Shown: piece after piece, positions 1-64,000 of the stretch
How the letters are laid out: the number at the start of each line of letters is the position of its first letter
Numbering within the stretch: position 1 is the stretch's first letter
DNA from: Dehalococcoidia bacterium
GTDB lineage: Bacteria; Chloroflexota; Dehalococcoidia; Lucifugimonadales; Australimonadaceae
Direction: 5' to 3'
DNA: 64,000 nucleotides
Assembly (NCBI GenBank): GCA_965206315.1
Contig: OZ242210.1
Coordinates: 2,641,619 to 2,705,618, forward strand
Made by a program: the position numbers and the translations under genes
The notes under the pieces: generated by a model
The model's database searches: none
What the model was told of the DNA's origin: nothing
The model's input: the letters and a program-made list of their open reading frames with translations, nothing else

Positions 1-660
1 TTCGTGATGGGCGTCGGCAACGGCTGGCACCAGCCCGAGCACGACGCCTACGGCATCCCCTTCCCGGAGCCTGCCGAGCGGGCGGCGCGGCTGGGCGAGG
101 CTATCCGGCTGATGAAGGCGATGTGGGGGCCGGGGCCGGTTTCGTTCGACGGCAGGTACTACCAGCTGCAAGACATCGACGTGCTGCCGAAGCCCGCGCC
201 GGGCCGTCCGTACCTGCTCGTCGGCGGCAACGGACCGAAGCGCACGCTGCGCTATGCCGCTCAGTACGCCGACGAGTGGAACACGGTCAACGCGCCACCG
301 GAGACCCTTGCCGAGCGCATCGCCATCCTCGACGCGCACTGTGAGGCCATCGGCCGCGACCCGGCGTCGATCAGGAAGACGATGATGACGTTCGCATTCG
401 TCGGCCCGGACGATGCGACCATCGAGCGGAACATGGACCGCTTCCCCAGGATGGCGGGAGTGGGTGCTCTCGAGGCACGGAAGGCCGCTGTACGTGAGCG
501 CGGTCAGCCGGCGGGTGGAGCGGAGGAGGTCATCGACCACCTCGGCAGGCTCGCGGAGCTCGGCATCAGCGAGGTGCAGTTCCAGCACCTCGACTTCCAC
601 GACGATACCGTTCCAGGGTTCCTCGCCTCCGACGTTGCGCCGAAGGTGAAGAGCCTGTAG
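1..660 (+). CDS. LLM-class (luciferase-like) F420/flavin-dependent oxidoreductase, C-terminal part; the 5' end lies outside the window
   Basis: The reading frame is open from base 1 to the stop at 658-660. The translation (GNGWHQPEHDAYGIPFPEPAERAARLGEAIRLMKAMW ... LLVGGNGPKRTLRYAAQYADEWN) matches the core and C-terminal half of luciferase-like monooxygenase family proteins. Confidence 0.85.
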   Translation, partial: FVMGVGNGWHQPEHDAYGIPFPEPAERAARLGEAIRLMKAMWGPGPVSFDGRYYQLQDIDVLPKPAPGRPYLLVGGNGPKRTLRYAAQYADEWNTVNAPPETLAERIAILDAHCEAIGRDPASIRKTMMTFAFVGPDDATIERNMDRFPRMAGVGALEARKAAVRERGQPAGGAEEVIDHLGRLAELGISEVQFQHLDFHDDTVPGFLASDVAPKVKSL

Positions 661-683
661 GAGGACGTGATAAAGTCCCCCGC

Positions 684-989
684 ATGCACGCGAGAGTCAT
701 CACCTTCGAGGTCCACGCCCGCCCTGCGCTCGACGACGCCCAGAACGCTTTCGAGCGTCTCGTGGTGCCGGAGATGCGCAGGCTCCCCGGCTACGATGGC
801 GCGTACCTGATGCGCGAGGGCAACACGCGCGGAATGATCGTCATGCTGTGGGAGACCGAGGACACGCTGCAGTCCGGCGAGGCGACACCCGGCCTCAGCG
901 AGCAGATGACGCGCCTCCGGCCTCTCCTCGGGCAGCACCCCGCCTACACTACCTGCGAGGTCGGTTACGCGGACCACCCGCTCAACTGA
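684..989 (+). CDS. small ABM/Dabb-like (antibiotic-biosynthesis-monooxygenase fold) protein
   Basis: 101-aa ORF 24 nt after the LLM stop. The pattern RVITFEV...PGYDGAYLMREG...IVMLWETED is typical of ferredoxin-like ABM domain proteins. Confidence 0.55.
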   Translation: MHARVITFEVHARPALDDAQNAFERLVVPEMRRLPGYDGAYLMREGNTRGMIVMLWETEDTLQSGEATPGLSEQMTRLRPLLGQHPAYTTCEVGYADHPLN

Positions 990-993
990 TCTC

Positions 994-1082
994 GTCATTC
1001 CAGCACCGGCTGGAATCGAAGTGACCGCAGGTCACACGTGCGCAAGCAGCGCACGTCGCGCCGCGAAGCGGACGCGCAACCC
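994..1082. repeat. family-A long unit (hairpin cattccagc-accg-gctggaatg plus gtgacc-gcag-gtcac and further hairpins); direct-repeat partner at 2432-2519
   Basis: The sequence gtcattccagcaccggctggaatcgaagtgaccgcaggtcacacgtgcgcaagcagcgcacgtcgcgccgcgaagcggacgcgcaaccc is nearly identical by eye to 2432-2519. It is followed at 1098-1200 by A', C and B-type units. Confidence 0.9.
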
Positions 1083-1210
1083 CGTTCCGGCCTCCCCGTC
1101 ATTCCCGCGAAGGCAGGAACCTCTCTTGGTGTAGGGGCATCCCTCGTGGGTGCCCATACCGGCTCCCCTCGCCCTCTGGGAGAGGGGCTGGGGGTGAGGG
1201 TTGCTGACGC

Positions 1211-1576
1211 CTACTCCTCGGTCTGCGTCGTCTGGCCGCCCTTGCGCGTCACGGTGATGTGCGCGAACGACGTGTCCGGCAGCGAGCCGTGCCAGTGCTT
1301 CTCGCCCGCAGGCGCGAACACTACGTCGCCCGTTTCGACCTCCGCCCGGTCGCCGCTCTCCGTCACGACCACGCCGCGGCCCTCCGTCACGATGAGGAGC
1401 TGGTCGCTCTCGTGGTAGTGGAACTTGTTCCGCACACCGACCCCGAAACTCACCACGCTCACGTTGAAGTCGTTGCTGTCCGGCGCGAGCGGCTGTCGCG
1501 CTACGTCGTCGCTCGTGAACAACGGCCCTGCCGCCGGCTCCTTCTCGACCTCGCTGATCTTCCGCACCTGCATCAT
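1211..1576 (-). CDS. cupin domain protein
   Basis: 121-aa ORF with a cupin metal-binding pattern (FHYHESDQLLIVTEGRG ... GDVVFAPAGEKHWHG). Confidence 0.8.
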   Translation of the reverse strand: MMQVRKISEVEKEPAAGPLFTSDDVARQPLAPDSNDFNVSVVSFGVGVRNKFHYHESDQLLIVTEGRGVVVTESGDRAEVETGDVVFAPAGEKHWHGSLPDTSFAHITVTRKGGQTTQTEE

Positions 1577-1674
1577 TCACTCCTTCCGATTTGATCCCCT
1601 CTCCTGAGGGAGAGGGCAACGCGCTTCAGCGCGTGGGTGAGGGCCTCCGCTGGGGGATAGGACGTAGAAGCGCC

Positions 1675-2361
1675 CTACGCGTACGCGTCGTATATGCCCT
1701 CGAACTTGCCCAGTTTCAGCCGCACCTGCGTCTCCGCCATGTGCCGCACCATCTCGATATCGCGGTCGTCGCGTATCATCCGCACGACCGCCTCCGCTGC
1801 TTCCGCCGCGTGGTCCACGTCCACGATGCCGTGGATGCGGAAGAACTCCAGGTGCTCCGCCGGGATGTTGTACGGCGCCTCCTGCAGGTAGTTGAACAGC
1901 TCCGTCGAGTACCGCTGCACCATGGTCTCGTTCGTCAGTCCCGACGCCCTGCCCGCCGCCGGGCACGTGTTGATGAGCGACGACGCCACGATGACGCTCG
2001 TGTGCAGCAGCACCTCGTGCACCGGCACCATCTCCTCGAAATCGCGGTCCGTCAGCCCGATGTTGATGCCGAACTCCTGGCAGAGGTCCGGGTGGTCGTG
2101 CTCGGCGACGATGCCCGCGATCATGTCCTTGAAGGCACGCGGGTTGTCGGCCGCCTTGATCATGCGTATCGCCCCGCTCTTGAGCAGCGCGCGGTTGAAC
2201 CACGTGTGCTGCAGCGCGTACCCCTGCAGCCGTCGTATCGTCAGCGTGCCAGCGCGCAGGTCGCGGAAGTACCGCGTCTCCATCAACGCATCCGCCGCAG
2301 GCTCCACCACGTCGGCCACCAACTCGTCAACGAAGCTCTTCACGTCCACTGTTGTAGTCAT
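1675..2361 (-). CDS. heme-oxygenase-like / TenA-PqqC-like iron-containing redox enzyme family protein
   Basis: An all-helical ORF. The start is placed at ATG 2361 (MTTTVDVK) because GGAAGGAGG lies 6 nt upstream; the track ORF extends to 2388. The family call rests on overall sequence character (HTWFNRALL, AEHDHPDL, IHGIVDVDHA). Confidence 0.6.
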   Translation of the reverse strand: MTTTVDVKSFVDELVADVVEPAADALMETRYFRDLRAGTLTIRRLQGYALQHTWFNRALLKSGAIRMIKAADNPRAFKDMIAGIVAEHDHPDLCQEFGINIGLTDRDFEEMVPVHEVLLHTSVIVASSLINTCPAAGRASGLTNETMVQRYSTELFNYLQEAPYNIPAEHLEFFRIHGIVDVDHAAEAAEAVVRMIRDDRDIEMVRHMAETQVRLKLGKFEGIYDAYA

Positions 2362-2431
2362 GCCGCGCCTCCTTCCCTTGTGCGCCATACTCTACGCCCT
2401 GCACGGCGAGGGTCAACCGTGGCAAGCCGCC

Positions 2432-2519
2432 GTCATTCCAGCACCGGCTGGAATCCAAGTGACCGCAGGTCACACGTGCGCAGCAGCGCACGACGCGCCG
2501 CGAAGCGGACGCGCAAGCC
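2432..2519. repeat. family-A long unit, direct-repeat partner of 994-1082
   Basis: gtcattccagcaccggctggaatccaagtgaccgcaggtcacacgtgcgcagcagcgcacgacgcgccgcgaagcggacgcgcaagcc. Confidence 0.9.
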
Positions 2520-2542
2520 TTCTGCCCATGTAACATACCTCC

Positions 2543-3241
2543 ATGTTCTCCCCCGACGACGACCGCAGCGCCCCGCTCTACGAGCGCTACTCCGTCGAGT
2601 TGCTCGGCGCGGACGACGCTCCCGCCCCCGGCGGCCAGCCCGGCGACGGCGTGACGCTCCACACGACGTGCGGCGACGTGGCGTGCATCCTGCACCGCCC
2701 CGGCGAGGAGCGCGGCGTGGGCGTCGTCTGGGCCGCGGGCGCGCGAGGCGGGTTCGACGGCCCGGCGAGCGGCCTCTACCGCGACCTCGCCGTCCGCCTC
2801 GCAGGGCGCGGTATCGCCTCGCTGCGCGTCAACTACCGCCACCCGGCGAACCTCGACGAGTCGACGCTCGACGTGCTCTGCGCGGTCTGGCACATGGCCG
2901 CGCTCGGCTACACGCGTGTCGCGCTCGTCGGGCACTCGTTCGGCGGGGGCGTCGTCATATCGGCGTCGCGCTACACGACGCACGCCCGGGGCGTGGTCGC
3001 GCTCGCGAGCCAGACGATGGGCGCGGAGGACGCCGCGCTTCTCGGCGGCAGGCCGCTGCTCGTCGTCCACGGCGAGGCCGACGCCGTCCTTCCGCTCGTG
3101 AACGCCGAGACCATCATCGACTGGGCGCCCGGCCCCAAGCAGCTCGTCACCTACCCCGGTGCGGGCCACGGCCTCCGCGAATGCGCCGGCGAGCTCCGCA
3201 CCCTCCTCGAAGACTGGCTCACGGACCTGCTGCTGGCGTAG
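2543..3241 (+). CDS. alpha/beta hydrolase (dienelactone-hydrolase-like)
   Basis: 232-aa ORF with the nucleophile elbow GHSFGG and the C-terminal HGEADAV...GAGHG pattern of the alpha/beta fold. Confidence 0.8.
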   Translation: MFSPDDDRSAPLYERYSVELLGADDAPAPGGQPGDGVTLHTTCGDVACILHRPGEERGVGVVWAAGARGGFDGPASGLYRDLAVRLAGRGIASLRVNYRHPANLDESTLDVLCAVWHMAALGYTRVALVGHSFGGGVVISASRYTTHARGVVALASQTMGAEDAALLGGRPLLVVHGEADAVLPLVNAETIIDWAPGPKQLVTYPGAGHGLRECAGELRTLLEDWLTDLLLA

Positions 3242-3246
3242 CGCAA

Positions 3247-3530
3247 TCGTCATTCCCGCCCCCCACCCGTCATTCCCGCACCGGCGGGAATCCAGGTGCG
3301 CGGGCAGCGCACGCGGCGGGGCCGTGGGTGGTGGTGTCTGACGTAGGGGCGTCCCTCGTGGGCGCCCTGCCTGGCCCCCCCTCTCCTGAGGGAGAGGGCA
3401 ACGCGCTTCAGCGCGTGGGTGAGGGCCCTCGGGGCGAGGCCGGGTGGGGGCCTTGTCGTTCCGAGCGGAGCGCAGCGGAGTCGAGGAATCTCTCAGGAAA
3501 AGGGGCAGCCGTGTGGCTGCCCCTACATCA
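3247..3530. repeat. intergenic cluster of interspersed repeats (A, C, B, D, C families)
   Basis: A: gtcattcccgcaccggcgggaatccagg at 3269-3296. C: gtaggggcgtccctcgtgggcgccc at 3343-3368. B: cctctcctgagggagagggcaacgcgcttcagcgcgtgggtgagggcc at 3380-3427. D: ttgtcgttccgagcggagcgcagcggagtcgaggaatctctcagg at 3453-3497. C: ggggcagccgtgtggctgcccctaca at 3502-3527. Confidence 0.9.
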
Positions 3531-3550
3531 CGCTATGCTCCGAACAATCC

Positions 3551-4705
3551 CTACGTGTCGCGCTCATTCGTGGGGCCGACCACGCCATTGCTGTACGGGA
3601 TGAACGCCTTCATCCGGGAGATGACGCCGTGCTTCGCAAGCTCGGCTTCGAAGATGCGGTTGATCTCCGGGTCTTGGTCCTCGTACTCGATCTGCATCCC
3701 GCCTTCCTTGATGCTGACGTTGGACTCGCCCCACTGGCTCGGTTGGCCGTCGCCGCTGCGGAGCGCGAGGTAGCGCGCGGGCTCAGGCCCCGTGTTGAAG
3801 TGCTGATGGTAAGTGGCATCGGAGGGGACGATGATCATGCCGCCCTTCTTCCAGGGCGCGATCTCGTACTCGGGGTTATCGTTATCCCACCAGAGCGCCG
3901 AGAACCCGACTCCGCCCAGGATGACCAGGTGCGCGCCCGGCCCGTGCCGGTGGCCCTTCTTGTACGTGCCCACCGGGAACTCGGAGATGTGCGCTCCGGT
4001 CACGTTCCCCGCGAGGTCGAAGTGCGTGTTGATGCCGCCCGCGCCGCGGTCGCGGTACTTCCACAGTTTCATGATGTCGGCGTTCGGCACGAAGTTCGTC
4101 TTCCACATCGTCCCGAACTTCGTCCCCTTCCGCTGGTAGAGCGTCCCCTGCCCGTTGAAGAAGTCCTCGTCCTCGCCGGAGAAGCGGTCCTTGAACCGGA
4201 ACGGGTTGTTGAAGACGAACTCGTTGCTGCGGAACATGCGCATCACGGGCGGCGCGTTCGTCATGGAGACGTACCGCGCGGGCTCCGTGCCGCTGCCGTT
4301 GAAGTGCTGGTACGACGCGTTCAGCGGGATGACCAGCAGGCTCCCCGCCGCCCACTCGAACGTCGCCTTCTGGCCCTCGCTCAGCCACACGCTCGTCGCG
4401 CCGCGGCCGGAGACGACGTACATCACCTCTTCGTACATGTGGCTCTCGGGCTCCGACTTGCCGCCAGGCTTGATCTCCACCAGGTGCGCGTCGTTCGGCA
4501 GCATCGGGTTCGGGATGTTGATCACCGCGCCCTTGCCGCCCTTCCGCTCCCAGTCGCCGAGCTCGACCTCGTTCAGGTCCTCAAACTTGTAATCGACGAT
4601 GCGCTTGACGCCCTCGCGCTCGATCCAGTCGAAGTACGGATCGCCCGCCTCCCACATATCCATCTTGTCGGGGACTTCTGCCTCTCGCAGGTCAACGACT
4701 GCCAT
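3551..4705 (-). CDS. bicupin protein (gentisate-dioxygenase-like fold); paralogue of 34396-35556
   Basis: 384-aa ORF with two cupin modules (HMYEEVMYVVSGRG ... and GHRHGPGAHLVILGG ...HQHFN). GGGAGGAG lies upstream of the ATG. It aligns along its full length with the 386-aa ORF at 34396-35556. Confidence 0.8.
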   Translation of the reverse strand: MAVVDLREAEVPDKMDMWEAGDPYFDWIEREGVKRIVDYKFEDLNEVELGDWERKGGKGAVINIPNPMLPNDAHLVEIKPGGKSEPESHMYEEVMYVVSGRGATSVWLSEGQKATFEWAAGSLLVIPLNASYQHFNGSGTEPARYVSMTNAPPVMRMFRSNEFVFNNPFRFKDRFSGEDEDFFNGQGTLYQRKGTKFGTMWKTNFVPNADIMKLWKYRDRGAGGINTHFDLAGNVTGAHISEFPVGTYKKGHRHGPGAHLVILGGVGFSALWWDNDNPEYEIAPWKKGGMIIVPSDATYHQHFNTGPEPARYLALRSGDGQPSQWGESNVSIKEGGMQIEYEDQDPEINRIFEAELAKHGVISRMKAFIPYSNGVVGPTNERDT

Positions 4706-4791
4706 GTCTCGCTCCTCCCGTCGGTCTCAGTAGTACGTGCGCCCCACTTTACCACGAGTGCAGGTTGTCTCGTCATTCCCGCCTCTTCCCG

Positions 4792-5802
4792 TCATTCCCG
4801 CGAAGGCGGGAAGGTGGATTCACATTCGAAGTGCAACACCTGCTCTCGTAGCACCTCGGCCGGGGTCTGCCACTCGAGGCACTTGCGCGGCGTATTGTTA
4901 TACACCCTCAACAGCGCCGTGAACTCTCCCTCCGACAGTGAGGCCAGGTTCGTCTTGCGGGGTAAGAACCAGCGCATCCGTCCGATAGCGTTCTCCACGC
5001 CTCCCTTCTGCCACGGAGAATAGGTGTCGCAGAAGAACGTCTCGATGCCCCAGGCGTGGAGTTCGTAGTGGTGGGCGAACTCCGTGCCGTTGTCGAACGT
5101 GACCGTCTGGCGGAACTCCGGTGGCAGCGGTCCCAGGACGGCGGCGATGGCTTTGGCGACCGGTGCTGCTGCCCTCGAAGGTCGCCGCACCGCGATCAGC
5201 AGCCTTGAACGGCGCTCGTGCAGCATCAGCACCGTCTGCCCGGTCCTGCCGAACTGCATCCCATCCGCCTCCCAGTGCCCGAATGTCTGCCGGTCGGCAA
5301 CTGCTGCAGGGCGTTCCGAGAGCGGCCGGCGGTGCAGAATGGTGCGGGCCGAACTGCTCCCTCCGCGCTGGTGCCGACCGCGCCGCCACTTCCCCCGTCG
5401 CAAGAGCTTGCGCCACGAATAGTCCTTCGTCCGCGCTATCTGCGCGTAGATGAACCGGTAGATGCTCTCATGGGAGGTGACGCTCTTGCCGCGCTCCTTC
5501 TTCAACCGCCCCGCCACTGCCTCCGGCGACCAGCCCAGTTGCAACCCGCTCAGCACATCCCTGCGGAGCTCGTCGTCTCGGTCCAGCCGTGCGCCACTCC
5601 AGCGCCGTGCACGGGCCTGCTCGTGGGCATAGGTCGCCCGGTAGCCGCCGTCCTTCGTGCCGTTGCGCTTCAACTCCCGAGCAATCGTCGGTGGCGGGCG
5701 ATCCAGAGTTGCTGCGATTTCCCGGAGCGAGCGCCCCTCAGCACGTAGGCGGGCAATCGCACAGCGTTCCTCAATCCCAAGCTGCGTATAGCGGTTCCCC
5801 AT
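4792..5802 (-). CDS. IS30 family transposase
   Basis: 336-aa ORF with an N-terminal HTH (RSLREIAATLDRPPPTIARELKRN) and a DDE core (HWEAD ... TFDNGTEF ... PWQKGGVEN). The reading frame runs through the left IR and stops at the TGA of the flanking hairpin. Confidence 0.9.
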   Translation of the reverse strand: MGNRYTQLGIEERCAIARLRAEGRSLREIAATLDRPPPTIARELKRNGTKDGGYRATYAHEQARARRWSGARLDRDDELRRDVLSGLQLGWSPEAVAGRLKKERGKSVTSHESIYRFIYAQIARTKDYSWRKLLRRGKWRRGRHQRGGSSSARTILHRRPLSERPAAVADRQTFGHWEADGMQFGRTGQTVLMLHERRSRLLIAVRRPSRAAAPVAKAIAAVLGPLPPEFRQTVTFDNGTEFAHHYELHAWGIETFFCDTYSPWQKGGVENAIGRMRWFLPRKTNLASLSEGEFTALLRVYNNTPRKCLEWQTPAEVLREQVLHFECESTFPPSRE

Positions 5803-5844
5803 GGCAACACCTTAGTCTGGTGTTGCACTTCGTTTGTGAACTTA
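4813..5844 (-). mobile_element. IS30-family insertion sequence, copy 1 (about 1.03 kb), inserted in a family-A hairpin
   Basis: Imperfect terminal inverted repeats ttcacattcgaagtgcaacacc (4819-4840) and ggtgttgcacttcgtttgtgaa (5819-5840). The flanks gcgggaa | IS | gggaacccaggtgg rebuild a family-A unit. GGGAA is present on both sides. Confidence 0.85.
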
Positions 5845-6077
5845 GGGAACCCAGGTGGCCGCCAGGCTACGCGGCGCTGTGCGAACAAGAGGCACGCCTG
5901 GATGTCTTCCGGCTCGAGGAAGGTGTACTCCCGCAGGATGTCCTCTGCTGTATCTCCGGCCGCAAGCATCCCGAGAACGTGCTCCACCGCGATACGCATG
6001 TCGCGGATGATCGGTTTGCCGCCGAAGACATCCGCCCGCACCGTGATGCGTTCGAGTATCTCTTGTTCAGTAGGCAT
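5670..6077 (-). CDS. DUF433 domain protein whose 3' end is altered by the IS30 insertion
   Basis: ATG at 6077, 3 nt after the MFS stop. The product MPTEQEILERITVRADVFGGKPIIRDMRIAVEHVLGMLAAGDTAEDILREYTFLEPEDIQACLLFA is a typical DUF433. The frame then reads into the IS right IR (PKFTNEVQHQTK...) and stops only at 5670. Without the IS it would end ...PPGFPPSRE at the hairpin TGA. Confidence 0.6.
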   Translation of the reverse strand: MPTEQEILERITVRADVFGGKPIIRDMRIAVEHVLGMLAAGDTAEDILREYTFLEPEDIQACLLFAQRRVAWRPPGFPKFTNEVQHQTKVLPWGTAIRSLGLRNAVRLPAYVLRGARSGKSQQLWIARHRRLLGS

Positions 6078-6079
6078 GT

Positions 6080-7348
6080 CTACCCGTCCTCTCTCGTCTG
6101 CGACCCTGCACGAAGGTCCTGCAGACGGTGCACCTGGCCGCTCCGGAAGAGATAGCCAAGCGTGTACGCCAGCACTGCGACCCCACCCACGATCGCCGCG
6201 ACCGGCGCCGAAGCCAGCGCAGCAACGGCGGCGAACTGCAGCTCCCCCAGCGGACGGACGCTCGTGTGCACCATGCTCCATATCCCCATGACGCGTCCGC
6301 GGAACTCGTTCGCCACCAGCATCTGCAGGTTCGTCTGGACAGCCACGTTCACCATCGACGCTCCCGTGCCGTACGCGAACAGCAGCCCCAGCGATGCCCA
6401 GTACCACTCCGACAGCGCGAACGCTATCGAGAACACACCCATCGTCACCGCCCCGCTCGTGAACAGCGCACGCTGCTGGTTCGGCGCGGTCATGCTCGAC
6501 GCGATGAACACGCCGGTCACGCTCCCGATGCCCGTCGCCCCCCACATGTAGCCGAGCCCGTCCGGCCCGACGCCAAGCACGTCCTTCGCAAAGATGGGGT
6601 AGAGCACCGACAGCGCAACGCCGAACGCCATGTTCCAGTACGCCGTCCCGATGAGGAACAGGAATATCTTCTCGCGCCGGATGTAACCCAGCGCTGCCGC
6701 CATGTCTGCCAGCACGTTCCGCCCCTGCGACCGCACCACGGGTGGCAGGTGCACCCGCCACAGCAGCGCTGCGTACACCGCCACCGCCACCACCGTGATC
6801 GCGAAGACCACGCCGCCCGCCACGCTCGCGGACTCCGACGCGCTGAACACGAACTCGCTGACCAGCCCGCCCACGACCGGCGAGCCTACCCGTGTCGCCG
6901 GGTGGATCATCGCGTTCAGCCCCACGGCGCTCGGCATCGCCTCGCGCTGCACGAGGTGCGGGAACATCGCCTGTCGCGCAGGCCCCTCGAACGCGCCGAT
7001 GGCCGACAACGCGAAGCCTCCTGCTATCACGTGCCACGCGGTCAGCCCGCCCGCAAGTCCGATCACGGACAGCGCCCCCAGCACCACGATGAACAGCAGC
7101 TGCATGGCGATGAGCAGCTTCCGCTGGTCGAACTTGTCCGCGAGCGCCCCGCCAAACAGCGTGAGCGCAACGGAGGGGATCATCTGGGCGATGCCGTTCA
7201 CGCCCAGCAGCACCGCCGACCCGGAAAGCTGGTAGATCAGCCAGCCCTCGATCATCCACTGCATCTGCTGGCCGGATACGGCGATGACGAATCCCACCCA
7301 GTAGAGGCGGAAATCACGATGCCGCAGCGCGCTGAACCTCCCTGCCAT
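6080..7348 (-). CDS. MFS transporter
   Basis: 422-aa hydrophobic ORF with about 12 predicted TM segments and an MFS-like N terminus (FRLYWVGFVIAVSGQQMQWM). Confidence 0.85.
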   Translation of the reverse strand: MAGRFSALRHRDFRLYWVGFVIAVSGQQMQWMIEGWLIYQLSGSAVLLGVNGIAQMIPSVALTLFGGALADKFDQRKLLIAMQLLFIVVLGALSVIGLAGGLTAWHVIAGGFALSAIGAFEGPARQAMFPHLVQREAMPSAVGLNAMIHPATRVGSPVVGGLVSEFVFSASESASVAGGVVFAITVVAVAVYAALLWRVHLPPVVRSQGRNVLADMAAALGYIRREKIFLFLIGTAYWNMAFGVALSVLYPIFAKDVLGVGPDGLGYMWGATGIGSVTGVFIASSMTAPNQQRALFTSGAVTMGVFSIAFALSEWYWASLGLLFAYGTGASMVNVAVQTNLQMLVANEFRGRVMGIWSMVHTSVRPLGELQFAAVAALASAPVAAIVGGVAVLAYTLGYLFRSGQVHRLQDLRAGSQTREDG

Positions 7349-7389
7349 GCGGAGAGTCTACCCTGTCACAAACTCCGCCCGTCCTTCAT

Positions 7390-7468
7390 CGTCATTCCAG
7401 CGGAGGCTGGAATCCAGTGGAGCGGAGTAGCGCGCCATTCCGCTCATGGTGAGCCTGTCGAACCACCC
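7390..7468. repeat. interspersed repeats (A and F families)
   Basis: cgtcattccagcggaggctggaatccag at 7390-7417 and cgctcatggtgagcctgtcgaaccaccc at 7441-7468. The F family recurs at about 12387-12412. Confidence 0.85.
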
Positions 7469-7527
7469 ATCTCGTCCATCCTGTCCATCCCTGTTGATTC
7501 CTTCCCCGCGTGGGGTAACATCACCTT

Positions 7528-8556
7528 ATGCAGACACCTTTCGGCATCGTCGACGGCGACGGACACGTAACCGAGTCTGAGGACCAGATACGCCCCTACA
7601 TGGACGAGCCTTACCGCTCGCGGGGCGGCCAGATACGCGCGGGCCACAACTACTGGGACATCAACCTCGGCGGTCGGCTCGGCTCCGTCGCGAAGGACGC
7701 CCGGACCTGGCTCGACGCCATGGATGAAGGCGGCATGGAGACCGCCATCCTCTACCCCACCTCCATCGGCTTCACCGCCGCGCTCATCTGGGAGCCTGAC
7801 GTCGCGGTCGCCGTCTGCCGCGCCTACAACGACTTCCTCTACGAGGAGTTCACGACCGTCAGCCCGCGGCTCAAGAGCGTAGCGCTGCTCCCATTGCAGG
7901 ACGTCGACGAGGCCGTCAAGGAGCTGCGGCGCGCCGTCACCGAGCGCGGACACTCCGGCGCGATGCTCTCGGCCATCGGCGCGCACCCGCCCCTCGGGCG
8001 CGCACAGTACTTCCCGCTCTACGAGGAGGCGCAGCGCCTCGGCGTTATGCTCGCCGTCCACTCCTCCACCCAGGGCATCCACCACCTCGCCGCCGACGAC
8101 TACCAGCGCTTCATCGAGGTCAACACCTTCTGCTTCCCGGTCGGCCTCTTCCGCCACATGGTCAGCATGATGTTCGCCGGCATCCCTGAGCTCTTCCCCG
8201 ACCTGCGCGTCGGCTGGATGGAGGCCGGCTGCGGCTGGGTGCCCTACTGGCTGGAGCGCATGGACGAGAAGTGGAAGATACGCGGCGCCGACGAGGCCCC
8301 CATGCTCCGCAAATCACCCACCGAGTACGTGCAGCAGGGCAACTGGTACTTCCACTCCGAGGCCGACGAGAAGATGCTCCCCTACACCGCCTCCGTCATC
8401 GGCAAGGACAAGCTCTTCTTCGCATCGGACTTCCCCCACTGGGACTCCGAGTACCCCCACAATGTGCAGGAGATGCTCGCCCGCGAGGACATCGACGAGA
8501 GGCTCCGCCGCAACGTCCTCCGCGAGAACGCCCTCCGCCTCTACGGGATGGCGTAG
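7528..8556 (+). CDS. amidohydrolase-2 family (ACMSD-like TIM-barrel metal hydrolase/decarboxylase)
   Basis: 342-aa ORF with an N-terminal IVDGDGHV metal motif and C-terminal FASDFPHWD. It is one of four paralogues in the window. Confidence 0.85.
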   Translation: MQTPFGIVDGDGHVTESEDQIRPYMDEPYRSRGGQIRAGHNYWDINLGGRLGSVAKDARTWLDAMDEGGMETAILYPTSIGFTAALIWEPDVAVAVCRAYNDFLYEEFTTVSPRLKSVALLPLQDVDEAVKELRRAVTERGHSGAMLSAIGAHPPLGRAQYFPLYEEAQRLGVMLAVHSSTQGIHHLAADDYQRFIEVNTFCFPVGLFRHMVSMMFAGIPELFPDLRVGWMEAGCGWVPYWLERMDEKWKIRGADEAPMLRKSPTEYVQQGNWYFHSEADEKMLPYTASVIGKDKLFFASDFPHWDSEYPHNVQEMLAREDIDERLRRNVLRENALRLYGMA

Positions 8557-8575
8557 CTTCCGGGAGCCTTGTCTT

Positions 8576-8598
8576 CGTCATTCCCGCGAAAGCGGGAA
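8576..8598. repeat. left half of a family-A hairpin (left inverted repeat of GIY-YIG unit 1), interrupted by IS30 copy 2
   Basis: cgtcattcccgcgaaagcgggaa is followed directly by the IS end ggtgaattcaca. The rest of the unit (tctcg) resumes at 9633. Confidence 0.8.
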
Positions 8599-9627
8599 GG
8601 TGAATTCACATTCGAAGTGCAACACCTAGTCTAGGACCTCGGCCGGGGTCCGGTAGCCGAGGCACTTGCGCGGCGTATTGTTGTAGGCCTGCACGAGCTC
8701 TGCAAACTGCTCGTCCGTCACAGTGACGAGGTCAGTCTTCCGTGGCAGCATCCGGCGCATCCTACCGATCGCATTCTCTACACCTCCCTTCTGCCACGGG
8801 GCGTGGGTGTCACAGAAGAAGGTCTCCATCCCAAGCGCGTGCAACTCGTGATGCCGCGCGAACTCCGTCCCGTTGTCGAACGTCACCGTTCGGCGCAGTT
8901 GCGGCGGGAACCTTCCCAATGCCCCCGACATCACACGGGCAATCGGCCCCGAGGCCTTTCCCGGAGGACGCACCGCAATCAGCAGCCGCGAATGCCGCTC
9001 ATGCAGCGTCAACACAGCCTGGCCGTAGGTACTGAACAGCATCAGGTCCGCCTCCCAGTGCCCAGGCTCTCGCCGGTCTGCTGCCGATGCAGGCCGCTCC
9101 GAGAGCGGTCGACGCAGACGGATGAACGAGGCCGGACTGCCTCCCCCGCGCCCGCGCCGGCCCCGCTTCGACTTCCCTCGCGGCAGGTAGTGGCGCCACG
9201 TGTAGTCCTTCGTCCGTCTGATCTGCCCGTAGATGAACCGGTAGATGCTCTCGTGGGAGATGATGCGTCTGCCTTTCACCAGGGCGAGTCGGTTCACGAC
9301 TTCCTCCGGCGACCACCCTCTCCCAAGGGCGGCAAGCACCTCTGCGCGCAGAGGACCATCACGCTCCAGCCGTGCTCCGCTCCAACGACGGGCTCGCGCC
9401 TGCTGTTCTGCATACCGTGGCTGATAGCCATCCCTCCTCGATCTGTTGCGCTTCAGTTCCCGAGCAACCGTCGATGGCGCGCGATCCAGAGCTGCAGCGA
9501 TTTGCCGGACCGAGTGTCCCTCGGCTTGTAAGCGGGCAATCGCACACCGCTCTTCAATGGAGACCTGCTGATAGTGCTTTCCCATGGCAACACCCTAATG
9601 AGGTGTTGCACTTCGTTTGTGAACTTA
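8599..9627 (-). mobile_element. IS30-family insertion sequence, copy 2 (about 1.03 kb), inserted in a family-A hairpin
   Basis: IRs ttcacattcgaagtgcaacacc (8605-8626) and ggtgttgcacttcgtttgtgaa (9602-9623) are the same as in copy 1. GGGAA is on both flanks (8594-8598 and 9628-9632). Confidence 0.85.
8626..9585 (-). CDS. IS30 family transposase (diverged paralogue of 4792-5802)
   Basis: 319-aa ORF collinear with copy 1. It is clearly related but diverged (roughly two-thirds identical by eye) and carries the same HTH and DDE motifs. Confidence 0.9.
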   Translation of the reverse strand: MGKHYQQVSIEERCAIARLQAEGHSVRQIAAALDRAPSTVARELKRNRSRRDGYQPRYAEQQARARRWSGARLERDGPLRAEVLAALGRGWSPEEVVNRLALVKGRRIISHESIYRFIYGQIRRTKDYTWRHYLPRGKSKRGRRGRGGGSPASFIRLRRPLSERPASAADRREPGHWEADLMLFSTYGQAVLTLHERHSRLLIAVRPPGKASGPIARVMSGALGRFPPQLRRTVTFDNGTEFARHHELHALGMETFFCDTHAPWQKGGVENAIGRMRRMLPRKTDLVTVTDEQFAELVQAYNNTPRKCLGYRTPAEVLD

Positions 9628-9662
9628 GGGAATCTCGTATCCCTTACCCCTATACTCAACGC

Positions 9663-9974
9663 ATGACCTCTACACCCCGCCAAATCCGCCAGCCCTGCGT
9701 CTACCCCATCACCAGCAGACCCGGCGGTCCACTCTACGTGGGCGTCACGTCCAACCTCATTCAGCGCGTCTGGCAGCACAAGTCCCACTTTGCGCAAGGG
9801 TTCACAGACCGCTATAACATTGCCAGGCTCGTGTGGTTCGAGCAGCACGAAACTATGGAGAGTGCCATCACGCGGGAGAAGGCGATCAAGAAGTGGAATC
9901 GCGCTTGGAAAGAAGAACTGATCGAGGGGCAGAACCCTTCCTGGCATGACCTCTGTGACGACATCTGCCGATAG
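9663..9974 (+). CDS. GIY-YIG nuclease family protein (small stand-alone URI-domain type)
   Basis: MTSTPRQIRQPCVYPITSRPGGPLYVGVTSNLIQRVWQHK...REKAIKKWNRAWK shows the GIY-YIG motifs, the conserved Arg and the Glu. Confidence 0.85.
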   Translation: MTSTPRQIRQPCVYPITSRPGGPLYVGVTSNLIQRVWQHKSHFAQGFTDRYNIARLVWFEQHETMESAITREKAIKKWNRAWKEELIEGQNPSWHDLCDDICR

Positions 9975-9978
9975 GCTG

Positions 9979-10006
9979 CGAGATTCCCGCTTTCGCGGAA
10001 TGACGG
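9979..10006. repeat. family-A hairpin in inverted orientation (right inverted repeat of GIY-YIG unit 1)
   Basis: cgagattcccgctttcgcggaatgacgg. Its reverse complement, ccgtcattccgcgaaagcgggaatctcg, matches the reconstructed left unit (8576-8598 plus 9633-9637) except for one base. Confidence 0.85.
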
Positions 10007-10082
10007 ATAACCTCGGCGCCAATAGCAAGCCGCGGTCGCGGAGATACCTGGCCCACAGCCAGCATCGCATAGGAGCGAGAAC

Positions 10083-10814
10083 ATGGAACCACTCCTCTGG
10101 CGCAAGCGCATAGGCCTCATCACCACCAGCGGACAGGTCGTCACCGAGCCGCGCTACTACCAGCTTGCTCCGGCCGGCGTCACCTTCCACACCTCCCGCA
10201 TGCTCCACACCGGCGGCGAGGACGGCCTCATCCGCATGGAACAGAACGCTCCCCGCGCCATCGAGGAGTTGGCCACTGCGGACGTCGACGCCATCGCCTA
10301 CTGCTGCACCGTCAGCGGCGCGATGCGAGGCATCGACGAGGATCGCAATTTCTGCGACGACATCTGGGCGAACACCGGTATCCCCGCGACCTCCACGATG
10401 CTCGCCTGCGCCGAAGCGCTCCAGCACCTCGGCGCGAAGCGCATCGTCCTCACGAGCCCCTACGTCGACAGCCACAACGAGCACGAGGCGGCCTACCTCC
10501 GCGAGGCGGGCATCGAACCCGTCCTCATGCGCGGCATGGGCCTCACGTCCGGGAAGGAGTACTGCCGGGTGACGCCGGACGAGATACGCAGCTTCTGCCT
10601 CGACGCCTGGCAGGAGGCTTACGCGCTCTGGCCGGACGCCCTCTTCGTGAGCTGCATGAACTACGACGCCATCGCCGTCGCCGAGAACCTAGAGCAGATC
10701 ATCGGCAAGCCGGTCGTCACCTCGCACACCGCCACCCTCTGGCGCGCCCTCGCCCTCGCCGGCATCCACGACCCCATCGAAGGCGCCGGCTCCCTCCTCG
10801 CCGACACCCGCTAG
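10083..10814 (+). CDS. maleate cis-trans isomerase / arylmalonate-decarboxylase-like protein (Asp/Glu/hydantoin racemase superfamily)
   Basis: 243-aa ORF with AGGAG upstream. Two candidate catalytic Cys lie in the contexts AYCCTVSG and FVSCMNYD, as in maleate isomerases. Confidence 0.75.
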   Translation: MEPLLWRKRIGLITTSGQVVTEPRYYQLAPAGVTFHTSRMLHTGGEDGLIRMEQNAPRAIEELATADVDAIAYCCTVSGAMRGIDEDRNFCDDIWANTGIPATSTMLACAEALQHLGAKRIVLTSPYVDSHNEHEAAYLREAGIEPVLMRGMGLTSGKEYCRVTPDEIRSFCLDAWQEAYALWPDALFVSCMNYDAIAVAENLEQIIGKPVVTSHTATLWRALALAGIHDPIEGAGSLLADTR

Positions 10815-10817
10815 CCC

Positions 10818-11042
10818 TCGTCATTCCCGCCCGGGCGGGAATCCCGCCTGATCCCTTCCCCCTTGATGGGGGAAGGTTAGGATGGGGGTGAGCCCGGCTC
10901 GGTGGGCGTGGGGGTTCGTCGTGGGGGCGCGGCGCCCTTGTCATTTCGAGCGGAGCGCAGCGAAGTCGAGAAATCTCTCGGCCCGCCTCTTCTCCTCTCC
11001 CTCAGGAGAGGCCAACGCACTTTAGCGTGTGGGTGAGGGCCC
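10818..11042. repeat. intergenic repeat cluster (A, E, D, B families)
   Basis: The cluster contains cgtcattcccgcccgggcgggaatcc, cccttcccccttgatgggggaagg, ttgtcatttcgagcggagcgcagcgaagtcgagaaatctctcgg and cctctccctcaggagaggccaacgcactttagcgtgtgggtgagggcc. Confidence 0.9.
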
Positions 11043-11114
11043 CCACGGCAGCGAGAGCCGTGGCGCGGGCTGTGCTATCGTGGCCGGGCGATTCCATTGA
11101 TGGGAGAGTGCTCG

Positions 11115-12230
11115 ATGCCGTACTTGCTATCCAACGAAGATGTCGAACAAGTGCTGGATATGGAGACATCCGTGCGGGCACTGGAAAGTGCAGTGCGGGA
11201 ATGGGCGCACGGAAACGCTGCGGCCGTTCCAAGGCACAACTTCTTCGCTCCGGGGGGCCGCGAGGGGGAAGTATTCCAGTTCGGCGTCATGTCTGGCGGC
11301 AGCAAGGACGACCAGCTTTACTGCCTGCGCATCCTGGACGACGTCCTCTACTACCAGCGCGAGGGGGACCTGCTGACCAGGGAGAAGTACTGCATCGAGC
11401 CGGGCACCTACTGCGGGCTGCTCCTCCTCTTCTCCACGGCCAATGGTGAGCTCCTTGGGATCATGCCCGATGGCATCATTCAGCATATGCGAGTGGCCGG
11501 CGAGACGGCCGTAGGGGTGGACATCCTCGCCAACAGCGATGCTTCCACCATCGGGATGCTGGGCTCCGGAGGCATGGCTCGCAGTTTCGCCGAAGCCATC
11601 TCCGTGGTCCGCGACATCCGCAGCATCAAGGTGTACAGCCCTACCCGGGAGCACCGGGAGGAATATGCACGCGAAATGGCGGAGAGGCTGAACATCGAGG
11701 TGCAGGCCGTGAACGGGCCGCAAGAGGCGATCCGGGGGACCGAGATCGTGTGCCTCTGTACGGACTCGTTGCGCCCCGTCATGTCCGCTGAGTGGATGGA
11801 GCCTGGTCAACTCGTTATCTCCGTGGGTGGCGGCGGTGGCTTGCTGGACGTCGGTGGAGACATGTCCCTCTTTCAGGGGTTCTTCGCCATCTCCACGGAC
11901 GACCTCGCGTCTGCGGAGGACCGAGGGGGCGGTTACATGATCGGGTATTCCTACTTTGCAGGGCAGCCCCAGGACTTCGGAGCGATCCCGCAGGAGGCTT
12001 GGTGGCCCACTCCGGAAGAGCACAACAGGGGGGTGACCCGGCTACTGGACGTTATGAGCGGGGCAGCGACAGGCCGTTCCAGCAGGGAAGACATCCTCCA
12101 TCTATGGGGAGGGGGTTATACGACCGTGGGGTTCTCCGCCTTGGCGGGCATCGTCTATCGGGCGGCAAAGGAGAAGGGGTTGGGACAGCAGATACCCCTG
12201 GATTGGTTCGTCCAGAAGGTGCGTGACTAG
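11115..12230 (+). CDS. ornithine cyclodeaminase / mu-crystallin family protein
   Basis: Rossmann motif GMLGSGGMARS and the overall OCD-like layout. The start is placed at ATG 11115 (a GGAGAG-like RBS lies 6 nt upstream); the track ORF starts at TTG 11097. Confidence 0.8.
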   Translation: MPYLLSNEDVEQVLDMETSVRALESAVREWAHGNAAAVPRHNFFAPGGREGEVFQFGVMSGGSKDDQLYCLRILDDVLYYQREGDLLTREKYCIEPGTYCGLLLLFSTANGELLGIMPDGIIQHMRVAGETAVGVDILANSDASTIGMLGSGGMARSFAEAISVVRDIRSIKVYSPTREHREEYAREMAERLNIEVQAVNGPQEAIRGTEIVCLCTDSLRPVMSAEWMEPGQLVISVGGGGGLLDVGGDMSLFQGFFAISTDDLASAEDRGGGYMIGYSYFAGQPQDFGAIPQEAWWPTPEEHNRGVTRLLDVMSGAATGRSSREDILHLWGGGYTTVGFSALAGIVYRAAKEKGLGQQIPLDWFVQKVRD

Positions 12231-12246
12231 AAGCCCGGCTCTGCCT

Positions 12247-12294
12247 CACGACCCCATCGAAGACGCAGGCACCCTCCTCGCCGATACCCGCTAG
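12247..12294. repeat. 48-bp relic copy of the 3' end of the maleate-isomerase-like gene (compare 10767-10814)
   Basis: 44 of 48 positions are identical, including the stop codon. It encodes HDPIEDAGTLLADTR* versus HDPIEGAGSLLADTR*. Confidence 0.85.
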
Positions 12295-12437
12295 CGCGCG
12301 GGTGAGGGCCCTGAGTGCGGTGCGGAGGTGGGTTGTCATTTCGAGCGGAGCGCAGCGGAGTCGAGAAATCTCTCAGGAATCGCCCGCTCATGGTGAGCCT
12401 GACGAACCACCCGTCGTTCCTGCGCAGGCAGGAACCT
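12295..12437. repeat. intergenic repeat cluster (B tail, D, F, A' families)
   Basis: The cluster contains gcgcgcgggtgagggccc, ttgtcatttcgagcggagcgcagcggagtcgagaaatctctcagg, cgctcatggtgagcctgacgaaccaccc and gtcgttcctgcgcaggcaggaacc. Confidence 0.9.
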
Positions 12438-12450
12438 CACAGCCATCCTC

Positions 12451-13359
12451 TCACACCTTCCGCGAGTACGCCGTGATGCCGTCCGACCAGTCGAACCGCC
12501 GCGCGACCTTGTGCATCGCGCGCAGGAACGGCGCAGCCGGGCCGATCAGCCGCATCTTGTGCAGCAGGCGCACCGGCGCGTAGAGCCCCTCGTTGGTCTC
12601 GTCCGCGTCCACGACCCCGGCCAGCGTCGCGGTCTCGGTCGCGCGGAACGTTTCGAATCCTACGTCAGCCAGCATCCGCGTCAACGTGCGCCGCGAGAAG
12701 TAGTAGACGTGCTCCGGCATGCTGTAGTGCCGCCAGCGAGCCCCCACGATGCGCGGCCACAGCCCTTCGATGTCGTGCGTCCCGACGATGAGCACGCCAC
12801 CCGGTTTCAGCAGCCGGTGCACCTGGCGCAGCACGCTTTTCGGGTCGGGCAGATGCTCGATCGTCAGCAGCATCGTCGCGAGATCGACGCTGTCCGGCGG
12901 CAGGTCCACGTCGTCCAGCGTGCCGGTGAAGACGTCGAGCCCGAACTCGCGGCGAGCGTACTCCGTCGCGTACGCCGACACGTCCACGCCGTAGGGCGTC
13001 CAGCCCCGTTGACGTAGCTGGTCGAGCACGACGCCCATGCTGCAGCCGACGTCCAGCGCCACGCCCGGTGTGACGTCCTTCAGCGGACGCAGCAGCTCGC
13101 CGACCAGGAAGCGCAGGTGGTTCGTCAGCGCCATGTAGTTCGAGTACCCGACGTGAAGGTCGTCGTAGTCGCTGCCGCCGCCGTAGTAGGAATCGTCATA
13201 GATCGTCGCGAGCTCGGACGCTACAGGGCGCGGGTTGATGAACACCAGTCCGCACTCGTTGCACCGCACGACCGTGTACCCCTTGATCACGTGCAGCGGT
13301 GAATGCTCCTCCGACCCGCACAGGTTGCACGCCACCGTCTCGAATCGCTCCTCTGTCAT
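12451..13359 (-). CDS. class I SAM-dependent methyltransferase with an N-terminal zinc-ribbon
   Basis: CNLCGS...CNECG ribbon and the SAM motif LDVGCSMG. The start is placed at the second ATG (13359), 7 nt after GGAGG. Confidence 0.85.
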   Translation of the reverse strand: MTEERFETVACNLCGSEEHSPLHVIKGYTVVRCNECGLVFINPRPVASELATIYDDSYYGGGSDYDDLHVGYSNYMALTNHLRFLVGELLRPLKDVTPGVALDVGCSMGVVLDQLRQRGWTPYGVDVSAYATEYARREFGLDVFTGTLDDVDLPPDSVDLATMLLTIEHLPDPKSVLRQVHRLLKPGGVLIVGTHDIEGLWPRIVGARWRHYSMPEHVYYFSRRTLTRMLADVGFETFRATETATLAGVVDADETNEGLYAPVRLLHKMRLIGPAAPFLRAMHKVARRFDWSDGITAYSRKV

Positions 13360-13419
13360 CGGCATACCTCCGTGTTCGGTCTGGTGAGTGGGCTGTGGCG
13401 ATGGAGGGCTGGCCTAATT

Positions 13420-13824
13420 TCATGGGATTGTTGGCACACCCTCCGCCTCGGCTGCACGCTTGAGCGCAGTATCGAGGGTCCCCAGCGTTGCTTGGCGCCG
13501 CCGCGCCAGTTCCAGGTAGAGCGCATCGTAGAACGTCAACCCGTGCGCCCTGCACAAGGCAAGGGTAGCGTCGAAGTCAGGCGACTCGTCGACGTTCAGC
13601 GGCAACTGTGTAAGCAAGGCGAACCACAGATCGACTCGCCCGCTCGGTATCCGCCCTCGCCGTTCGTTCGTAACGAGGGCATTCCGCACCTCTGCATCCC
13701 ACCAGCGGGGGATGATGGTCTCATCGCTGCGCAGGAGCGATGAGACCACAGCGATTTCTGGTTCCGGCCTCTCGCCGGGGACTAGTCCTATGGTCAGCGA
13801 TGCGTCGAGGACGTACCCGCTCAC
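13420..13824 (-). CDS. vapC: PIN-domain toxin (VapC-like)
   Basis: YVLDASL... ...FYDALYLELA pattern of a PIN domain. The GTG start at 13824 overlaps the antitoxin stop (GTGA); the track ORF extends to 13857. Confidence 0.8.
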   Translation of the reverse strand: MSGYVLDASLTIGLVPGERPEPEIAVVSSLLRSDETIIPRWWDAEVRNALVTNERRGRIPSGRVDLWFALLTQLPLNVDESPDFDATLALCRAHGLTFYDALYLELARRRQATLGTLDTALKRAAEAEGVPTIP

Positions 13825-14099
13825 GCGTCGCGCCCCTCCCGTATCAGAGCAACCCATTCCTCGACCGACGGGCCGGACAGGTTAGCCTCATCCCTGGCCT
13901 TTTCGAAGTCTGCCCACGCCTTTTCGCGAGCCGCGCGGGTCTCCGGGTCGGTGGCGGCGATGCGGGCCAGGAGAGCGCCATCCCGCGTGATGACGAGTTC
14001 GCCCCCACGCGCGTCGAGCTCGGCTATGACTTCCGCGTAACGCTCGATGAACTCTTTCTCCGATATCGTGTACTCTGCAGTTTTCTTCTTGGTGGCCAT
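13821..14099 (-). CDS. type II antitoxin (Phd/YefM-like), partner of the PIN toxin
   Basis: 92-aa ORF directly upstream of and overlapping the PIN gene. The segment GGELVITRDGALLARI is typical of Phd/YefM-type antitoxins. GGGAGA lies upstream. Confidence 0.7.
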   Translation of the reverse strand: MATKKKTAEYTISEKEFIERYAEVIAELDARGGELVITRDGALLARIAATDPETRAAREKAWADFEKARDEANLSGPSVEEWVALIREGRDA

Positions 14100-14178
14100 G
14101 ACCTGTCTCCCACCAGTGTCGGTCTAAGCCATTATCCCACAGCCTGTCCCTGCCCTCCCCAGCAGTGGGTGTCCTGCC

Positions 14179-15888
14179 TCACCCTGCTTCGTTGCCATAC
14201 GGCGGACGCATCGTGTGCCAGGGCGTCGCCTGCTCGTAGGCGTGCGCGATTCGGAAGATCGACGTCTCGTCGAAGCGCTTCGCCATTACGTGCAGCCCTA
14301 TCGGCAGACCGTCGTCGGAGAAGCCCATCGGCACCGACATCGCCGGCGCGCCGGAGTAGTTCGCGGGCGTGTGGAAGCCGTACTTCCGCATCTGCTCCAC
14401 CGCCGCCTCCTTCGTCGGAGGCTCGCTCTTCGTGTCAGCGATGCGCGGCGGGAACTGCGCGTACGCCGGGGCCACCGTCACGTCAAAGCGCTCCAGTATC
14501 CCGAGCGCCTGCGCCCGCAACCGGCCCCGCAGCTGCAGCGCCCGCTGGTATGTCGCCGCAGGGACGAGCGCCGAGATGAGCGTGTTCCGCCGCACCCCCG
14601 CGTCGTACAGCTCCGGCGTCGCGTTCAGATGCGTCCACTGCAGCGCCACGCGCGGCGAGTGCAGCGCGTTGTTGATGAGCGCCGTCATCGTCATCAGCGA
14701 CATTGACACCTCCTCGACCTCCGCGCCGAGCGACCGCAGCACGCCCACGGCGTCGAGCGTCAGCTGGCGGATGCGCGGGTCCAGGTGCGGCGCATCTATC
14801 GCCTCCTTGATGACCGCGACCCGCATCCCGCGGATATCGCCGTCGAGCCATGAGGAATATTGGGGCACCGGCAGCCGCGCCGACATCAGGTCGTTCGCGT
14901 CGAACCCGGCGACCGCCTCCAGCAGCAGCGCACAGTCCGCGACCGACCGCGCGATGGGCCCCGCCGTGTCCTGGTTCCAGCTGCTCGCGATCATCCCGTG
15001 CGTGCTCACCCGCCCGAGCGTCGGGCGTATCCCCACGGCCCCGTTGCACGACGCCGGACGCCGTATCGACCCGCCCGTATCCTCGGCCAGCGACCCCGCG
15101 CAGAGGCCCGCCGCGACCGCGATACCGGAGCCGGTGCTCGACCCGCCCGCGTCGTGCTCCAGGTTCCACGGGTTGCGCGGCTGGCCGTACGGGAACACCC
15201 ATGTCACCGGCGCAGCGAACTCCGTCATGTTCAGCTTGCCCAGCATCACCGCGCCCGCTTCGTGGAACCGCGCGATGGGCGTCGCGTCGAAGTCCGGCAC
15301 GAACTCCGAGAGGATGCTCGAGCCGCACGTCGTCAGGATGTCCTTCGTGTAGAACTCGTCCTTATGCGCGAGCGGGATGCCCGCCAGCGGTCCCACAGCC
15401 TCACCCCGTGCCAGCGCCTCGTCCGCTTTCGCCGCCTGCTCCAGCGCGAGCTCCGCCGTCACCGTCACGTATGAGCGCAATTCGCCGTCGAACCGCTCGA
15501 CGCGGTCGAGGTACATCCGCGTCAGCTCCACCGACGACACCTGTCGCGTCCGCAGCAGGTGCGCCAGTTCCGTGATCGGCTTGTACGCCATCGGGTGATC
15601 GGAGCTTTCCGTCAGCTTAGGTCCCGTCCGCCCTGAACCTGCTCTCTCCACCTCGCCCTCTGGGAGAGGTCGCCGCGCAGCGGCGGGTGAGGGTGACTCC
15701 GGCGCCTCTGCCGGGTACTGCAACGCAGGCAGCGGTTCGACCCCGTACAGGTCGTGCTCGTCGAGCACTTCCAACCCTTCGCGCAACGCGTTGAACTGCA
15801 CCGTCAGCGGCTCGACGTCCTCGTCCAGCAGCCGCAGCCCCGCTACCTTCGCCAGCTCTCGAAACTCATCCGGCGTGATGTCTGCCAT
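14179..15888 (-). CDS. amidase-signature enzyme fused in frame to an N-terminal GatC-like module
   Basis: One uninterrupted 569-codon ORF. A strong RBS (AAGGAG) lies 7 nt before ATG 15888. Residues 1 to about 58 (ITPDEFRELAKVAGLRLLDEDVEPLTVQFNALREGLEVLDEHDLYGVEP) look like GatC/AtzG. The amidase core starts near MAYKPITEL (ATG 15591) with GGSSTGSG and the Ser-cisSer-Lys context. The linker includes a 45-bp family-B repeat (15651-15695). Confidence 0.85.
   Translation of the reverse strand: MADITPDEFRELAKVAGLRLLDEDVEPLTVQFNALREGLEVLDEHDLYGVEPLPALQYPAEAPESPSPAAARRPLPEGEVERAGSGRTGPKLTESSDHPMAYKPITELAHLLRTRQVSSVELTRMYLDRVERFDGELRSYVTVTAELALEQAAKADEALARGEAVGPLAGIPLAHKDEFYTKDILTTCGSSILSEFVPDFDATPIARFHEAGAVMLGKLNMTEFAAPVTWVFPYGQPRNPWNLEHDAGGSSTGSGIAVAAGLCAGSLAEDTGGSIRRPASCNGAVGIRPTLGRVSTHGMIASSWNQDTAGPIARSVADCALLLEAVAGFDANDLMSARLPVPQYSSWLDGDIRGMRVAVIKEAIDAPHLDPRIRQLTLDAVGVLRSLGAEVEEVSMSLMTMTALINNALHSPRVALQWTHLNATPELYDAGVRRNTLISALVPAATYQRALQLRGRLRAQALGILERFDVTVAPAYAQFPPRIADTKSEPPTKEAAVEQMRKYGFHTPANYSGAPAMSVPMGFSDDGLPIGLHVMAKRFDETSIFRIAHAYEQATPWHTMRPPYGNEAG
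15651..15695. repeat. family-B-like repeat embedded in frame in the GatC-like/amidase ORF
   Basis: cctcgccctctgggagaggtcgccgcgcagcggcgggtgagggtg is 45 bp (15 codons). It matches intergenic B-type units such as 24881-24910 and 44601-44640. Confidence 0.8.
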
Positions 15889-15909
15889 CGGTCAACTCCT
15901 TCGTTATCC

Positions 15910-16100
15910 ATCGTTCCTGCAAAGGCAGGAACCTCGCTTGGTTCCCTCGCCCTCTGGGAGAGGGAAACGCGCTTCAGCGCGAGGGTGAGGGTGAACCAGA
16001 CGCGGGGCGCAGCCCCCGTCGTTCCTGCGGAGGCAGGAACCCCGCCTTCTCCCCTCTCCTGAGGGAGAGGGCAGCGCGCTTCAGCGCGCGGGTGAGGGCC
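15910..16100. repeat. intergenic repeat cluster (A', B, A', B)
   Basis: The cluster contains atcgttcctgcaaaggcaggaacc, cctcgccctctgggagagggaaacgcgcttcagcgcgagggtgagggtg, gtcgttcctgcggaggcaggaacc and cctctcctgagggagagggcagcgcgcttcagcgcgcgggtgagggcc. Confidence 0.9.
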
Positions 16101-16110
16101 CTGTTGCCCC

Positions 16111-16872
16111 TCACCAGGTCTCCCTGCCCCCATTCACCAGGATCATCTGCCCGGAGATGAACCGCGCGTCGTCCGTGAATAGGAACGTCATCACCCCCGC
16201 GAGGTCGTCCGGCACCCCGCGGCGCAGCATCGACGACTCCGGCTCCGGGTACGCCTCTTCTGCCGACAGCGGCTCCTCGGTGTCCGAGGTCGTGTTGCCC
16301 GGCGCAACGGTCACGACGTTGATGTTGTACTGCCCCAGTTCCCGCGCGACGGCCCGCGTGATGCCCGTGATCGCCGACTTCGACCCCACGTACTGGACGT
16401 TCGTCGCGTTCGCCGACCTGGCGATGCGGAGCGTGCTGCCGGAGCTCACGTTGACGATGGTGCCGGAGCCCTGCTCCCGCATGTACGGGTACACCGCCCG
16501 GATGCCGAGGAACGTGCCCCGCGTGTTCACCGCGAATACCCGGTCCCACATGGTCATGTCGACGTCCATCAGCGACGCGTACTCCAGCCCGTGCCGCGTC
16601 GTGATGCCCGCGTTGTTCAGCAGGCCGTCGATGCGCCCGAAGCGCTCGTGCGTCTGCCGCGCCATCTCGAGCGTGTCCTCCTCCGATGATACGTCGACGC
16701 GCAGCGGCAGCACCTCGGCGCCCCGCGCCTCGCAGAGCGATGCCGTCTTCGAGAGGTCGGCGATGTCCGCAAGCGTCAGCTTCGCCCCCTCCTCCGCCAG
16801 CCGCGTCGCGTACCTCCGTCCCAACCCGGACGCCGCCCCCGTCACGATGATCACCCGGTCCTGCAACAGCAT
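16111..16872 (-). CDS. SDR family oxidoreductase
   Basis: TGAASGLG cofactor motif, NNAG, and the Ser/Tyr-x3-Lys context (YVGSKSA). GAGGAGG RBS. Confidence 0.9.
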   Translation of the reverse strand: MLLQDRVIIVTGAASGLGRRYATRLAEEGAKLTLADIADLSKTASLCEARGAEVLPLRVDVSSEEDTLEMARQTHERFGRIDGLLNNAGITTRHGLEYASLMDVDMTMWDRVFAVNTRGTFLGIRAVYPYMREQGSGTIVNVSSGSTLRIARSANATNVQYVGSKSAITGITRAVARELGQYNINVVTVAPGNTTSDTEEPLSAEEAYPEPESSMLRRGVPDDLAGVMTFLFTDDARFISGQMILVNGGRETW

Positions 16873-16994
16873 CGCACCCTCCTCAACGTGCCTTCGGCAC
16901 GCGTCATCCTACACCGTTGCCGAACTCACTATTCCAGCCAGCGACGTCGGTCCACAACTACGTCATTCCCGCCACCGGCGTCGGCCCACAATTA

Positions 16995-17023
16995 CGTCAT
17001 TCCAGCGAAAGCTGGAATCCAGG
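16995..17023. repeat. family-A hairpin, left inverted repeat of GIY-YIG unit 2
   Basis: cgtcattccagcgaaagctggaatccagg. The exact reverse complement recurs at 17444-17472. Confidence 0.9.
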
Positions 17024-17090
17024 CGCGTTAGCGCACGCAGCGGCTCAGCGAGCCGCTCGCAACATCCCGCCGTCGGCTACACTCCCCTCC

Positions 17091-17405
17091 ATGACCTCCG
17101 CTCCCCGCCGCAGAGAACCGCGCCGTCCTTGTGTCTACATCCTCGCCAGCCGGCGCAACGGCACGCTCTACACCGGTGTCACCTCCAACCTGCCTCAGCG
17201 CATCTGGCAACACAAGCAAGGCCTCGGTGATGGCTTCACAAGGAGATACGGCATCCACTTGCTCGTGTGGTACGAGCAGCACGAGACGATGATGAGCGCC
17301 GTCGGTCGCGAGAAGGCGATCAAGGCCTGGAAGCGAGGCTGGAAGATTGAACTCATCGAGACATCCAATCCGAAGTGGCGCGACCTCTACGAAGAAATAG
17401 GTTGA
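17091..17405 (+). CDS. GIY-YIG nuclease family protein (paralogue of 9663-9974)
   Basis: MTSAPRREPRRPCVYILASRRNGTLYTGVTSNLPQRIWQHK...REKAIKAWKRGWK. It is collinear with the first copy, and the few bases around the ATG are also shared. Confidence 0.85.
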   Translation: MTSAPRRREPRRPCVYILASRRNGTLYTGVTSNLPQRIWQHKQGLGDGFTRRYGIHLLVWYEQHETMMSAVGREKAIKAWKRGWKIELIETSNPKWRDLYEEIG

Positions 17406-17443
17406 CGCCTCCTCGCCCCTCCCGCCGTGTGACCTGACGGTCA

Positions 17444-17472
17444 CCTGGATTCCAGCTTTCGCTGGAATGACG
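17444..17472. repeat. family-A hairpin, right inverted repeat of GIY-YIG unit 2
   Basis: cctggattccagctttcgctggaatgacg is the reverse complement of 16995-17023 (29 of 29). Confidence 0.9.
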
Positions 17473-17564
17473 AAGCCCCGTGCCACCTGTTGATTCCTTG
17501 CCTCGTGTGCTAACGTGCACCCGTCAAGCGGCTGAACGGCAACGAAGCACAAGGAGGCCTTGTC

Positions 17565-18677
17565 ATGGCAGTCATCGATGCTGATGCCCACGTCGTCGAA
17601 ACGGAACGCACCTGGGACTTCATCCCGCCCTCCGACCAGAACTTGCGGCCCGTCATGATCACGAAGCCGGACGGCTCCGGCAAGGACGTCCGCTACTGGG
17701 AGATCGACGGGGTGATACGCGGCACGGTCCGCCAGCCCATCGGCAAGCGCGAGGAGTGGGACCCCACGAAGGTCTCGGCGGACATGGCTGCGTCGCAGGA
17801 ACGGTCCGGGCGCATGATGGCGACGCCGGACGCCTCCAAGCACATGGAGGACGTCGGCGCGAGACTGCGCCACATGGACGAACTCGGCATCGACTACCAG
17901 ATGCTCTACCCCACTATCTTCCTCCGGAAGCTCGCCGACCGTGACGAGACCCGCGTCGCTCTCGCGAAGGGCTACAACCGATGGCTCGCCGACATCTGGA
18001 CGCAGTCGGAGGCGCGCCTGCGCTGGGCCGCCGTGCTCCCGCTCTCCGTCATGGACGAATCGATCAAGGAGTTGCACTGGGCCGCCGAGCACGGCGCGAA
18101 CGGCGTCTTCATGCGCGGCGTCGAGGAGGAGGGCGTCCTGCAGGACGAGTACTTCTTCCCGCTCTACGAGGAGATGGCCAAACTGGACATGGCCGTCACC
18201 GTCCACATCGGCAACGGCAACCCGCTCATGGAGAGCCTGCTCAACCACGGCGCGGGCGGCTCGCCGTTCTCCTCCATGCGCATCTTCTCCGTCGCCGCCT
18301 GCCACTCGTGGATACTCGCGGGCATCCCGCAGCAGTTCCCCGGACTGCGCATCGCGTTCGTGGAGGCCGCCGCGCAGTGGGCGCCCTACGTCGTCAACGA
18401 CCTGCGCCGGCGCTTCCCCGGACGGCACGGCAGGCCCGCGCCCGACGACATCTTCGCCGAGAACCGCATCTGGGTGACGTGCCAGACCGACGACGACATC
18501 GGCTACCTGGTCGAGTACGCCGGCGAGGACAACCTGCTCATCGGCACCGACTACGGCCACACCGACCAGTCGTCCGAGATCGAGGCGATGCGCATCTTCC
18601 AGGAGCAGGGCACCGTCGCGCCGGACATCGTCAGCAAGATACTGGACGCCAACCCCCGCGCCGTCTACGGCTTCTAG
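17565..18677 (+). CDS. amidohydrolase-2 family protein
   Basis: 370-aa ORF with an AAGGAGG RBS, N-terminal VIDADAHV and C-terminal IGTDYGHTD motifs. Confidence 0.85.
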   Translation: MAVIDADAHVVETERTWDFIPPSDQNLRPVMITKPDGSGKDVRYWEIDGVIRGTVRQPIGKREEWDPTKVSADMAASQERSGRMMATPDASKHMEDVGARLRHMDELGIDYQMLYPTIFLRKLADRDETRVALAKGYNRWLADIWTQSEARLRWAAVLPLSVMDESIKELHWAAEHGANGVFMRGVEEEGVLQDEYFFPLYEEMAKLDMAVTVHIGNGNPLMESLLNHGAGGSPFSSMRIFSVAACHSWILAGIPQQFPGLRIAFVEAAAQWAPYVVNDLRRRFPGRHGRPAPDDIFAENRIWVTCQTDDDIGYLVEYAGEDNLLIGTDYGHTDQSSEIEAMRIFQEQGTVAPDIVSKILDANPRAVYGF

Positions 18678-18683
18678 CCTTGG

Positions 18684-18816
18684 TCCCCTCTCCCTCGAGG
18701 GGAGAGGGTTTAGGGTGAGGGTGAGCACTGTCCCCGTCGTTCCTGCGCAGGCAGGGACCTCGCAGTTCCCCTCGCCCTCTGGGAGAGGGCAACGCGCTTC
18801 AGCGCGTGGGTGAGGG
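18684..18816. repeat. intergenic repeat cluster (B-like, A', B)
   Basis: The cluster contains cccctctccctcgaggggagagggtttagggtgagggtgag, gtcgttcctgcgcaggcagggacc and cctcgccctctgggagagggcaacgcgcttcagcgcgtgggtgagggc. Confidence 0.9.
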
Positions 18817-19794
18817 CTAGCCCCCCGGCTCCAGGATCACCTTGCCGGTGACCGCGTTCGCGGCGACGAGCCGGAACGCGTCTGCGGCCTGCGACAGCGG
18901 CATGATGCGGTCGATCAGGACGCGGTAGCGGCCCTCGGCGGCGCCACGCATCGCCTCGTCGACGAAGACGTCGCCCCGCGAGCCCGCGCCCAGCCCGCCG
19001 ATGATGCGCAGCCGGTTCCGGTAGAGGCGGCGCACGTCCAGCGGCAGGATGCCGTCCCCGGCGTGCGTCCCCACCGTCAGGAGACGCCCGCCGACCGCCA
19101 TGCTCTCGATCGCCTTCGGCCAGAGGAGTAGGTCGCCGAGGTTCTCGAACACGACGTCGACGCCCCGCCCGTCCGTGGCTGCGAGCACCCCTTCCACGAG
19201 GTCGCTCTGCCGGTAGTCGATGCCGTGGTCGGCGCCCATGCCCATCGCCGCCGCGACGCGCCCGGCGCTCCCGGCCCCCGCGACGACCGTGGCGCCCGCC
19301 TCCTTCGCCAGTTGGATGATGCACGTCGACAGCGCGCCCGCGGCCCCCATCACCAGGACGCTCTCGCCCGCCTGCAGCCCCGACTCGGCGACCATCGAGT
19401 AGGCCATGCCGAAGTGCCGCCGCACGACGGTCGCCGTCGGGAAGTCGACCGCGTCCGGCACGAGCGCCACCCGCGACTCACGGACGACGGCCAGCTCCGC
19501 ATAGCCGCCCAGCGTCGAGAGCTCGGTGATGGCCGCGACACGGTCGCCGGGCTTCACCGACGTGACGCCCTCACCCACGGCCTCGACGACCCCGGACGGG
19601 TCGACGCCCGGCGTGAAGGGCAGCGCCGGCGCCATGCCAGCTTCGCCCGCAACGAGGTGCACGTCGAGCGTCGTGTTGACCGATACGGCGTGCACGCGCA
19701 CCAGCACCTCGCCCTGACCTGGAACTGGGTCGGAGAGCTCCTCCAGCCGCAATTGCTCCGGCCCGCCGAACGCCCTGACGACGATCGCCTTCAT
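18817..19794 (-). CDS. zinc-type alcohol dehydrogenase / NADPH:quinone oxidoreductase family (MDR) protein
   Basis: MKAIVVRAFGGPEQLRLEE..., GVDPSGVVEAVGEGV, and the Rossmann motif VMGAAGALS. Confidence 0.85.
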   Translation of the reverse strand: MKAIVVRAFGGPEQLRLEELSDPVPGQGEVLVRVHAVSVNTTLDVHLVAGEAGMAPALPFTPGVDPSGVVEAVGEGVTSVKPGDRVAAITELSTLGGYAELAVVRESRVALVPDAVDFPTATVVRRHFGMAYSMVAESGLQAGESVLVMGAAGALSTCIIQLAKEAGATVVAGAGSAGRVAAAMGMGADHGIDYRQSDLVEGVLAATDGRGVDVVFENLGDLLLWPKAIESMAVGGRLLTVGTHAGDGILPLDVRRLYRNRLRIIGGLGAGSRGDVFVDEAMRGAAEGRYRVLIDRIMPLSQAADAFRLVAANAVTGKVILEPGG

Positions 19795-20109
19795 CTATCT
19801 CTCGTCGCCCCGGCCCGGCGACCCGTCGTCATCCGCGTCATGCCCGGCGTCCTCGTCGTCCAGGCGGTACGCATAGTTTCCGCCTCCGCCGCTGCTGGTC
19901 GGACGAAGGATGGACTCCCGGTTCCAACCCCAGGCCACCACGATGAGCGCGGGGACGACCACCAGCATGGCAGTCAGCGTGGAGCCGGTAATCGATTCCA
20001 TAGCCAGGTGTGCGATTCCGGCCATCACGGAGAGCGCCACCGCGTACGGGCACTTCCAGTAGAAGATCCTCCAGAGGACCCAGGCGGTAATGACGTGCAT
20101 CAGGAACAT
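19795..20109 (-). CDS. small hypothetical membrane protein
   Basis: 104-aa ORF packed between the amidohydrolase stop (20113) and the MDR gene start (19794). It has about three hydrophobic segments, an acidic tail and GC-rich third codon positions. Confidence 0.5.
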   Translation of the reverse strand: MFLMHVITAWVLWRIFYWKCPYAVALSVMAGIAHLAMESITGSTLTAMLVVVPALIVVAWGWNRESILRPTSSGGGGNYAYRLDDEDAGHDADDDGSPGRGDER

Positions 20110-20112
20110 GAG

Positions 20113-21216
20113 TTAGAACCCGTAGAAGCGGCTGGCGTTGCCTGCCAGCACGGCGCGCTTCTGGTCGTCGGTGAGCGCGGCGCTCTCTACGGTCTCGCGT
20201 ATCTCGTGCTGTGCGCCGGGCAGGTCGACCTCGTGCGGGTAGTCGGACGAGTAGGCGAACGGCTCGATGCCGACCCGCGAGGCGAGGTACGGCAGGCTCA
20301 CGTCGTTCCCCTCGCAGCCGATGAGGACGTTCCCGCTCGTGACGTACTCGTCAAAGGGACGCTTCGCCACCCTGCCGAAGAACTCGTCGTCGCGCACCGC
20401 GCGGTCGAGCACCGGCACGAGCCAGCCTGCCCCGCCTTCCAGGAACGCGAGCTTGAGGCCGGGGAACCGGTCGAGCACGCCGTGGTAGACCAGCCCCACG
20501 AGCGCGTACATGAGCGGGACGGGGTGATGCAGGATGTGCGAGCCGACGAAGTCGGTGAACGAGTCCAGCCCCAGGCCGTGATGCGACGCCCCGTGCAGCG
20601 CGAGCACGCAGCCGAGGTCCGCCGCCTCCTCGTAGACCGGCCACCAGAACTCGTGGGCGAGGTGCAGCGGCAGACCGGCAGCGGGGAGCATCGCGCCCGG
20701 CATCCCGAGGTCGCGCACGACGCGGCGCAGCTCCTCGACGGCGAGCGCCGGGCTGACCATCGGGATGAGCCCCATGGGGTGGATGCGCTCGTCCGCTCCA
20801 CGGTAGCGGTCGTGGACGTAGTCGTTGTAGACGCGGCAGAGGCGGTCGGCGTACTCGGGCGTGCGGATCATGCCGACGGCGAGCCCGCGCGTGGGGAAGA
20901 TGACCGTCCGCTCGATGCCGGTCTTGTCGAGCAGGGCCGACCAGTCCCCGGCGGAGCCGGTGCGCTCCTCGCTGGCCATCGTGCGCGGCCAGCTGAACCG
21001 CCCTCCCCAGCCCCTGGCGTAGTTGTGGATGCCGTCCAGCGAGGGGAACGGCCCGTCCTGTGTGATCATCCGCCCGGCGGTCGCCACCTTGACCATCTTG
21101 CTCGTGAGCGGCGCCCGGAGGGAGTCGTCGGCGTACTCGCCGAGCTCCTCGTTCGACTCCATGAGGTGGCCGTCGCAGTCGATCACTCGATAGGGCTGGT
21201 CGTTCATGGGGCACAT
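20113..21216 (-). CDS. amidohydrolase-2 family protein
   Basis: 367-aa ORF with VIDCDGHL and YSSDYPHE motifs. Confidence 0.85.
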   Translation of the reverse strand: MCPMNDQPYRVIDCDGHLMESNEELGEYADDSLRAPLTSKMVKVATAGRMITQDGPFPSLDGIHNYARGWGGRFSWPRTMASEERTGSAGDWSALLDKTGIERTVIFPTRGLAVGMIRTPEYADRLCRVYNDYVHDRYRGADERIHPMGLIPMVSPALAVEELRRVVRDLGMPGAMLPAAGLPLHLAHEFWWPVYEEAADLGCVLALHGASHHGLGLDSFTDFVGSHILHHPVPLMYALVGLVYHGVLDRFPGLKLAFLEGGAGWLVPVLDRAVRDDEFFGRVAKRPFDEYVTSGNVLIGCEGNDVSLPYLASRVGIEPFAYSSDYPHEVDLPGAQHEIRETVESAALTDDQKRAVLAGNASRFYGF

Positions 21217-21329
21217 GATAACCCCTCACCCCCGGCCCCTCTCCCAGAGGGCGAGGGGAGATAGGAATGGTGGTAGTTGTAGCCCCCGCCCGCATCCTGA
21301 TATACGCTGATGCGAACGGAGGACGCCCG

Positions 21330-21632
21330 ATGACGACGACCAACGCGCTGGACGACCGCTTCGACGAGGCCGAGCGGGGCCTGGAATGGCTGGAGAAGCT
21401 GGAGGCGCTGCAGGCGCGCTCCGCATCCGACCGCGCCGCCTACGAGGTCGCGGAGTACGTGATGCAGCTCCGCGCAGCCGTGACCGCCCTTGCCGGAGAG
21501 CGCACCGCTTCCGAACTCGCCGGGGCAGTCGGGCCGGAGACGGCGGAACTCGTCGAGGAGCTGCGCCAGGCCGGCGGCAAGGACTACTGGAACACGCGCG
21601 TCCTCCCCGCCCTGCTGAAGTCGGACCGCTGA
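21330..21632 (+). CDS. hypothetical helical protein
   Basis: ATG 21330 is preceded by GGAGGA at 6 nt; the track ORF starts earlier, inside a repeat. I recognise no family. Confidence 0.4.
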   Translation: MTTTNALDDRFDEAERGLEWLEKLEALQARSASDRAAYEVAEYVMQLRAAVTALAGERTASELAGAVGPETAELVEELRQAGGKDYWNTRVLPALLKSDR

Positions 21633-21639
21633 GGGGACA

Positions 21640-21790
21640 ACCCTCACCCCCAGCCCCTCTCCCAGGGGGCGAGGGGAGTTTGTCATTTCGAGCGCAGCCG
21701 AGGAATCTCTCAGGTGACGTCTCGCCCTCACTCACGTTCTCCCGAGAGGATGTTGCGCGCTGAAGCGCGGGACTCCGCCTGCGGCTCCGC
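21640..21790. repeat. intergenic repeat cluster (B-like, D, B-like)
   Basis: The cluster contains ccctcacccccagcccctctcccagggggcgaggggag, tttgtcatttcgagcgcagccgaggaatctctcagg and gttgcgcgctgaagcgcgggac. Confidence 0.85.
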
Positions 21791-21805
21791 TCAACATGAC
21801 AATCA

Positions 21806-23578
21806 TCACCACACCCCCAGCCGGTTCCGCGACGCGCTGTCGTCCTCGTCATCATCCTGGTCCAGAGGCGGCGGCTCCGCGTACGGCGGCGGGAGGTCAT
21901 AGCCGTAGGCCTCGATGTGCGGCCTCGGCGGGGGGTCGCGCAGGAAGGGCTCGGCGCCCGTCCAGATGCCGAACGACGGCGGAACGAGGAACGCGAGCGC
22001 GAGTGCGTCGGCCTTGTCCGGCGAGGGCATGCCGCGTTTGCGCATCTCCGGCTTGCCTTCCAGCCGGATCTGCCCCGAACTCGAGATGTCGTAGCGCAGC
22101 CCGAGCAGTTGACCGGCCAGCTCCTCGTCGCGCGGGATGGCGATCAGCCGGCGCTCCAGCAGCCTGCGCAACTCCCAGAAGATCTCCGATCGGCGGTTGA
22201 AGAAGCGCATCGGACGCTTGGCCGCGCCGCCGAAGTGGACGCCGTAGACCGGCGATCCAAGCTCACGAAGGCGGTCGACGACGCCCCCGCCGACGCCGCC
22301 CTCGTCGACGAAGATCGCCTCCGCGTTCCACTCCCGCACCGCGCGACGCACTTCGAACACGAGGCGCATCGTGTCCATGCGCTCGAACGAGCGCACCGAC
22401 AGCACACGCTGTCCCTGCCGCACGCAGATGGCCGACTTGTCGAAGCCGTACCGCGCCACGTCGACGCCGATGTAGACGGGCTCGTTGGGGTCGAAGAAGC
22501 CCTCACCCGCACTTCCAGTGCACCCTCTCCCGGGGGAGAGGTGACTATCGTCATTCCCGCCCTCACCGTCATTCCCGCGCAGGCGGGAATCTCGCAGCCC
22601 AGGGGAGGTAGGGGGCGAGGTTCCTGCCTCCGCAGGAACGACGGGTCCATCCCCACTCCCCGCCGGTACACCCTCACCCGCCGCACTGTCGTGCGCCGAC
22701 CTCTCCCCGAGGGAGAGGTGTGTTTGACTCCCCTCGCCCGCGGATGGTTGGCCTGTTTGGCCCCCCTCGCCTTGGACGGTGGACGTCTCCCACCGCTCCA
22801 TGGCGGACTCCACCGCCTCGCGGCCTACGAGCGAGTCGTCGAGTGCGTCGGGGAACCGGGCGAGGACGGACGCGGCGTAGAGCGGGTGGTCCTCGCCGTA
22901 GTCGAGCGCGTACTCCTCGGCGTACTCGGGCGTGATCATGCCGCGCCTGCCGCCGCCCTCGCCGGTGAAGTTGGGCGTGTCGAACGCGGAGATGGCGATG
23001 CGGTGGTAGAAGTTCCGCTTCGCGTGGTGCGAGGCGTAGAACTCGCCGTCGCGCGAGAGCGCGTTGCCGACCAGCAGGAGGCGCTCCGGCTGCAGCCGCT
23101 TGATGGCGTCGACGTGCGCCTGCGGCATGGCGTGCGCCTCGGTGACGACAACGAGCAGCTCCGCCGCGTGGAAGCCCTGGATGTTGAGCGCGTTGTTGGT
23201 CGAGAAGCCGAGCGCGAACCGCTGCTCGTCGATGCGGTACGCGTTCGTGAGCATCCGCCCGCTGAGCACGTCCGCGGCAGCCGCGTACGCCTCGCGCATC
23301 TCCCGCCACACGATCTCCTCGACCTGCCGCTGCGTCGGGCCGAGGGTGAGGGCCTTGCTCTCCGGGCGCGTCTCCAGCCACCAGAGCACGGCGCGGCCGG
23401 CAACCCAGTCCTTGCCGGAGCCGTTCGCCCCGACGACGCTGACGCGCCGGTTGTCGACGAGCGCTTCGAGCATCTCGGCCTGCTTCGAGTACGGCGTTCC
23501 GGTGCCGCCGAGCACGTCGGTCACGAACCCGACGGGGTCGTTCGCGTAGTGTGTAAAGTCCTCTGCCACGGCTACCAC
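21806..23578 (-). CDS. phage terminase large subunit (TerL)-like protein carrying an in-frame repeat-derived insert between the ATPase and nuclease domains
   Basis: Walker A-like VVGANGSGKDW and Walker B-like LLVVVTEAH. The RNaseH-like nuclease half shows YIGVDVARYGFDKSA, IFVDEGGVGGGVVDRL and SPDKADALALAF. GTG starts are possible at 23578 or 23569. About 95 codons (about 22500-22775) are built from A/B-type repeats. Confidence 0.8.
   Translation of the reverse strand: MVAVAEDFTHYANDPVGFVTDVLGGTGTPYSKQAEMLEALVDNRRVSVVGANGSGKDWVAGRAVLWWLETRPESKALTLGPTQRQVEEIVWREMREAYAAAADVLSGRMLTNAYRIDEQRFALGFSTNNALNIQGFHAAELLVVVTEAHAMPQAHVDAIKRLQPERLLLVGNALSRDGEFYASHHAKRNFYHRIAISAFDTPNFTGEGGGRRGMITPEYAEEYALDYGEDHPLYAASVLARFPDALDDSLVGREAVESAMERWETSTVQGEGGQTGQPSAGEGSQTHLSLGERSAHDSAAGEGVPAGSGDGPVVPAEAGTSPPTSPGLRDSRLRGNDGEGGNDDSHLSPGRGCTGSAGEGFFDPNEPVYIGVDVARYGFDKSAICVRQGQRVLSVRSFERMDTMRLVFEVRRAVREWNAEAIFVDEGGVGGGVVDRLRELGSPVYGVHFGGAAKRPMRFFNRRSEIFWELRRLLERRLIAIPRDEELAGQLLGLRYDISSSGQIRLEGKPEMRKRGMPSPDKADALALAFLVPPSFGIWTGAEPFLRDPPPRPHIEAYGYDLPPPYAEPPPLDQDDDEDDSASRNRLGVW
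22500..22775. repeat. block of at least four interspersed repeat units lying inside the TerL ORF
   Basis: The block contains cctcacccgcacttccagtgcaccctctcccgggggagaggtg, cgtcattcccgccctcaccgtcattcccgcgcaggcgggaatctcgc, gcgaggttcctgcctccgcaggaacgacggg and caccctcacccgccgcactgtcgtgcgccgacctctccccgagggagaggtg. The boundaries are approximate. Confidence 0.8.
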
Positions 23579-23675
23579 ACCTCTCTCACCCGATTAACGC
23601 CCCGTTCCCGCCCCTACCCGTCATTCCCGCGAAGGCGGGAATCCAGAGGGGGTGTGGTGGGGGGGGGGTTAACAT

Positions 23676-23708
23676 GAAAAGCCCCCTCGTGCTCTTCGCT
23701 GAGGGGGC
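23676..23708 (-). terminator. candidate intrinsic terminator between the PIN module and TerL
   Basis: Stem gccccctc/gagggggc (23681-23688 and 23701-23708) with a 12-nt loop, followed on the minus strand by TTTTC. Confidence 0.45.
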
Positions 23709-23938
23709 AGCGTTCTTCCTGCGGCTCGTCCGCAAGGGTCGATGTGCGCGTTCTCTATCGCGCCCTACCATCGTGCGGCAGGAGCGTCATACCGCGCAAG
23801 TGGCGCGTGTCACAGTGGCATCAACATCGATGGGCAGGATGGGGTGTTGTGTAGGGGCGTCCCTCGTGGGCACCCTTGTCCTGGGCAGCCATAAAGGATG
23901 CCCCTACATCAGGCAGCGCCCAAGCGTAGGCGCCAACC

Positions 23939-24361
23939 CTACTCTCTCACCAACTCGATGCGGTCTGCATAGCGGCGGAAGTCGGTGGTGTTGAACGTCA
24001 GCAGCCGACGCTCGCCGTGCGCCAGCATGGTCGCTACGATGTTGGCGTCGTGGACCTGCCGCCCTCCCATGGGGAATGCTCGGCAGAGTTCGAGCAGCGA
24101 CGCGGTCACCAGTGGGCCGTCTTCGAGCACATCGAAATCGGCTATCAACCGCTCGACATCGTCGACCGCTTCCTCTCGCGTGATGGCGCCAGGCCACGCC
24201 TGGGGCCGGGTGACCACAGAGAGATACTCACGCAGCACCTGACGGCTGATCCGCAGGGGTTCGGCGTTCTCCAAGGCACGCTCCAGCCGGCTCCTAGCGG
24301 CGTCGCAGTGTGGCGATTCGGAGAAGCGGGCGTAAACGAACACGTTGGTGTCTACGAACAT
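23939..24361 (-). CDS. vapC: PIN-domain toxin (VapC-like)
   Basis: MFVDTNVFVY... ...VHDANIVATMLAHG...LLTFNTTDF carries the PIN acidic residues. Confidence 0.85.
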   Translation of the reverse strand: MFVDTNVFVYARFSESPHCDAARSRLERALENAEPLRISRQVLREYLSVVTRPQAWPGAITREEAVDDVERLIADFDVLEDGPLVTASLLELCRAFPMGGRQVHDANIVATMLAHGERRLLTFNTTDFRRYADRIELVRE

Positions 24362-24368
24362 CGGGGGG

Positions 24369-24776
24369 TTAGACCCTGTCCTCGTACATGTCCTCCCGCC
24401 GGAGACTCAGGCCTTCAGGCCACCGCGCTGTGGGATGGACCGGCCATATCTCGTCAAGGCTGAGTCTGCGACCCGGCTCCGATCGCTCACGCTTCCTGAG
24501 CAGCAGGGTCTCGGCGTCCATGTTGACGTTCGCGGTTTCCCAGCCCGCCAGGGTCCACGCGAGCGATTGACTGTGGCCGTTGCCGTTGCTCTGGTTGCCC
24601 CACCAGGGGCGGTGCAGGCGTGCCGAGGCAGGCAGATCAAATCCCAACACCGACTCGATCTCACCGAAGGAAGTATTCCACTCCTGGGCAGAAAGGCTGC
24701 AGAGGTGCGCATACAGCTTTCGGTATTTGCCGCGTGCGGCCATCTCCCTGTATCGCTGTTCGCGAGCTATCGTCAT
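24369..24776 (-). CDS. candidate antitoxin: unrecognised N-terminal domain fused to a VapB-like C-terminal tail
   Basis: 135-aa ORF with a GGAGGGAGG RBS, ending 7 nt before the PIN start. The C-terminal LSLDEIWPVHPTARWPEGLSLRREDMYEDRV resembles PIN-binding antitoxin tails. The N-terminal half (KYRKLYAHLCSL...FGEIESVLGFDLPASARLHRPWWGN) is a separate module. Confidence 0.6.
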   Translation of the reverse strand: MTIAREQRYREMAARGKYRKLYAHLCSLSAQEWNTSFGEIESVLGFDLPASARLHRPWWGNQSNGNGHSQSLAWTLAGWETANVNMDAETLLLRKRERSEPGRRLSLDEIWPVHPTARWPEGLSLRREDMYEDRV

Positions 24777-24855
24777 CCGGACCTCCCTCCTCGCTCCAAT
24801 GCTACCCGTTTACCATATTAGTTAGTTAGTGTATCCGGCGCAAGGGCAATGCGGT

Positions 24856-25020
24856 TCACCCTCACCCGCTGCGCTACCGCGCCCCGACCTCTCCCAGAGG
24901 GCGAGGTGATCAGGTGGGCACCCACAAGGGGTGCCCCTACACCAGGCACCCCTCACCTATCTCGCCCCACCCCCGTGCCCTACGGGTACTCTGGATTCCC
25001 GCCTTCGCGAGAATGACGGA
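24856..25020. repeat. repeat cluster (B, C, A families); the composite recurs at 28061-28250
   Basis: The cluster contains caccctcacccgctgcgctaccgcgccccgacctctcccagagggcgaggtg, gggcacccacaaggggtgcccctaca and ctctggattcccgccttcgcgagaatgacgg. Confidence 0.9.
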
Positions 25021-25369
25021 GAGGGGGTTGGAAGAGGGGGCGGCGGGCGGGGCAGCGGCAGGTCTTGCCGAGGTTCAGGAGGTCGCCCTCGGCCCAGGCG
25101 TGGACAATGGCCAGGACGATGCGGGCAGGATCGGGGGTACGTCCGGTCTTCGCGCACTGGCGGAGGTAGGCGTCGACGGGGACGGGACTGAGGACGGGGA
25201 CGCTCACGGCTCCCGCGGCCTCAAAGAGGTCCGCGAGGTCGGGCGGGTACTCGCCGCGCTCGACGGCTTCGGCCCAGCGGTCGACGTAGTCGTCGGCGAT
25301 GGGTCTGAGCCTGGCCTGCGCCGCGAGGCAGCCGAGGTAGCGTTCCATGGCCCTGACGCTGCTTCTCAT
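24980..25369 (-). CDS. hypothetical protein, translationally coupled to the upstream HTH gene
   Basis: ATG 25369 overlaps the stop of the upstream gene (ATGA). The C terminus reads into the repeat cluster. I recognise no family. Confidence 0.4.
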   Translation of the reverse strand: MRSSVRAMERYLGCLAAQARLRPIADDYVDRWAEAVERGEYPPDLADLFEAAGAVSVPVLSPVPVDAYLRQCAKTGRTPDPARIVLAIVHAWAEGDLLNLGKTCRCPARRPLFQPPLRHSREGGNPEYP

Positions 25370-25767
25370 CGCTGCTGCCTTATGAGGGTGATGGCGTTCT
25401 CCAGCGTGTCCATCCGGCGTCGCGTTTCTCGCTGGTCGCGGACGCTCATCGACATGGAAAGGGCGGTCTTCGACGCGCGATGGGCCACGTTGGGGTTGTC
25501 GCTGTCCATCAATTGCTCGATGCGGACGGCTCCCTTGAGGGCGAGTCCCTCCAACTGGGAGAAGGCGAAGTCCGCGATGTTGTTGCGGATACGCTCCAGC
25601 TCGTCACGGAAGGCGGGCTCGTTCATCCAGCGCGTGAGGGTGCGCCTCGTGATCTGTGCGGCCTGCGCTCCACGCGTGATGGTGGGCTCGGACGCGACGT
25701 ACGGAAGGGCGGCAGCCTGCCGCGGCGAAAGGGCAATCGTTCTCTCAGGTGAGACATTGTGAGACAT
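25366..25767 (-). CDS. HTH protein, possible terminase small subunit
   Basis: The 133-aa product starts MSHNVSPERT, with GGAGGAGG 11 nt upstream. An N-terminal HTH-like segment (ITRGAQAAQITRRTLTRWMNEPAFRDEL) is followed by a helical tail. It lies upstream of TerL on the same strand. The track ORF (to 26010) is over-extended. Confidence 0.45.
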   Translation of the reverse strand: MSHNVSPERTIALSPRQAAALPYVASEPTITRGAQAAQITRRTLTRWMNEPAFRDELERIRNNIADFAFSQLEGLALKGAVRIEQLMDSDNPNVAHRASKTALSMSMSVRDQRETRRRMDTLENAITLIRQQR

Positions 25768-25903
25768 CTCGGGACATACCTCCTCCAGGATTCGGCCCCG
25801 CGTCCGGCGGTGCGCCGGGCGACGGTGGGCCGTCGAGGACAGGGTAGGCAGAGCAGGGTCGTTCGGGCAATGGGCGGATGTCACAAAGGTGACGCAACTT
25901 CGA

Positions 25904-26503
25904 CTATACGCCCATCCTACTTCCAACATCACTCTCGTATACCCATGAGAAGTCCGGCGGAGGGTCGGTCGGTTCCGCATCTCCGATAAAGACCCAAAAG
26001 GCCGACGCACACCTTATTGAGAGGCCATCATTCGGGCGAATCTCACTCCATAACCCGGTTTCTCCACCGTGAAACGTGAAAGCGCACCACCATCGCAGCC
26101 CAATGAGATACTCGTCCAGCGTAAGCAGGTCTCCTGTGTAGTCCCCTGCTCGCTGGAGATGCCAATCCACACATCCAACGAGGTTCCACCCTTCGCACAA
26201 CGGAGGTTGGTATTCCTTCAGCGGGTCCAACATGGCGTCAATGGGACAAGCATCCATCGAGTGAACCCAGTAGCCATACCCTGCCTCAACCTGCTCCAGC
26301 ATCCCTCTCCACGCGCCACCTTCCTCTCGAATCGCAGCCACCCACTCCCCGTCTCGATAACCCAAGACGACCGACACCGAAGGCGGGAACACGTCACTCA
26401 ATCTCCCCTGGGCAAGTGTTCCGGGGAATGACATCATGTTCCATCCTCTCTGAAGAGGTATCTTGTAGGGGATTGCCATTGTGTTCCTTCCCCACCGGTC
26501 CAT
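25904..26503 (-). CDS. hypothetical protein with two GWN...(Y/F)WV repeat modules
   Basis: 199-aa ORF in a lower-GC stretch. An internal duplication is visible (PLQRGWNMMSFPG...GYGYWV and PLCEGWNLVGCVD...ASAFWV). Confidence 0.5.
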   Translation of the reverse strand: MDRWGRNTMAIPYKIPLQRGWNMMSFPGTLAQGRLSDVFPPSVSVVLGYRDGEWVAAIREEGGAWRGMLEQVEAGYGYWVHSMDACPIDAMLDPLKEYQPPLCEGWNLVGCVDWHLQRAGDYTGDLLTLDEYLIGLRWWCAFTFHGGETGLWSEIRPNDGLSIRCASAFWVFIGDAEPTDPPPDFSWVYESDVGSRMGV

Positions 26504-27116
26504 GCGGTGAACCCACTCGCCGAAAAGCGCGAGGATTGACGATCACTCTGGATTCCTGCTTCCGCGGGAATAAGGGCAGCCGACTAGCAAGGGATGGAGC
26601 TGTTTGAGTGCCCGCGCGCCACAGGACAACCCGACCCAGTCTTCGTGTTGTTTAGACACCAAAGAACTCAGGAGGGATGAGGTGGAGGGTGCCCCAGTCC
26701 GGGATGCTCTGGGGCGTTCTCCCAATCAGGTTAGCGTCGCCGGATGGTGACGCGGGTGCTGACGCGCACAGTTCGAGTGGCTCTCACCCGAACTTGCGCA
26801 GGCACCTTCACCCTTATAGGCTTTAGGCGCTTTGCCATGCCCGCCCCCTTTCGGTGGGCTCGTCAGCGCAAGGTGAGGCCATGCGCTGGCGGCGAAGTTT
26901 AGGCCGTCGAGTCCCGGCTCGACGGCCTTCCACTATACCATATCTCGCTGGTTGTAAACCGCTGTGCCACTAGGATTTGTGGTATCTCGGCCCGCCTAGA
27001 TTTCCCCTTGAAGGGCCGCCTGATACGATGATGTAACCTTTGCGGCCGGAGCATAGAGATGGTTGGAAAAAGTGAGGATCAAACTGCGGTCAGGTGGCTG
27101 GCTGGGGATCGCTGAG

Positions 27117-27983
27117 ATGAGACTAGCACTGCTGTTGGGCGTCCTCTGGCTCGCTACCATCGGTTGCAGTGCTTCAGAGGAGCGACCGACCGCAACGCCG
27201 GTGCCGGAGCCCACTCCCACGCCAACACAATCTCCTGCGGACATCCAAGCGGCGTGGGAAGAGAGGGCGCCGGGTATCCCTATACCGAGCAGAGAGAGCA
27301 TCGAGTGTATGATGGAGCGCGCCAGTTTGCCTGACGCCGCTCCTTTGGATGTGCTCGACTTGCCCTCGCGGGACGCCATGCGGCAGAGGTCCGCAGCCCT
27401 CTACTATGGCTGCCTGACCGACGAGGAAGCCAGCGAGTTCTACGATCACCTGAATCCCAACCTCCAGCCCTTCTACCCACCGTCCTTCCAGAGATGTGCG
27501 GAGGACAAGATCGGCTTCGAAGAATTCTTCGAGGTAATGTCCGAGGGTCAACCGGAAGGTGAGGTTTTCCCCCAGTGGTTCGCTGCCTGCGTCCCACGAG
27601 GCGAGGGGGCTCCGCCACTTCCTGGGCCACCACCGGAACTCAGAGTGATGAGCGAAGAGACCATTGCGTGCTTGGAGGAGCGCGTGAGCTTGTTGGGCGC
27701 CGATCCCCTAGACGTCATGGAACTACCCTGGGGGCATCCTATGCGCCAGAGGCTCGCGGCCCTGCTGTATCCCTGCTATACAGACGACTATGCCAGCGAG
27801 CTCTACAGTCACCTAGACTCCAGCGTCCAACCGGGCTACCCCCCGTCCTTCCAGAGATGTGCAGAGGAGCAGGTTGGCTTTGAAGAATTCTTCCGGTACA
27901 TGACAATGAGTGAGGAGGAAGCGGCCAAACTACAAGACTACCCTGATTGGGTCTATGGCTGCGCCCACCTCATCCCCCCTTAG
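27117..27983 (+). CDS. lipoprotein with a Thr/Pro linker and a tandemly duplicated Cys-containing domain
   Basis: Signal peptide MRLALLLGVLWLATIGC (lipobox). TP-rich linker TATPVPEPTPTPTQSP. Two collinear repeats of about 115 aa (ESIECMMERASLPDAAPLDVLDLP...PPSFQRCAEDKIGFEEFF and ETIACLEERVSLLGADPLDVMELP...PPSFQRCAEEQVGFEEFF). Confidence 0.7.
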   Translation: MRLALLLGVLWLATIGCSASEERPTATPVPEPTPTPTQSPADIQAAWEERAPGIPIPSRESIECMMERASLPDAAPLDVLDLPSRDAMRQRSAALYYGCLTDEEASEFYDHLNPNLQPFYPPSFQRCAEDKIGFEEFFEVMSEGQPEGEVFPQWFAACVPRGEGAPPLPGPPPELRVMSEETIACLEERVSLLGADPLDVMELPWGHPMRQRLAALLYPCYTDDYASELYSHLDSSVQPGYPPSFQRCAEEQVGFEEFFRYMTMSEEEAAKLQDYPDWVYGCAHLIPP

Positions 27984-28020
27984 CCCTTGAACCTTCACGC
28001 TCCACCGCCGCAGCTCCTTC

Positions 28021-28262
28021 ACCCTAGCCCTCTTCCCTCAAGGGAGAGGGAGCAGACACCCTCACCCATCTCACCCCACCCGCGTGCCTACGGGCACTCT
28101 GGATTCCCGCCTTCGCGGGAATGACGGTTGTGGGCGCCCACAAGGGACGCCCCTACACCAGGCCACCCTCACCTACCTCACCCCGCCGCGTGCCTGTGTG
28201 CGCTACGCGCACTTCTGGATTCCCACCTTCGCGGGAATGACGAAGAGGCGCAGGAACGACGG
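28021..28262. repeat. intergenic repeat cluster (B, A, C, A, A')
   Basis: The cluster contains ccctcttccctcaagggagaggg, ctctggattcccgccttcgcgggaatgacgg, gggcgcccacaagggacgcccctaca, cttctggattcccaccttcgcgggaatgacg and ggcgcaggaacgacgg. Confidence 0.9.
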
Positions 28263-28279
28263 CTGTGCCCTACGCTGCC

Positions 28280-28939
28280 CTATCCTCCCGTCACGGCGGC
28301 GCGGCAGCACTGCTCGTCCTGCTCGGGGGTGCCGCCCGCGACGCCGATCGCGCCGACGACGTACGGCCTGCCGATGGGGATGGCGCCGGCCTCCGCGACG
28401 AGCCGCGTGCGGTCGAGCGACTCAGGGGCGCGTTCGAGGGAGCGCTCGTTGACCTGCGACGTGGAGAGGGTGAAGCCCACGGCGGTGTACGCTCGCTTCG
28501 CGGCGGTCTGCGCCTTGGTTGGCTCGTCCGAGGACGCCGGGGACGCGGCCACGGGCTCGCCGAGTTGGTCCACGACGACGACGCTCACGTCGAGGCCCAA
28601 CTCGCCCGCGCGGGCGAGGGCCGACCGGATGAGGCGCTCAGCCCACTCGACGGAGACAGCAGGCGTGTCCTGCTTCGCCTCGAGGAAGAAGACGCGGTTG
28701 CGCTCGATCGAGGCCTTCCACTCATCGGGCACCTCGTGCTCGAGGTAGATGGCGTCGACGGGGCAGACGAGCACGCACTGCTCGCAGGCGATGCAGAGGG
28801 CCGGGTCGATGAAGAACTGGGGCTCATCGTCGGAGGATGCGATGCAGTCGACGGGGCAGACCTCGACGCACGTGCCGTCCTTCACGCCGATGCAGGGGTC
28901 GGTGATGACGTAGCTGGAGAACGGGGAGTCCGTGGTCAT
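28280..28939 (-). CDS. fusion protein: FdxA-type 7Fe ferredoxin N-terminal domain plus GlcG/DUF336 (HbpS-like) C-terminal domain
   Basis: ATG 28939, with GGAGGG 8 nt upstream. The N terminus is SYVITDPCIGVKDGTCVEVCPVDCI ... CIACEQCVLVCPVDAIY ... EVPDEW (C-x7-C-x3-CP plus CxxCxxCxxxCP). The C-terminal half (LDVSVVVVDQLG...KAQTAAKRAYTAVGF...GAIPIG...VGAIGVAGGTPEQDEQC) matches the GlcG/DUF336 pattern. Confidence 0.8.
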   Translation of the reverse strand: MTTDSPFSSYVITDPCIGVKDGTCVEVCPVDCIASSDDEPQFFIDPALCIACEQCVLVCPVDAIYLEHEVPDEWKASIERNRVFFLEAKQDTPAVSVEWAERLIRSALARAGELGLDVSVVVVDQLGEPVAASPASSDEPTKAQTAAKRAYTAVGFTLSTSQVNERSLERAPESLDRTRLVAEAGAIPIGRPYVVGAIGVAGGTPEQDEQCCRAAVTGG

Positions 28940-28954
28940 GCGCAAGTCCCTCCG

Positions 28955-29512
28955 CTACGACCCCGGGAGGCCGGTGGGCAGTGGGATGTCGGTCAGCACG
29001 GCGTCGCCGACGTACTCGTGGCGCCCCGGCGCGAGGCCGGCGGCTCTGGCGGCTGCCGCGGAGTCCACGGGGCGGACGGTCCCGCGGTAGCCCAGCTCCC
29101 GGATGTAGGCGGCGAGGCTGAAGTTGACGGACGCCGACTCGTGCAGGACGTGCTGCGCCGCCATGCCCTTCACCCTGTCGGGGTGATGCTCGGCGTGTAC
29201 CGCAATCACGACGGTCAAGGGGTGGTCCTCGACCAGCCCGGCGGGGTCGGCGTCGTCGCCGGGTCGGAGGAACGCGGTGTCGGTCCTCGCCACGCCGATG
29301 GCACTGCCGCCCAGGAAGCGGACGAGCTGATCGAGGTCCTGCAGCAGGCGGTCGGGCTCGGGCAGCTCGCTGCGGACAGGGAAGATGCGTCCCTCCGGTG
29401 CGCCGCGGATGGCCTCGGTGATGGCGTTCGCCGGGTCGGCGAGCGGCCGGTTCACGAAGGCGTCCCAGTAGGGGTCGCGCGAGCGGCGCAGCGGCCAGGG
29501 GAGGAGTCCCAT
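28955..29512 (-). CDS. truncated RdhA-core-like protein (paralogue of the N-terminal/core part of 29516-30796, lacking the Fe-S module)
   Basis: 185-aa ORF collinear with the neighbouring RdhA-like protein (LVRFLGGSAIGVARTD vs VARHLGASDVGIMRVH; AAYIRELGYRG vs AGYIRELGYGV; VLTDIPLPTG vs ILTDLPLVPD). It ends at the point where the neighbour's ferredoxin module begins. Confidence 0.6.
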   Translation of the reverse strand: MGLLPWPLRRSRDPYWDAFVNRPLADPANAITEAIRGAPEGRIFPVRSELPEPDRLLQDLDQLVRFLGGSAIGVARTDTAFLRPGDDADPAGLVEDHPLTVVIAVHAEHHPDRVKGMAAQHVLHESASVNFSLAAYIRELGYRGTVRPVDSAAAARAAGLAPGRHEYVGDAVLTDIPLPTGLPGS

Positions 29513-29515
29513 CGC

Positions 29516-30796
29516 CTACGCCTTGCTCTTCAGCTTCTCTTTCAGGATGTCGAAGCGGCGCGTGTTCTCCTTGAGCGGATAGTAGTAGCCGCGCTCCGGC
29601 TCCTCCGGCATGACCGTGCCGTCCGGCAGCTTCAGTCGCCCGGAGTCGTGGCTCATCCACTGCACGCGCTTGCGGCCGAGCTTGCCCCAGAAGCGGTCGT
29701 CTATCCACTTCAGCGGACGGGTCACGAGCCCGCGCAGGGGGATGGGCGTCCATTTGATCGACCTCACGGCGACCGTGCGCCACCAGACGTCCGGCTTCGT
29801 GTAGGGGCAGACCGCCACACAGGTCATGCAGATGTCCCAGTACTCCATGACGTGGGGCCGGAGCCGGTAGCAGGTCTCCCAGTTGATCTTGTACTTCTCG
29901 ACGCCGTTGACGATGCCCTTGCCCTCGGTGGAGATGCTGTTGGTGGGGCAGGTGTTGGCGCACTTGCGGCAGACCTTGCAGAAGTCCTCGACGCCGATGT
30001 CGATGGGCTCGTCGGGGACGAGCGGCAGGTCGGTCAGGATGGGGTCGCCGAGGTGGACGCGCGCGCCGAACTTCTCGGTGATGAGCATGCCGTGCCTGCC
30101 GATCTCGCCGAGCCCCGCGCCGAGCGCCACGGGCATGGGCGTCGCCACGCGCGTCGCCACGCCGTAGCCCAACTCCCGGATGTAGCCCGCGAGGTTGGCG
30201 TAGGTCGAGCGGAGCGACTCCGCACCGAAGTGGTAGGCGGCGTCGCCGATGCGGTGCCGGTGCGCGCGGCCCATGTCGTAGTCCCACGCGTAGACGCAGG
30301 CGATAGCGTACGGGAAGCGCCGCGCGGTCTCCTCGGCGCTCACCATTCCGCTGGGACCGCCGACGCCCGAGCCGTCGTCGGGGTAGCGTCCCTCCTTGTA
30401 GAGGAACGACGGGTGGACGCGCATGATGCCGACGTCCGACGCGCCCAGGTGCCTGGCGACGCGCTTGATGTGCTCGGTCATGACCTTCGGGTCGACGACC
30501 TCGGTGCGCTCCGGGTTGATCTTGCCGCGCGGGGCCCCGGCGATGTGCGACTCGATGGCGTTGCGCCGGTCAGCCGACGCGTTGGCGGTGGCGATGCGCC
30601 CGAGCGGGTCGCGGGACGTCCGGTTGAAGTACCAGTTGTGCAGGGGCTTGCCGAGCTCGCCCCGCTTGTTCTTCTCGTGGGGGGTCTGCGCGGCATCGAC
30701 CGAGACCCAGTCGCCCACGACGCGGACGCTTCGTCCCAGGTACGGGATCGGCTCCCACACCGCTTCTTCGTTCGGCGCTTCGTCCTTGATGACCAT
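29516..30796 (-). CDS. reductive-dehalogenase-family (RdhA/QueG superfamily) corrinoid/Fe-S protein homologue with no TAT signal
   Basis: 426-aa ORF with a GGGAGGA RBS. It has CKVCRKCANTCP (CxxCxxCxxxCP) and a second CMTCVAVCP (CxxCxxxCP) motif. No twin-arginine leader is visible and no RdhB-like anchor gene is adjacent. Confidence 0.75.
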   Translation of the reverse strand: MVIKDEAPNEEAVWEPIPYLGRSVRVVGDWVSVDAAQTPHEKNKRGELGKPLHNWYFNRTSRDPLGRIATANASADRRNAIESHIAGAPRGKINPERTEVVDPKVMTEHIKRVARHLGASDVGIMRVHPSFLYKEGRYPDDGSGVGGPSGMVSAEETARRFPYAIACVYAWDYDMGRAHRHRIGDAAYHFGAESLRSTYANLAGYIRELGYGVATRVATPMPVALGAGLGEIGRHGMLITEKFGARVHLGDPILTDLPLVPDEPIDIGVEDFCKVCRKCANTCPTNSISTEGKGIVNGVEKYKINWETCYRLRPHVMEYWDICMTCVAVCPYTKPDVWWRTVAVRSIKWTPIPLRGLVTRPLKWIDDRFWGKLGRKRVQWMSHDSGRLKLPDGTVMPEEPERGYYYPLKENTRRFDILKEKLKSKA

Positions 30797-30832
30797 GGGC
30801 GTCCTCCCGTCACGTCCGGGTTACGGGGGATA

Positions 30833-33307
30833 CTATACGCCTTCCTCTTCCTGTTCGTGGCGGTGGTATATCTCCTCGATCGCCACGTCGAGCTCGGCCC
30901 ACTGGCGCTCGGTTGCCGAGCGGAGTCGCATGTTCTGGAACGCGCCCCAGACCGTCATGGCGGGCGGGACCAGCAGGACGGAGAATATGAGCGAGTAGGC
31001 GATGGTGATGGCCGCCGTGATGCCGAACTGCTGCATCGCAACGAGCGGCGAGAACGCCATCACGCCGATGCCGAGCGCCGTCGTCAATGCAGAGCCCAGC
31101 AGCGCCGAGCCGGTGGTCGCGAGCGTTCGGACCGCCGCCCGCTCCGGGTTGCGCAGGCGCGTGAACTCCTCGCGGTAGCGATGGATCATGTGGATGGTGT
31201 AGTCCACCCCGATGCCGATGGAGAGCGCCGTGATGATGGACGTGGTGATGGTGTACGGGATGCCCAGCAGCGCCATCGTGCCGAGCACCGAGACGAGGAC
31301 GAGCACCGTCGGCACGACCGCGATGACCGCCAGCGCCGGCTGGCGCACCGTCAGCCAGAAGAAGAGCGCGAGGACCAGGAGGGCCGCCGCGATGGTCGTG
31401 CCGATCGACTCCGTCTGCCGGTCCCTGATCTCGTCCGTCACCACGAACGAGATGATGGTGTCCGAGGTCGCTGTGAGGGCGGTGTCGTCACCGCCCCAGA
31501 CCGCCTCGACTTCCTCCTGCAACCGCTTCGATGCGCCCGGGTCGCCGGTGGAGGCCGGGAACTGGAGCAGTATCGTGTCGACGCCGGCATGGTCGTTGAC
31601 CAGGCTGTGCCGCAGGGCGGGGTCTCTCGCTTCGATCTCGTCGAGGAGCTCCTGCATCAGCGCCCCGTCGAGCCGTACTCCCGCAGTGGCCTGCCGGAAG
31701 AGCGTTTCGAGCTCCGGGTCGTACTTGTCGCCGGGCTGGCCGCTGTCGGTCGTCCAGTCCTCGACGAGCAGTTCGTACGAAATCTGGAGCGGTCCCGCTG
31801 CAGCCGCCGGGCGGCGCTGCTCGTCCAGGAAGGCGTCCCTGAACTCGTGCAGGTTGAGGAGCGTGCGGGTCTCCGTGGCCTCCGCTCTCAGGAGCACGCT
31901 GGCGTTCTCCGTCGAGCCGCCAACGGCGGTGTCGAGCGTTGCGATGTCCTCCAGCACGGTGCCGTCGCCGGGCAGCAGGTCCCGGATGCTGAACTCCGAA
32001 TGGAGACCCCTGGCCGCGAACCCGAGCACGAGCGTCACTGCAAGCACCGCGATGATGTAGGGCGCGGGCCTGCGGGTGATCTGCCTTCCCAGGAACCCGG
32101 CCGTCCGGTCGATGCCGGGCAGCGCGGTCGAGATGGGGCGGGCCGGCCGCAGCCTGCCCCGCGCCTCGCGCCGCCGGTCGATGATCGTCCTGCCCGCAGG
32201 GATCAGCGTCAGCATCACGATGAGGCTCATCCCCACGCCCAGCCCGCCGACGATGCCGAAGTCGCCGACGATCTCGACCGGCGAGAAGAGGCCCACCATC
32301 AGACTGACGATCGTCGTCACCGCCGCCAGCAGCAGCGGAACAGTGACGTTCCGCAGTCCCACGCGCGCGGCGTTCGCAACCGCCTCGCCTGCGGCCCGCT
32401 GCTCCCGGTAGTGCGAGACCGCCTGGATCGCGTAGTCCACTGTCAGGCCGATCACGACGATCGGTACCATCGCCGTGAGGATACTGGGAGGCCCGACAAG
32501 GCCCAGTCCTCTCGGTCCGAGCCAGCCCTCTATCCCCACGATCCACATGATGGAGATGAAGAGCCCCAGCAGGGTGAGCAGCAGGTCCGAGATCGTGCGC
32601 ATGAAGAGCACGATCAGCGCGGCGATGAGCAGCAGCGCCAGCCCGATCAGCGGCCCCATCCCCTCCGTGCCCCTTCTGACCTCGTCCTCGATGACGACGA
32701 ACGAGATGCTGCTGACGCGCAGCGGGCCATCGCTTCCGGTAGCCAGCTCGTTGATCCTCCGCTCGGCGTCTCCCACGCGCTCGTCGGCAGTGTCGTGCAG
32801 GCGGATGCTGCCGATCGCGACCGGAGTGCCGTCCGCGTCGGTCCCGGTTATCGCGGCGAGCGTCTCTCCGATCCCCGGGATGTTCCCGGCAGCGTCGATC
32901 TGTTCCTGTGTGACACCTTCCAGGTTTGCCGCCTGGAGCCCGGCCTGGACGAGCGACGAGGGTGCAAATACCGGAACGCCCGGCGCAAGTATCCCCGCCA
33001 CTGCCGGGTCGCCGGCGATGTCGGTCAAGAGGGCGTCCATCTGGGAGAGCCCGCCGGGCGTGAGCGCCTCGCCACGGAAGAGGAGCGTCACCACCCTGAC
33101 CTCGCCGGAGTCGCCGAAGAGCTCGTCGATCTCGGCCATCGCCCTGGCGACGTCGCTGTCGCGGGGAAGCGTTCCCTCGGTGTCGAGCGGGGGCTCGCGC
33201 AGGTTCGACCCCATCATCATGAGAACGGTTACGACGAGGAGAACGAGCAGCGTGAGCCACGGGCGGACCGTGACCAGCCAGCTCAACCATCCGAGTATGT
33301 TATGCAT
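30833..33307 (-). CDS. MMPL/RND-superfamily transporter
   Basis: 824-aa ORF with two blocks of about 6 TM helices, each preceded by a large soluble loop. The sequence style is MMPL. Confidence 0.85.
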   Translation of the reverse strand: MHNILGWLSWLVTVRPWLTLLVLLVVTVLMMMGSNLREPPLDTEGTLPRDSDVARAMAEIDELFGDSGEVRVVTLLFRGEALTPGGLSQMDALLTDIAGDPAVAGILAPGVPVFAPSSLVQAGLQAANLEGVTQEQIDAAGNIPGIGETLAAITGTDADGTPVAIGSIRLHDTADERVGDAERRINELATGSDGPLRVSSISFVVIEDEVRRGTEGMGPLIGLALLLIAALIVLFMRTISDLLLTLLGLFISIMWIVGIEGWLGPRGLGLVGPPSILTAMVPIVVIGLTVDYAIQAVSHYREQRAAGEAVANAARVGLRNVTVPLLLAAVTTIVSLMVGLFSPVEIVGDFGIVGGLGVGMSLIVMLTLIPAGRTIIDRRREARGRLRPARPISTALPGIDRTAGFLGRQITRRPAPYIIAVLAVTLVLGFAARGLHSEFSIRDLLPGDGTVLEDIATLDTAVGGSTENASVLLRAEATETRTLLNLHEFRDAFLDEQRRPAAAAGPLQISYELLVEDWTTDSGQPGDKYDPELETLFRQATAGVRLDGALMQELLDEIEARDPALRHSLVNDHAGVDTILLQFPASTGDPGASKRLQEEVEAVWGGDDTALTATSDTIISFVVTDEIRDRQTESIGTTIAAALLVLALFFWLTVRQPALAVIAVVPTVLVLVSVLGTMALLGIPYTITTSIITALSIGIGVDYTIHMIHRYREEFTRLRNPERAAVRTLATTGSALLGSALTTALGIGVMAFSPLVAMQQFGITAAITIAYSLIFSVLLVPPAMTVWGAFQNMRLRSATERQWAELDVAIEEIYHRHEQEEEGV

Positions 33308-33388
33308 GGCGACGCCGCATCTTCAGAGCCTCGCACCTGTGCACTGTCGGAAGGCGCGCAGGCGCGAGGAGGATTCTACACGGGGAAT

Positions 33389-34186
33389 CTAGCGGCGGGC
33401 GCCGCCGTTGGCGTCGATGACCTCGCCGGTGATGTAGCCCGCGTAGTCGGAGGCGAGCCAGACGACGGTGCCGGCGTGCTCTTCCGGCTTGCCGAGGCGC
33501 CCCATCGCCGAGACGCCGCCGGGGAGGTACGCCGCGGAGGAGTCCTCGCGCCAGCGCGGGCGGTGCGGCGTTTCGATGCCGCCGACGGCGATGGCGTTCA
33601 CGCGCACCTCCGGCCCCCACGCCTGCGCCATGGAGAGCGTCATGTTGATGACGCCCGCCTTCGCCGCGCCGTAGGCCGGGGAGTCGGGGCTGGGGGAGCG
33701 TCCGGCGACCGAGGCGATGTTGACGATGGAGCCCTTGCCCTGTTGCTTCATCGCAGGCACCGCCGCGACGCTGCACTGGAACATCGTCACGACGTTGACG
33801 CGGTACGCCTCGACGAGGTCGTGCTCGGTCAATTCCATGAGCGGCCCGGCCTTGAACGTCTCGCCCCAACTGCCGCCGACGACGTTCACGAGGACGTCGA
33901 TGCGTCCGCACTCGGCGAGCACGCGCTCGACCATGGCGTCGACCTGCGCCTTGTCGCGCACGTCGGCGGTGATGCCGAGTGCGCGGCGTCCAAGCGCCTC
34001 GACCGCTGCGACGCCGTCGCTCACCGGGGCGTGGGGCCGGGCACGCCCGCCGGACACGTCCTCAGGCTCGCGGGCGACGACGACGATGTCGGCGCCGTGC
34101 TTCGCAAGCTCGGTGCAGCAGGCGAAGCCGAGTCCCTGCGCTCCGCCGGTAACGATGGCCACTCTGCCGGTGAGGTCGAAGTCCAT
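33389..34186 (-). CDS. SDR family oxidoreductase
   Basis: The start is placed at ATG 34186 (MDFDLTGRVAIVTGGAQGLG). It has NVVG and YGAAKAG motifs. The upstream part of the 509-aa track ORF is repeat and antisense read-through. Confidence 0.85.
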   Translation of the reverse strand: MDFDLTGRVAIVTGGAQGLGFACCTELAKHGADIVVVAREPEDVSGGRARPHAPVSDGVAAVEALGRRALGITADVRDKAQVDAMVERVLAECGRIDVLVNVVGGSWGETFKAGPLMELTEHDLVEAYRVNVVTMFQCSVAAVPAMKQQGKGSIVNIASVAGRSPSPDSPAYGAAKAGVINMTLSMAQAWGPEVRVNAIAVGGIETPHRPRWREDSSAAYLPGGVSAMGRLGKPEEHAGTVVWLASDYAGYITGEVIDANGGARR

Positions 34187-34216
34187 GATGCGTGCTCCTT
34201 GTTCGTTGTCGGGGGT

Positions 34217-34386
34217 AACCCTCACCCCCAGCCCCTCTCCCAGTGGGAGAGGGGAGTAAAGGCACCCTTCATGGGTGCCCGAGGCAAGGGCGCCCACAAG
34301 GGACGCCCCTACACCTGACCCCATTCCCCACACCACCGCGTGACCTGCCCGGTCACCCTGGATTCCCGCCGGTGCGGGAATGACGA
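34217..34386. repeat. intergenic repeat cluster (B, C, C, A-long inverted)
   Basis: The cluster contains accctcacccccagcccctctcccagtgggagaggggag, ggcacccttcatgggtgccc, gggcgcccacaagggacgcccctaca and gcgtgacctgcccggtcaccctggattcccgccggtgcgggaatgacg. Confidence 0.9.
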
Positions 34387-34395
34387 GGTTTGCTC

Positions 34396-35556
34396 CTACG
34401 TGTCGCGGGCGGAGGTGGGGCCGACCTCGCCCTTGCAGTAGGAGATGAACGCCTTCATGCGGCAGGTCACCTCGTTCCGGTCCAGCTCCGCCTCGTAGAT
34501 ATCGTGGATCTTCGGGTCCTCGTCCTCGTATTCGATCTGGTAGCCGCCTTCCTTGAAGCTCTGGTCGGCGCCCTGCCCGCGCGGGATGGCGGCGCGGAGG
34601 CCGTGCGTGCCCGGCGTCAGTGCCATGTAGCGCGCCCGCCGCGTGCCGGAGTTGAAGTGCTGGTGGTACGTCCCGTCGCTCGGCACGATGACGAGCGAGC
34701 CGACCTTCCAGTCGGCCTTGCGGATGTCGGACATGTCGTCCTTCGTCCACAGGAGGGAGAAGCCGGCGTCGCCGCTGAGGAGGACGAGGTTCGCGCCCGG
34801 TCCGTGCCGGTGCGCCTTCTTGTAGGTGCCGACGGGGAACTCGGAGATGTGGGCCTTGGAGAGGTTGCCGGCCATCTCGAACATGGAGTTGATGCCGCCG
34901 GCGCCGCGCTCGTTCCATGCGTAGAGGGCCATGTCCGGGGCGTTCGGCATGAAATTGGACGCCCAGACGCGCCGGTTATAGAGCTTGCCGTTGCCGCTGA
35001 AGAAGTCGTCTTCGCCGCTGTACCGGCTGCTGAACGGGTAGTCGCACTGGAAGATGAAGTCGTTGTCGCTGAAGAGCCGCATGTTCGCCGGGGCGGTCGT
35101 CACCGCGAGGTATCGCGCGGGCTCGGTGCCGCTGCCGTTGAAGTGCTGGTACCAGCAGTTCAGTGGGATGGAGAAGAGGCTGCCCTTCTTCCACTCGAAC
35201 GTCTTCTTCTCCTCGCTGCCCTGCGGCCAGATGCTGGTCGCGCCGCGCCCGGAGACGATGTAGACGTACTCCTCGTAGACGTGGTGCTCGGGCTCCGAAC
35301 TGCCGCCGGGGTCGATCTCGACGATATGGGTGTCGTTGGTGAGGACATGGTAGGGGATGTTGATGACGGCGCCCTTCCCTCCCTTGCGCTCCCACGGGCC
35401 GAGCTCGACGTTCGCGATGTCGTCGAAGGCGTAGTCGACGATGACCTTCACGCCCTCGGCCTTCAGCCAGTCGGCGTAGGGGTCGGGTATCGCGAAGTCC
35501 TCCAGCCCTTCGGGTGTCGGCGCGTACTTGATGGCCGCATCGGCGTCGGTGGTCAT
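34396..35556 (-). CDS. bicupin protein, paralogue of 3551-4705
   Basis: 386-aa ORF collinear with 3551-4705 (HHVYEEYVYIVSGRG, AHRHGPGANLVLLSG, YHQHFNSG). Confidence 0.8.
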   Translation of the reverse strand: MTTDADAAIKYAPTPEGLEDFAIPDPYADWLKAEGVKVIVDYAFDDIANVELGPWERKGGKGAVINIPYHVLTNDTHIVEIDPGGSSEPEHHVYEEYVYIVSGRGATSIWPQGSEEKKTFEWKKGSLFSIPLNCWYQHFNGSGTEPARYLAVTTAPANMRLFSDNDFIFQCDYPFSSRYSGEDDFFSGNGKLYNRRVWASNFMPNAPDMALYAWNERGAGGINSMFEMAGNLSKAHISEFPVGTYKKAHRHGPGANLVLLSGDAGFSLLWTKDDMSDIRKADWKVGSLVIVPSDGTYHQHFNSGTRRARYMALTPGTHGLRAAIPRGQGADQSFKEGGYQIEYEDEDPKIHDIYEAELDRNEVTCRMKAFISYCKGEVGPTSARDT

Positions 35557-35565
35557 GGCTCCCTC

Positions 35566-35811
35566 CTATGGTTTCCTTGTCGAACGGGACTTGGCAGCGA
35601 GGTCGGCGATAATCTCACGCGCGCCGCCCAGTATCTCTATGCCTATGGCCTTGCCGTCCGCATAGTCGACGACCACGCCGGGCCGGACTTCATCCCCGTA
35701 GTCGGCGGGGCCATCCTTCCAGAAGAGAACGAGGCTATTCGTCTCAGCGACGAACTCGATCTCCAAGCCTGTTATTCCGGTTTTCGTTGCCATGGCCACC
35801 TTACCTTTCAC
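35566..35811 (-). CDS. DUF2283-like small protein (putative antitoxin partner)
   Basis: The pattern GLEIEF...VVDYADGKAIGIEILG is typical of DUF2283. The GTG start overlaps the upstream stop (GTGA); an alternative ATG lies at 35793. Confidence 0.65.
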   Translation of the reverse strand: MKGKVAMATKTGITGLEIEFVAETNSLVLFWKDGPADYGDEVRPGVVVDYADGKAIGIEILGGAREIIADLAAKSRSTRKP

Positions 35812-36056
35812 TCACGCTGAGAGTCATAGTTTGGGACAAAGAACGCAGTGTGTACAGTTTCTCCATCCTCTTCGACGATCACTCTCATCCATTCACCCGC
35901 TTCCACAATAAAGCCGGTCAGCGCAATCCGCCCTTCTGGTTGGTCTCTATCCTCCTGGCTAACGGGAGCGGCGAGAACACTCTCCACCCAGTCCTCCCTG
36001 TTCGCTTCAGGATGCTTACTCCTGGCCCAACGTTCAAAGTAGGGGGTTGTCTTCAT
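35808..36056 (-). CDS. DUF4258-like small protein (putative toxin partner)
   Basis: 82-aa ORF in a lower-GC stretch, directly upstream of and overlapping the DUF2283-like gene. The family call is by overall resemblance only. Confidence 0.55.
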   Translation of the reverse strand: MKTTPYFERWARSKHPEANREDWVESVLAAPVSQEDRDQPEGRIALTGFIVEAGEWMRVIVEEDGETVHTAFFVPNYDSQRE

Positions 36057-36139
36057 CCAAGGTCACTTTCGTCAGCAAACCATACGCCTGTCCTTCGGTG
36101 TGTGCACGCAGCGGGGGAGCAGGCACGGGCGCTCCACCA

Positions 36140-36298
36140 ACCCTCACCCACGCGCTAAAGCGCGTTGCCCTCTCCCAGAGGGAGAGGGGGAAGGCCCTTG
36201 GGCACCCACAAGGGATGCCCCTACACCGGGCACCGAACACCACCCCCACGCAAGGGCCCTGGCAGGCACCCTGGATTCCCGCCTTCGCGGGAATGACG
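36140..36298. repeat. intergenic repeat cluster (B inverted, C, A inverted)
   Basis: The cluster contains accctcacccacgcgctaaagcgcgttgccctctcccagagggagagggg, gggcacccacaagggatgcccctaca and ccctggattcccgccttcgcgggaatgacg. Confidence 0.9.
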
Positions 36299-36377
36299 AG
36301 GTTTGGGTGCGCTTGACTACGCCTTGCGGCGGGCGCACACTGCCAGCAGCAGCCGATCGCATAAAGGAGGCGTGGCC

Positions 36378-36998
36378 ATGGTCGTTGAGACGAGGACCCA
36401 GAACGCGCTGGACCGGTTCATCAGCAAGGCCCGTGAGCTGTTCGCAAGCGAGCCCGACCTGCCGAAGCGCTGGGAGGCGCTCACCCCCATCCTGGCCGAG
36501 TTGCTCGCCGACCCGACGGTGCTCGAGGCGTCGAAGAGTTGGCCGGACTGCGAGGCAAGGGAAGGCCGCGGCGAGAACCTCATCTTCTACGAGGACCCGG
36601 ACTTCGGCTTCGCTATCAACGGCCTCACGAAGGGCCAGTCGCGGCAGGGCCGCCTCTCGCGCGTCCACGATCACGGGTACATCTACACGCTGTACGGCGT
36701 GCTCGACGGCCACGAGAATATCGAGCGGTACGACCGGCTCGACGACGGCTCACGCCCGGACTACGCCGAGATCACGCTGGCGTCGAACAAGTATTGCGGT
36801 CCCGGTGAGATCGACCTCGTGGGGCCGTACGAGATACACCGGGAGAACACGGTGGGCGAGCGAACGGTCGCGGTGATCATCCGCAGCAACAAGGCGGGGA
36901 ACCACCTGCAGGGTCGCTACGACGCCGAGACAGGGGTGTACTTCCAGGGCTACGGTCCGCGCCAGACGCCCATCGAGATGTTCGGCAGCGCGGGGTAG
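36378..36998 (+). CDS. cysteine-dioxygenase-like cupin (double-stranded beta-helix metalloprotein)
   Basis: ATG 36378 is 7 nt after AAGGAGG. It has the LSRVHDHGYIYTLYGVLDG...GPYEIHRE metal-ligand pattern. The track ORF start (36303) lies in a repeat. Confidence 0.65.
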   Translation: MVVETRTQNALDRFISKARELFASEPDLPKRWEALTPILAELLADPTVLEASKSWPDCEAREGRGENLIFYEDPDFGFAINGLTKGQSRQGRLSRVHDHGYIYTLYGVLDGHENIERYDRLDDGSRPDYAEITLASNKYCGPGEIDLVGPYEIHRENTVGERTVAVIIRSNKAGNHLQGRYDAETGVYFQGYGPRQTPIEMFGSAG

Positions 36999-37007
36999 AC
37001 TTAACGC

Positions 37008-37199
37008 ATGGCGAACACGCGCAAGAAGGTCAAGCTGACGCCGGAAGGCGAGGCGTTGCGCCGCGAGGCGTTGAGCAGGGCTGACGACATCCGAGCGCAG
37101 TACGAAGAGTCCCAGCGGCGAAAGGCAGCCGGGGAGAAGGGGCTCTACATCCGCCACGGAAGTTCTGAGGAGATTCGACGGCAACTCCGTGGAGGCTGA
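37008..37199 (+). CDS. small antitoxin-like protein, paralogue A1
   Basis: 63 aa. It shares the motif P(E/L)GEAL(R/V)R...AQ..E.QRR.AAGE with 37202-37405 and 41568-41744. Confidence 0.5.
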   Translation: MANTRKKVKLTPEGEALRREALSRADDIRAQYEESQRRKAAGEKGLYIRHGSSEEIRRQLRGG

Positions 37200-37201
37200 T
37201 C

Positions 37202-37405
37202 ATGGCAACGCAACCCGAACAGAGCGAACCGGAACCCCTTGAGGGCGAGGCGCTCGTGCGCGCCATCATGGCCGACAAGAAGCTCGTCGCCGAGGCGCTG
37301 GAAGCACAGCGGCGGGCAGATGCCGGTGAATCTTCCGGCGTTCTCGTTCGGGCCAGCGACATCAGAGACTGGGTGAATGGCAAACGGCGAAAGCGTCCCG
37401 TTTGA
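37202..37405 (+). CDS. small antitoxin-like protein, paralogue A2, upstream of a ParE/RelE-like pseudogene
   Basis: 67 aa (PLEGEALVRAIMADKKLVAEALEAQRRADAGESSG). It overlaps the start of the toxin remnant. Confidence 0.55.
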   Translation: MATQPEQSEPEPLEGEALVRAIMADKKLVAEALEAQRRADAGESSGVLVRASDIRDWVNGKRRKRPV

Positions 37406-37663
37406 CGTATTCTTCGAAGACCGGGCCCAGGAATTCATAGGTGGACTATCTGCCTCCGGCTTGACCGGCTGATGGTCGCGATAGGCCTACTGGTCATTGA
37501 CCCGTACCCCGATGAGCGTACCAAGGTACGTCTACCCTTCCCTTTCCGTTACGGCACGATCGGCTATACAGCGAGCAACTTCTTCATCGTTTACGAGTTC
37601 GAAAACGCCACCACGCTGCGCGTTTCTACAATCTCGTGGGCAGGCACTCCGTACTGGGGCTAA
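37377..37663 (+). pseudogene. ParE/RelE-like toxin gene with a frameshift
   Basis: The N-terminal part MANGESVPFDVFFEDRAQEFIGGLSASGLTG* (37377-37472) and the C-terminal part ...AIGLLVIDPYPDERTKVRLPFPFRYGTIGYTASNFFIVYEFENATTLRVSTISWAGTPYWG* (to 37663) are in different frames. Together they are collinear with the gene at 41308-41578. Confidence 0.55.
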
Positions 37664-39905
37664 CCAGTCGCCTGCCCGGCCTCGTGGAGGGCACGCCAGA
37701 CGCGCTCGGGGGTGAGGGGGAGCGTGGAGATGCGGACGCCGGTGGCGTTGAAGACGGCGTTCGCCACGGCGGGGGCCACGCAGACGATGCCGCCCTCGCC
37801 GACGCCCTTCGCACCGTAGGGGCCGGGACCGTTGCCGCTCTCGATCAGCACGGTCTCGAACTCGTGCGGGAGGTCGGTGAAGACGGGCACGCGGTAGTCG
37901 ACGAGGTTCGGGTTCAGGAGCTGGCCGTCCTCGTAGAGCATCTCCTCGAAGAGCGTGTGGCCGATGGCCTGCATCGCGGCGCCCTCGTCCTGGCCCTCGA
38001 CCTGCTTCGGATTGATCGCCTTGCCGGGGTCGGAGATGGAGTAGTAGCGGAGCAGGCGCACCTCGCCGGTGGCCGTGTCGACCTCGACCTCCGCCGCGCC
38101 GATGCTCACCTCCCAGAAGACGGGGTCCTGGCGGAGTTTGCCGCTGGCGTGCTTCGGGGTGACGTAACCCCGGCCCATGAGCTCGCCGCCGGAGCCGCCG
38201 AACATGTTGCGCACGAGCGCGGCGAACGCGACGGACTCGCCCTTGAACGACGCCCGTCCGTCCTCGGCTTCAATCTCCTCCGGGAACGCCTCGAAGTGCT
38301 CCGCGGCGAGGTCGAGCACCTGCTGGCGGACGTCGATGGCGGCGTCGTGCACGGCGAGGCCCATGAGCGTCGTCGAGCGGCTGGAGCCGGTCGAGCGGTC
38401 CCACGGCACCGCGGAGGTATCCGACGCGACGACGCGCACCTTCTCGTAGGGTATGCGCAACTCCTCCGCTGCGATCTGCGCCATCACCGAGCGGGAGCCC
38501 TGCCCCATCTCCGCGCTGCCGATGTAGACGGTGGCGCTGCCGTCGGAGTGGAAGCGCACGAGCGACGTCGACGTGGGGCTCGCGCCGGAGTTCGTGACGC
38601 CGCAGGCGAAGCCGATGCCACGTTTCACGCCGGGCGGCGTCGGCCCCGGAGTCCACGAGTCCCAGCCGAAGTCGTCTGCGACCCTGCGCAGCGCGTACTC
38701 GAGGTCGCCCTCGATGGGACGCCTGCCGCGCCGCACCTCCTCGCCTTCCTTGACGAGGTTCTTCACGCGGAACTCGAACGGGTCCATGCCCAGCGCGTGG
38801 GCGATCACGTCTATCTGGGACTCGCACACCCAGATGGCCTGCGGCCCGCCGATGGAGCGGTAGGAGCCCGCGGGGGTCGAGTTCGTGAAGAGGCCGTAGG
38901 TCTTCACCCGGACGTTCGCCAGCGCGTACGGCCCCGGCATGCGGTCGCCGAAGCGCTCGGTCACCCGAACGCCGTTGTCAGTGTAGCCGCCGGTGTCGAC
39001 GTAGCCGGTGCACTCGCGGGCGACGATGGTGCCGTCGTTCATCACGCCGGTGCGGATCGTCCCGCGGGCGGCGTGGCGGCGGACCGTCCGCATGGCCTCG
39101 TCGACGCTCAGCGCAAGCCCGACCGGCCTGCCCGCCTCGCGGCTGAGCGCGGTCACGAGCGGCTCTATCTTTGTGTACGATTTGCTCCCGTAGCCCCCGC
39201 CAACGAAGGGGACGACGACCTGCACCTGGTCCAGTTGCCGCCCGAAGAGGCGCGCTATCTCCGCCTGTACGAGGAACGGGTGCTGCGCCGACGTCCAGAG
39301 GCGGATGCGGTCCGGTTCGTAGCTGGCGATGCAGGTGTGCGGTTCCATTGCGTAGTGGTAGACCATCGGGAACTCGAACGTATCCTCGAAGACGCGGTCG
39401 CACTCGCGGAATGCCGCATCCACGTCGCCCCATTCGTAGCCGTACTCGTGGCAGAAGTTGGACTCGTGGACGGGCTCACTGGACGGGTCGAGCGCTTCGT
39501 CGATGCCGGTGACCGTCGGCAACTCTTCGTACTCGACGTCAACCAGTTCGACGGCTGCCTCGGCAGTCGCGAGGTCGACAGCGGCGACAGCGGCAACGGG
39601 CTCGCCCTGGAAGCGCACCTTGTCGATGGCGATGACGGGGCGGTCCTTCTTGTCGGAGCCGTAGTGCGTCTCCATGTTGACGAGCTCAGCCGAGGTGAGC
39701 ACGGCGTAGACGCCGGGGAAAGCGCGCGCCCTGCTCGCGTCGATGCTGATGATGCGCGCGTGCGGCAAGGGGCTCGTCACGAGTCTGCAGAACGCCATGC
39801 CGGAGACTTCGAGGTCGCCGGTGAACTGCGCGCGGCCCGACAGCTTGTCATCCGCGTCGACCCGTCGCACCGCCGTACCGACCGTTTTGAACTCGCGCGT
39901 CGTCA
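37660..39905 (-). CDS. xanthine dehydrogenase family molybdopterin-binding large subunit
   Basis: The start is placed at ATG 39905 (MTTREFKTVGTAVRRVDADDKLSGRAQFTGD), overlapping the small-subunit stop. It has the GSYRSIGGPQ motif and the C-terminal GAKGVGEGG. The track ORF is over-extended to 40251. Confidence 0.9.
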
Positions 39906-40388
39906 TCGGCCTGCCTCCGCCGCTTCGTGGACAGCTTCCACGATCTTCTTGTAGCCGGTGCAGCGACAGACGTTGCCGCGCATGTAGTCCTTGATCACCT
40001 CCTCGGAAGGAGCGGGGTCGGCATCGAGCAGCGACTTCGCGGCGAGCAGCATGCCCGGCGTGCAGAAGCCGCACTGGAACGCGGCGTTGTTGACGAACGC
40101 CTCGATGAGCGGGGACGCGCTCTCGTCCGCCGCGAAGCCTTCGACGGTGAGCACCACCCTGCCCCGCGCCTCGAACGCCGGAACGGTGCAGGAGCTGACG
40201 GGAGCGCCGTCCAGCAGCACGGTGCACGCGCCGCAGACCTGCACGTCGCACGAGCGTTTCGTGCCCGTGAGGCCGAACCGCTCGCGCAGCAGATCGATGA
40301 GCGGCGTCTGCGGCTCGACCGCGGCCTCGACCGGCGCACCGTTCAATTCGAATGCGACCGCCAGGGTGTCCTGCGGCTCAGGCATCAC
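39903..40388 (-). CDS. (2Fe-2S)-binding small subunit of the molybdenum hydroxylase
   Basis: CDVQVCGACTV and QCGFCTPGM...CRCTGY cysteine motifs. Confidence 0.9.
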   Translation of the reverse strand: MMPEPQDTLAVAFELNGAPVEAAVEPQTPLIDLLRERFGLTGTKRSCDVQVCGACTVLLDGAPVSSCTVPAFEARGRVVLTVEGFAADESASPLIEAFVNNAAFQCGFCTPGMLLAAKSLLDADPAPSEEVIKDYMRGNVCRCTGYKKIVEAVHEAAEAGR

Positions 40389-41256
40389 CGCCTCCGTTCC
40401 GCGCCAGCGCGCGCAGCACCGTCCGCTCCATGAAGACGCGCACGAGGTGCTCCTTGTAGTCGACGCCGCCGTGCATGTCCTCGACCGCGTCGGCGTCCTC
40501 CGCCGCCAGGCGGGACGATTCGCGGATAGCAGACGCGCCCTCGGTCAACGCATCGACGCGCTCTCCGCGCAGCACGTCCTCGGAGCGGGAGAGCCGCCGC
40601 GCGACGGGTGAGACGCAGCCGAGGGCGAGACGCGCATCCGCGACGACGCCGTCCTGCACCGCGAGCGCGGCGGCGATACCGAGCGTCGGGCGGTGGTGGT
40701 AGCCGAACTTCGAGTAGGCGGCGCGCATGCCTGCGGGGAACGCGGGGACGCGCACGGCGGTCAGGAGTTCGTCCGGCGCGAGCGAGGTCTCGTATGAGCC
40801 GGTCTGCAGGTCGCCGACGGCGATGCGCCGCGAGCCGGACGGCCCCGCTATGTCCAACTCGGCCTCGTAGACGAGGAGCAGCGTCGCGGGGTCTGAGTGG
40901 GGCTCGGCGAAGCAGAGGTTGCCCGCGAGCGTGCCGACGTTCCGCACGCGCAGGTTCGCCACGCTGTGCTCGACCTCCGACAACAGCGGCAGCCGGTCGC
41001 GCACGAGCGGGTCGTGCTCGACAGCGCTGTGTGTCGCGCTCGCGCCGATGACGATGCTGTTACCGTCGGCGGCGATGGCGTCGAGGCCGGGGATGCTCTT
41101 CACGTTGACGAGGGTGTCGTAGGCGAGCAGGCCGGACTTCATGGCGAGCAGCAGTTCGGTGCCGCCGGCGTAGAGCGCGGCGCCGCCGTCCGCGTCGGCG
41201 AGGGCAGACGCGGCCTCCCGGACGGTCGTGGGTTCATGCAAGCGGAACGGCTTCAC
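40378..41256 (-). CDS. FAD-binding (CoxM-like) medium subunit of the molybdenum hydroxylase
   Basis: GTG start. ALYAGGTELLLAMK and NVGTLAGNL motifs of the FAD-binding PCMH-type domain. Confidence 0.9.
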   Translation of the reverse strand: MKPFRLHEPTTVREAASALADADGGAALYAGGTELLLAMKSGLLAYDTLVNVKSIPGLDAIAADGNSIVIGASATHSAVEHDPLVRDRLPLLSEVEHSVANLRVRNVGTLAGNLCFAEPHSDPATLLLVYEAELDIAGPSGSRRIAVGDLQTGSYETSLAPDELLTAVRVPAFPAGMRAAYSKFGYHHRPTLGIAAALAVQDGVVADARLALGCVSPVARRLSRSEDVLRGERVDALTEGASAIRESSRLAAEDADAVEDMHGGVDYKEHLVRVFMERTVLRALARNGGGDA

Positions 41257-41307
41257 AACGCGGGGATGCTATCCGCACGAGCGTCGCGGCGGCAAGCATG
41301 GGGGACG

Positions 41308-41578
41308 TCAGCCCCAGTAGTCGGGACTCACGCGGGAGATTGAGAGAACACGTACCGTTGCCGGATTCTCGAACTCGTAGGTGAAGAAGAACCTTCCGGC
41401 GGTGTAGCCGATAGCGCCGAATCGATACGGCAGTGGTAATCGGACCCTGGGAGGTGCCATCCGGTTCAGGGTCACTCATCAGATGGTCAATTGCCGCCTG
41501 TACTTCCAAGCGCTCTGCCTCGGAGAGCGCCTCGACGAATCTACGGGCGGCAGTGTCCAGGAGTAGGTCAACGGGCAT
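41308..41578 (-). pseudogene. ParE/RelE-like toxin gene with a frameshift (paralogue of 37377-37663)
   Basis: Frame 0 gives MPVDLLLDTAARRFVEALSEAERLEVQAAIDHLMSDPEPDG. After a 1-nt shift near 41455-41465 the frame gives ...RVRLPLPYRFGAIGYTAGRFFFTYEFENPATVRVLSISRVSPDYWG*, ending at 41308. The track ORF (to 41234) follows the wrong frame. Confidence 0.55.
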
Positions 41579-41744
41579 CGAGTTCCCGTTTTACCTCTTC
41601 CCATGGTATTCCCGGTTCCCCTGCCCTGGCGCGATCGTAGGCCTCGTTCGTCTCTTTGACGAGCTTCTCGTCTGCCACCATTGCGCGCACGAGGGCCTCG
41701 CCGGTGAGGGGCTTCGGTGCGTTCTTCCTGCGCCTGGATGCCAT
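41568..41744 (-). CDS. small antitoxin-like protein, paralogue A3 (58 codons, absent from the ORF track)
   Basis: MASRRRKNAPKPLTGEALVRAMVADEKLVKETNEAYDRARAGEPGIPWEEVKRELDAR. It overlaps the toxin ATG by 11 nt and is collinear with 37202-37405. Confidence 0.5.
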   Translation of the reverse strand: MASRRRKNAPKPLTGEALVRAMVADEKLVKETNEAYDRARAGEPGIPWEEVKRELDAR

Positions 41745-41795
41745 GATATTCGCTTCGTGCGGCTCCTGCTGCTCAGTATAACAAGCGTGCGTCGC

Positions 41796-42857
41796 CTAGT
41801 TCTCGCCGATGAGCAGCTCGGCGGTCTCCCTGCTCATGCCGTTCTCGAGGAGCGGGTTGCCGTAGAGCGTGTAGACCTGCACGTCCCTCGGGTACAGGCG
41901 GAGCGGCCAGAACCAGGGCTGGGAAGTGTGCGATCCCACAGCGCCGCAGGTGCGGGTCGCCCGCCTCGTTGGCCCGTCGTTGGCGCACATGAGGCCGCTG
42001 TGCGTGTGCTCGGCGGCATAGAGCGCGTGCATCGCCTCGTGCAACCCTATCTCGTACATCACCGGCCCGGGGATGCTCACCTGCTCGCCTCCGGGTCCGG
42101 AGGCGTACCGCCGCAGACCGATGATGTCTTCTCCCAGCACCGCGCATCCGGCCCAGTCGTCCGTGTCGCCACACCACCGACCGAAATACTCATTCCCTTC
42201 GTACCACTGCAACGCCCCTGCCTGCTCATCGGACTCCGTCCATTCACGGTGCGTCCAGGTTTCGAGCTCGGGCATGACCTGCGTGCGTATCACCTCCTGC
42301 GTCCGCGCGGGAAGCCTCGCGTCCACCCAGTACCTGCCGGTGCTCATCGCCTCGGACTTCACGACGGCTCCCGAGACGAACAGCCCGCTGCACGCGGGGT
42401 CGAAGAGGCAGTCCCTTACGCGAGCATCGGCGAACAGCACCGGCTCCGGGACGGGCGTCGGGGTCGGCACCGGCGTCGGAGTCGCGGTCGGAGCAGGCGT
42501 GGGGGTGGCGGTCGGCGTGGCAGTGGGCCGGGGTGTGGGGGTCGCGGTTGCCATCGGTGTCGGGGTGGGCGTAGCGGTCGGCGCCGGGGTAGGCGTCGCG
42601 ATGGGGGTTGCAGTCGCAGTAGCCGTGGGGGTTGCAGTCGCAGTAGCCGTAGGCGTGGGCGTTGGCGTTGGTGTATGCGTGGGAGTGGGTGTGAGCGTGG
42701 GCGTCGGAGTGGCGGTCGGCGCCGGGGTCGGAGTGGGCGCAGCACAGCCCGCGATGACGGTTACGAGCAGTAAGGTCAAGGCAAACGCCAAGGAGCAATG
42801 TTTCGAGAACACCAGCGTCTCCTGGAGGTGAGCCTTTGCGTAGTCCATCCACTCCAC
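41796..42857 (-). CDS. lipoprotein with a long Thr/Pro/Ala linker and an HExxH metallopeptidase-like motif
   Basis: Lipobox [10 protein letters not shown]. The linker of about 100 aa is [12 protein letters not shown].... The globular domain has [14 protein letters not shown]. Confidence 0.7.
42444..42743. repeat. low-complexity coding repeat (Thr/Pro/Ala linker)
   Basis: Degenerate short-period ggcgtcgg/ggtgtggg-type repeats on the plus strand encode the TP linker of 41796-42857. Confidence 0.85.
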
Positions 42858-42870
42858 CCCGCCAGTTCAC

Positions 42871-42984
42871 CCCCATCCCAGCTTCCCCCGTCGAGGGGGA
42901 AGGGGCCAGGCAGGGCGCTCGCACCACGCCCTGCCGCGTGACCTGCCCGGTCACTCTGGATTCCCGCCGGTGCGGGAATGACGG
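42871..42984. repeat. intergenic repeat cluster (E, A-long inverted)
   Basis: The cluster contains cccagcttcccccgtcgagggggaaggggcc and cgcgtgacctgcccggtcactctggattcccgccggtgcgggaatgacgg. Confidence 0.9.
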
Positions 42985-43092
42985 ATGCGGTCGGGCCCAC
43001 GCTCCCGCAAGTCAGGCAAAGGTCTCGAGAGTGCGGAGCCAAGCGCCTATCAGCTACAAGATGCTAACAGACGAGAAACCGGCCGCAGGGCA

Positions 43093-43123
43093 TTGACACC
43101 GCACGCATGGCATCGGTTAAGGT
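43093..43123 (+). promoter_or_regulatory. candidate sigma70-type promoter for the sulfite-oxidase-like gene
   Basis: A perfect TTGACA lies at 43093-43098, and a weak -10-like TAAGGT follows about 19 nt later. The only support is that this hexamer is rare in a high-GC context. Confidence 0.25.
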
Positions 43124-43251
43124 TCCGCCAGAATCTCCAGTCCTCAACGGTCAGAGGTGTCCAGGTGACGTCCGCTTGCGTCTGTAGCAGCTGTTGCGCC
43201 CACGAAGCCGGGGTGTGCTGTTGTATGCACCTCACCGGCCCGGACACCCCT

Positions 43252-43285
43252 GCCCCGCATCACATCCCAGGCTGCGGGGCTTTTT
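43252..43285 (+). terminator. intrinsic terminator-like hairpin in the 5' leader of the sulfite-oxidase-like gene
   Basis: Stem gccccgca/tgcggggc (43252-43259 and 43273-43280) with a 13-nt loop, then TTTTT (43281-43285). It is 32 nt upstream of ATG 43318. No plus-strand gene lies upstream. Confidence 0.5.
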
Positions 43286-43317
43286 CATGCCCCCGCCACG
43301 GATAACCAGGAGGCCGT

Positions 43318-44400
43318 ATGACATCCAAGCCCACCCCCGAAGGCACGCACGTCAAGCCGACGCCGGACGACCTGTTCTTCCACCACGACGTGTGCGTGGA
43401 GACACGCTGGGAGAACCTGTACGGACGCGGGTACCTGACGCCCGCATCGCTGTTCTACATCCGGAACCACGGGCCGACACCCATCATCGACCAAAAGACG
43501 TGGCGGCTGAGCGTGGAAGGGCCGGGCGTGGAGAACCCGCTGAGCATCAGCTACGACGAGCTGCTGCGGATGCCGTCGGTGACGGTGACGCGCTTCATCG
43601 AGTGCGCGGGCAACGGGCGCATCTTCTTCAAGGAGTACCAGGGAGAGATGCCGAAGGGACGCCCGTGGCGCTACGGCTCCTACGCTGTCGCCGAGTGGAC
43701 CGGCGTGCCGCTGCGCGAGATCCTGGAGCGCGCGCGCATCAAGCCGACAGCCGTCGACGTGATGCCGACGGGACTGGACGAGGCCGCCGTGGAACGCCCC
43801 ATGCCGGTGTCCAAGGCTATGGAGCCGGACACCATCGTCGCGTACGCGATGAACGGCGACCTCATACCGCCCGACCACGGCTTCCCTGCACGGGTTGTCG
43901 TTCCCGGATGGGTCGGCGTCAACAGCATCAAATGGGTGGGGAAGATCGTCGTATGCGAAGAGCCCATCTACGTCATGCGGAACACGGAAGAGTACGTGCT
44001 GGAAGGGCCGGACTTTCCGCCCGAACCCCCGGCGTGGGGGCCCATCCTCACCACGACGCCGGTCCGCTCCGGGATCGCCATGGCGTGGCCGGGGACGCTG
44101 CAGGCCGGCACGCAGGCGATCCGGGGCTTCGCGTGGTCCGGCCACGGTAGCATCAGCCGGGTCGAGTACAGCCTTGACGACGGGAAGACGTGGGCCGACG
44201 CCTGCATCCAGGAGCCGAACATCCCGAAGGGCGGCTGCCGCTGGGAGTTCATCTGGGACGCGACGCCGGGCGAGCACACTATCACGATGCGGGCGACCGA
44301 CAGCGCCGGGAACACGCAGCCGGAGCCCGACGCGATGAAATGGAACGAGCGAGGCTACGACTTCTGGGCGGCGGTGCCGCATCCGGTGACGGTGGTGTGA
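43318..44400 (+). CDS. sulfite-oxidase-family molybdopterin oxidoreductase (no signal peptide)
   Basis: AGGAGG RBS. The Moco-binding Cys context is TRFIECAGNGR. It also has GFPARVVVPGWVGVNSIKWV and a C-terminal Ig-like dimerisation domain pattern. Confidence 0.85.
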   Translation: MTSKPTPEGTHVKPTPDDLFFHHDVCVETRWENLYGRGYLTPASLFYIRNHGPTPIIDQKTWRLSVEGPGVENPLSISYDELLRMPSVTVTRFIECAGNGRIFFKEYQGEMPKGRPWRYGSYAVAEWTGVPLREILERARIKPTAVDVMPTGLDEAAVERPMPVSKAMEPDTIVAYAMNGDLIPPDHGFPARVVVPGWVGVNSIKWVGKIVVCEEPIYVMRNTEEYVLEGPDFPPEPPAWGPILTTTPVRSGIAMAWPGTLQAGTQAIRGFAWSGHGSISRVEYSLDDGKTWADACIQEPNIPKGGCRWEFIWDATPGEHTITMRATDSAGNTQPEPDAMKWNERGYDFWAAVPHPVTVV

Positions 44401-44419
44401 GGGGCTCTGCGCCCCTACG

Positions 44420-44786
44420 CCGGACGCCCTCACCCGCCCAAGCGCGTCGATCTCTCCCCGAGGGCGAGATGGGGAGCATACAGGGCACCCACGAGCGACG
44501 CCCCTACACCAGACGGGGTTCCTGCCTTCGCAGGAACGACGGAGTTGTGCTCCGTCCGGAATGACACGCCGCGCCGCCGCCCTGCCGCAGGGCCCTCACC
44601 CGCCGCGCAAGCGCGTCGACCTCTCCCCGAGGGAGAGGTGAGGAGACACGGCCCCGAGAGATTCCTCGACTGCACCACCGGCTAGGTCGACGGCTCCGCC
44701 CGGAATGACAATCCGCCCCACCTCTCACTGACCCCGCCGCGTGACCTGCCCGGTCACTCTGGATTCCCGCCAGTGCGGGAATGACG
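44420..44786. repeat. large intergenic repeat cluster (B, C, A', B, D-like, A-long inverted)
   Basis: The cluster contains ccctcacccgcccaagcgcgtcgatctctccccgagggcgagatgggg, gggcacccacgagcgacgcccctaca, ggttcctgccttcgcaggaacgacgg, ccctcacccgccgcgcaagcgcgtcgacctctccccgagggagaggtgagg and gcgtgacctgcccggtcactctggattcccgccagtgcgggaatgacgg. Confidence 0.9.
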
Positions 44787-44805
44787 GAGCTGCGCTCCGC
44801 TCGGT

Positions 44806-46185
44806 TCAGGAGCGATCGCGGAGCTCCTGCAGGCCGACAGCGGCCTCGCGGCGCAGCCTGTCGGCGGTCACGCGCTCCTGGTCCACGGTCTTGAAGGCGT
44901 CGACGGTGAAGGGACGCCATGAGTTGCGCAGGGCGCGTACGGCCCCCTCTTCCCTCTCGACCGCCTCGACCAGCAGGTTGTACATGGGCAGCAGGTAGCC
45001 GGACCGGGGGAGACTCCGCACCTCGCGACCGAGGTCGCCCATGCGCAGGTTGAAGCCGTCCAGGGACCGGAGCACCCCGGCGCGGTCGCACCCGCCGTCG
45101 GTCCTGCGCCAGTCGCCGTAGCGCTCGTGGAAGGCGTCCCACTTCACGATGAGGGCCGCGTAGTGGGCCTCGAAGTTCTCGACCTCCGCGAGCTTCTCCT
45201 CCGGGTCGTCGTCGACCAGCAGCCTGACCGTCCGTCCGGCCCGCTCGAGGGTTGCTTCGCTCTCTTCGAAGACGGCGTCCATCTCATCCAGGGGAGAGCG
45301 CGGTGGCGGGGCCTGGCCCTCGAGGAGAGCGGCAAGGTTCTCCTGCATCTTCGCATGCACCGCGAGCAGGGCCTCGCGCTCGGCCTCCGCCGTCGCCCGA
45401 AGCGTCGCGGCGACGCCTTCGGTGGCGCCCTCCGCGGAGAGTCCGGACACCGCCTCGACTATCGCGTCGAACCGGGCGACAAGCAGTTCGAGTTCAGCGA
45501 CGACCGCGAAGGGGTCCATCTGGGCCGCCGCCTCCTGTAGTCCGGCGTAGTCGTCGTGGAACTCGTTCCAGTCGTCGCCGACGGCATCGAGGGCGCCGGA
45601 GAACCTCATTAACGCCGCCCGCTCTCCGGGCCCGGCGGCTGCCTCCAACTGCTCGCGCAGCTCCAAGGCCATGTCTTCGACGCGCCTCTGGGCCCGAGCG
45701 GAACCGTCGCGGCGCTGTTCAACCTGCTCGAACAGGGAGACGTCGTCAGGCTGCCAGCGGTCACGCAGGTGACGGAACGCCGCCTCTTCATCCTCGGCGG
45801 CCGCGATCACTATGTCGGCGATCTCCCTGGTGGCAGCGGCCCGGGGAAGGTCTCCGGCCTGCGCCGTCACCTCCGCGAAGCCGGCGGCAAAGCCCTGCAG
45901 GGCCTCGTGGACCGAGCTCCTGTGGCAGGAGGTCAGGCCCGCGCGCCAGCGGTCGAAGTCCACGTGGAGCTGGTCCCACTCCTCATCGATGGCCTGCCGT
46001 TGCTCCGCGAACGCATCCATGGCCATGCGGTCGGCGGCCGACAGCGGTCCGACAGTCGAGGCGGGCGGCGCCTCCGGGGGCGCCGTCGGCGGTTGCGTAT
46101 CGGCGGTCTCGCTGCAAGCGACCACCATGGCCAGCAAGAGCGATACCAGGAGCAGCGGAACAAGGGAGCCGAGTCTTACTTTCAT
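44806..46185 (-). CDS. helical lipoprotein with three internal repeats
   Basis: Lipobox LLLAMVVACS. Three modules of about 130 aa share F...(E/K)W(D/N).(L/F)H..(F/Y)..W... C ... LP ... LR..W.P. The second module is degenerate. Confidence 0.7.
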   Translation of the reverse strand: MKVRLGSLVPLLLVSLLLAMVVACSETADTQPPTAPPEAPPASTVGPLSAADRMAMDAFAEQRQAIDEEWDQLHVDFDRWRAGLTSCHRSSVHEALQGFAAGFAEVTAQAGDLPRAAATREIADIVIAAAEDEEAAFRHLRDRWQPDDVSLFEQVEQRRDGSARAQRRVEDMALELREQLEAAAGPGERAALMRFSGALDAVGDDWNEFHDDYAGLQEAAAQMDPFAVVAELELLVARFDAIVEAVSGLSAEGATEGVAATLRATAEAEREALLAVHAKMQENLAALLEGQAPPPRSPLDEMDAVFEESEATLERAGRTVRLLVDDDPEEKLAEVENFEAHYAALIVKWDAFHERYGDWRRTDGGCDRAGVLRSLDGFNLRMGDLGREVRSLPRSGYLLPMYNLLVEAVEREEGAVRALRNSWRPFTVDAFKTVDQERVTADRLRREAAVGLQELRDRS

Positions 46186-46188
46186 GAA

Positions 46189-47496
46189 CTACCTGCCTAC
46201 CCCCACGTAATCAGTCACCAGGTCACCTCTGAACTCGCCGTCCAACAAGCGGTAGACCGCACCAGCCAACGTTGCCGGGCTGTCCGCGAGCACCACCAGG
46301 ACGTGCCGGTCCTGGTTCCGGTCGAGCACGGTAACGAACGTCCCCTCCGGGTCCAGGTCCGGCGTGAAGGGAGTGCCCAGGGTACCGCCGATACGCACCC
46401 CGGCGGCCTGGAGGTACCGGCTCATCGGGAGAGCGTCCTCGTAGAGCCCGAGGAACACGGTGTCCCGGCTCAGGTCCTCGACCCCGCGGACCTCGGACGA
46501 GATGCCGAACTCGGAGAGGCCGTTCTTCATGTCGATGCCTACGTCCCAGAGGGACGGCTGCCCCAGCAGGATGTCCGCGCCCGCTTCCGGGCCGGTCTCG
46601 TAGAAGTGCGGGAAGTCCGCCAGTTCGTACGTGCGTTCGGTCGAGGTGAGGTAGTCGGCGATGTTGGATATGAGCCTGCCGTTGTCCAGCAGTGAGTCCT
46701 GCGGAGGGACCATGAAGGTCAGGTCGGCTATCGCCAGCACGTTGCGGGCGCCGCCCCCTGCGATGGGGTAGAGCCGCTCCAGGTCTTCCACCAGCGACGA
46801 CCTCGTACCGTCGCCGGCGAACGCCAGCCCGGGGCCGGAGGAGCGGATCGAACCGGCGGTGTAGAGGGTTATCGAATCCAGGCCTGCGGTGAGCTCGCCG
46901 GGCTGGAACTCGCTCACGATGATGTTCTGGAAGATCAGGTCGTACTCCGTCATGTCGTAGAGGTAGTCCGGCCGGAACTCCAGTCCGAACCTTCCTGCCA
47001 GCGTGTTGATCCGCTGGGGGCGGGTCGGGTCGGACACCAGCAGGAGTTTGCCGCCCTTGCTCACGAACCGTTCCACGAGGGCGGCCTCGGCTTCGGAGTA
47101 CTCCAATTGCGGAAGGGCGACGACGAGGCTGTCCGCGCGCCGCAGGTCCTCCTCCAGGAGCCGGAGGCGGACACTCTCGTCGTAGGGAGTGAACCCGCCG
47201 AGGAACTCCACGTCATACCCCCGGTTGGCAACCCGTGAAGTGAGGGTGAAGAGCTCGCTCTCCGTGAACGCGTTGCCATGCATGGCGTCCACCACCATGA
47301 GGCCCCGCTTCACCCGGGTCACGGGCGAGTCCACGGATGCATCCGCCGGGAGACGGGGCGCGGCTATCTGTTCATAGGGGATCTCCACCTGGGGCGGCGG
47401 GTCGTACCCCCCTCGGTAGAAGAGGAGGAAGGCCACCCCGAAAGCGACGACGGCGAACGCGGGCAAGAGGGCGAGGAGTGCGAGTTTACGAGCCAT
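46189..47496 (-). CDS. membrane-anchored hypothetical protein (possibly DUF4350/GldG-like)
   Basis: 435-aa ORF with an N-terminal TM anchor. It overlaps the SppA stop by 11 nt. The family suggestion is tentative. Confidence 0.65.
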   Translation of the reverse strand: MARKLALLALLPAFAVVAFGVAFLLFYRGGYDPPPQVEIPYEQIAAPRLPADASVDSPVTRVKRGLMVVDAMHGNAFTESELFTLTSRVANRGYDVEFLGGFTPYDESVRLRLLEEDLRRADSLVVALPQLEYSEAEAALVERFVSKGGKLLLVSDPTRPQRINTLAGRFGLEFRPDYLYDMTEYDLIFQNIIVSEFQPGELTAGLDSITLYTAGSIRSSGPGLAFAGDGTRSSLVEDLERLYPIAGGGARNVLAIADLTFMVPPQDSLLDNGRLISNIADYLTSTERTYELADFPHFYETGPEAGADILLGQPSLWDVGIDMKNGLSEFGISSEVRGVEDLSRDTVFLGLYEDALPMSRYLQAAGVRIGGTLGTPFTPDLDPEGTFVTVLDRNQDRHVLVVLADSPATLAGAVYRLLDGEFRGDLVTDYVGVGR

Positions 47497-48533
47497 TTCC
47501 CACGTACAGGTAGTAGAAGTTCGGTTGGCCTATGCCGAGCGGGAAGTCCGGCAGAGGGTCTGCCTGGTCCGTGCTCAGCTGGCGCTCGAGCATGAGTCCC
47601 CGCAGGGCTTGCAGTCCCGAGACGCCGTTGCCGTTCTCTTCCAGGAAGGCTTCCAGGACAGGGTCGCCCTCATCGAGGTCCGGCAGGAGGAGGTCGAGGG
47701 CGTCGACCAGGTTGGCCCCATCCCCGCTGTCCAGGGGTTCGAGGATCCGCTGCAACTCACGGATGATCTCTATCTGCACCTCGAGGTTGACGTCCACGAG
47801 CCCGTAGTTGGAGATGCCCGCCAGCTCCGCCGCCTTCTCGATAGCGTCGCTGTCGCTGCCGATCTCATCGGCAAGGCCCAGTTTCACGGCGTCCAGGCCG
47901 GAGTAGATCCGTGCCTCGATCAACTCGTCCCAGGAGATGCGCAGCCTGTCCCCCCGTTCGCTGACCACGGTCTGCGCGAAGGCTGACTTCAGCTCGTCCA
48001 CCATCCCGATCCAGTCCCTCCTCGAAGCGCCATCCAGCTTATGCCGACCGCTGAACACCACGTCCTCGCCGGGCACCGGAGGGACCAACGGGTCGGCTCC
48101 GGAGACCACGCCCACGTTCCCCACGAGGGAGGATGGCTTGGCGAAGAGATGGCTGGCGCCCATCGACATCATGTACCCGCCACTGGCAACCAGCCCGTTC
48201 ATGACCACGACGACAGGTTTCTCCGCGCGAAGCGTGCGGGTCTCGAGGTAGAGGTGTTCGCTGGCCGCGGCGCCTCCTCCGGGGGAGGTCAGCTTGATGA
48301 CCACGGCCTGGATGGAGTCGTCCTCACGGGCGTAATCGAGGAGCCTGTCCACCACATAGGCCGAGTCCTCGGTGATCACCGTGAAGGGTATGTCGATGAC
48401 GCCGATCTTCGGCTGTCCGGGAGTAGCATTGGCGAACGTCCACACGCCGATCGCGATGCCCAGAGCAGCCAGCAGCGGCGAGACGACGTACCAGCCGGTC
48501 AGTACTTTCCTCAAACGGGAGAAGAAGCCCACA
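47486..48533 (-). CDS. sppA: signal peptide peptidase SppA (S49, 36K type)
   Basis: GTG start at 48533 (VGFFSRLRKVLTGWYVV..., TM anchor). It has IKLTSPGGG and the catalytic Ser context LVASGGYMM. The upstream half of the 699-aa track ORF is antisense to the hydrolase gene. Confidence 0.85.
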
Positions 48534-48733
48534 CCGCTATTCTCGCCTCTGGACGCCGCCGGTAGCAAGATGGGGGGAGGCCGCCGCGCGACCGTGTACG
48601 CTTGTGCGCACATGCGCGTCTGCGACGCGTTTCTGGATTCCCGCCTTCGCGAGAATGACGGGGGATGCGGTTGACGGGGCGCCCCACGCCTCCCTACCCT
48701 CACGCCCGCCAACCCATGCAACGGAGCGCGACC

Positions 48734-49546
48734 ATGACCACGTCCCCGACCGAACACACCGTGCAAGCCCACGGGCTCGATCTGCACTACCTTGACTGGG
48801 GGAACCCCGACGCGCCGCCCGTGCTGCTGCTGCACGGCCTGCAGGACTCCGCCGCGCTCTGGGGGACGTTCGCAGAGTCGATGCGCAGCGACTTCCACGT
48901 AGTGGCGCTCGACCATCGCGGTCACGGCGACAGCCCGCGCGCGGAGACGTACGCGCTCGCCGACTACATCGCGGAGACGCGGGACGTGGTACGCAACCTG
49001 GGACTCGACGCGCCCGTGCTCATCGGGCACTCGGCGGGCAGCAAGAACGCGTGGATGTGCATCGCGGACAACCCCGGCCTCGCCTCGAAACTGGTCATCA
49101 CCGATATGGACCCGGACTCGTACAACCCGGGCTCCGTCGCGATGATCTCGCGCTACAAGGACGAGACGGACTTCTACGAGAACCGCGCGGCGGTCGTGGA
49201 GCGGCTGCGCTCGCGGCAGCCCAACGCGTCGGACGAGGAGCTGGAGCGGGACGTGGACGCGCTCGCGGTGCAGATCGAGGGAAGGCGCTACACGTGGAAG
49301 CGCAGCCGCGACGTGGTGACGAAGTACGACAGGCCGGACGTGTGGGAGCGTCTGCCGGAGGTCGGCGCGCCGACGCTTATCGTGCGCGGGGCGGACAGCA
49401 CGCTGCTGCGTCACGACGTCGCCGTGCGGATGGAGGCCGCGATACCGGACTGCCGCCTCGTCGAGCTGCCGGGCGGCGGTCACTGGGTGCACCTGGAGCA
49501 GCCGGACGCCTACGCGGCGACCGTGCGGTCGTTCCTGCTGGGGTGA
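48734..49546 (+). CDS. alpha/beta hydrolase
   Basis: ATG 48734, 6 nt after GGAG. It has an HG oxyanion motif (LLLHGLQD), the nucleophile elbow GHSAGS and a C-terminal GGGHW. Confidence 0.85.
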   Translation: MTTSPTEHTVQAHGLDLHYLDWGNPDAPPVLLLHGLQDSAALWGTFAESMRSDFHVVALDHRGHGDSPRAETYALADYIAETRDVVRNLGLDAPVLIGHSAGSKNAWMCIADNPGLASKLVITDMDPDSYNPGSVAMISRYKDETDFYENRAAVVERLRSRQPNASDEELERDVDALAVQIEGRRYTWKRSRDVVTKYDRPDVWERLPEVGAPTLIVRGADSTLLRHDVAVRMEAAIPDCRLVELPGGGHWVHLEQPDAYAATVRSFLLG

Positions 49547-49583
49547 GGGAGTGGTGCCCAGTGATAAGATATGCCGCAGAGGC

Positions 49584-49973
49584 ATGGAAATGCAGCCGGA
49601 CTATCTCGACATACTGACGCTCGAATCGGGCAAGGAGTGGGAAGACATCCACATCCGCGGGCTTGACGTGTCCGTGCGCGACATCCTCACCTTCATGGCC
49701 TCCGGCATGTCCGAGGACCAGATTCTTGCCAAAGTCCCCGAGTTGAAGCGTGAGGACATTCGCGCCTGCCTCGCGTTTGCCGCCGACCGTGAGCGCCGCG
49801 CCACGTCGCTGCCGTCGCACCTGTACTACGACAAGAAGACGAAGCGCATCAAGGCGAAGCCACCCCAGGAGGAGCTGCTCGACCGCATCCGCCAGCGCGT
49901 GAACGCGTCAGGCAGAGGCGTCTCCACAGAGACCATCCTGGCAGCGCTCGACAAGGAATATGATCGTCGTTGA
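49584..49973 (+). CDS. DUF433-containing antitoxin candidate with a C-terminal extension
   Basis: IHIRGLDVSVRDILTFMASGMSEDQILAKVPELKREDIRACLAFAA is a DUF433 core. The tail overlaps the PIN start by 14 nt. Confidence 0.7.
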   Translation: MEMQPDYLDILTLESGKEWEDIHIRGLDVSVRDILTFMASGMSEDQILAKVPELKREDIRACLAFAADRERRATSLPSHLYYDKKTKRIKAKPPQEELLDRIRQRVNASGRGVSTETILAALDKEYDRR

Positions 49974-50358
49974 CGCCTCGGCACTGATCTCGGTTGTAAC
50001 GGGCCAACAACCCGGTGGTGATTGGGTACGCGAGCAACTTCGAGAGCAGCGGCTGTTCAGCCCCCACGTGATGCCCGCTGAAGTCCATAGCGCTCTCAGA
50101 AGCATGGAACTCAGGGGGGAACTCTCGCCAGAAGACGCCACCAGAGCAAGGGATGAGTTCTTCGGGTTCGACTTTGAACTCTATCCTTTCCGCCCATACG
50201 CAGACCGGGTCTGGGCGCTGCGATGGAACCTGAGTTGCTACGACGCGTGGTACGTGGCACTGGCGGAGACGCTCGACTGTCCGCTCGTGACGATCGACCA
50301 CCGACTCAGCCGAGCGGTCGGGCCGGAGTGCGCGTTCGTGACGCCGCCGGACGCGTGA
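49960..50358 (+). CDS. vapC: PIN-domain toxin (VapC-like)
   Basis: MIVVDASALISV..., CYDAWYVALAETLDCPLVTIDHRL. Confidence 0.85.
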   Translation: MIVVDASALISVVTGQQPGGDWVREQLREQRLFSPHVMPAEVHSALRSMELRGELSPEDATRARDEFFGFDFELYPFRPYADRVWALRWNLSCYDAWYVALAETLDCPLVTIDHRLSRAVGPECAFVTPPDA

Positions 50359-50389
50359 CGGGGCACTCCACACCCGCCAGCCCCGCAAG

Positions 50390-50475
50390 GGCCCTCACCC
50401 GCGCATCAAAGATGCGCACCCTCTCCCTCAGGAGAGGGGATTGGCTGCGAGGTTCCTGCCTCCGCAGGAACGACG
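50390..50475. repeat. intergenic repeats (B inverted, A')
   Basis: The repeats are gccctcacccgcgcatcaaagatgcgcaccctctccctcaggagagggg and gcgaggttcctgcctccgcaggaacgacg. Confidence 0.9.
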
Positions 50476-50545
50476 CCCGCCGACTCCCCATGCGGGCGTG
50501 CGGTCTGATAGGCTCTCTCGCAATCTCAGTCCGGCGGAACGTTCC

Positions 50546-51541
50546 ATGGAATTCGGCCTGTACCTGCGCTCCTTCCTCACCGATCGCACGCGCCCGCTCT
50601 ACGAGCAGATAGACGAGCTCGTCGAGATCTGCCACGTGGCTCGCGACAGCGGCTTCTCAGCCGTCACGATGCCGCAGCACTGGGTGTCGCACCCCACGAT
50701 CTGGCCGCAGCCGTTCCAGGTGCTGGCGCGCCTCGCGCCGGAGACCGGCGACATGCGGCTGCTCACCGGCATCGTGCTGCTACCGCTGCACAACCCCGTG
50801 CAGGTGGCGGAGGACGTGGCGACGCTCGACCACATCTGCCGGGGACGGCTCACGTTCGGGGTCGGCATCGGCTACCGCGAGACGGAGCTGGGCGCCGTGG
50901 GCGCCACGCGGCGGGACCGCGTGCCGCGCCTCACCGAGTCGATCGAGATCATGAAGCTGCTGTGGAGCGGGGACGAGGTGAACTACGAGGGACGCTACTG
51001 GACGGTGAGCGAGGCGAAGATGGGCTTCGTGCCCGTGCAGCAGCCGCACCCGCCGATATGGATAGCGTGCCAGAGCGACGGCGCGGTACGGCGCTCTGCC
51101 CGCATCGCGGACGCATGCTACATCGCGCCGCAGGTCGGGCTCTCGGACCTGGGGTCCGTCACGGCTGCCTATCGCGAGGAGCGTGCCGCATCCGGCAACG
51201 GGCCGGGACGGCTCACGCTGACGCGCGGCGTCGCATACGGGAAGGACAAGGCGACCGCGGCAGCCGAGGCGCAGGAGGCCGCAGCGTCGTCGTACAGGAT
51301 GTACAGCACGTGGAACATGCAGGAAGACACGATGCTGAAGATCAACATCGACTCCGACTCGAAGGTCGAGGACTGGGCGATCACCGGCAACGGCGACGAC
51401 TGCCTGGAGCAGTTCGCGGCCATCGCGGAGCACGGCATCGACTACGTGGGCATGACGTTCTACAACCTGCCGAAGACGCTGGAAGCGCGCAAGGAGTACC
51501 TGCAGAGCTTCGCGGAGAACGTGATCCGGCGCTCGCCGTAG
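50546..51541 (+). CDS. LLM-class flavin/F420-dependent oxidoreductase
   Basis: MEFGLYLRSF...FSAVTMPQHW...LTFGVGIGYRETE. The start is placed at ATG 50546; the track ORF starts inside a repeat. Confidence 0.85.
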   Translation: MEFGLYLRSFLTDRTRPLYEQIDELVEICHVARDSGFSAVTMPQHWVSHPTIWPQPFQVLARLAPETGDMRLLTGIVLLPLHNPVQVAEDVATLDHICRGRLTFGVGIGYRETELGAVGATRRDRVPRLTESIEIMKLLWSGDEVNYEGRYWTVSEAKMGFVPVQQPHPPIWIACQSDGAVRRSARIADACYIAPQVGLSDLGSVTAAYREERAASGNGPGRLTLTRGVAYGKDKATAAAEAQEAAASSYRMYSTWNMQEDTMLKINIDSDSKVEDWAITGNGDDCLEQFAAIAEHGIDYVGMTFYNLPKTLEARKEYLQSFAENVIRRSP

Positions 51542-51543
51542 CC

Positions 51544-52407
51544 ATGCGCCCGTTCGAGTACATACGGCCTGCGAGCGTCGCGGAGGCGGTCAACGTCCTC
51601 TCCGAGCGCGGCGAGGACGCGTTCGTGCTCGGAGGCGGCAGCGCGGCGGTCGTCATGCTGCGGCTGGGAGTCGTGCGCCCGGATGTGGTGGTCGACCTCG
51701 GCGGTATCGAGGAGATGCGCGGGCTGCGGCGTAACGGCGGCCTGCACATCGGCGCGCTCGCCAGCATCCGCAGCCTCGAACTGGACGACGGCGTCCGCGC
51801 GGCGTACCCGCTGCTCGCGGAGGCCGCGTCGCAGGTGGCAAACGTGCGCGTGCGGAACGTCGCCACGGTCGGCGGGGCGGTCGCCTACGGCGAGCCGCAG
51901 ACCGACACACCGACGGCGCTCACGGCGTCCGGGGCGGTCGTGCACATCGCGGGCGTCTCCGGCGAGCGCAGCGTACCGATCGACGAGTTCTATGCCGGGC
52001 CGTACGAGACTGTCCTCGAGCAGGGCGAGATCGTGTCGGGGATAGACGTGCCGGAGCCGCCGCCGCACACGGGCGGCGCGCATATCAAGTTCACGGTGGG
52101 GTCGCCAGAGAACAAGCCGGTAGCGAACGCGTCCGCGCTGGTTACGGTCGAGCCGTCGTCCGGAGCGTGCGTGTCGGCGCGCGTCGTGATGGGCGCCGCG
52201 GGGCCTGTGCCGGTCGTCGCGAATGCGGCAGGCGCGCTGGTGGGCGTCGAGGCGTCGCCGGAGCGCATCAAGGAGATCGCCGCAGCGGCGGCGGAAGAGG
52301 CAGACCCGATGGAAGACCTGCGCGGGCCCGAGTGGTACAAGCGCCGGATACTCAGGATAGTGGTGGAGCGAGCGTTGACATGTGCGCTGCAACGGGCCCG
52401 AACGTAA
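51544..52407 (+). CDS. FAD-binding (CoxM-like) medium subunit of a second molybdenum hydroxylase
   Basis: MRPFEYIRPASVAEAV...LGGGSAAVVMLR...NVATVGGAVAYG. It begins 3 nt after the LLM stop. Confidence 0.9.
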   Translation: MRPFEYIRPASVAEAVNVLSERGEDAFVLGGGSAAVVMLRLGVVRPDVVVDLGGIEEMRGLRRNGGLHIGALASIRSLELDDGVRAAYPLLAEAASQVANVRVRNVATVGGAVAYGEPQTDTPTALTASGAVVHIAGVSGERSVPIDEFYAGPYETVLEQGEIVSGIDVPEPPPHTGGAHIKFTVGSPENKPVANASALVTVEPSSGACVSARVVMGAAGPVPVVANAAGALVGVEASPERIKEIAAAAAEEADPMEDLRGPEWYKRRILRIVVERALTCALQRART

Positions 52408-54689
52408 CCCGCCTCGTCGGGCAGTCGATGCCGTCGCTCGAAGCGCCCGACAAGGCGGCGGGGCGCATCGAGTACATGGCCGACCTGACCGTGCCGAACA
52501 TGGCGCACGCGAAGGTCGTGCGCAGCCCCCTGCCCCACGCGCGCATCGTCTCGGTCGACGCATCGGAGGCGCGGGCGATGCCGGGCGTCGTCTGCGTGCT
52601 GACGCGCGACGAGGTGCGGGCCGACCCGGACATGGAGGAGGTGTACGGCTTCGTCTACCGCGACGCTCCGCTCGTTGCGATGGACAAGGTGCGCCACCAG
52701 GGCGATATCGTCGCGGTGGTGGTCGCCGACGACGCCGACACCGCCGAGGCCGCCGCCGAGTTCGTGGACGTGGAGTACGAGGAGCTGCCCGCGGTGATGA
52801 ACGTGCCGCAGGCGCTGGCGGAGGGCGCCGTGCAGGTGCACGAGGAGTTCTTCCCCATCGCGCCGGAGCTGCGCCCCATCGAGGGCACGAACGTCTGCCA
52901 CCACGCGACGATCGGCTGCGGCGACGTGGAGCAGGGCTTCGCGGAGTCCGACTTCGTCTACGAGGACGAGTTCCTCGCGCCGCCGGTGCAGCACTGCGCG
53001 CTGGACCTGCACGCCGTCATCTCGCAGATAGAGGACGGGCAGATCACGGTGTGGACGAACTGCCAGTCGCCCTTCCCGCTCGGGCGGGAACTGGAGCGCA
53101 TCTTCAAGATGCCCGCGCGCGTCATCATCCCGTACGTGGGCGGCGGGTTCGGGAGCAAGAGCCGCGACCGCATCGAGTGCGTCATCACCGCCGCCGCGAA
53201 GCTGGCAGGGCGTCCGGTGCGCTACGTGATGACCCAGGAAGAGACGTTCATGACGTTCATCCGCCCGGCATACCGGAACCGGATGCGGACGGGCGTGAAG
53301 AAGGACGGCACCATCGTCGCGCGGCACAACGAGTTCTGGGTGGACGTGGGCGGCTACGCCATCAGCGGCGCGCGGAGCGCCAACAACACGCTCAAGGTGG
53401 CGACGGGCCCGTACCGCATCCCGAACGCCCGCGTGGACTGCTACGCCGTCTACACGAACAAGCCGCCTTCCTCGCCGTACCGCGGGCTGCCGACGACGCA
53501 GCATACGATGTCGTACGAGGCGCAGTTCGACCGCATCGCGCGCGACCTCGGCATCGACCGGCTGGAGATACGCCGCAGGAACCTGGTGCGCGACGGCGAC
53601 ATCCACATCACCGGCGACTACCTGCGCTCCGCGCACTCGCACGAGTGCCTGGAGCAGGCGACCGAGGCCATCGGCTGGGACGAGCCGCTGCCGGTCGACC
53701 CGGACGGGAAGAAGCTGCGCGGCAGAGGCGTCTCCTGCACCATCAAGTACACACTCACCCCGGCGCGATTGATGTCCGAGAACAGCGCGGAGGTCGCGCT
53801 CGTCGAGGACGGCGTGTTCGAGGTGCGCATCGGCACGGTGAACATCGGCCAGGGATCGGACACGGTGATGGCGCAGATCGCGGGCGACGCGCTCGGCGTC
53901 GGGCTGGACGCGATTCGCATCGTGCACAGCGACACGTACCGCGTGCCGGTGGACAGCTCGACTACGGCGAGCCGCTCCACGTACCACATGGGCCGCGCGG
54001 TGGTCGAGGCGACGGACAACCTGAAGCCGCAGATGCTCGAAGCAGCCTCGCAACTCCTGGAGCGTGAGGCGGCCAGCCTCGTATTCACACCGGCTGGCAT
54101 CGCCCAGCCGGACGGCGGCGCGGGCGTCACGTACGGCGAACTCGTGGAGCGCGTCGGCGCGCCGCTCGCCGCGACCGGCGACTGCGTGGTCGGCGGCATG
54201 TACGCGGGGCCGGACGGCAAGTCGTACCCCATCGCCTCGACGTTCTGGACGTTCGCGTCGTGCGCCGCCGAGGTGGAGGTCGACACGGAGACGGGCACGG
54301 TGCGCGTCGTGAAGGCGGCGGCATCGGCGACGACCGGCACGGCGGTCAATCCGCACTCCATCGAGACGCAACTGGAGGGCGGCATCGGGCAGGAGATCGG
54401 CCCCACGCTCTTCGAGCAACTGGTCTGGGACGACGGCGGTCAGCTCATCAACGCGGCCCTGCTCGACTACCCGCTGCCAACGATGGAGACGATGCCGGAC
54501 TACGCGCCACGCTACGTCGACCACCCGTTCGAGGGCGGACCGTTCGGCGCGAAGGGCATGGGCGAGATCGGCTCGGTGGTCGTGCCGGGCGCGGTGGTCA
54601 ACGCGGTCTACGACGCGACGGGCGTGCTCTTCCACGAGATACCGTTGGCGCCGCACAAGATCGTGGAAGGGTTGGAGGGGCAACGATGA
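52380..54689 (+). CDS. xanthine dehydrogenase family molybdopterin-binding large subunit
   Basis: LVGQSMPSLEAPDKAAGRIEYMADL, SPYRGLPTTQ and the C-terminal GAKGMGEIG. The start is uncertain (ATG 52380 or nearby) and overlaps the FAD-subunit end. Confidence 0.9.
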   Translation: MCAATGPNVTRLVGQSMPSLEAPDKAAGRIEYMADLTVPNMAHAKVVRSPLPHARIVSVDASEARAMPGVVCVLTRDEVRADPDMEEVYGFVYRDAPLVAMDKVRHQGDIVAVVVADDADTAEAAAEFVDVEYEELPAVMNVPQALAEGAVQVHEEFFPIAPELRPIEGTNVCHHATIGCGDVEQGFAESDFVYEDEFLAPPVQHCALDLHAVISQIEDGQITVWTNCQSPFPLGRELERIFKMPARVIIPYVGGGFGSKSRDRIECVITAAAKLAGRPVRYVMTQEETFMTFIRPAYRNRMRTGVKKDGTIVARHNEFWVDVGGYAISGARSANNTLKVATGPYRIPNARVDCYAVYTNKPPSSPYRGLPTTQHTMSYEAQFDRIARDLGIDRLEIRRRNLVRDGDIHITGDYLRSAHSHECLEQATEAIGWDEPLPVDPDGKKLRGRGVSCTIKYTLTPARLMSENSAEVALVEDGVFEVRIGTVNIGQGSDTVMAQIAGDALGVGLDAIRIVHSDTYRVPVDSSTTASRSTYHMGRAVVEATDNLKPQMLEAASQLLEREAASLVFTPAGIAQPDGGAGVTYGELVERVGAPLAATGDCVVGGMYAGPDGKSYPIASTFWTFASCAAEVEVDTETGTVRVVKAAASATTGTAVNPHSIETQLEGGIGQEIGPTLFEQLVWDDGGQLINAALLDYPLPTMETMPDYAPRYVDHPFEGGPFGAKGMGEIGSVVVPGAVVNAVYDATGVLFHEIPLAPHKIVEGLEGQR

Positions 54690-55156
54690 ACGTGAACCTC
54701 ACCGTGAACGGCGAGACGCTCTCGCTCGACGTGCCGCCGTCCACGACGCTGCTCGACCTGCTGCGCGACCGGCTCGGCCTGCACGGCACGAAGGAGTACT
54801 GCCACAGCGGCGTCTGCGGCGCGTGCACCGTGCTCGCGGACGGCAAGGCGGTCAGTTCGTGCAGCATGCTCGCCGGACAGGTGGACGGCGCGGACGTGCT
54901 CACCATCGAGGGGCTGACACCCGACGAGGGGCTGCACCCGATCCAGCAGGCGTTCGTGGACAACTTCGGGCTCCAGTGCGGCTACTGCACCCCAGGCATG
55001 ATCCTGCTCGCGAAGGCGCTGCTCGACGAGAACCCGGCCCCGACGCGCGAGGAGATCATCCGCTACATGGGCGGCAACATCTGCCGTTGCACCGGCTACG
55101 CGGGCATCCTGCGGTCGGTCGAAGCCGCAGTCAAGGAGCGCGGCTCGTGGAGCTGA
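54686..55156 (+). CDS. (2Fe-2S)-binding small subunit
   Basis: ATGA overlap with the large subunit. CHSGVCGACTV and QCGYCTPGM...CRCTGY motifs. Confidence 0.9.
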   Translation: MNVNLTVNGETLSLDVPPSTTLLDLLRDRLGLHGTKEYCHSGVCGACTVLADGKAVSSCSMLAGQVDGADVLTIEGLTPDEGLHPIQQAFVDNFGLQCGYCTPGMILLAKALLDENPAPTREEIIRYMGGNICRCTGYAGILRSVEAAVKERGSWS

Positions 55157-55593
55157 CCGACCGCTTCGACGTCGGCGCATCGCCCGCCGAGGCGTGGGCG
55201 TTCTTCTGGGACCTGCCCCGCGTCGCGAAGTGCCTGCCGGGCTGCGAGAGCATCGAGGACGCGGGCGGCGGGGCGTACCACGCGCGGATGACGCAGCGCG
55301 TGGGGCCGTTCAAGGTGACGCTGGACATGGAGATGCGCATCGACGAGGCGGAGGAGGGGCAGCGGGTGGTCGTGAGCGGCAACGGGAAGGACCGCATGGG
55401 AAACCGGCTCCACGTCAACCGGCTCGCGCTCGAGCTGAGTGAGCCGTCGCCGGGCCGGACCGAGGTGAACTATGCGATGGACTTCAACCTGTACGGGCGT
55501 CTCGCGACGCTCGGCAACACGGCGGTGAAGCGCAAATCCGAAGAGATCCGCGCTGAGTTCAGCCGCCGTATCGCGGAGGAGCTGGGAGGCTGA
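55147..55593 (+). CDS. CoxG-like SRPBCC family protein
   Basis: The GTG start overlaps the small-subunit end. FDVGASPAEAWAFFWDLPRVAKCLPGCESIE is typical of carbon monoxide dehydrogenase subunit G-like proteins. Confidence 0.8.
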   Translation: MELTDRFDVGASPAEAWAFFWDLPRVAKCLPGCESIEDAGGGAYHARMTQRVGPFKVTLDMEMRIDEAEEGQRVVVSGNGKDRMGNRLHVNRLALELSEPSPGRTEVNYAMDFNLYGRLATLGNTAVKRKSEEIRAEFSRRIAEELGG

Positions 55594-55603
55594 GGGGGAC
55601 GGC

Positions 55604-56725
55604 ATGAGCCAGGCTGAACTAGACCGCCGCATCCACCAGGTGCTCTCCGAGTTCGAACTGGTGGGGCCGTTCTTCGCAGGCTACCCGGTCAACCAGGACT
55701 TCGACTACTCCGCGCTCTATCCCCTGCTGCGCTTCGCCGCGAACAACGTAGGCGACCCGTTCGGCTACTCGCGCTACCAGGCGAACACGCACGAGACGGA
55801 GCGCGAGGTGGTGCGAACGGTCGCGGAGCTGATGCGGCTGCCGCCGGATGAGGCCTGGGGGTACGTCACCGCAGGCGGGACCGAGGGCAACATGTACGGC
55901 ATCTACGTGGGGCGAGAGATGCTGCGCAGCCCGATCGCCTATTTCTCGCAGGACACGCACTACTCGGTGCTCAAGATCCTGCACATCCTGAACATACGCA
56001 ACATCATGATCCGCAGCCAGGAGAACGGCGAGATCGACTACGACGACCTACGCGAGTCGATCCGCATCAACCGCGACGCGCCGGCGCTGATCGTGGCGAA
56101 CATCGGCACCACGATGAAGGGCGCCGTGGACGACCTCGAACGCATCGGGGGCATCGTCGAGGAACTGGCGCTGACGCGCTACTACATCCACGCCGACGCA
56201 GCGCTGAGCGGGATGATCCTGCCGTTCGTGGACGACCCCCAGCCGTTCGGCTTCGACAACGGGATACACAGCATCGCGGTATCCGGTCACAAGATGATCG
56301 GTTCGCCGTTGCCGTGCGGCGTCGTCATAACGAGGCGGGAGTACACCGCGCAGATCGGCCGCGCCATCGAATACGTGGGCGCCCTGGACACCACGCTGCT
56401 CGGTTCGCGCAACGCGGTCACTCCGATGATCATCTGGTATTCGCTGACCAAGCACGGGCGGGAGGGATTCCGGCAGATCGTGGCGGAGATGCTCGACACG
56501 GCCGAATATGCGGTGCAGCAGTTCAACGCGAACGGCATACCCGCCTGGCGTACGAGGAACAGCCCCATCGTCGTCATCCCCCGCCCCTCTCCGCAGGTGC
56601 TCTTCCAGTGGCAACTCGCGCCCTTGGGCGACATCGCTCACCTGATCACCATGCCCCACGTCACCCGCGAGATGATCGACAAGGTCATCGCCGATTGCCT
56701 GACACAGCAGCCAACCGACACATGA
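55604..56725 (+). CDS. hdc: PLP-dependent group II decarboxylase, histidine-decarboxylase type
   Basis: 373-aa ORF. TAGGTEGNMYG, and the lysine motif AVSGHKMIGSPLPCGVV closely resembles bacterial PLP-type histidine decarboxylases. Confidence 0.8.
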   Translation: MSQAELDRRIHQVLSEFELVGPFFAGYPVNQDFDYSALYPLLRFAANNVGDPFGYSRYQANTHETEREVVRTVAELMRLPPDEAWGYVTAGGTEGNMYGIYVGREMLRSPIAYFSQDTHYSVLKILHILNIRNIMIRSQENGEIDYDDLRESIRINRDAPALIVANIGTTMKGAVDDLERIGGIVEELALTRYYIHADAALSGMILPFVDDPQPFGFDNGIHSIAVSGHKMIGSPLPCGVVITRREYTAQIGRAIEYVGALDTTLLGSRNAVTPMIIWYSLTKHGREGFRQIVAEMLDTAEYAVQQFNANGIPAWRTRNSPIVVIPRPSPQVLFQWQLAPLGDIAHLITMPHVTREMIDKVIADCLTQQPTDT

Positions 56726-57147
56726 GCCAGCAGCCCACAGACCAACCGGCGCCCAGCCGCCGCATCATCGTCATCGTGCCCGACAGGCCGGGGCAACTGG
56801 CGCGCGTCACCGTGGCGCTCGCCGAAGAGGAGATCAACATCGAGGCGATCGACGGGCGGCGCGCGGGCGAACTGGGCGTCATCACGCTGACCACCAGCGA
56901 CGACGACGCGGCGCTGCTTGCCCTGCTGAAGGCCAACCTGCGCGCGGTCACGTCGGACGCGGTCGTTTTTCACCTGCCCGACCGGCCCGGCGCACTCGCC
57001 GGCGTCGCGCAACTCTTCGAGCAGCACGATCTGAACGTGCGCACCATCCACATCATGCACCGCCTGGCAGGACAGGCCATCGTCGCAGTCACAACCAGCG
57101 ACGACGACCTGGCGCGAACGCTACTCGACAGCGAGTCGCTGCTGTAG
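56722..57147 (+). CDS. tandem ACT-domain protein
   Basis: ATGA overlap with the decarboxylase. Two units match the ACT pattern (IIVIVPDRPGQLARVTVALAEEEINIEAI and VVFHLPDRPGALAGVAQLFEQHDLNVRTI). Confidence 0.75.
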   Translation: MSQQPTDQPAPSRRIIVIVPDRPGQLARVTVALAEEEINIEAIDGRRAGELGVITLTTSDDDAALLALLKANLRAVTSDAVVFHLPDRPGALAGVAQLFEQHDLNVRTIHIMHRLAGQAIVAVTTSDDDLARTLLDSESLL

Positions 57148-57268
57148 CCCGGCGCAGGCCGATGCTATGCGCTCTGTTAATTTCATCAAACCGTAATCGA
57201 TAAAGGCATATATGTAACGGTTTCGTCACAGCAAATACCTGTAGGATGGTCTGTGGGCCGGTACAGCC

Positions 57269-58927
57269 ATGCAGCCCACAGCACCCGATATGGAAACGCA
57301 TCCCCTCTCCACTCCCGCTCATCTCGCCGTATCCCTGCTGGCGCTCGCGGCCCTGTCTCTGGCGGCCTGTGCCCCTGCAGAGGCAGACTTGGAGGCCACT
57401 GTCGAGGCCCAAACCCGCGAACGGGTGCAGGCGACCATCGATGCGATGCCTACGTCGACTCCGACTCCTGCACCTACGGCGACTCCGACCCCAACGGCTA
57501 CCCCGACACCGACGCCTGCGGCTACCGCGACTCCGGCGCCCACCGCCACTCCGACCCCCACGGCTACTCCGGCCCCCACATCCACACCCACGCCGCGCCC
57601 GACCCCAACGCGCGCGCCGCCATACGCCCCTCGTCCGAACCAGGCCGTAAGCGACCCCTGGGAAGAGGCGCAGCAGGGGCTGCGGGAGCTCAAGCGTCCG
57701 GACCGGGATCCTGCCGCAGCCGCCGCCATCGAGTCCCTGGGCTGGGTTGCCGACGGGATACGTGAATCGCGACGCGAACAGTCCGCCGTCGTCGACCTCC
57801 TGTCCCTCGCCAGGCATGGGTCGGGCGACTTTCTGCAGGCGCTGACCACAACGCCGTGGCTCCAGGACGATCTGACGCTCAACGAGCTGTTTGTGCTGAG
57901 GCAGCTGATCAGCGTTGCATACGACAATGGACCGGCGGCAGTGCGGCTCCTGGGGATGCCGTTCCTGGAACGGATAGAACGCCTGGACTCCGTAGCCCTC
58001 TCGCCGTTCTACGAGTTGCAGCAGGACAACGTACTGGACACCGCGCTGGAGCACCCTGCACTGCGTGACGGCATCACGGAAGCCCAGAGGGGCATCGTCG
58101 CCGCGCTGAAGCCCTGGGTCGTACGGGACCCCGCAATGATGACGAGGCTATTCGACACCGAGCGGACCGTCGTGGCGGAGAAGGTGGTCTCGTTCCCCCT
58201 GAGCGGCGAGGTAGCCCTGTCGGTCACCTGGCCCGCCGAGGGAGCATCCGCGGAGAAGGCTTCCCGCACGCTGGCTCTGTTGGAGGACATCGTCTCCACG
58301 TTCGAGGGGTTCATGGACGCGCCCTACCCGCACGAGCACGTTACAGCGCTGGTCGTCGGCCGCACGTGGGGGCTCTTCTTCGGCAGCGGAGGGGAGCACT
58401 TCATCCTGATCCCCGAATACCACGACCATCCCGGGTTCCTGGCCCGCACGATCGCGGGCGAGTACTGGGCCGGTTACGCGCCGCCCTGGGTGGGCGGCGG
58501 AGCCCGGAGCTTCATGGCCGGGATGTACCCCGCGCTTCGCGGCGATGCGGCGGTCCCGTCGCCGCGGTTGTGCGAGCATGCCGCCAACATCCGCGAGATG
58601 CTGCACCACCCTGACCATCGGTCCTGGGACTACCTCTGCGGGCCCCTCCTGGGAGAGGGCGTGTTCATCGACCTCTACCTGGCGATGGGAGACGAGGCGT
58701 TCAGGAAGGCGTTCAAGCAATTGCAGGTGTGGTGGAACGACCAGGCGCTCTATGTCCGGTGCTTCAGCGCCCCGGACAGCGGCCTGTGCTACGTCGATAC
58801 GGCATTCCTGGACGGCCTCACGCCGGGACTCACGGAGGAGGACGTCCGCCTCGCCCGACCGGTCATCAACCGGCACTACTACGGGAGCGAAACACGTCCC
58901 ACGCCTACGCCCGCACCTTCCGGATGA
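57269..58927 (+). CDS. lipoprotein with a Thr/Pro linker; degenerate (HExxH-less) paralogue of the next gene
   Basis: Lipobox LSLAACAP with a TP linker. It shares repeat modules (LGWVADGI, MPFLE, HPALRDGIT). The site aligned to HEAAH reads AGEYW. Confidence 0.75.
   Translation: MQPTAPDMETHPLSTPAHLAVSLLALAALSLAACAPAEADLEATVEAQTRERVQATIDAMPTSTPTPAPTATPTPTATPTPTPAATATPAPTATPTPTATPAPTSTPTPRPTPTRAPPYAPRPNQAVSDPWEEAQQGLRELKRPDRDPAAAAAIESLGWVADGIRESRREQSAVVDLLSLARHGSGDFLQALTTTPWLQDDLTLNELFVLRQLISVAYDNGPAAVRLLGMPFLERIERLDSVALSPFYELQQDNVLDTALEHPALRDGITEAQRGIVAALKPWVVRDPAMMTRLFDTERTVVAEKVVSFPLSGEVALSVTWPAEGASAEKASRTLALLEDIVSTFEGFMDAPYPHEHVTALVVGRTWGLFFGSGGEHFILIPEYHDHPGFLARTIAGEYWAGYAPPWVGGGARSFMAGMYPALRGDAAVPSPRLCEHAANIREMLHHPDHRSWDYLCGPLLGEGVFIDLYLAMGDEAFRKAFKQLQVWWNDQALYVRCFSAPDSGLCYVDTAFLDGLTPGLTEEDVRLARPVINRHYYGSETRPTPTPAPSG
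57449..57617. repeat. low-complexity coding repeat (Thr/Pro linker)
   Basis: Short-period acgccgac/ccgactcc-type repeats encode [54 protein letters not shown]. Confidence 0.85.
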
Positions 58928-61365
58928 GGAACCCTATGCGTCTCATGGCATCGCTCACCGTTCTGCTGCTCCTGGCGTGCTCGCCCGAGCCGCCCGACCT
59001 GGAGCCAACGGTGGAGGCCGTCGTCAGGGCGACCATCGACGCCGCGTACCCGGCCACGCCAACGAGTACCCCGGCGCCGGCCGCCACGTCGACGCCCACC
59101 GCCACACCGACGCCCAGCGCCACGCCGACGCCAACGGACACTCCGACTCCAGCGGCCACGCCCACGCCCACAAGCGGACCGACGCCAACTGCCACACCGG
59201 CATCCACGTCCACGCCGACTCCGGCGCCCTCGCCAACGCCCAGACCGGACCCCACCTGCATACCCAACCTCGGACAACTGTCGCCCGAGCAGGCGCAGCG
59301 GATCGCGGGCCTGACGTGGCCGCGCTTCTCGGTCGAGGCATTGGAGCGCCTTGCGGTGCGTTCTCCGGCGGCGTTCCAGGTCTGGCTGGAGCGTTTCGGA
59401 GACGACCCCCCGCACGTAGCCGTGACCGAGGCCTTCACACTCCTGGCGGTGTGCGACGAGGCGGCCGCCGTGCAGATCGCCGGGATGCCATTCCTGGACG
59501 ACGCCGGCCTGGGCCACGAGTTCGCGTTCAACGATCAGATGATCCTGGAGGCGCTGGTAGGACTGGCACGGGCCGACCTTGACAGTCTTACCAGGGTGCT
59601 CTCTCACCCCGAACTGCAGGGCGGGATCACCGATGCGTCAACCGCTCCCGTCCTGTTGCTAGCCCTCGGACAGGAAGACCCGGCAGCGGCAGCGGCGATA
59701 CGGGCACTGCCGTGGGTCGCGGACGGCATCACGAACCCGAAAGACGCGGTGACGTATGGCATGAGAGATGTCAACTACTACCAGGAGTGGCCGTATAAGG
59801 CCATGGAAGACGAGACCAGGCACGTGGTCAGGCTGGTGTGGATGGTGGAGCGCGCCCCCGGATCGTTCCGGGCATTCATGGACATACCGTGGGTACGGGA
59901 CGGGTATGGATGGACCGAGTACTACATTATCGAAGGACTCAGCCGCCTGGCATACCGGGACGACGAGTCGACAGCGCGCATCCTTCGGATGCCGTTCCTG
60001 GAAACTCCCGGAGGGGACGACGGAGAGATCCTCTCGCTGCTGTCGAATAGCGAGCATGAAGGCGCTCTTGCCGGAGTCCTGTCCAGTCCCCGGCTCGAGG
60101 GGGGCATCAAGGACGATCACCTGGCCGAGGTGACGTTGGCATATGTCGAGACTCAGGACCGGGATGCAGCCGCTGCCCTGGACGGCCTCGCCTGGGTCCG
60201 GGACGGTGTCCATCCATCGGAACAGGAGGCGGTTCTGGCGCTCGCGGGTGCTGCAGTGGAATCCCCGCCGCTCCTCCGCGCCCTGCTCGCCGCGGACTGG
60301 GTATGGGACGGCCTCACGCAAGCCGAATCACGGGCTGTCAGATCCCTCACGCTCATGGCGAGGCCGCGCCTGAGCGAGCCGATGGAGTCGACGGCGTTGC
60401 GCGTCCTCGACATGCCGTTCCTCAGGGGGGAGATAACGTCACTGGATGCGTTGGCCGTAACCGCCCTCTATCTGCTCGGCCACGCGGTCGTGGAAGGCAC
60501 CCTGCAGAAAGTGCTGTCACACCCGGAACTGCGCAGCGGCATCACCGACGAGTGGACGGACCGTGTGGCGGTCCTGTATCTGACGAACATCGACCACACG
60601 CTGCCCGACACCGTGCTGGATCCTGAGCAGACCTCAGCCGAGAAGCGGGTGGTCACGCTCCCACACACGGGCGAGGTGACGTTGCACGTGATCGAGCCCA
60701 GGGGGCCTGGAGCGTCATCCGGCGGGCCGATGGACCTGCTGGAGCACGCGGTGCGTACGCACGAGGAGTTCATGGGCCTGCCGTTCCCTGAGCGTGACCC
60801 CATCCTGTTCATCACCGGTATCACCCGCGCCCGCGGAGCGCATTTCGGCAACGGTCTCTTCACATCCGCTTCAAGGAACAGCGCATCCACTATCGCCCAC
60901 GAGGCGGCGCATACCTGGCGCCTCGCGCCCGGTTGGTTGAACAGGCCGGTCAGATGGATGGTGGAAGGAGGAGCACAGTTCCTGACCTATATCTCAGAGA
61001 AAGCCCGCACCGGTGCGCCGCTGCCCGAAGCGGCGAGCTCATGCAGCCTCGCCAACAACATCTCCGAGCTGGTCGAACTCGAACTGGACCCGGACGTGAT
61101 CTATCAATCGGCCTGCAACTACAGGCTGGGGGAGGGGCTGTTCCTAGAGCTCTACGATAGGCTGGGGGATACCGCATTCCGGCAAGGGTTCCGCAATCTG
61201 CACCTGGTCGGCACGGGACAGGAGGGGGTAGAGGACGCTCAGGACGAGTGCACCGGAGACGATGCAGCGGTGTGCTACTTCAAGGCGGTCTTCCTCTCAG
61301 GAATGGCCCCAGAGCAGTCGGCCGTCGCCGAGGAGATCATCGACCGCAGGTATTACGGCCGCTAG
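58924..61365 (+). CDS. lipoprotein with a Thr/Pro linker, repeated helical modules and an HExxH (gluzincin-like) motif
   Basis: The ATG overlaps the previous stop (ATGA). Lipobox LLLLACSP. It has repeated LPWVADGI / MPFL / HPEL.GGITD modules, then TIAHEAAHTW...WMVEGGAQF. Confidence 0.75.
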   Translation: MRNPMRLMASLTVLLLLACSPEPPDLEPTVEAVVRATIDAAYPATPTSTPAPAATSTPTATPTPSATPTPTDTPTPAATPTPTSGPTPTATPASTSTPTPAPSPTPRPDPTCIPNLGQLSPEQAQRIAGLTWPRFSVEALERLAVRSPAAFQVWLERFGDDPPHVAVTEAFTLLAVCDEAAAVQIAGMPFLDDAGLGHEFAFNDQMILEALVGLARADLDSLTRVLSHPELQGGITDASTAPVLLLALGQEDPAAAAAIRALPWVADGITNPKDAVTYGMRDVNYYQEWPYKAMEDETRHVVRLVWMVERAPGSFRAFMDIPWVRDGYGWTEYYIIEGLSRLAYRDDESTARILRMPFLETPGGDDGEILSLLSNSEHEGALAGVLSSPRLEGGIKDDHLAEVTLAYVETQDRDAAAALDGLAWVRDGVHPSEQEAVLALAGAAVESPPLLRALLAADWVWDGLTQAESRAVRSLTLMARPRLSEPMESTALRVLDMPFLRGEITSLDALAVTALYLLGHAVVEGTLQKVLSHPELRSGITDEWTDRVAVLYLTNIDHTLPDTVLDPEQTSAEKRVVTLPHTGEVTLHVIEPRGPGASSGGPMDLLEHAVRTHEEFMGLPFPERDPILFITGITRARGAHFGNGLFTSASRNSASTIAHEAAHTWRLAPGWLNRPVRWMVEGGAQFLTYISEKARTGAPLPEAASSCSLANNISELVELELDPDVIYQSACNYRLGEGLFLELYDRLGDTAFRQGFRNLHLVGTGQEGVEDAQDECTGDDAAVCYFKAVFLSGMAPEQSAVAEEIIDRRYYGR
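59050..59251. repeat. low-complexity coding repeat (Thr/Pro linker)
   Basis: It encodes [69 protein letters not shown]. Confidence 0.85.
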
Positions 61366-61420
61366 CGCCGGGTTCAGCCGCCGCATCGCGGAGGAGCCAG
61401 GCTAGGGTTCGAGGTACGCG

Positions 61421-62185
61421 CTAAGTGTTGAGATAGACGCGGCGCGATACCTCCGTGAAGCCGAGCTTCTTGGCCACGCGCAGTGACGCCGCGTTGCCCT
61501 CGCCCGCGCTCCATACGGGAGTCCGTCCCTGCTCCTGGAGCCGTCGCGTCACAATGCTCGCGGATGCGGAGGCGAAGCCCCGCCCACGCCACTCCTCGTC
61601 GGTGGCCACGCCGATATCACCGTACCGCGCCGTCACGGCATTCGTGTATGCGATGGCCACCAGCCAGCCCCCCACCACTGCACCAGCTGCCAGCCCGCTC
61701 GTCAGCAGGTCATTGAGTGTTGCAGAGCCCATTCCCGAAAGGCTGTATCGGTATGCGGATAGCAAACCCATGTCGCCGAAGTCCAGCAGCCGCACCTCGG
61801 GGACAGTGAACTCGCTCACCGGTCCCTCCAGCGTGTGGTAGACGTCGCCGTAGTGTCGGACACTGACGCCCACCTCGCGCTCCATGAGTCCTGCCAACGG
61901 AAGTGCGAGGTCCGCCGGCACGTTGGGCGACATCGGCTCCCGGCCCCACTCGTTGAGCGGGCGTAGCAGTTCCCACACGGCGGACGGGTCGCTGCTGAAG
62001 CACCACGGTTCGTGCGGCAATGAGTGCGACCTGACGACCACACCGTCGAACAGCGGCGCGGCACCTGCGACGTACGCATCAGCAAGACCGCGCTGCAACA
62101 GGTAGGCCGGGATGGCAGTCTCCGGCGTATCGCCGAGCGCATCAGCCAGGAGGTCGCGCTCTGCCTGTGTCTGGAGGAGAGTCAC
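61421..62185 (-). CDS. GNAT family N-acetyltransferase (C-terminal GNAT domain)
   Basis: GTG start. IGVATDEEWRGRGFASASASIV...NAASLRVAKKLGF is the acetyl-CoA-binding motif. Confidence 0.75.
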   Translation of the reverse strand: MTLLQTQAERDLLADALGDTPETAIPAYLLQRGLADAYVAGAAPLFDGVVVRSHSLPHEPWCFSSDPSAVWELLRPLNEWGREPMSPNVPADLALPLAGLMEREVGVSVRHYGDVYHTLEGPVSEFTVPEVRLLDFGDMGLLSAYRYSLSGMGSATLNDLLTSGLAAGAVVGGWLVAIAYTNAVTARYGDIGVATDEEWRGRGFASASASIVTRRLQEQGRTPVWSAGEGNAASLRVAKKLGFTEVSRRVYLNT

Positions 62186-62210
62186 GGAATCATTCTACGC
62201 ACTGCGCACT

Positions 62211-62326
62211 GCGTGACCTGCAGTCACCGTGGATTCCCGCTTTCGCGGGAATGACGAAGCAGGGGCGGGCTGCGAGGTTCCTGCCTGCACGGGAACGACG
62301 TAAGGGCGCCCGCGAAGGGCGCCCCA
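62211..62326. repeat. intergenic repeat cluster (A-long inverted, A', C-like)
   Basis: The cluster contains gcgtgacctgcagtcaccgtggattcccgctttcgcgggaatgacg, gcgaggttcctgcctgcacgggaacgacg and gggcgcccgcgaagggcgcccc. Confidence 0.9.
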
Positions 62327-62353
62327 GCATCAGAGATAGGGTTCAGCGCGCGC

Positions 62354-63379
62354 CTAAGGCTCGCCGTACATGTTGCGGGCGTTCTCACGGAGGATGAGCA
62401 TCTGGTGTTCCTCCTTGATGTCCTCCCGCTCGAGGATCTCGTCGATCTCCTCCATGCAGTTCTCAATCGTGATCTCGTGCGGGAAGTCGGAGGCGAACAT
62501 GAACGGCTCCGGCCCGACGCGCTCGATGGCGTAGGAGAGCGCCTTCTCGTTGCCCTCGCAGCCGATGAACACCTGCCCGCGGCGGAAGTAGTCTTCCGGG
62601 TGGTGCGGCAGCTCGAGTCCGCCGTAGCCCATCTCGCGTTCGAGGCGGTCGATGAGCAGCGGGATCCACGCCGTGCCGCCCTCCATAAACCCGAAGTGCA
62701 GGTCCGGGAAGCGGTCGAGCACGCCGTCGACGATCATGCCGGTCATGCCGCTGAGCAGCGGGATGGGCATGCCGAGCGCACGCGACGCCGGGAAGTTCGA
62801 CATGGTGTCGAAGCCAAGGCGCTCGTAGTTGCCGCCGTGCACCGCGAGGACGCACCCGAGCTCTTCGGCGGCCTCATAGAGCGGCCAGTACTCCCGGGAG
62901 GCGATGTGCTTGATGAGGCCGTTGGACGGGATCATGCCACCGACCATGCCGAGGTCGCGGACGCACCTGCGGAGCTCGGCGACGGCTTCGTCGACGACCT
63001 GCATCGGGAGCAGGGCGATGCCCCGCAGCCGTGGGCTCTCCTTCACGAACTTGTCGTAGAGCCAGTTGTTGTACGCCCTGGCGTACGCGATGGCCCACTC
63101 CTCGAAGACGATGCGCCCGTAGAAGAGGCCGCGCGTGGGATAGAGGACGGCCCAGTCGGTGCCGGTGAGGTCCATGAACGACGTCCACTTCGTCGCGTCG
63201 GCGGGCTCGAACGCTCCCGGCGCCGGGTTGGCGCTCTGCACGCTCGGCGAGTGAAACTTGTCGCCGTCCGGCAAGATGTTGAGCGGCGTGCGCATCTTGT
63301 CGAACGGCGCTTCGAGATACTGGAAGATCTCGACGGCGTTCTCGATCACGTGACCATCTGCGTCGACGTAGCCGGACAT
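62354..63379 (-). CDS. amidohydrolase-2 family protein
   Basis: MSGYVDADGHV... ...FASDFPHE; 341 aa. Confidence 0.85.
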   Translation of the reverse strand: MSGYVDADGHVIENAVEIFQYLEAPFDKMRTPLNILPDGDKFHSPSVQSANPAPGAFEPADATKWTSFMDLTGTDWAVLYPTRGLFYGRIVFEEWAIAYARAYNNWLYDKFVKESPRLRGIALLPMQVVDEAVAELRRCVRDLGMVGGMIPSNGLIKHIASREYWPLYEAAEELGCVLAVHGGNYERLGFDTMSNFPASRALGMPIPLLSGMTGMIVDGVLDRFPDLHFGFMEGGTAWIPLLIDRLEREMGYGGLELPHHPEDYFRRGQVFIGCEGNEKALSYAIERVGPEPFMFASDFPHEITIENCMEEIDEILEREDIKEEHQMLILRENARNMYGEP

Positions 63380-63526
63380 GGCGCACCTCCCCTGTTGTGC
63401 TCACGCTCCTGTCGCTGGGCGCAGTATAAGCCTCGATGGGCGTTCGAGGAACAGGCAAGCCCGTACCTGCCCGCACCGCTTGGGCCGTGTACGTTTGCGG
63501 CGCATGCGTGCGTCTACGACGCTCGG

Positions 63527-63633
63527 CTGGATTCCCGCCTTCGCGGGAATGACGGAGGGGGCGGGAACGACGAGGAAGCGGGAATGAAGAGGAAGCACCG
63601 ACGAGGAAGGGCACCCACGAGAGGTGCCCCTAC
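63527..63633. repeat. intergenic repeat cluster (A inverted, degenerate A fragments, C)
   Basis: The cluster contains ctggattcccgccttcgcgggaatgacgg and gggcacccacgagaggtgcccctaca. Confidence 0.85.
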
Positions 63634-63739
63634 ATCTCGACAGGCAATCCGCGTGGGGCTTATGACAGGCCGAATTCGCCCCAGCGGGCAGCGACGCCCT
63701 ATTCCTCAATGCAATTGGATTCCGCTAATCGACCCTCAT

Positions 63740-64000
63740 TCACCACGATGTATATAGAGTGGAAACCACCAATATAAGACCGATGTACATAGGTACGAAC
63801 GGAATCACGTAGAGATAGTGCGGCAACAGTTGCCATAGGTTCTCGTTTCTTTTGTGTTTCTGGTTCCAATAGTAGATGACCAATACACACATTGACACCA
63901 GTATCATCACAATCATAGAAATCGGAATCGTATTCGAATTGTTATACTTGTCGAGGAGGAGGTTGAAATAAACAACTAACCCGATGGAAGTGAGGTAAGC
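63740..64000 (-). CDS. AT-rich hypothetical membrane protein, C-terminal part (the gene continues beyond the window)
   Basis: The minus-strand frame is open from base 64000 to the stop at 63740-63742. The product is AYLTSIGLVVYFNLLLDKYNNSNTIPISMIVMILVSMCVLVIYYWNQKHKRNENLWQLLPHYLYVIPFVPMYIGLILVVSTLYTSW*, which is hydrophobic. It is not in the ORF track because the start is outside the window. Confidence 0.5.
   Translation of the reverse strand, partial: AYLTSIGLVVYFNLLLDKYNNSNTIPISMIVMILVSMCVLVIYYWNQKHKRNENLWQLLPHYLYVIPFVPMYIGLILVVSTLYTSW

Follow-up and report, generated by a model that had tools for sequence, protein, structure and literature searches.

REPs are imperfect palindromes of 20–40 bp with a terminal CGTC or GTAG tetranucleotide, and those tagged CGTC lack a dedicated transposase (PMC3733652). 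Within genes, GTAG- and CGTC-tagged REPs occasionally occur as in-frame dimers or clusters, which encode 20–30 and at most 43–82 amino acids, and the recB genes of two Xanthomonas species carry different REPs at roughly the same position (Di Nocera et al., 2013; PMC3733652). Rickettsia palindromic elements, or RPEs (Ogata et al., 2000), also insert into genes in frame (reviewed in PMC10969869). Insertions of this kind are therefore already known from Rickettsia and other bacteria; the gene described here, a large-terminase-like (TerL) gene in a 64-kb window (the whole stretch of DNA analysed) from the genome of a marine member of the Dehalococcoidia (SAR202), is a new and unusually large example.

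The repeats within TerL share with REPs the form of short tagged palindromic hairpins, a high copy number, a mostly intergenic distribution, inverted dimers and the occasional in-frame copy within a gene (PMC3733652). They differ in that the insert spans 98 amino acids here and is longer still in relatives, that ~50 orthologues and paralogues carry inserts at one site, in 42 architectures, that stem-loop repeats of other families are interspersed with the REPs, and that lineage (Dehalococcoidia/SAR202) and gene are both new as hosts. The likeness to RPEs is one of behaviour alone: each is a selfish palindromic DNA that enters genes in frame and is translated as an extra peptide where the protein fold permits (PMC10969869). 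RPEs, however, are discrete units of ~100–150 bp that encode a conserved peptide and occur once per gene in many unrelated genes, whereas the TerL insert is a mosaic of short repeat types at one hinge. We consider it very likely that this is a functional TerL-family gene whose short hinge has been invaded, in frame, by the host's own small palindromic repeats and now encodes a disordered linker.

The TerL-like gene and its two domains

As the original prediction had it, the gene persists as one ORF despite its repeats, with no stop between the two halves. Its parts are as follows:

21806..23578, minus strand: TerL-like ORF, 590 aa, stop codon at 21806–21808
22793..23578, minus strand: ATPase domain, aa 1–262 (AF2 strands and helices, pLDDT mostly 75–93; invariant residues; GC3 0.83–1.0)
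22493..22786, minus strand: repeat-derived linker insert, aa 265–362, 98 codons (294 nt), with boundaries taken from short-linker relatives
21983..22486, minus strand: RNase-H-like nuclease domain, aa 365–532 (pLDDT 82–95; Foldseek; invariant acidic residues)
21809..21982, minus strand: disordered C-terminal tail, Pro- and acid-rich, with a conserved NRLGVW end (aa 533–590, pLDDT <50; alignment)

The true start is probably the GTG at 23569, because homologues begin MAED... Searching PHROGs identified phrog_2, 'terminase large subunit', over aa 23–535 (E=8e-35). Pfam Terminase_6N (14.7 bits) and Terminase_6C (13.6 bits) both fell short of their gathering cut-offs of 22 and 22.6, a profile search gave weak matches in the nuclease domain only, and the ATPase domain, searched on its own by sequence against the PDB, returned chance matches only, by which the Walker B alignment was not settled. 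The product is neither a recognized defence protein nor a member of a named family: PADLOC had no match, and NCBIfam gave nothing relevant.

The AF2 model displays the two-domain organization of a TerL, an N-terminal ASCE ATPase and a C-terminal RNase-H-like nuclease. Foldseek matched it to full-length Sf6 gp2 (E=1e-18) and also to D6E, T4 gp17 and HK97 TerL, and its nuclease domain to those of the E217, Sf6 and G20c TerLs (TM 0.65–0.73, rmsd 2.4–3.0). On the strength of this predicted structure, we assign the gene to the large-terminase family, as an ASCE ATPase fused to an RNase-H-like nuclease. Like the Sf6 gp2, D6E and HK97 enzymes, it joins the two domains by a hinge and has a TerS-like gene upstream; unlike them, it is an orphan chromosomal gene with no adjacent portal, belongs to a family with 3–5 paralogues per genome, has a hinge 10- to 50-fold longer, and combines a GKD Walker A and a TE Walker B with the Pro- and acid-rich NRLGVW tail. 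This tail is missing in portal-linked relatives (L072, for instance, stops at ..IWT).

Large terminases canonically carry a Walker A motif of the form GxxxxGK[S/T] and a Walker B motif of the form hhhhDE. The motifs that had been called Walker-like and RNaseH-like are present and invariant across 89 homologues: Walker A reads GANGSGKD (aa 50–57; G50, G55, K56 and D57 invariant), Walker B reads LLVVVTE (aa 141–147; T146 and E147 invariant), and the nuclease acidic residues D373, D425/E426 and D521/D524, which characterize TerLs, never vary. At least 130 alignment columns are invariant among homologues, these Walker and nuclease residues included. The Walker motifs depart from the canonical form by S/T to D in A and D to T in B, with the lysine and the catalytic glutamate retained, and the Walker B aspartate has been described as strictly conserved (PMC5737356). 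Among IMG/VR relatives, 74 combine K[S/T] with DE, three KD with DE and three KD with TE, and the KD/TE pair is also found in portal-linked relatives. The pair is a subfamily variant and not a signature of decay, and the substitutions at D57 and T146 may amount to an exchange of metal ligands.

Palindromic repeats in and around the hinge

The insert is stop-free and in frame. It had been placed at about 22500–22775, some 95 codons made of A/A'/B-type repeat units without stop or frameshift; its existence and composition stood, while comparison with short-linker relatives moved its limits to 22493–22786. The repeats recognized within it and at the ends of the gene are listed below:

22499..22545, unstranded: weaker B-like unit (CCCTCACCC..GCACTTCCAGTGC..CCTCTCCCGGGGGAGAGG), from sequence inspection with one external BLAST match; translated as HLSPGRGCTGSAGEG
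22549–22566: partial unit A copy
22567..22594, plus strand: CGTC-tagged REP hairpin, unit A (CGTCATTCCCGCGCAGGCGGGAATCTCG; CGTCATTCCCGCGCAGGCGGGAAT at 22567), family D4 with 13 window copies; translated in TerL as ..DSRLRGND.., with 17 BLAST matches elsewhere in the window
22614..22646, minus strand: CGTC-tagged REP hairpin, unit A' (CGTCGTTCCTGCGGAGGCAGGAAC, coding strand), inverted pair I24; translated as VVPAEAGTS, with 8 further window matches, one of them 100% at 50447–50475
22656..22738, unstranded: B-type stem-loop repeat (CCCTCACCC ... CCTCTCCC-n3-GGGAGAGG), identified by window matches; translated as HLSLGERSAHDSAAGEG, with 3 window matches at 24852–24908, 15649–15695 and 44617–44640
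23603..23648, unstranded: intergenic REP, unit A, 25 nt upstream of the TerL start (families D4/D13; pairs I17, I18 and I21)
~21638–21805: B-type and CHSERS-type repeats abutting the TerL stop codon

Units A and A' fit the definition of a REP, an imperfect palindrome with a terminal CGTC, and, as A' is inverted relative to A, the two form a REP dimer. The insert is built from CGTC-tagged REP hairpins and other stem-loops of the types that also crowd the intergenic DNA of the window: the latter holds 24 REP-type hairpins (families D3, D4, D13 and D19), 21 of them outside called CDS, and its repeats show the high copy number, mainly intergenic placement and inverted pairing of REPs. A scan of the whole window against Rfam at the gathering cut-off found no family, so these repeats are not a curated RNA. 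Matches outside TerL genes number up to 86 for 22547–22646, up to 14 for 22656–22738 (in flanks of related loci) and one for 22499–22531, and 22739–22786 contains no recognizable repeat. Elsewhere in the window, the same process is seen in an amidase gene (14179–15888), which has an in-frame B-type repeat of 16 aa that its L001 orthologue lacks.

The insert also differs from its surroundings in composition. Gly, Ser, Glu, Pro, Ala, Thr, Asp and Gln make up 78% of its residues, and GC3 drops from 0.9–1.0 in the flanks, where codon bias is thus maintained, to 0.53–0.73 within it. AF2 assigns aa 273–359 a pLDDT below 50 and no secondary structure, against 80–95 for the flanking domains; the structure prediction that had been proposed as a check thus returned two confidently folded TerL domains and, between them, a segment predicted to be disordered. 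A predicted tryptic peptide that spans the linker is, for example, VPAGSGDGPVVPAEAGTSPPTSPGLR. At the RNA level, the insert is more strongly folded than its shuffles (z=-4.55; +0.42 for a same-length control from the ATPase domain), and a scan for terminators and promoters revealed nothing terminator-like within it on the coding strand.

Recurrent insertion and frame preservation among relatives

The hinge is short, at 3–8 aa, in phage and portal-linked relatives: the linker measures 9–24 nt in 64 of 66 IMG/VR relatives and 9–27 nt in portal-linked chromosomal relatives, from which the ancestral interdomain hinge appears to have been 3–8 residues long. In 51 chromosomal relatives from Dehalococcoidia MAGs, by contrast, the insert spans 36–486 nt and takes 42 distinct repeat architectures. 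A median of 79% of the nucleotides per insert (n=51) match non-TerL sequence, compared with 0% for same-length controls from either domain, and the linkers of relatives also contain GTAG-tagged REP units, a type of REP with which a RAYT transposase is associated. An assembly artefact was rejected as the source of this architecture, which is seen in many independent assemblies, complete chromosomes included. Linkers reach 162 aa in L019, the longest among loci read, and roughly 240 aa in P0112, and L045 keeps a mere 12-aa remnant. The window gene, L001 and L003 have ATPase domains that are 96% identical and inserts that are completely unlike; orthologues thus have no single fixed non-repeat linker in common.

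Frame is nonetheless preserved across this variation. Inserts are in frame and stop-free in 49 of 51 relatives (P=2e-21) and in 40 of 42 distinct architectures (P=3e-17); the alternative forward frames are open in 24 of 102 cases. These figures bear on the possibility, raised in the original prediction, that the gene is a relic and that chance, in high-GC DNA, has kept its frame open; it would then be a prophage terminase in decay. For the window gene by itself, 98 open codons at the insert's composition have a chance of ~0.10, which with one in three for frame gives roughly 3%, not negligible for a single gene, and the gene's isolation from portal and capsid genes and its sub-threshold Pfam scores would also suit a relic. 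Against this stand, beyond the 49 in-frame inserts, the invariance of every catalytic residue, a locus that is syntenic across genomes, the codon bias of the flanks and, in nine pairs of the window gene with an orthologue, a dN/dS of 0.10–0.25 in both domains, far below 1. Both TerL domains are under purifying selection, and the relic is essentially refuted; we regard it as highly improbable.

Some copies of TerL have nevertheless lost their continuity. L051 and L054 have a frameshift in the insert with both halves open, L074 is also frame-shifted, and in L056 an IS110-type transposase lies within the linker repeats and splits the gene, again with both halves open; the frame-shifted loci suggest that some copies may be decaying. 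The open halves of L051, L054 and L056 could also be taken to mean that TerL is made as two polypeptides, with the repeat block as an effective intergenic spacer. Yet a spacer needs neither a length in multiples of three nor a stop-free frame, both of which nearly all inserts have, and in the window gene no stop separates the halves, so that we regard a split TerL as highly improbable too.

More weight attaches to the idea that the variable linker is itself selected, whether it tunes ATPase–nuclease coupling, serves as a docking or phase-separating segment, or forms RNA hairpins that pause ribosomes for folding, with paralogues specialized accordingly. Among 40 REP units in inserts, 31 are read in the Ala/Pro/Gly/Thr-rich frame, 9 in the Asp/Arg/Gly/Asn frame and none in the Phe/Arg-rich, SFPRRRE-type frame, although these counts are phylogenetically non-independent; the bias hints that peptide selection or common descent, and not simply tolerance, is at work. 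The strongly structured coding-strand RNA and the different linker in each of the 3–5 paralogues per genome would agree with a selected linker. Near-identical orthologues with completely different content would not, nor would the persistence of short-linker members within the same clade (L002, L052, L053, L045 and L050) or the presence of the same repeats in the linker of the unrelated amidase, and purging of harmful peptides alone can produce a frame bias. We therefore think selection for the linker itself unlikely.

Tolerated insertion into a flexible linker of a still functional gene, which the original prediction had offered as one of two alternatives, is supported and remains our reading, and it draws directly on an intact gene under purifying selection, on the repeat origin of the insert and its recurrence at a single site, and on the kept frame and the predicted disorder. 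Counted against it are the non-canonical Walker motifs, the sub-threshold Pfam scores, the lack of head genes in the window, the frame-shifted L051, L054 and L074, and the REP frame bias. We infer that the TerL protein is made and active, and that insertion proceeded by REP mobilization, replication slippage or recombination. In the mechanism we propose, a hinge of 3–8 residues would have been colonized by CGTC- and, in relatives, also GTAG-tagged REPs together with other stem-loop repeats, all of which normally accumulate in intergenic DNA. Insertions would survive if in frame and stop-free, because the hinge would be a solvent-exposed tether between independently folding domains, and survivors would be translated as a disordered Gly/Ser/Pro/Ala/Glu-rich linker. 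Once established, a repeat cluster may draw more insertions, duplications, deletions and even IS elements, so that turnover would be far quicker in the linker than in the codons on either side, with frame-breaking variants purged by selection.

Orphan terminases and dispersed head genes

In the window, TerL is an orphan accompanied by a small-terminase-like gene upstream:

25366..25767, minus strand: small-terminase-like gene, 133 aa (phrog_2538, terminase small subunit, E=3e-8)
24980..25369, minus strand: conserved 129-aa gene that overlaps the TerS-like gene by 4 nt and adjoins it in 15 loci

A TerS-like homologue lies within ~6 kb of TerL in 24 related loci, and the 129-aa gene has no Pfam or PHROG match. 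Linkage to Amidohydro_2, seen near 35 loci, was set aside as an effect of that family's expansion. Large terminases have portal and capsid genes as neighbours, and they package DNA into procapsids. The search for portal and capsid genes that the original prediction had called for came out divided: portal, protease and MCP/capsid homologues were found neither in the 64-kb window nor beside insert-bearing relatives, but related genomes hold conserved protease-MCP genes at L165 and L166 and a lone portal at L083, amid housekeeping genes and with a dN/dS of 0.11–0.17. L166, one of these protease-MCP loci, has no TerL. Short-linker relatives adjoin a portal gene (PF04860, E=8e-72), some of them also protease and MCP genes, and the best 120 matches of a portal profile search include one lone-TerL genome (2,911,394-bp contig). 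In relatives, the 3–5 TerL paralogues of a genome are diverged.

The gene had been suggested to be a domesticated or satellite-type packaging ATPase. Phage satellites and PICIs are variably present, self-contained mobile islands that bear an integrase and att sites, and the locus does not have this character: no integrase occurs among the called neighbours of TerL loci, PADLOC had no match, and these loci are syntenic with metabolic genes between genomes (the window with L001; L002 with L081). It is this synteny that makes 'domesticated' preferable, and 'satellite' fits less well. A GTA comprises a complete set of head (and tail) genes that the host maintains and whose particles package host DNA. 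GTAs such as RcGTA and other domesticated head sets likewise have head and packaging genes that pass vertically, experience purifying selection and lie dispersed amid housekeeping genes; here, by contrast, genes for tail, lysis and regulation were not found, the capsid-set genes are absent from the 64-kb window, and no particle is known. To our knowledge, multiple TerL paralogues are not a feature of GTAs.

Our best guess is that the orphan TerL is part of a dispersed, domesticated set of HK97-like head and packaging genes. More tentatively, sponge-associated and marine SAR202 Dehalococcoidia might keep such a set by vertical inheritance, with the TerS-TerL genes, the protease-MCP genes and the portal each placed at a housekeeping locus of their own. 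This would be a domesticated capsid system of Chloroflexota, GTA-like or otherwise, in which TerL has expanded to 3–5 paralogues and its hinge tolerates anywhere between ~5 and ~240 disordered residues. Literature searches on SAR202 with terminase, and on orphan or domesticated terminases, found nothing relevant.

The TerL family offers a well-replicated case of selfish palindromic DNA writing protein, in which one hinge has been colonized dozens of times and selection filters the inserts visibly for frame and probably for peptide composition. Interdomain hinges would thus be sinks for REP-type elements, and such mosaics are to be expected when repeat-rich, high-GC genomes are annotated or searched for domains. 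That a conserved TerL tolerates 10–50 times the phage hinge length argues that the ATPase and nuclease of this subfamily need no short rigid connection; should these TerLs prove active, they would provide a natural series of linker lengths, informative on the need for tight mechanical coupling in terminase motors. The dispersed head-gene set is a more novel lead than the in-frame repeat insertion: the orphan TerL paralogues and the scattered protease-MCP and portal genes under purifying selection point to a domesticated phage-head system, so far undescribed, in this abundant lineage of marine bacteria and sponge symbionts.

A large terminase with two folded domains

The original prediction described a terminase large-subunit (TerL) gene kept as a single ORF despite interspersed repeats at its domain junction, and that description was accurate.

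Features of the TerL gene (window positions)
21806-23578, minus strand: TerL-like ORF, 590 aa
22493-22786: repeat-derived insert, 98 codons (aa 265-362)
22567-22594 and 22614-22646: CGTC-tagged REP hairpins, units A and A'
22656-22738: B-type stem-loop repeat
23137-23157: Walker B, LLVVVTE, with Thr where Asp is usual
23407-23427: Walker A, GANGSGKD, with Asp where Ser/Thr is usual

Since homologues begin MAED..., translation more likely starts from the GTG at 23569. Searches of PHROGs matched the protein to the terminase large subunit (phrog_2, E=8e-35); Pfam terminase models scored below threshold only, and NCBIfam and PADLOC searches gave no match. AlphaFold2, run on an alignment of 89 homologues, folded two domains confidently (pLDDT mostly 80-95), while aa 273-359, within the insert, and the C-terminal tail (aa 533-590) had pLDDT <50 and no secondary structure. 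Full-length Sf6 gp2 matched this model in Foldseek (E=1e-18), as did D6E, T4 gp17 and HK97 TerL, and the C-terminal domain matched the nuclease domains of E217, Sf6 and G20c with TM 0.65-0.73. The nuclease acidic residues (D373, D425/E426, D521/D524) are invariant among homologues. The protein is a large terminase.

According to the literature, the Walker B Asp is strictly conserved (PMC5737356). Here the GKD and TE pair is invariant in the family, portal-adjoining members included, and IMG/VR relatives carry K(S/T) with DE (74), KD with DE (3) or KD with TE (3); viral loci noted for such variants are L085-L087, L120, L124 and L131. The pattern therefore seems to reflect a metal ligand that changed position in this subfamily, not decay, and suggests that the Mg-ligand Asp shifted stepwise, leaving Walker B and taking up its place in Walker A. 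The C-terminal tail of the orphan TerL clade (~55 aa; 21809-21982, minus strand) is Pro/acid-rich, predicted to be disordered and closed by a conserved NRLGVW motif; portal-linked relatives stop at ..IWT.

The hinge as a recurrent sink for repeats

Short palindromic repeats are abundant throughout the window (66.6% GC). TerL GC3 is 0.83-1.0 except over aa ~271-360, where it falls to 0.53-0.73, and Gly/Ser/Glu/Pro/Ala/Thr/Asp/Gln make up 78% of the insert. BLAST of 22480-22800 found 17 copies of 22547-22600 elsewhere in the window, 8 of 22614-22646 and 3 of 22664-22720; matches in the flanks of 80 related loci covered three blocks, 22499-22531, 22547-22646 (as many as 86 deep) and 22656-22738. 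Each of the two best-defined units opens with CGTC and continues into a hairpin (CGTCATTCCCGC-GCAG-GCGGGAAT; on the other strand CGTCGTTCCTGC-GGAG-GCAGGAAC), and the two lie inverted to one another. The insert fits the definition of REPs by its tag and hairpin, by the number of copies and by the pairing of inverted units. Its coding-strand RNA is far more structured than shuffles (z=-4.55; same-length ATPase-domain piece, z=+0.42). Only 3 of the window's 24 REP hairpins lie inside called genes, two in TerL and one in a probably over-extended N-terminus.

We measured linker DNA at each locus between residue 262 (..AVESAMER) and residue 365 (NEPVYIGVDVAR). The linker spans 9-24 nt in 64/66 IMG/VR relatives (median 15), 9-27 nt in chromosomal relatives with a portal gene immediately downstream and 36-486 nt in 51 other chromosomal relatives; the 748-aa homologue P0112 implies ~240 extra residues. 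The same peptides recur among inserts (VVPAEAGTS, EVPASAGTT, GLRDSRLRGNDD, HLSPGERSARDSAAGEG, PSPPAPLPEGEGS, DCHSERSAAEPRNLSG...DERSPRDVSxSLNMT, GAHEGRPYT) in varying order and number, and the 51 inserts form 42 clusters at 80% identity over 80% length. Sequence outside TerL genes in this set of loci accounts for a median of 79% of the nucleotides of an insert, against 0% for same-length ATPase and nuclease controls. Inserts differ even between orthologues: the ATPase domains of the window and two related loci, L001 and L003, are 96% identical, and their insert architectures are unrelated. A composite unit is tandemly duplicated in L001, the L045 insert is reduced to a 12-residue remnant, and in L002, L052 and L053 the linker is 7 residues long. 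At L056, an IS110-type transposase (phrog_2199, E=5.5e-56; L056 7343-8338) splits TerL into separate N-terminal and C-terminal ORFs within the repeat-filled linker, which fits the idea that IS110 elements target REP-like hairpins. Linker turnover is fast, and repeats have accumulated in this hinge again and again.

Repeat insertion is not TerL-specific. The amidase gene at 14179-15888 (minus strand) is a second in-frame case in the window, with a 16-residue B-type repeat (..SPSPAAARRPLPEGEVER..; ..ESPSPAAARRPLPEGEVER..; ~15640-15695) placed after a short N-terminal segment and before the amidase domain; the L001 orthologue, near-identical in other respects, lacks it. Within genes, these elements appear to survive in hinges and linkers. 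Separately, long GC-rich periodic arrays (12-nt and 18-30-nt) at 42429-42745 and at 57450-57610 and 59060-59256 form two complementary regions (inverted pairs I2-I7), probably encoding Thr/Pro/Ala-rich low-complexity linkers of large secreted proteins on opposite strands.

Di Nocera et al. divided REPs into GTAG- and CGTC-tagged superfamilies, with GTAG REPs reported in Chloroflexi, CGTC terminating R. conorii RPE sequences and a dedicated transposase not obvious for CGTC REPs (PMC3733652). Known intragenic REPs form dimers or clusters encoding 20-30 aa (maximum 43-82 aa), and recB of two Xanthomonas species carries different REPs at about the same site (PMC3733652); in-frame RPE insertions in Rickettsia are summarised in a MITE review (PMC10969869). 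The window insert behaves likewise, but at 98 aa, and up to ~240 aa in relatives, it is longer. In-frame palindromic insertion itself is thus already known; the novelty lies in the scale, in how many times a single site was independently occupied, and in the gene and lineage concerned.

Selection on the domains and the reading frame

Homologues of TerL number over 1,500; its nearest ones, 60-85% identical along the full protein, come from Dehalococcoidia/SAR202 MAGs, several of them sponge metagenome bins. Comparison with 9 orthologues (Nei-Gojobori) gave dN/dS of 0.10-0.24 for the ATPase and 0.14-0.25 for the nuclease, overestimates if anything because extreme GC3 bias compresses dS; other paralogue groups gave similar values. 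The proposal that the gene is a relic open by chance is rejected on these low values in both domains.

Caution about chance was reasonable for the single gene, where 98 open codons have P ~0.10 at the insert's composition and the correct frame costs another 1/3. Across the family, 49/51 inserts have a length divisible by three and contain no stop (binomial P=2e-21), 40/42 distinct architectures are in frame (P=3e-17), and only 24/102 alternative forward frames are open. The insert frame is kept by selection, not chance. That inserts are frame-kept and stop-free across the family also argues against the two halves being separately translated genes. CGTC-REP hairpins within the inserts are read in the V(V)PAEAGT or EVPASAGTT frame in 31/40 cases, as RHSRxGGNP or DSRLRGND in 9/40 and in the SFPRRRE-type frame in 0/40. 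As these counts lack phylogenetic independence, we take the bias as a hint of additional filtering on peptide composition.

The other proposal, insertion tolerated in a functional gene, is supported by dN/dS, the family-wide frame and the disordered insert between folded domains. We consider it very probable that REP-type elements insert and rearrange in a permissive hinge and that purifying selection then acts on frame, and probably also on composition, which would yield a disordered, hypervariable tether joining two conserved catalytic domains.

Orphan TerL genes and dispersed head genes

Neighbours of TerL (window positions)
20113-21216: amidohydrolase
21267-21632: convergent 100-121-aa gene
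23939-24361: PIN toxin
24369-24776: DUF7662 gene
24980-25369, minus strand: conserved Cys-containing 129-aa gene, operonic with the next
25366-25767, minus strand: small-terminase-like (TerS-like) gene (phrog_2538, E=3e-8), further upstream

Members of this TerL subfamily have the TerS-like/129-aa pair (24980-25767, minus strand) as a conserved upstream feature; the DUF7662-PIN pair (23939-24776) and repeat clusters intervene in the window. A TerS-like homologue lies within ~6 kb of TerL in 24 related loci. Gene segments duplicated within the window and since diverged to 72-76% identity (4849-5849 and 8632-9632; 4160-4643 and 34999-35485) point to pairs of paralogous metabolic genes.

TerL is an orphan here: portal, protease and capsid homologues were not found in the 64-kb window; protease, MCP and portal genes do occur at other loci of related genomes. 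Related genomes carry 3-5 diverged TerL paralogues (five in OY764542.1, four in OZ242348.1), each among metabolic genes with conserved synteny. Short-linker relatives in other Dehalococcoidia form TerL-portal or TerL-portal-protease-MCP modules. The genome of the closest orthologue (OZ220673.1, L003) has a mini-cluster of S78 protease, 82-aa gene and HK97 MCP among housekeeping genes, an arrangement syntenic in another contig. In a further lone-TerL genome, an intact portal gene stands by itself, likewise embedded among housekeeping genes.

Head-gene loci in orphan-TerL genomes (locus positions)
L165 8869-11326 and L166 2074-4420: mini-cluster
L083 10001-11182: lone portal

Several Dehalococcoidia genomes have a short-linker TerL-portal pair standing alone between core genes, namely rpoB/rpoC and an IMPDH-like gene at L068 and L072 (in L072, TerL 5947-7305, portal 7371-8681) and purQ/purL at L080; capsid genes were absent within 6 kb of all three pairs.

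The dispersed protease, MCP and portal genes have dN/dS of 0.11-0.17. The simplest reading, which we offer tentatively and as a rather unlikely one, is a domesticated, dispersed, GTA-like head and packaging gene set; it leaves the multiple TerL paralogues unexplained. We regard the orphan TerL genes and dispersed capsid genes as a lead of greater interest than the repeat phenomenon itself.

Follow-up and report, generated by a model that had tools for sequence, protein, structure and literature searches.

Paralogous RelE/ParE-fold toxin–antitoxin-like modules on both sides of a molybdenum-hydroxylase operon in a Dehalococcoidia bacterium, probably decaying toxin-first

[quoted passage not shown] Within the RelE/ParE superfamily, E. 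coli RelE has a catalytic set of basic and aromatic residues (K52, K54, R61, R81 and Y87), ParE-type toxins inhibit DNA gyrase, and classical ParE carries a C-terminal helix; the small antitoxin PaaA2, of the paaR2-paaA2-parE2 system, has no recognisable DNA-binding domain. A survey of Photorhabdus found that toxin genes of chromosomal TA systems are pseudogenised while antitoxin genes remain, that the modules gather in small spots flanked by conserved core genes and are lost while the neighbourhood stays conserved, and reported a lack of conserved neighbourhoods around TA systems (PMC13617665). The locus described here lies in a window of 64,000 nt, the whole stretch of Dehalococcoidia DNA that we analysed. 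It resembles the Photorhabdus pattern of toxin-first erosion in that the toxin genes appear pseudogenised, the antitoxin genes are kept and the neighbourhood is conserved (PMC13617665). Unlike the systems of that survey, it has two paralogous modules of one family flanking a single operon, with both toxins hit in the same genome, and it is known from computation alone. Our preferred reading, to which we assign a probability of roughly 0.7, is that these are two uncurated RelE/ParE-fold TA modules at hotspots flanking the operon, decaying toxin-first within a vertically inherited bracket (Table 1).

Table 1. Features of the operon and its flanking modules, by position in the window.
Feature	Position	Strand	Description
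A1	37008..37199	+	63-aa antitoxin-like gene, intact ORF; orphan in the window
A2	37202..37405	+	67-aa antitoxin-like gene, intact ORF; cognate partner of the 95-aa toxin type
Left toxin pseudogene (T95 type, RelE/ParE fold)	37377..37663	+	Two frames; 1-nt deletion at about codon 29
Large (molybdopterin) subunit L	37660..39906	-	748 aa; Pfam Ald_Xan_dh_C, MoCoBD_1 and MoCoBD_2, E = 1e-28 to 1e-74
Small [2Fe-2S] subunit S	39903..40388	-	~160 aa; Pfam Fer2 and Fer2_2
Medium FAD-binding subunit M	40378..41256	-	292 aa; Pfam FAD_binding_5 and CO_deh_flav_C
Promoter-like motif TTGCCG-N18-TAGCAT	41266..41295	-	Ends 9 nt upstream of the M-subunit GTG start
Right toxin pseudogene (T89 type, RelE/ParE fold)	41308..41578	-	Two frames; extra C at codon 44
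A3	41568..41744	-	58-aa antitoxin-like gene, intact ORF; cognate partner of the 89-aa toxin type
Extended -10-like motif TGnTATACT	41775..41783	-	~30 nt upstream of the A3 start

The domains of L, S and M all score above the Pfam cut-offs, which places the enzyme among molybdenum (Mo) hydroxylases of the xanthine dehydrogenase/CO dehydrogenase type, as the initial annotation had proposed; an informal look at the L sequence did not reveal the form I CO-dehydrogenase active-site motif. The large subunit is 92–97% identical to those of relatives. Between the right toxin gene and M, the strings CTTGCC and GGATAGCATC are invariant in eight of eight relatives, whereas the adjoining toxin gene is merely 60–96% identical. 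A strict promoter consensus scan did not call TTGCCG-N18-TAGCAT, which we nonetheless take as the putative promoter of the operon itself, giving a near-leaderless transcript. The right module may likewise have its own promoter in the extended -10-like motif upstream of A3, a region in which TA-ACTG is invariant across nine of nine aligned sequences that are otherwise poorly conserved.

In each module the end of a small antitoxin-like gene overlaps the start of a toxin-like gene of about 90 codons, by 29 nt for A2 and 11 nt for A3, as in a two-gene operon of type II TA design. A1, A2 and A3 are mutual homologues (identity 43% between A2 and A3, and 37% between A1 and A3), and the open frames together with this homology confirm the coordinates first given for three intact paralogues, two in tandem on the plus strand and one on the minus strand. 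A2 is 82–87% identical to 67-aa genes ahead of intact 95-aa toxin genes in the related loci L006–L008 and L020, and A3 is 74–91% identical to 58-aa genes ahead of 89-aa toxin genes in all relatives. A1 is 97% identical to its counterpart in L004, which overlaps an intact 86-aa toxin gene (T86). This partner of A1 in L004 and L013 is missing from the window, where blastn shows positions 13909–14180 of L004 (T86) swapped for 37193–37668; A1 is also an orphan in L014.

The antitoxins gave no Pfam match, and no RHH, HTH, Phd or AbrB domain was detected in Pfam, NCBIfam and PDB profile searches, the last of which returned nothing relevant. The sole NCBIfam hint was RelB_like, matched by the C-terminal 28 residues at E = 0.025 with a score of 14.8 bits, where the cut-off is 50. 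None of 99 homologous antitoxin clusters carries a Pfam domain, the few that are named being called hypothetical protein, and no relatives among the known antitoxin families (ParD/RHH, RelB, Phd/YefM, HigA/HTH) are detectable by profile. Judged by these searches, the antitoxin family is unannotated. A comparison with PaaA2 is offered as a lead only: the window antitoxins are also small (58–67 aa), likewise show no detectable RHH, HTH, Phd or AbrB domain and partner a RelE/ParE-fold toxin, but sequence similarity to PaaA2 was not detected, the window modules have no evident third regulator gene and the antitoxin N-terminus is basic (KRKK).

Antitoxin–toxin pairing recurs in all relatives and in the distant members L016–L018; in unrelated contexts, too, distant family members are preceded by an abutting small gene whose C-terminal motif is similar. 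The types are always inherited as matched pairs (A58-T89, A59-T89', A67-T95, A108-T95' and A63-T86). These observations fit paralogous two-gene TA-like modules, and the matched pairing is indirect support for a toxin that would arrest growth and a partner that would neutralise it.

Assignment of the toxins rests largely on a structural model. P0002, an intact homologue 83% identical to the repaired right toxin, was modelled with AF2 from a 41-sequence alignment (pLDDT 87.6) and has a beta-alpha-alpha-beta-beta-beta topology (E4-7, H9-17, H20-35, E56-60, E63-71, E74-82), that is, the N-terminal strand, two helices and three-stranded antiparallel sheet of the RelE/ParE fold. Its best Foldseek match in the PDB is Thermus thermophilus RelE (2KHE; TM 0.77, E = 6e-5), with M. 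tuberculosis RelE2 (3G5O) and RelE1, an archaeal RelE, ParE, YafQ and YoeB among the further top matches (TM 0.63–0.77); an earlier, shallower model gave the same ranking. The window family is thus like described members of the superfamily (2KHE, 3G5O and Mesorhizobium ParE, 5CEG/6X0A) in its length of ~90 aa, topology and TM-scores of 0.67–0.77, and in being encoded directly after, and overlapping, a small partner gene. It departs from them in a loop of its own, DPxPDG..K..LPFPY, between helix 2 and strand 2, and from classical ParE in the absence of the C-terminal helix from the secondary structure of the model.

Profile searches for ParE/RelE and antitoxin families, in contrast, returned no curated match for either gene. 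The repaired window toxins and P0002 matched no Pfam or NCBIfam model at E ≤ 1, including ParE_toxin (PF05016) and ParE-like_toxin (PF15781), while weak matches to these two appear in 7 of 41 (best E = 0.0052) and 4 of 41 (best E = 1.8e-4) members of the wider family, respectively. The ParE/RelE-like label originally applied to the toxins therefore holds for the fold, through the model and these weak matches, but not for membership of a curated family; we regard them as predicted RelE/ParE-superfamily folds of an uncurated family. In a weak hhalign alignment with E. coli RelE (family residues 16–75 to RelE 16–72, probability only 6.8%), the non-basic residues A, G and F stand opposite K52, K54 and R61, which gives no clear support to a RelE-type RNase mechanism. 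Toxin residues R82 and Y87 lie outside the aligned stretch and are invariant in the 89-aa subclade but not conserved across the wider family.

The two window toxins are 53% identical over 64 aa (tblastn, E = 1e-19), far beyond chance, and DNA alignments locate an independent single-base indel in each, in agreement with the original description of homologous toxins frameshifted at different places. On the left, the frame opened by ATG 37377 ends at TGA 37470–37472 and the other frame continues to TAA 37661–37663, which overlaps the convergent large-subunit stop (TAG, 37662–37660) by 2 nt, a stop overlap that the initial annotation had also reported. One base has been lost between 37461 and 37462, where the window has GGCT-TGAC and relatives have GGTTATGAT (L006–L008). 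Once repaired, the left toxin shares 81% identity with single-frame 95-aa genes, and P0010 (95 aa) is its closest intact homologue. On the right, the gene starts at ATG 41578, changes frame after ...SDPEPDGTS and ends at TGA 41310–41308; an extra C at 41451–41453 gives ACCTCC[C]AGG where six relatives have ACCT-CCAGG, and single-frame 89-aa homologues in L019 and L001 are 93–96% identical. Both halves of each toxin gene are still highly conserved, with no secondary lesions, so the frameshifts, if real, are very recent.

The bracket recurs in all 11 related Chloroflexota/Dehalococcoidia loci with its orientation and flanking genes unchanged, and no close relative examined separates the modules from the Mo-hydroxylase genes. 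Synteny extends beyond the bracket, where one side carries a 206-aa gene and a cupin gene and the other a sulfite-oxidase-like gene, and the neighbouring proteins are 86–97% identical between the window and relatives, which together look like vertical inheritance in a shallow clade. The content of the left locus varies by genome (A1-T86, A2-T95, A59-T89', A1-A2-T95 or A1-A59), and L011 differs in how the modules and an SDR gene are placed around the operon. The right toxin lies in one frame in 11 of 11 related loci and is free of stops in 10 of them, among them L019, a 2.8-Mb contig with 57x coverage according to its name; the left toxin type is intact in L006–L008 and L020. Relatives carry lesions of other kinds: codon 52 of the L013 right toxin has changed from CGA to TGA, a substitution rather than an indel, and a deletion leaves 9 codons of the L014 left toxin. 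A 108-aa antitoxin is an orphan in L005–L009 and L014 and has a toxin partner in L011 and L020. The initial description of decaying addiction modules fits this clade-wide occurrence of toxin lesions with retained antitoxins.

The frameshifts might instead be sequencing or assembly errors, in which case both TA modules of the organism would be intact and functional, with A1 as an additional antitoxin. We consider this unlikely, though it is to be taken seriously. Single-base indels are the commonest assembly error, the right lesion falls in a short CC/CCC run, both toxin halves lack secondary lesions, and several related assemblies of low coverage, as indicated by their contig names, have obvious frameshifts in ordinary genes (a split CoxG in L007, a split large subunit in L012). 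Both sites also lie just after a CCTCC string, although a systematic error context is speculation. However, when the L004 locus was compared with the window over ~18 kb of coding sequence, the toxin alone was split: 19 of 19 other genes with a window counterpart mapped as single, essentially full-length, in-frame matches with no frame-breaking indel, which confines the frameshifts to the toxins. At so low an error rate two hits in 0.56 kb of toxin sequence are very unlikely, unless errors depend on context, and the nonsense substitution in L013 and the large deletion in L014 cannot be indel errors. Three PIN toxins in the window are intact. That ribosomal frameshifting limits toxin synthesis in a programmed manner is scarcely credible: both halves of each gene are open and conserved, but one site would need a +1 and the other a -1 shift, the positions are not homologous, neither site shows a slippery heptamer or prfB-like motif on reading the sequence, and close relatives all encode these proteins without a change of frame.

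The A-A-T/L-S-M/T-A order had also been taken to suggest a cassette delimited by the modules or a substrate for inversion. Homologous modules do stand inverted on both sides of the operon in an arrangement that recurs in relatives, and L011 shows that their placement can differ. A mobile or invertible cassette is nevertheless very improbable, since the genes outside the bracket are syntenic too and nothing marks the modules as ends of an element: no integrase, transposase or terminal repeat lies at the boundaries, and nearby REP-like repeats are spread throughout the window. Nor does inversion fare better, as the strongest inverted repeat shared by the modules spans 77 nt with 77% identity and contains no long exact match, and the orientation of the operon relative to its flanks is identical in 11 of 11 loci. 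A functional tie, through stabilisation of the operon against deletion or coupling of its expression to TA autoregulation by read-through from the putative A3 promoter, is improbable, if less so. The presence of only two to three antitoxin clusters of the family in each complete or near-complete related genome, about as many as occur at this locus, suggests a family bound to this locus in the clade, and the right module lies on the strand of the M gene, 42–80 nt upstream of it in most relatives. Against this, the conserved promoter-like motif between toxin and M gene speaks for an independently transcribed operon, distant family members do not adjoin Mo-hydroxylase genes, synteny alone weighs little in so shallow a clade, and the window, L013, L014 and L012 tolerate loss of one or both toxins; TA systems have moreover been reported not to conserve neighbourhoods (PMC13617665).

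Under the preferred reading of toxin-first decay, the positions directly upstream and directly downstream of the M-S-L operon would be two long-standing TA hotspots beside an operon that appears to be transcribed from its own promoter. Cassette replacement together with intragenic recombination would account for module turnover within the clade; the nearest relatives of the toxins' N-terminal halves differ from those of their C-terminal halves. In the window genome both toxins would have been inactivated by different single-base indels while three antitoxins stayed open, a two-step decay known for chromosomal modules, in which toxin loss comes first and the antitoxin persists for a time, possibly neutralising paralogous toxins. 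A bolder joint proposal, that the family is locus-bound in this Dehalococcoidia clade, has diversified in place and is functional for the operon, is a long shot. If true, the family would have flanked a single Mo-hydroxylase operon on both sides for the whole history of the clade, diversifying by exchange of the antitoxin C-terminus and toxin N-terminus, the presumed interaction interface, as a unit, and the bracket would go beyond selfish residence in protecting the operon from deletion or coupling its expression to the state of the TA modules.

The Mo-hydroxylase operon, comprising genes for the medium (M), small (S) and large (L) subunits, lies in the window (G+C content 66.6%) between a left and a right small-gene module, as laid out in the table. 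The two toxin-like genes are clear homologues (53% identity over 64 amino acids, E = 1e-19), and the three antitoxin-like proteins A1, A2 and A3 are likewise mutually homologous. The initial annotation had described a Mo-hydroxylase cluster flanked by toxin–antitoxin (TA) modules, and because of these homologies its description proved accurate; the open reading frames, frames, Pfam domains and the overlap of the left toxin and L stop codons, which is two bases long, were all recovered. A3, absent from the gene track according to that annotation, needs to be added as a gene.

Features of the window, with positions and strands
Feature	Position	Strand	Description
Conserved 206-aa gene	36378-36998		precedes the left-module small genes (A1, A2, toxin-like gene)
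A1	37008-37199	+	63 aa; left module
A2	37202-37405	+	67 aa; left module
Left toxin-like gene	ATG at 37377, within the end of A2	+	frame 1 meets TGA at 37470-37472; conserved remainder in frame 2 to TAA at 37661-37663
L	37660-39906	-	expected Pfam domains all present
S	39903-40388	-	expected Pfam domains all present
M	40378-41256	-	expected Pfam domains all present
Right toxin-like gene	start at 41578	-	frame lost after ...SDPEPDGTS; other frame to the end at 41310-41308
A3	41744-41568	-	58 aa; 11-nt overlap with right toxin-like gene
Second Mo-hydroxylase cluster	50546-55590	+	M 51544-52404, L 52380-54686, S 54686-55153, CoxG 55147-55590
Further TA-like pairs	13420-14123 (-), 23939-24809 (-), ~49650-50358 (+), 35566-36056 (-)		all intact
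REP-like repeat sites (examples)	992-1203, 1596-1645, 3249-3427, 15944-16100, 18725-18818, 22548-22726, 24852-25028, 28072-28258, 34213-34387, 36133-36308, 42929-42985, 44427-44788, 48606-48670, 62198-62260, 63496-63573		
IS30-like transposase genes	4792-5811, 8626-9594	-	HTH_38 and rve domains
GIY-YIG-like ORF	~9700-9974		identified by eye
Pro/Thr-rich repeat proteins	41796-42857 (-), 57245-58927 (+), ~58900-61365 (+)		PTPTATPTP... repeats after a signal-like N-terminus
Cupin genes	3551-4726, 34396-35556	-	paralogues, 58% protein identity

Searching with the repaired right toxin returned a small set of single-frame 89-aa proteins, which were used for alignment. Alignment of the DNA with six relatives placed one extra C in the right toxin gene at 41451-41453, in codon 44 (ACCTCCCAGG in the window, ACCTCCAGG in the relatives), while alignment with four relatives showed that the left toxin gene has lost one base between 37461 and 37462, at about codon 29 (GGTTATGAT in the relatives, GGCT-TGAC in the window). 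Once repaired, the right toxin is 93–96% identical to the single-frame genes of the related loci L019 and L001, and the left toxin is 81% identical to those of L006–L008, its nearest intact homologue being the database protein P0010. These alignments confirm that the two toxins carry independent frameshifts at different places, as had been claimed, and the antitoxins were also correctly called intact, A1, A2 and A3 having been kept while the toxins were broken. Programmed frameshifting was rejected because slippery motifs are absent, the two sites would need shifts in opposite directions and the relatives encode the toxins in a single frame.

The toxin lesions in the window are probably biological, at a rough probability of 0.7. 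That both frameshifts are instead assembly artefacts is possible: single-base indels are the classic kind of assembly error, one of the two lesions sits within a short C run, the toxin genes have accumulated no secondary damage, and housekeeping genes are broken in some related assemblies whose contig names indicate low coverage. Yet all 19 of the other genes of the L004 locus with a counterpart in the window gave single, in-frame, essentially full-length matches to it, and the three PIN toxins that it carries elsewhere are intact, making it very unlikely that two random indels would be confined to the 0.56 kb of the toxins. (A split-gene test with the relatives' stop-to-stop ORFs was discarded, since everything it flagged was an artefact of the long antisense ORFs that occur at 67% GC; called genes plus a gene list based on GC3 were used.) Related genomes bear lesions of other kinds. 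The right toxin of L013 (OY764542.1; locus 10001-10270), from a chromosome-level 3.2-Mb MAG assembly, has an in-frame TGA at codon 52 (CGA to TGA), an independent inactivation by substitution; in L014 the left toxin is deleted, and relatives also have orphan antitoxins. In each of these cases, whether nonsense codon, deletion or orphan, the antitoxin gene is intact, matching the toxin-first decay of TA systems that is a published pattern (PMC13617665). Exact-pattern scans of the metagenome collection over both frameshift sites gave no match to either allele, and no recorded protein was identical to A3 or A2. Both window toxin genes should be annotated as pseudogenes or possible assembly errors.

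Irregular copies were also seen among the homologues. L005 has a 95-aa toxin gene (13898-14206) with an extra A, and the name of its contig indicates 10x coverage; P0009 (125 aa) and P0059 (172 aa) are apparent antitoxin–toxin fusions, the toxin part of P0009 ending abruptly after its residue 68; these copies could be real or errors.

The toxins had been described as ParE/RelE-like. The repaired window toxins had no Pfam or NCBIfam match at E <= 1, sequence-profile searches of the PDB with toxin alignments, including a close-homologue profile, gave only chance-level matches, and only 57 toxin relatives (E <= 0.001) emerged when 1.84 billion representative proteins were searched exhaustively by HMM. 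Weak matches to ParE_toxin occurred in 7 of 41 toxin relatives and to ParE-like_toxin in 4 of the 41. The AlphaFold model of the intact homologue P0002, built from the alignment of these 41 sequences, was confident (pLDDT 87.6), with a strand-helix-helix-three-strand layout; its best PDB matches were RelE proteins (T. thermophilus, TM 0.77; M. tuberculosis RelE2, TM 0.74–0.81), followed by ParE, YafQ and YoeB. With a confident model and these top matches, membership of the RelE/ParE superfamily by predicted fold is well supported, and that part of the earlier description stands, whereas assignment to a curated family does not. The coincidence of R82 and Y87 with R81 and Y87 of RelE suggested RelE-type catalysis; this was not adopted, and no RNase mechanism was assigned, because hhalign, albeit in a weak alignment, puts A, G and F opposite the catalytic K52, K54 and R61 of E. 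coli RelE. Candidate targets are gyrase, as for ParE, and mRNA, as for RelE.

The antitoxins are unannotated. Pfam and NCBIfam scans gave nothing usable for A1, A2 or A3, a PDB profile search with the antitoxin alignment gave only chance-level matches, and the sole domain hint for the small partner proteins was an NCBIfam RelB-like match (E = 0.025) over the final 28 residues. None of the 99 clusters of antitoxin homologues has a Pfam domain, the few that are named being hypothetical proteins of Chloroflexota MAGs. Distant toxin relatives lie in unrelated contexts, yet a small upstream gene abuts them whose product resembles A1–A3 in its C-terminal region, which supports a two-component module. 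The toxin represents an uncurated RelE/ParE-fold family with an unannotated partner antitoxin.

Both flanks of the operon are TA hotspots with turnover. Naming antitoxin (A) and toxin (T) types by length in amino acids, the left locus carries A67-T95 in L005–L008 and L020, A63 (A1)-T86 in L004 and L013, A59-T89' in L019, the frameshifted A1-A2-T95 in the window and A1-A59 with a 9-codon toxin stub in L014; L012 retains only a remnant and L011 nothing. At the right locus, genomes have A58-T89, A108-T95', or an orphan A108 followed by A58-T89. Homology of the window to L004 is interrupted precisely from where A1 ends to the stop codon of L, the window having A2-T95 (476 bp) where L004 has T86 (272 bp). 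In the comparison with L019, the stretches that align (at 91%) are the antitoxin gene's 5' part and the toxin gene's 3' half; the antitoxin C-terminus and the N-terminus of the toxin have been swapped jointly. Among the toxins, the nearest relatives of the N-terminal half differ from those of the C-terminal half. From this mosaic structure, the antitoxin C-terminus is predicted to bind the N-terminal helices of the toxin.

The initial annotation had proposed a cassette delimited by the TA modules, or a substrate for inversion. In nearly all the metagenome-assembled Chloroflexota/Dehalococcoidia genomes compared, which are close relatives, the order is a sulfite-oxidase-like gene, ..., A58-T89, M, S, L, the convergent toxin, its antitoxin, the 206-aa gene, ..., and a cupin gene, with neighbour proteins 86–97% identical to those of the window, the right toxin 60–96% and A3 74–91%. 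The modules do accompany M-S-L, but so do the outer genes, which are as syntenic as those inside the bracket; no integrase or transposase was found at its edges, and hairpin repeats of REP-like type that occur close to the locus are spread over the whole window. A cassette is therefore unsupported. So is inversion, since the operon has the same orientation in all relatives compared and the strongest inverted repeat shared by the modules measures 77 nt with 77% identity. Among the relatives is one with the label APA_bin_2, whose name and locus-tag style resemble those of sponge-metagenome bins; TA systems are reportedly enriched in sponge symbionts, and a link to that habitat is no more than an inference.

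Promoter-like motifs were identified by conservation among relatives. The stretch separating the right toxin from the M start codon contains an invariant CTTGCC-N17/18-GGATAGCATC, whose end lies 9 nt upstream of that codon, and a conserved extended -10-like TGnTATACT lies upstream of A3, suggesting that the operon and the right TA module have separate promoters. A consensus promoter scan returned none, a terminator scan gave one terminator-like site, within the small-subunit gene and below the 2.3 expected by chance, and the window gave no match in Rfam or tRNA searches.

Elsewhere in the window, the modular REP-like repeats form arrays in both orientations at many intergenic sites; their units (CTGGATTCCCGCCTTCGCGGGAATGACG; CCCTCTCCC..GGGAGAGGG..GTGAGGG; GGGCACCCACAAGGGGTGCCCCTACA) recur in L004. 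The further TA-like pairs comprise three PIN-domain toxins with upstream partners (unassigned, DUF7662 and DUF433) and a DUF2283 gene with an 82-aa gene. The DUF433-PIN pair is present in L005 and L007 and missing from the same position in L004; L001, L006 and L008 have a FitA-like-PIN pair there. The IS30-like genes have diverged (~75% DNA identity). The second Mo-hydroxylase cluster, preceded by a luciferase-like monooxygenase gene, shares ~70% DNA identity in parts with the bracketed one. Of the Pro/Thr-rich protein genes, the one adjoining A3 is shared with L001, L004 and L013, but no copy of it was found in L005–L008 or L014. A ~4.3 kb segment (44400-48700) holds three minus-strand genes, whose L019 counterparts are peptidase S49, ABC_transp_aux and a 459-aa gene; L019 carries the segment, L013 part of it, and L004 lacks it.

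In conclusion, these TA modules are probably undergoing ordinary erosion at two stable hotspots, one on each side of a Mo-hydroxylase operon, in an uncultured Dehalococcoidia lineage, and reveal neither a new kind of mobile element nor a new regulatory device. What they add is an uncurated branch of the RelE/ParE superfamily with an unannotated antitoxin family, found so far mainly in uncultured Chloroflexota, and a clean natural series at one fixed locus, in which a frameshift, a nonsense codon, a deletion, orphan antitoxins and mosaic toxins record TA erosion and cassette swapping.

Follow-up and report, generated by a model that had tools for sequence, protein, structure and literature searches.

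A probable composite of a xanthine-oxidase-family gene block and a decarboxylase-ACT gene pair in Dehalococcoidia

The locus and its closest described relatives

Enzymes of the xanthine-oxidase family hydroxylate N-heterocycles, and their three-subunit members, such as 4-hydroxybenzoyl-CoA reductase (1RM6), quinoline 2-oxidoreductase (1T3Q), 6-hydroxypseudooxynicotine dehydrogenase (7DQX) and aerobic CO dehydrogenase, are built from a large, a medium and a small subunit (L, M and S). The Dehalococcoidia locus described here encodes the same subunit set, with Mo-pterin, FAD and two [2Fe-2S] domains and a CoxG protein, and its M subunit, at 287 aa, is of usual size, but its genes run in the order M-L-S-G and are preceded by a translationally coupled gene for a luciferase-like oxidoreductase (LLM).

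A group II PLP decarboxylase (DC) is encoded next, and its relatives fall into two groups. The first comprises the Gram-negative PLP histidine decarboxylases (HDC) of P. phosphoreum (7ERV/7ERU), V. anguillarum (AngH) and K. aerogenes (Hdc), which share its fold family. The second is the plant serine decarboxylase (SerDC) family, with AtSerDC of Arabidopsis (8JG7), tea alanine decarboxylase (8JIK), the legume SDC-like aldehyde synthases and a tomato SDC-like aromatic decarboxylase. The plant enzymes, of which a C-terminal zinc finger is a distinctive feature, use Ser, Ala, Phe, Met, Leu, Trp or Tyr and not His, with a single residue of the YP[X] motif acting as the substrate switch. The specificity position is Tyr111 in AtSerDC and Phe106 in CsAlaDC (PMC11407765), a plant member in which this residue is Thr accepts Phe, Met, Leu and Trp, and histidine activity is absent from other members of the serine-decarboxylase family (PMC4177580).

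The last gene specifies a stand-alone tandem-ACT protein. Regulatory ACT modules of amino-acid enzymes include the aspartate kinase beta subunit (2DTJ/3AB2/2ZHO), the acetolactate synthase small subunit and the SerB2 ACT pair, and the protein resembles these in being a tandem beta-alpha-beta-beta-alpha-beta pair of about 140 aa that is encoded beside or overlapping a catalytic gene and is fused to it elsewhere; it differs in that its putative partner is a group II PLP decarboxylase. A literature search for 'histidine decarboxylase' together with 'ACT domain' found no paper, and the three papers that another search, on ACT domains and PLP decarboxylases, brought up indicated no such pairing in their titles and abstracts. 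The seven genes are probably best read as a composite of two independent modules, A (the five genes from LLM to coxG) and B (the DC-ACT pair).

Gene packing and upstream surroundings

All seven genes lie on the plus strand at 50546-57147 of the window, the whole 64,000-nt stretch of DNA that was analysed, and searches against Pfam and NCBIfam recovered the stated domains in every protein. The LLM gene (50546..51541; PF00296, Bac_luciferase) ends in TAG at 51539-51541, 2 nt before the ATG (51544) of the gene for the CoxM-like FAD-binding subunit (51544..52407; PF00941 and PF03450, FAD_binding_5 and CO_deh_flav_C). The TAA of the latter (52405-52407) lies 28 nt inside the gene for the CoxL-like molybdopterin subunit (52380..54689; PF01315, PF02738 and PF20256, Ald_Xan_dh_C and MoCoBD_1/2) when that gene is begun at the in-frame ATG at 52380; an alternative in-frame ATG at 52428 would turn the overlap into a 20-nt gap, and gene callers have picked both forms on orthologous contigs. 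An ATGA at 54686-54689 joins it to the gene for the CoxS-like [2Fe-2S] subunit (54686..55156; PF01799 and PF00111, Fer2_2 and Fer2), whose stop codon (55154-55156) overlaps by 10 nt the gene for the CoxG/SRPBCC protein (GTG at 55147, 55147..55593; PF06240, COXG, 72 bits). Ten nucleotides (GAGGGGGA) separate the coxG stop (55591-55593) from the ATG of DC (55604..56725; PF00282, Pyridoxal_deC), and a second ATGA (56722-56725) couples DC to the ACT gene (56722..57147; 141 aa, two ACT domains), which stops at 57145-57147. An A+T-richer intergenic region (57148..57268) closes the unit.

Each junction was re-read as the original prediction had given it, and the same seven genes and starts were returned by a simple, home-made codon-usage gene finder trained on the window itself. 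All seven are under purifying selection (dN/dS 0.04-0.33 against orthologs). Between the genes no sigma-70-like promoter or terminator-like site was seen except one weak terminator-like match inside coxG, and co-transcription is therefore likely; the tight packing stands, and the single transcription unit proposed for it is probable.

Upstream, an alpha/beta-hydrolase gene (48665..49546, plus strand; Abhydrolase_1/6), which the home-made finder starts at 48716 and which lay outside the region originally described, is a conserved neighbour that goes with the LLM-Cox block in other genomes too: there its cluster (cluster 9) stands directly 5' of LLM (L003, L007, L012, L016, L085 and L092). In the window a toxin-antitoxin-like DUF433 and PIN pair (49551..50358, plus strand) has been inserted between the two; L003, L012 and L085 lack it here, and L084 carries a different pair in its place (RHH and PIN). 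The LLM gene is preceded by a highly structured intergenic leader of 187 nt (50359..50545, plus strand), with several GC-rich hairpins and a predicted RNA fold of -90.1 kcal/mol (z = -3.8 against shuffles).

The decarboxylase and its specificity position

The lysine motif on which the histidine-type assignment had been based is present (SGHK, with Lys230), but it is common to the plant serine and alanine decarboxylases. Because this catalytic Lys and the loop Tyr (Tyr257) are both in place, DC would be a true decarboxylase, and the kept Tyr, in which it differs from the SDC-like aldehyde synthases, argues that it does not belong with the latter.

That DC is a genuine HDC making histamine, for instance to signal to a host or for pH homeostasis, with the ACT protein sensing histidine, appears unlikely, even though several observations point that way. 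DC shares 45-49% identity, a length of about 375 aa, the S-G-H-K motif and the catalytic-loop Tyr with the Gram-negative enzymes; P. phosphoreum HDC is its nearest solved structure (47% identity to 7ERV, against 43% to Arabidopsis SerDC 8JG7); its best family model is that for histidine decarboxylase (NF002748), which it passes, as those enzymes do, at 453 bits (cutoff 305); and in another sponge holobiont a symbiont has been suggested to encode HDC (PMC10570526). However, the same model scores AtSerDC at 455 bits and CsAlaDC at 452, and canonical HDC at 605. The specificity position of DC is Val29, and the 74 sequences of its clade carry Val (60), Cys (11) or Thr (3) there, whereas all four canonical enzymes examined have Glu (P. 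phosphoreum HDC, AngH of pJM1, and the A. baumannii and K. aerogenes enzymes). By homology with the plant enzymes, this Glu would be the histidine-recognition residue of the bacterial HDC. In addition, GSRNGH is replaced by GSR[N/S]A[I/L/F/V] in 74 of 74 clade sequences (GSRNAV in the window), and the clade, whose placement among Hdc proteins had been put forward as a check, branches apart from canonical HDC in a neighbour-joining tree without support values. The loci showed neither a histidine/histamine antiporter or HisRS-like gene in the manner of K. aerogenes nor a siderophore cluster like that of pJM1, and what comes with DC instead is a tandem-ACT protein, either as a separate gene product or fused to it.

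With the plant SerDC family (41-43% identity) the DC clade has YP-x-N and NN-x-GDPF in common, and many positions match SerDC and not HDC; DC differs in having an ACT partner, no plant N-terminal extension, and Val as its specificity residue in place of Tyr, Phe or Thr. The name 'histidine decarboxylase' is unsafe and probably wrong for DC, because serine and alanine decarboxylases score alike and the specificity residue is not Glu. DC probably acts not on histidine but on another amino acid, whose side chain is likely neutral or hydrophobic.

Two modules and their junction

The five-gene block of module A, probably the older of the two units, is stable, with CoxL orthologs of 67-97% identity and LLM always ahead of CoxM in orthologous blocks. 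LLM matches PF00296 at 178 bits, and its best NCBIfam match, TIGR03619 (F420_Rv2161c), reaches 162 bits, below the cutoff of 166.9. For CoxL, the nearest solved structures are the alpha subunit of 4-hydroxybenzoyl-CoA reductase (1RM6, 337 bits) and quinoline 2-oxidoreductase (1T3Q, 274 bits), it falls under every cutoff of the NCBIfam equivalog models, and its active-site stretch, read by eye as PYRGLP, differs from the CO-dehydrogenase motif. Module A is one among many paralogous hydroxylase blocks of this family in these Dehalococcoidia, and its ancestral surroundings would have been the alpha/beta-hydrolase gene before it and genes for a UbiD-family decarboxylase and for class II aldolases after it. 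Judged by family membership and neighbours, its most likely substrate is an aromatic or N-heteroaromatic acid, which it would oxidise.

Six further species-level genomes (L002, L004, L005, L010, L011 and L016) show the identical seven-gene order. In two of these (L011 and L016) the order continues as coxG-DC-ACT-ubiD followed by two aldolase II genes; in L084, L085 and L092 it is UbiD and not DC that follows CoxG, and in L091 and L093 the LLM-M-L-S-G block is flanked by aldolase II genes and lacks DC-ACT (CoxL orthologs in these five loci, 67-83% identity). The flanks mark the insertion site of module B: in L012 the ubiD start region (GGAGGGCGAC-ATGCCAGTGCAGGACCTGCG) is kept after ACT, and in L084 the same region directly follows coxG. 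Module B would have landed precisely between coxG and ubiD in this lineage and would now probably be read through from the upstream operon. One 3,168,340-bp chromosome appears to carry both modules separately, about 0.55 Mb apart (DC-ACT in L022, the Cox block in L084).

The 10-nt spacer (55594..55603) is the junction of the two modules and a recurrent breakpoint. It is exactly here that similarity between the window and relatives of 90-95% identity (L001, L003, L007, L008 and L012) ends, and the coxG/DC junction has been broken repeatedly since the insertion, by a 669-aa gene in L001, a minus-strand 120-aa gene in L003, L007 and L058, a minus-strand UbiD gene in L012, and five to eight genes in L059 and L008. 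Against full independence, the 10-nt spacing is kept in seven species and the dS values of DC and ACT resemble those of the Cox genes; co-expression has therefore probably long been stable in part of the lineage and might have taken on a function. Also on that side, non-orthologous Mo-hydroxylase genes are found no more than 5 kb from DC-ACT in L031/L033, L032 and L075, a slight excess over a rough chance estimate.

These same points bear on the single pathway of the original prediction, in which DC makes histamine or a related heterocyclic amine, LLM and the Mo-hydroxylase oxidise it, and the ACT protein senses the amino acid. Tight gene coupling, the order kept in six other species, the established N-heterocycle hydroxylation by the enzyme family, and the Mo-hydroxylase paralogs near DC-ACT in three other contexts are all in its favour, but such a pathway is improbable and its route from histidine to an oxidised imidazole is not supported. 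DC-ACT occurs without the Mo-enzyme block in about 70 other genomes and the block without DC-ACT in five loci, the genes that interrupt the junction are unrelated and some lie on the opposite strand, in L031 and L033 two tRNA genes stand between DC and the Mo-enzyme genes, and DC lacks the histidine-type Glu. Moreover, chance proximity of Mo-enzyme genes to DC is expected because these genomes are rich in CoxL paralogs (two in the window, three in the 21 kb of L032).

Returning to the composite reading, DC and ACT form a near-invariant pair across 80 species-level genomes, with gene calls and clusters taken from the simple home-made finder. Of 81 sequences (80 loci and the window), 74 have ACT directly 3' of DC, a truncated or degenerate copy stands there in two or three more, and the DC stop overlaps the ACT start in 62 of 79 loci. 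The neighbours vary widely: 47 different gene clusters occur upstream and 49 downstream, and in 38 of 79 loci the gene upstream of DC is on the opposite strand. In more than 40 loci whose flanks differ, nucleotide similarity to the window (blastn) sets in at 55604 +/- 5 and stops at 57147 +/- 5, so that the shared DNA runs from the DC start codon to the ACT stop codon.

An AF2 model of the ACT protein (pLDDT 87) shows two beta-alpha-beta-beta-alpha-beta units, and its structural neighbours, at TM-scores of only about 0.4, include the stand-alone regulatory beta subunits of aspartate kinase. Two proteins, P0122 (532 aa) and P0121 of Waterburya (557 aa, 17 cluster members), are natural DC-ACT fusions, with DC domains of 51-52% identity to that of the window and a homologous C-terminal tandem ACT (E = 1e-22 and 6e-9, respectively). 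Since such fusions exist, ACT most likely regulates DC; it would bind an amino acid and gate DC allosterically as a separate regulatory subunit, in the manner of the aspartate-kinase beta or acetolactate-synthase small subunit. The amino-acid sensor first proposed therefore fits as a partner of DC, but not of the whole operon. It is doubtful that ACT is an independent small-molecule-binding protein or regulator merely travelling with DC, as stand-alone tandem-ACT proteins of unassigned role (2F06, 9VP8) and two loci with DC but no ACT (L060, L061) might suggest, given the two independent fusions, the near-universal adjacency with overlapping codons in many contexts and two phyla, and the exact end of the shared DNA unit at the ACT stop.

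Chloroflexota and Acidimicrobiales share the pair at 82-85% identity, and the DC sequences of four Acidimicrobiales genomes are nested inside those of Chloroflexota (neighbour-joining tree, no support values). Of the 45 tRNA and tmRNA genes in the 1.5 Mb of loci, 26 lie within 1 kb of DC-ACT, and in L013 the pair sits between two tRNA-Arg(CCG) copies that are identical across the tRNA itself. DC-ACT is thus probably a self-contained, horizontally mobile two-gene cassette, common to host-associated bacteria of two phyla.

The seven-gene unit and its two modules

The seven consecutive plus-strand genes at 50546-57147 encode an LLM protein, the CoxM, CoxL and CoxS subunits of a Mo-hydroxylase, CoxG, a group II PLP decarboxylase (DC, 55604-56725) and a stand-alone tandem-ACT protein (ACT, 56722-57147). 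The original prediction had described them as tightly coupled and had suggested a single pathway for histidine or a related heterocyclic amino acid. The coupling was confirmed when the sequence was read over 50200-57400. The LLM and CoxM genes are 2 nt apart (51541/51544), and CoxM overlaps CoxL by 28 nt if the latter starts at ATG 52380 (an alternative in-frame ATG at 52428 gives a 20-nt gap). CoxL and CoxS share an ATGA (54686-54689), CoxS and CoxG overlap by 10 nt (55147-55156), CoxG and DC are separated by 10 nt (55593/55604), and DC and ACT again share an ATGA (56722-56725). The same seven genes and starts came out of a gene finder based on codon usage and trained on the window itself (G+C content about 65-70%), and Pfam and NCBIfam matched the domain assignments first proposed. 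All seven genes are under purifying selection (dN/dS of 0.04-0.33 against orthologs). Scans for promoters and terminators gave no informative sites, and an Rfam scan of the entire window gave no match. The anatomy of the genes makes their co-transcription likely. Tight spacing by itself, however, is weak evidence for a common pathway.

The seven-gene order is kept in six relatives (L002, L004, L005, L010, L011 and L016), so the row is not peculiar to the window. The wider distribution of the genes nevertheless shows a pattern of two modules, a Mo-enzyme block (LLM-CoxM-CoxL-CoxS-CoxG) and the DC-ACT pair, and the proposal of one pathway was not supported. CoxL orthologs form a series from 57% to 94% identity, after which values fall to about 44% (paralogs), and around orthologs of 67-83% identity the same five-gene block is present with DC-ACT absent. 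In three loci (L084, L085 and L092) an alpha/beta-hydrolase gene precedes the block and a UbiD-family gene follows it, with a gap of 10 nt in L084. A pair of class II aldolase genes brackets the block in L091 and L093. The gene order in L011 and L016 is coxG-DC-ACT-ubiD-aldolaseII-aldolaseII, and in L012 the sequence 5' of the ubiD start (GGAGGGCGAC-ATGCCAGTGCAGGACCTGCG) is nearly identical to that found directly after coxG in L084. The simplest reading of these sequences is that DC-ACT was inserted into an older operon, between coxG and ubiD. The block of L084 and the pair of L022 apparently lie on one chromosome of 3,168,340 bp, about 0.55 Mb apart.

The coxG-DC junction has also been broken several times within the window's own clade, each time at the 10-nt spacer. 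The interruption is a 669-aa gene in L001, a minus-strand 120-aa gene in L003, L007 and L058, a minus-strand UbiD gene in L012, and five and eight genes in L059 and L008, respectively. The 669-aa gene of L001 is homologous to the window's two large genes downstream of ACT, so this large gene and the DC-ACT pair have swapped places between close relatives. In the window, the two large plus-strand reading frames occupy 57269-61365. Their listed lengths are 552 and 878 aa, and the codon-usage finder gives 344 and 674 aa; neither matched Pfam, and the N-terminus of the first resembles a lipoprotein signal sequence.

Several other features were observed in and around the unit. Just past the ACT stop, and before ubiD, four loci (L008, L011, L012 and L016) carry a conserved element, GCGCATCG(G/A)(G/A)TACAATC(G/C)C, which resembles the sequence 5' of a tRNA-Arg gene in L013 (CCGTATAATCGCGGGACAAG) and may be a -10-like promoter piece carried with the cassette. 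Upstream of the unit, a toxin-antitoxin-like pair (DUF433 and PIN, 49551-50358) lies between an alpha/beta-hydrolase gene and the LLM gene. This spot is empty in L003, L012 and L085, and holds a different pair, RHH+PIN or PhdYeFM+PIN, in L084 and L091; it is the second place in this operon where insertions recur. The 187-nt leader 5' of the LLM gene (50359-50545) folds into a series of GC-rich hairpins (-90 kcal/mol, z = -3.8 relative to shuffled sequences). Elsewhere in the window, the codon-usage finder called no genes across 2.6 kb (25627-28279), where there are moderate reading frames on both strands and where neither tandem repeats nor an Rfam match was found.

The Mo-enzyme block and neighbouring Mo-hydroxylases

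The Pfam domains of the block enzyme (hammerhead and two MoCo-binding domains, FAD_binding_5 and CO_deh_flav_C, and a double [2Fe-2S] protein) all scored far above their cutoffs, and by these the enzyme is classed as a generic three-subunit hydroxylase of the xanthine-oxidase family. CoxL fell below every NCBIfam equivalog cutoff. An aerobic CO dehydrogenase was rejected, as CoxL scored far under both family models (TIGR02416, 257 bits against a cutoff of 991; NF040766, 300 against 950) and carries the active-site stretch PYRGLP. Read by eye, this stretch is PSSPYRGLPTT, unlike VAYRCSFR, the active-site loop of form I CO dehydrogenases. The nearest solved relatives of CoxL are 4-hydroxybenzoyl-CoA reductase (1RM6, the best match), quinoline 2-oxidoreductase and 6-hydroxypseudooxynicotine dehydrogenase, with CO dehydrogenases ranking lower. 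Membership in the 4-hydroxybenzoyl-CoA reductase family was in turn rejected, all three subunits being under the equivalog cutoffs of the HcrABC models (alpha, 477 against 995 bits; beta, 109 against 405, with only residues 3-113 aligned; gamma, 168 against 258). The LLM protein has a clear Bac_luciferase domain (178 bits), and its score to the F420-linked Rv2161c family model TIGR03619 was 162.2 bits (cutoff 166.9). The conserved companions of the block are the alpha/beta-hydrolase, LLM, CoxG, UbiD and class II aldolases, and because of these it is suggested that the block serves in the catabolism of an aromatic or heteroaromatic acid. Genes for cupin, amidohydrolase_2, Rieske, isochorismatase and UbiX-like proteins lie near it in some loci.

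Non-orthologous CoxMSL genes, of 27-33% identity, occur within 5 kb of DC-ACT in L031/L033, L032 and L075, which might be read as a functional link between the pair and Mo-hydroxylases in general. This recurrence was judged to be probably chance, because the genes are distant paralogs in a different order, separated from DC in L031 and L033 by two tRNA genes and a gene for an EamA transporter and placed on the opposite strand to DC-ACT in L075, and because paralogs are dense: about one per 180 kb of sampled DNA, and locally far denser, with three in 21 kb of L032. The window itself has a second set at 37660-41256 (minus strand, order CoxM-CoxS-CoxL, CoxL identity 39%), and a second, divergently oriented paralog set adjoins the block in L011, L016, L084, L085 and L092.

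Identity and likely substrate of the decarboxylase

Every source that names members of the DC clade, or their closest relatives, calls them histidine decarboxylase (HDC). DC scored 453 bits to the NF002748 "histidine decarboxylase" model (cutoff 305), but so did enzymes of other, proven specificity: the crystallised parts of the Arabidopsis serine decarboxylase (AtSerDC) and the tea alanine decarboxylase (CsAlaDC), scored as controls, gave 455 and 452 bits, and a canonical Salinivibrio HDC 605. Since serine and alanine decarboxylases score the same as DC, passing this model is not diagnostic of a histidine decarboxylase. DC is 47% identical to the Photobacterium phosphoreum HDC (7ERV), 43% to AtSerDC (8JG7) and 41% to CsAlaDC, and as HDC and serine decarboxylase are themselves 41% identical, DC represents a third branch. 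The original prediction had called for a phylogenetic placement among characterised decarboxylases, and a neighbour-joining tree, computed without support values, likewise set DC apart from the canonical HDC sequences.

The SGHK lysine (Lys230) and the loop tyrosine (Tyr257) are kept in 74/74 and 72/74 clade members, respectively, and both are common to all group II relatives. Such a loop tyrosine has a role in decarboxylase activity (PMC11407765), and because the catalytic lysine and this tyrosine are both present, DC should be a true decarboxylase. Side-chain specificity is set by residue X of the motif G-Y-P-X, a tyrosine (Tyr111) selecting serine and a phenylalanine (Phe106) alanine, and swapping the residue transfers the activity (PMC11407765). 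A legume homolog with threonine at this position uses phenylalanine, methionine, leucine and tryptophan, and members of the same family that are inactive on histidine exist (PMC4177580). The HDC of P. phosphoreum, AngH of pJM1, the A. baumannii enzyme and Hdc of K. aerogenes all have glutamate there (GYPES), together with GSRNGH. The weight of this position is experimental in the plant homologs, and for HDC it would follow by analogy.

In the window's DC the corresponding motifs are GYPVNQ and GSRNAV. Across the 74 clade members, residue X is valine in 60, cysteine in 11 and threonine in three, and never glutamate, tyrosine or phenylalanine; the second motif is GSR[N/S]A[I/L/F/V] in all 74, whereas GSRNGH is common to HDC and serine decarboxylase. 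Gene context differs as well. Genes for HDC typically lie with a histidine/histamine antiporter and a HisRS-like gene, or in a cluster for a histamine-containing siderophore. In K. aerogenes an antiporter gene and a hisS-like gene lie on either side of hdc, and an ABC-transporter gene is next downstream of pJM1 angH; no antiporter or HisRS-like gene was seen among the annotated neighbour clusters (a minority of all clusters) of 80 DC loci. The assignment to histidine was thus not upheld: residue X is valine, cysteine or threonine instead of glutamate, GSRNGH is altered, and the model score is undiagnostic. Judged by these residues, histidine is an unlikely substrate, and an amino acid whose side chain is neutral or hydrophobic is the more plausible candidate. 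Caution is advisable where histamine production has been claimed for symbionts of sponges or corals on the basis of such annotation.

The decarboxylase-ACT pair and its mobility

The pair was followed across 80 species-level loci around DC homologs of 62-97% identity, with genes called by a simple finder; the loci were queried with the seven window proteins and all predicted neighbours were clustered. The closest DC homologs come from metagenome-assembled Dehalococcoidia/Chloroflexota genomes. Counting the window, ACT directly follows DC in 74 of 81 sequences and is truncated or degenerate in two to three more, two loci end at a contig edge, and only L060 and L061 have no ACT after DC. (In these two, with DC identities of 72-73%, a gene of about 340 aa with a lipoprotein-like N-terminus stands in its place.) In 62 of 79 loci the stop codon of DC overlaps the start of ACT. 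Around this constant pair the surroundings vary: there are 47 distinct gene clusters immediately upstream and 49 downstream, and the upstream gene is on the opposite strand in 38 of 79 loci. In more than 40 loci, DNA similarity to the window runs from 55604 +/- 5 to 57147 +/- 5, a stretch that coincides exactly with the two reading frames. The neighbours are varied (SDRs, an M16 peptidase, Gfo/Idh/MocA, a tyrosine recombinase, CtaG, a permease, EamA and more), and no constant functional partner such as a transporter or oxidase was found over the 80 loci.

The ACT protein has two ACT domains (confident AF2 two-repeat model, pLDDT 87). Among known structures it is closest to the stand-alone tandem-ACT proteins 2F06 and 9VP8 and to the beta subunits of aspartate kinase, which are separate regulatory chains. 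Foldseek matched the beta subunits at E values of about 1e-6; TM-scores to all of these structures are low, about 0.4. The family is narrow, with 261 homologs at E <= 1e-5 in a word-indexed search. Decisive for a functional link to DC are two natural fusions, P0121 (557 aa, Waterburya cyanobacteria, 17 cluster members) and P0122 (532 aa), recovered by an all-against-all search of representatives. In both, a DC domain 51-52% identical to that of the window precedes a tandem ACT with homology to the window's own (35% identity, E = 1e-22, for P0122 and 31%, E = 6e-9, for P0121), and precomputed Pfam lists ACT on each. No Mo enzyme was found near either fusion gene. These features point to ACT as an allosteric sensor subunit, which would regulate the decarboxylase. 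No ACT-regulated histidine decarboxylase was found in the literature searched, nor any report combining "histidine decarboxylase" with "ACT domain", and the titles and abstracts found on ACT domains and PLP decarboxylases point to no such pairing.

At L095 3409-7208 the metagenomic P0122 gene has ornithine cyclodeaminase/mu-crystallin and proline-racemase-family genes downstream and a GntR regulator upstream on the opposite strand, a hint that this organism metabolises cyclic amino acids of the proline or hydroxyproline type. No ACT gene was found beside two more distant DC relatives, P0131 and the Paraburkholderia protein P0285, the latter adjoining an amino-acid permease. P0131, which is 47% identical and has a YPC motif, is encoded on a short contig (L081) among small reading frames, one with a faint NUMOD3 match; this may be a phage or mobile-element context. 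At the DC/ACT junction of the window (56700-56760) there is an imperfect direct repeat with copies 23 nt apart (CAGCAGCCAACCGAC / CAGCAGCCCACAGAC), so that the C-terminus of DC (...QQPTDT*) and the N-terminus of ACT (MSQQPTDQP) are alike in differing frames. Slippage may have duplicated the sequence, or the repeat may be left over from a gene fission or fusion; it looks specific to the window's close relatives.

The pair has evidently moved between genomes. Four Acidimicrobiales (Actinomycetota) genomes carry DCs of 82-85% identity, and a neighbour-joining tree without support values places these as a single group inside the Chloroflexota sequences. In these four genomes the pair comes after tRNA genes: 20-214 nt after tRNA-Met in L031 and L033, at most about 45 nt after tRNA-Ala in L038 and 2.4 kb after tRNA-Ala in L035. 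Ten of all the loci have a tRNA or tmRNA gene within 300 nt, the tmRNA of L032 among them. Of the 45 tRNA/tmRNA genes in the loci together, 26 fall within 1 kb of the pair, in flanks that make up about 11% of the sampled DNA. In L013, DC and ACT alone occupy a 1.7-kb segment between two tRNA-Arg(CCG) copies (9841-9914 and 11605-11679), which are identical across the tRNA and mostly match over about 20 nt upstream, including a GTATAAT box. This arrangement resembles the outcome of integration into a tRNA gene or of recombination between two such genes. The two tRNA-Leu genes on either side of the pair in L015 were rejected as a direct repeat, being distinct genes (78% identity). A search for shared flanking repeats or att-like sites around the cassette gave no common motif, with a perfect direct repeat only in L013, and no integrase was found to travel with the pair; only a single sub-lineage has a tyrosine recombinase downstream of it. 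Isolate names (SB066x, APA, IRC, COS, RHO, Plut, "Poriferisocius") presumably refer to sponge and coral hosts, and from these the carriers appear to be host-associated.

DC-ACT is therefore best described as a widely shared, horizontally mobile and probably misannotated decarboxylase with a dedicated ACT partner, and it is a more interesting object than the proposed seven-gene pathway. A far-reaching and rather improbable extension is that it is the first group II PLP amino-acid decarboxylase under a dedicated ACT sensor subunit and belongs to a host-association gene set exchanged horizontally among sponge and coral symbionts (Chloroflexota, Acidimicrobiales). On this view it would make a bioactive amine, perhaps a trace amine derived from an amino acid with a hydrophobic or aromatic side chain, at times when this amino acid is plentiful. 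DC-ACT offers a clear case of a two-gene unit crossing phyla within host-associated communities, and by landing beside tRNA genes or within existing operons it produces pathway-like operons that are not pathways. Obligate pairing or fusion with a tandem-ACT module would be a new mode of regulation for PLP decarboxylases.
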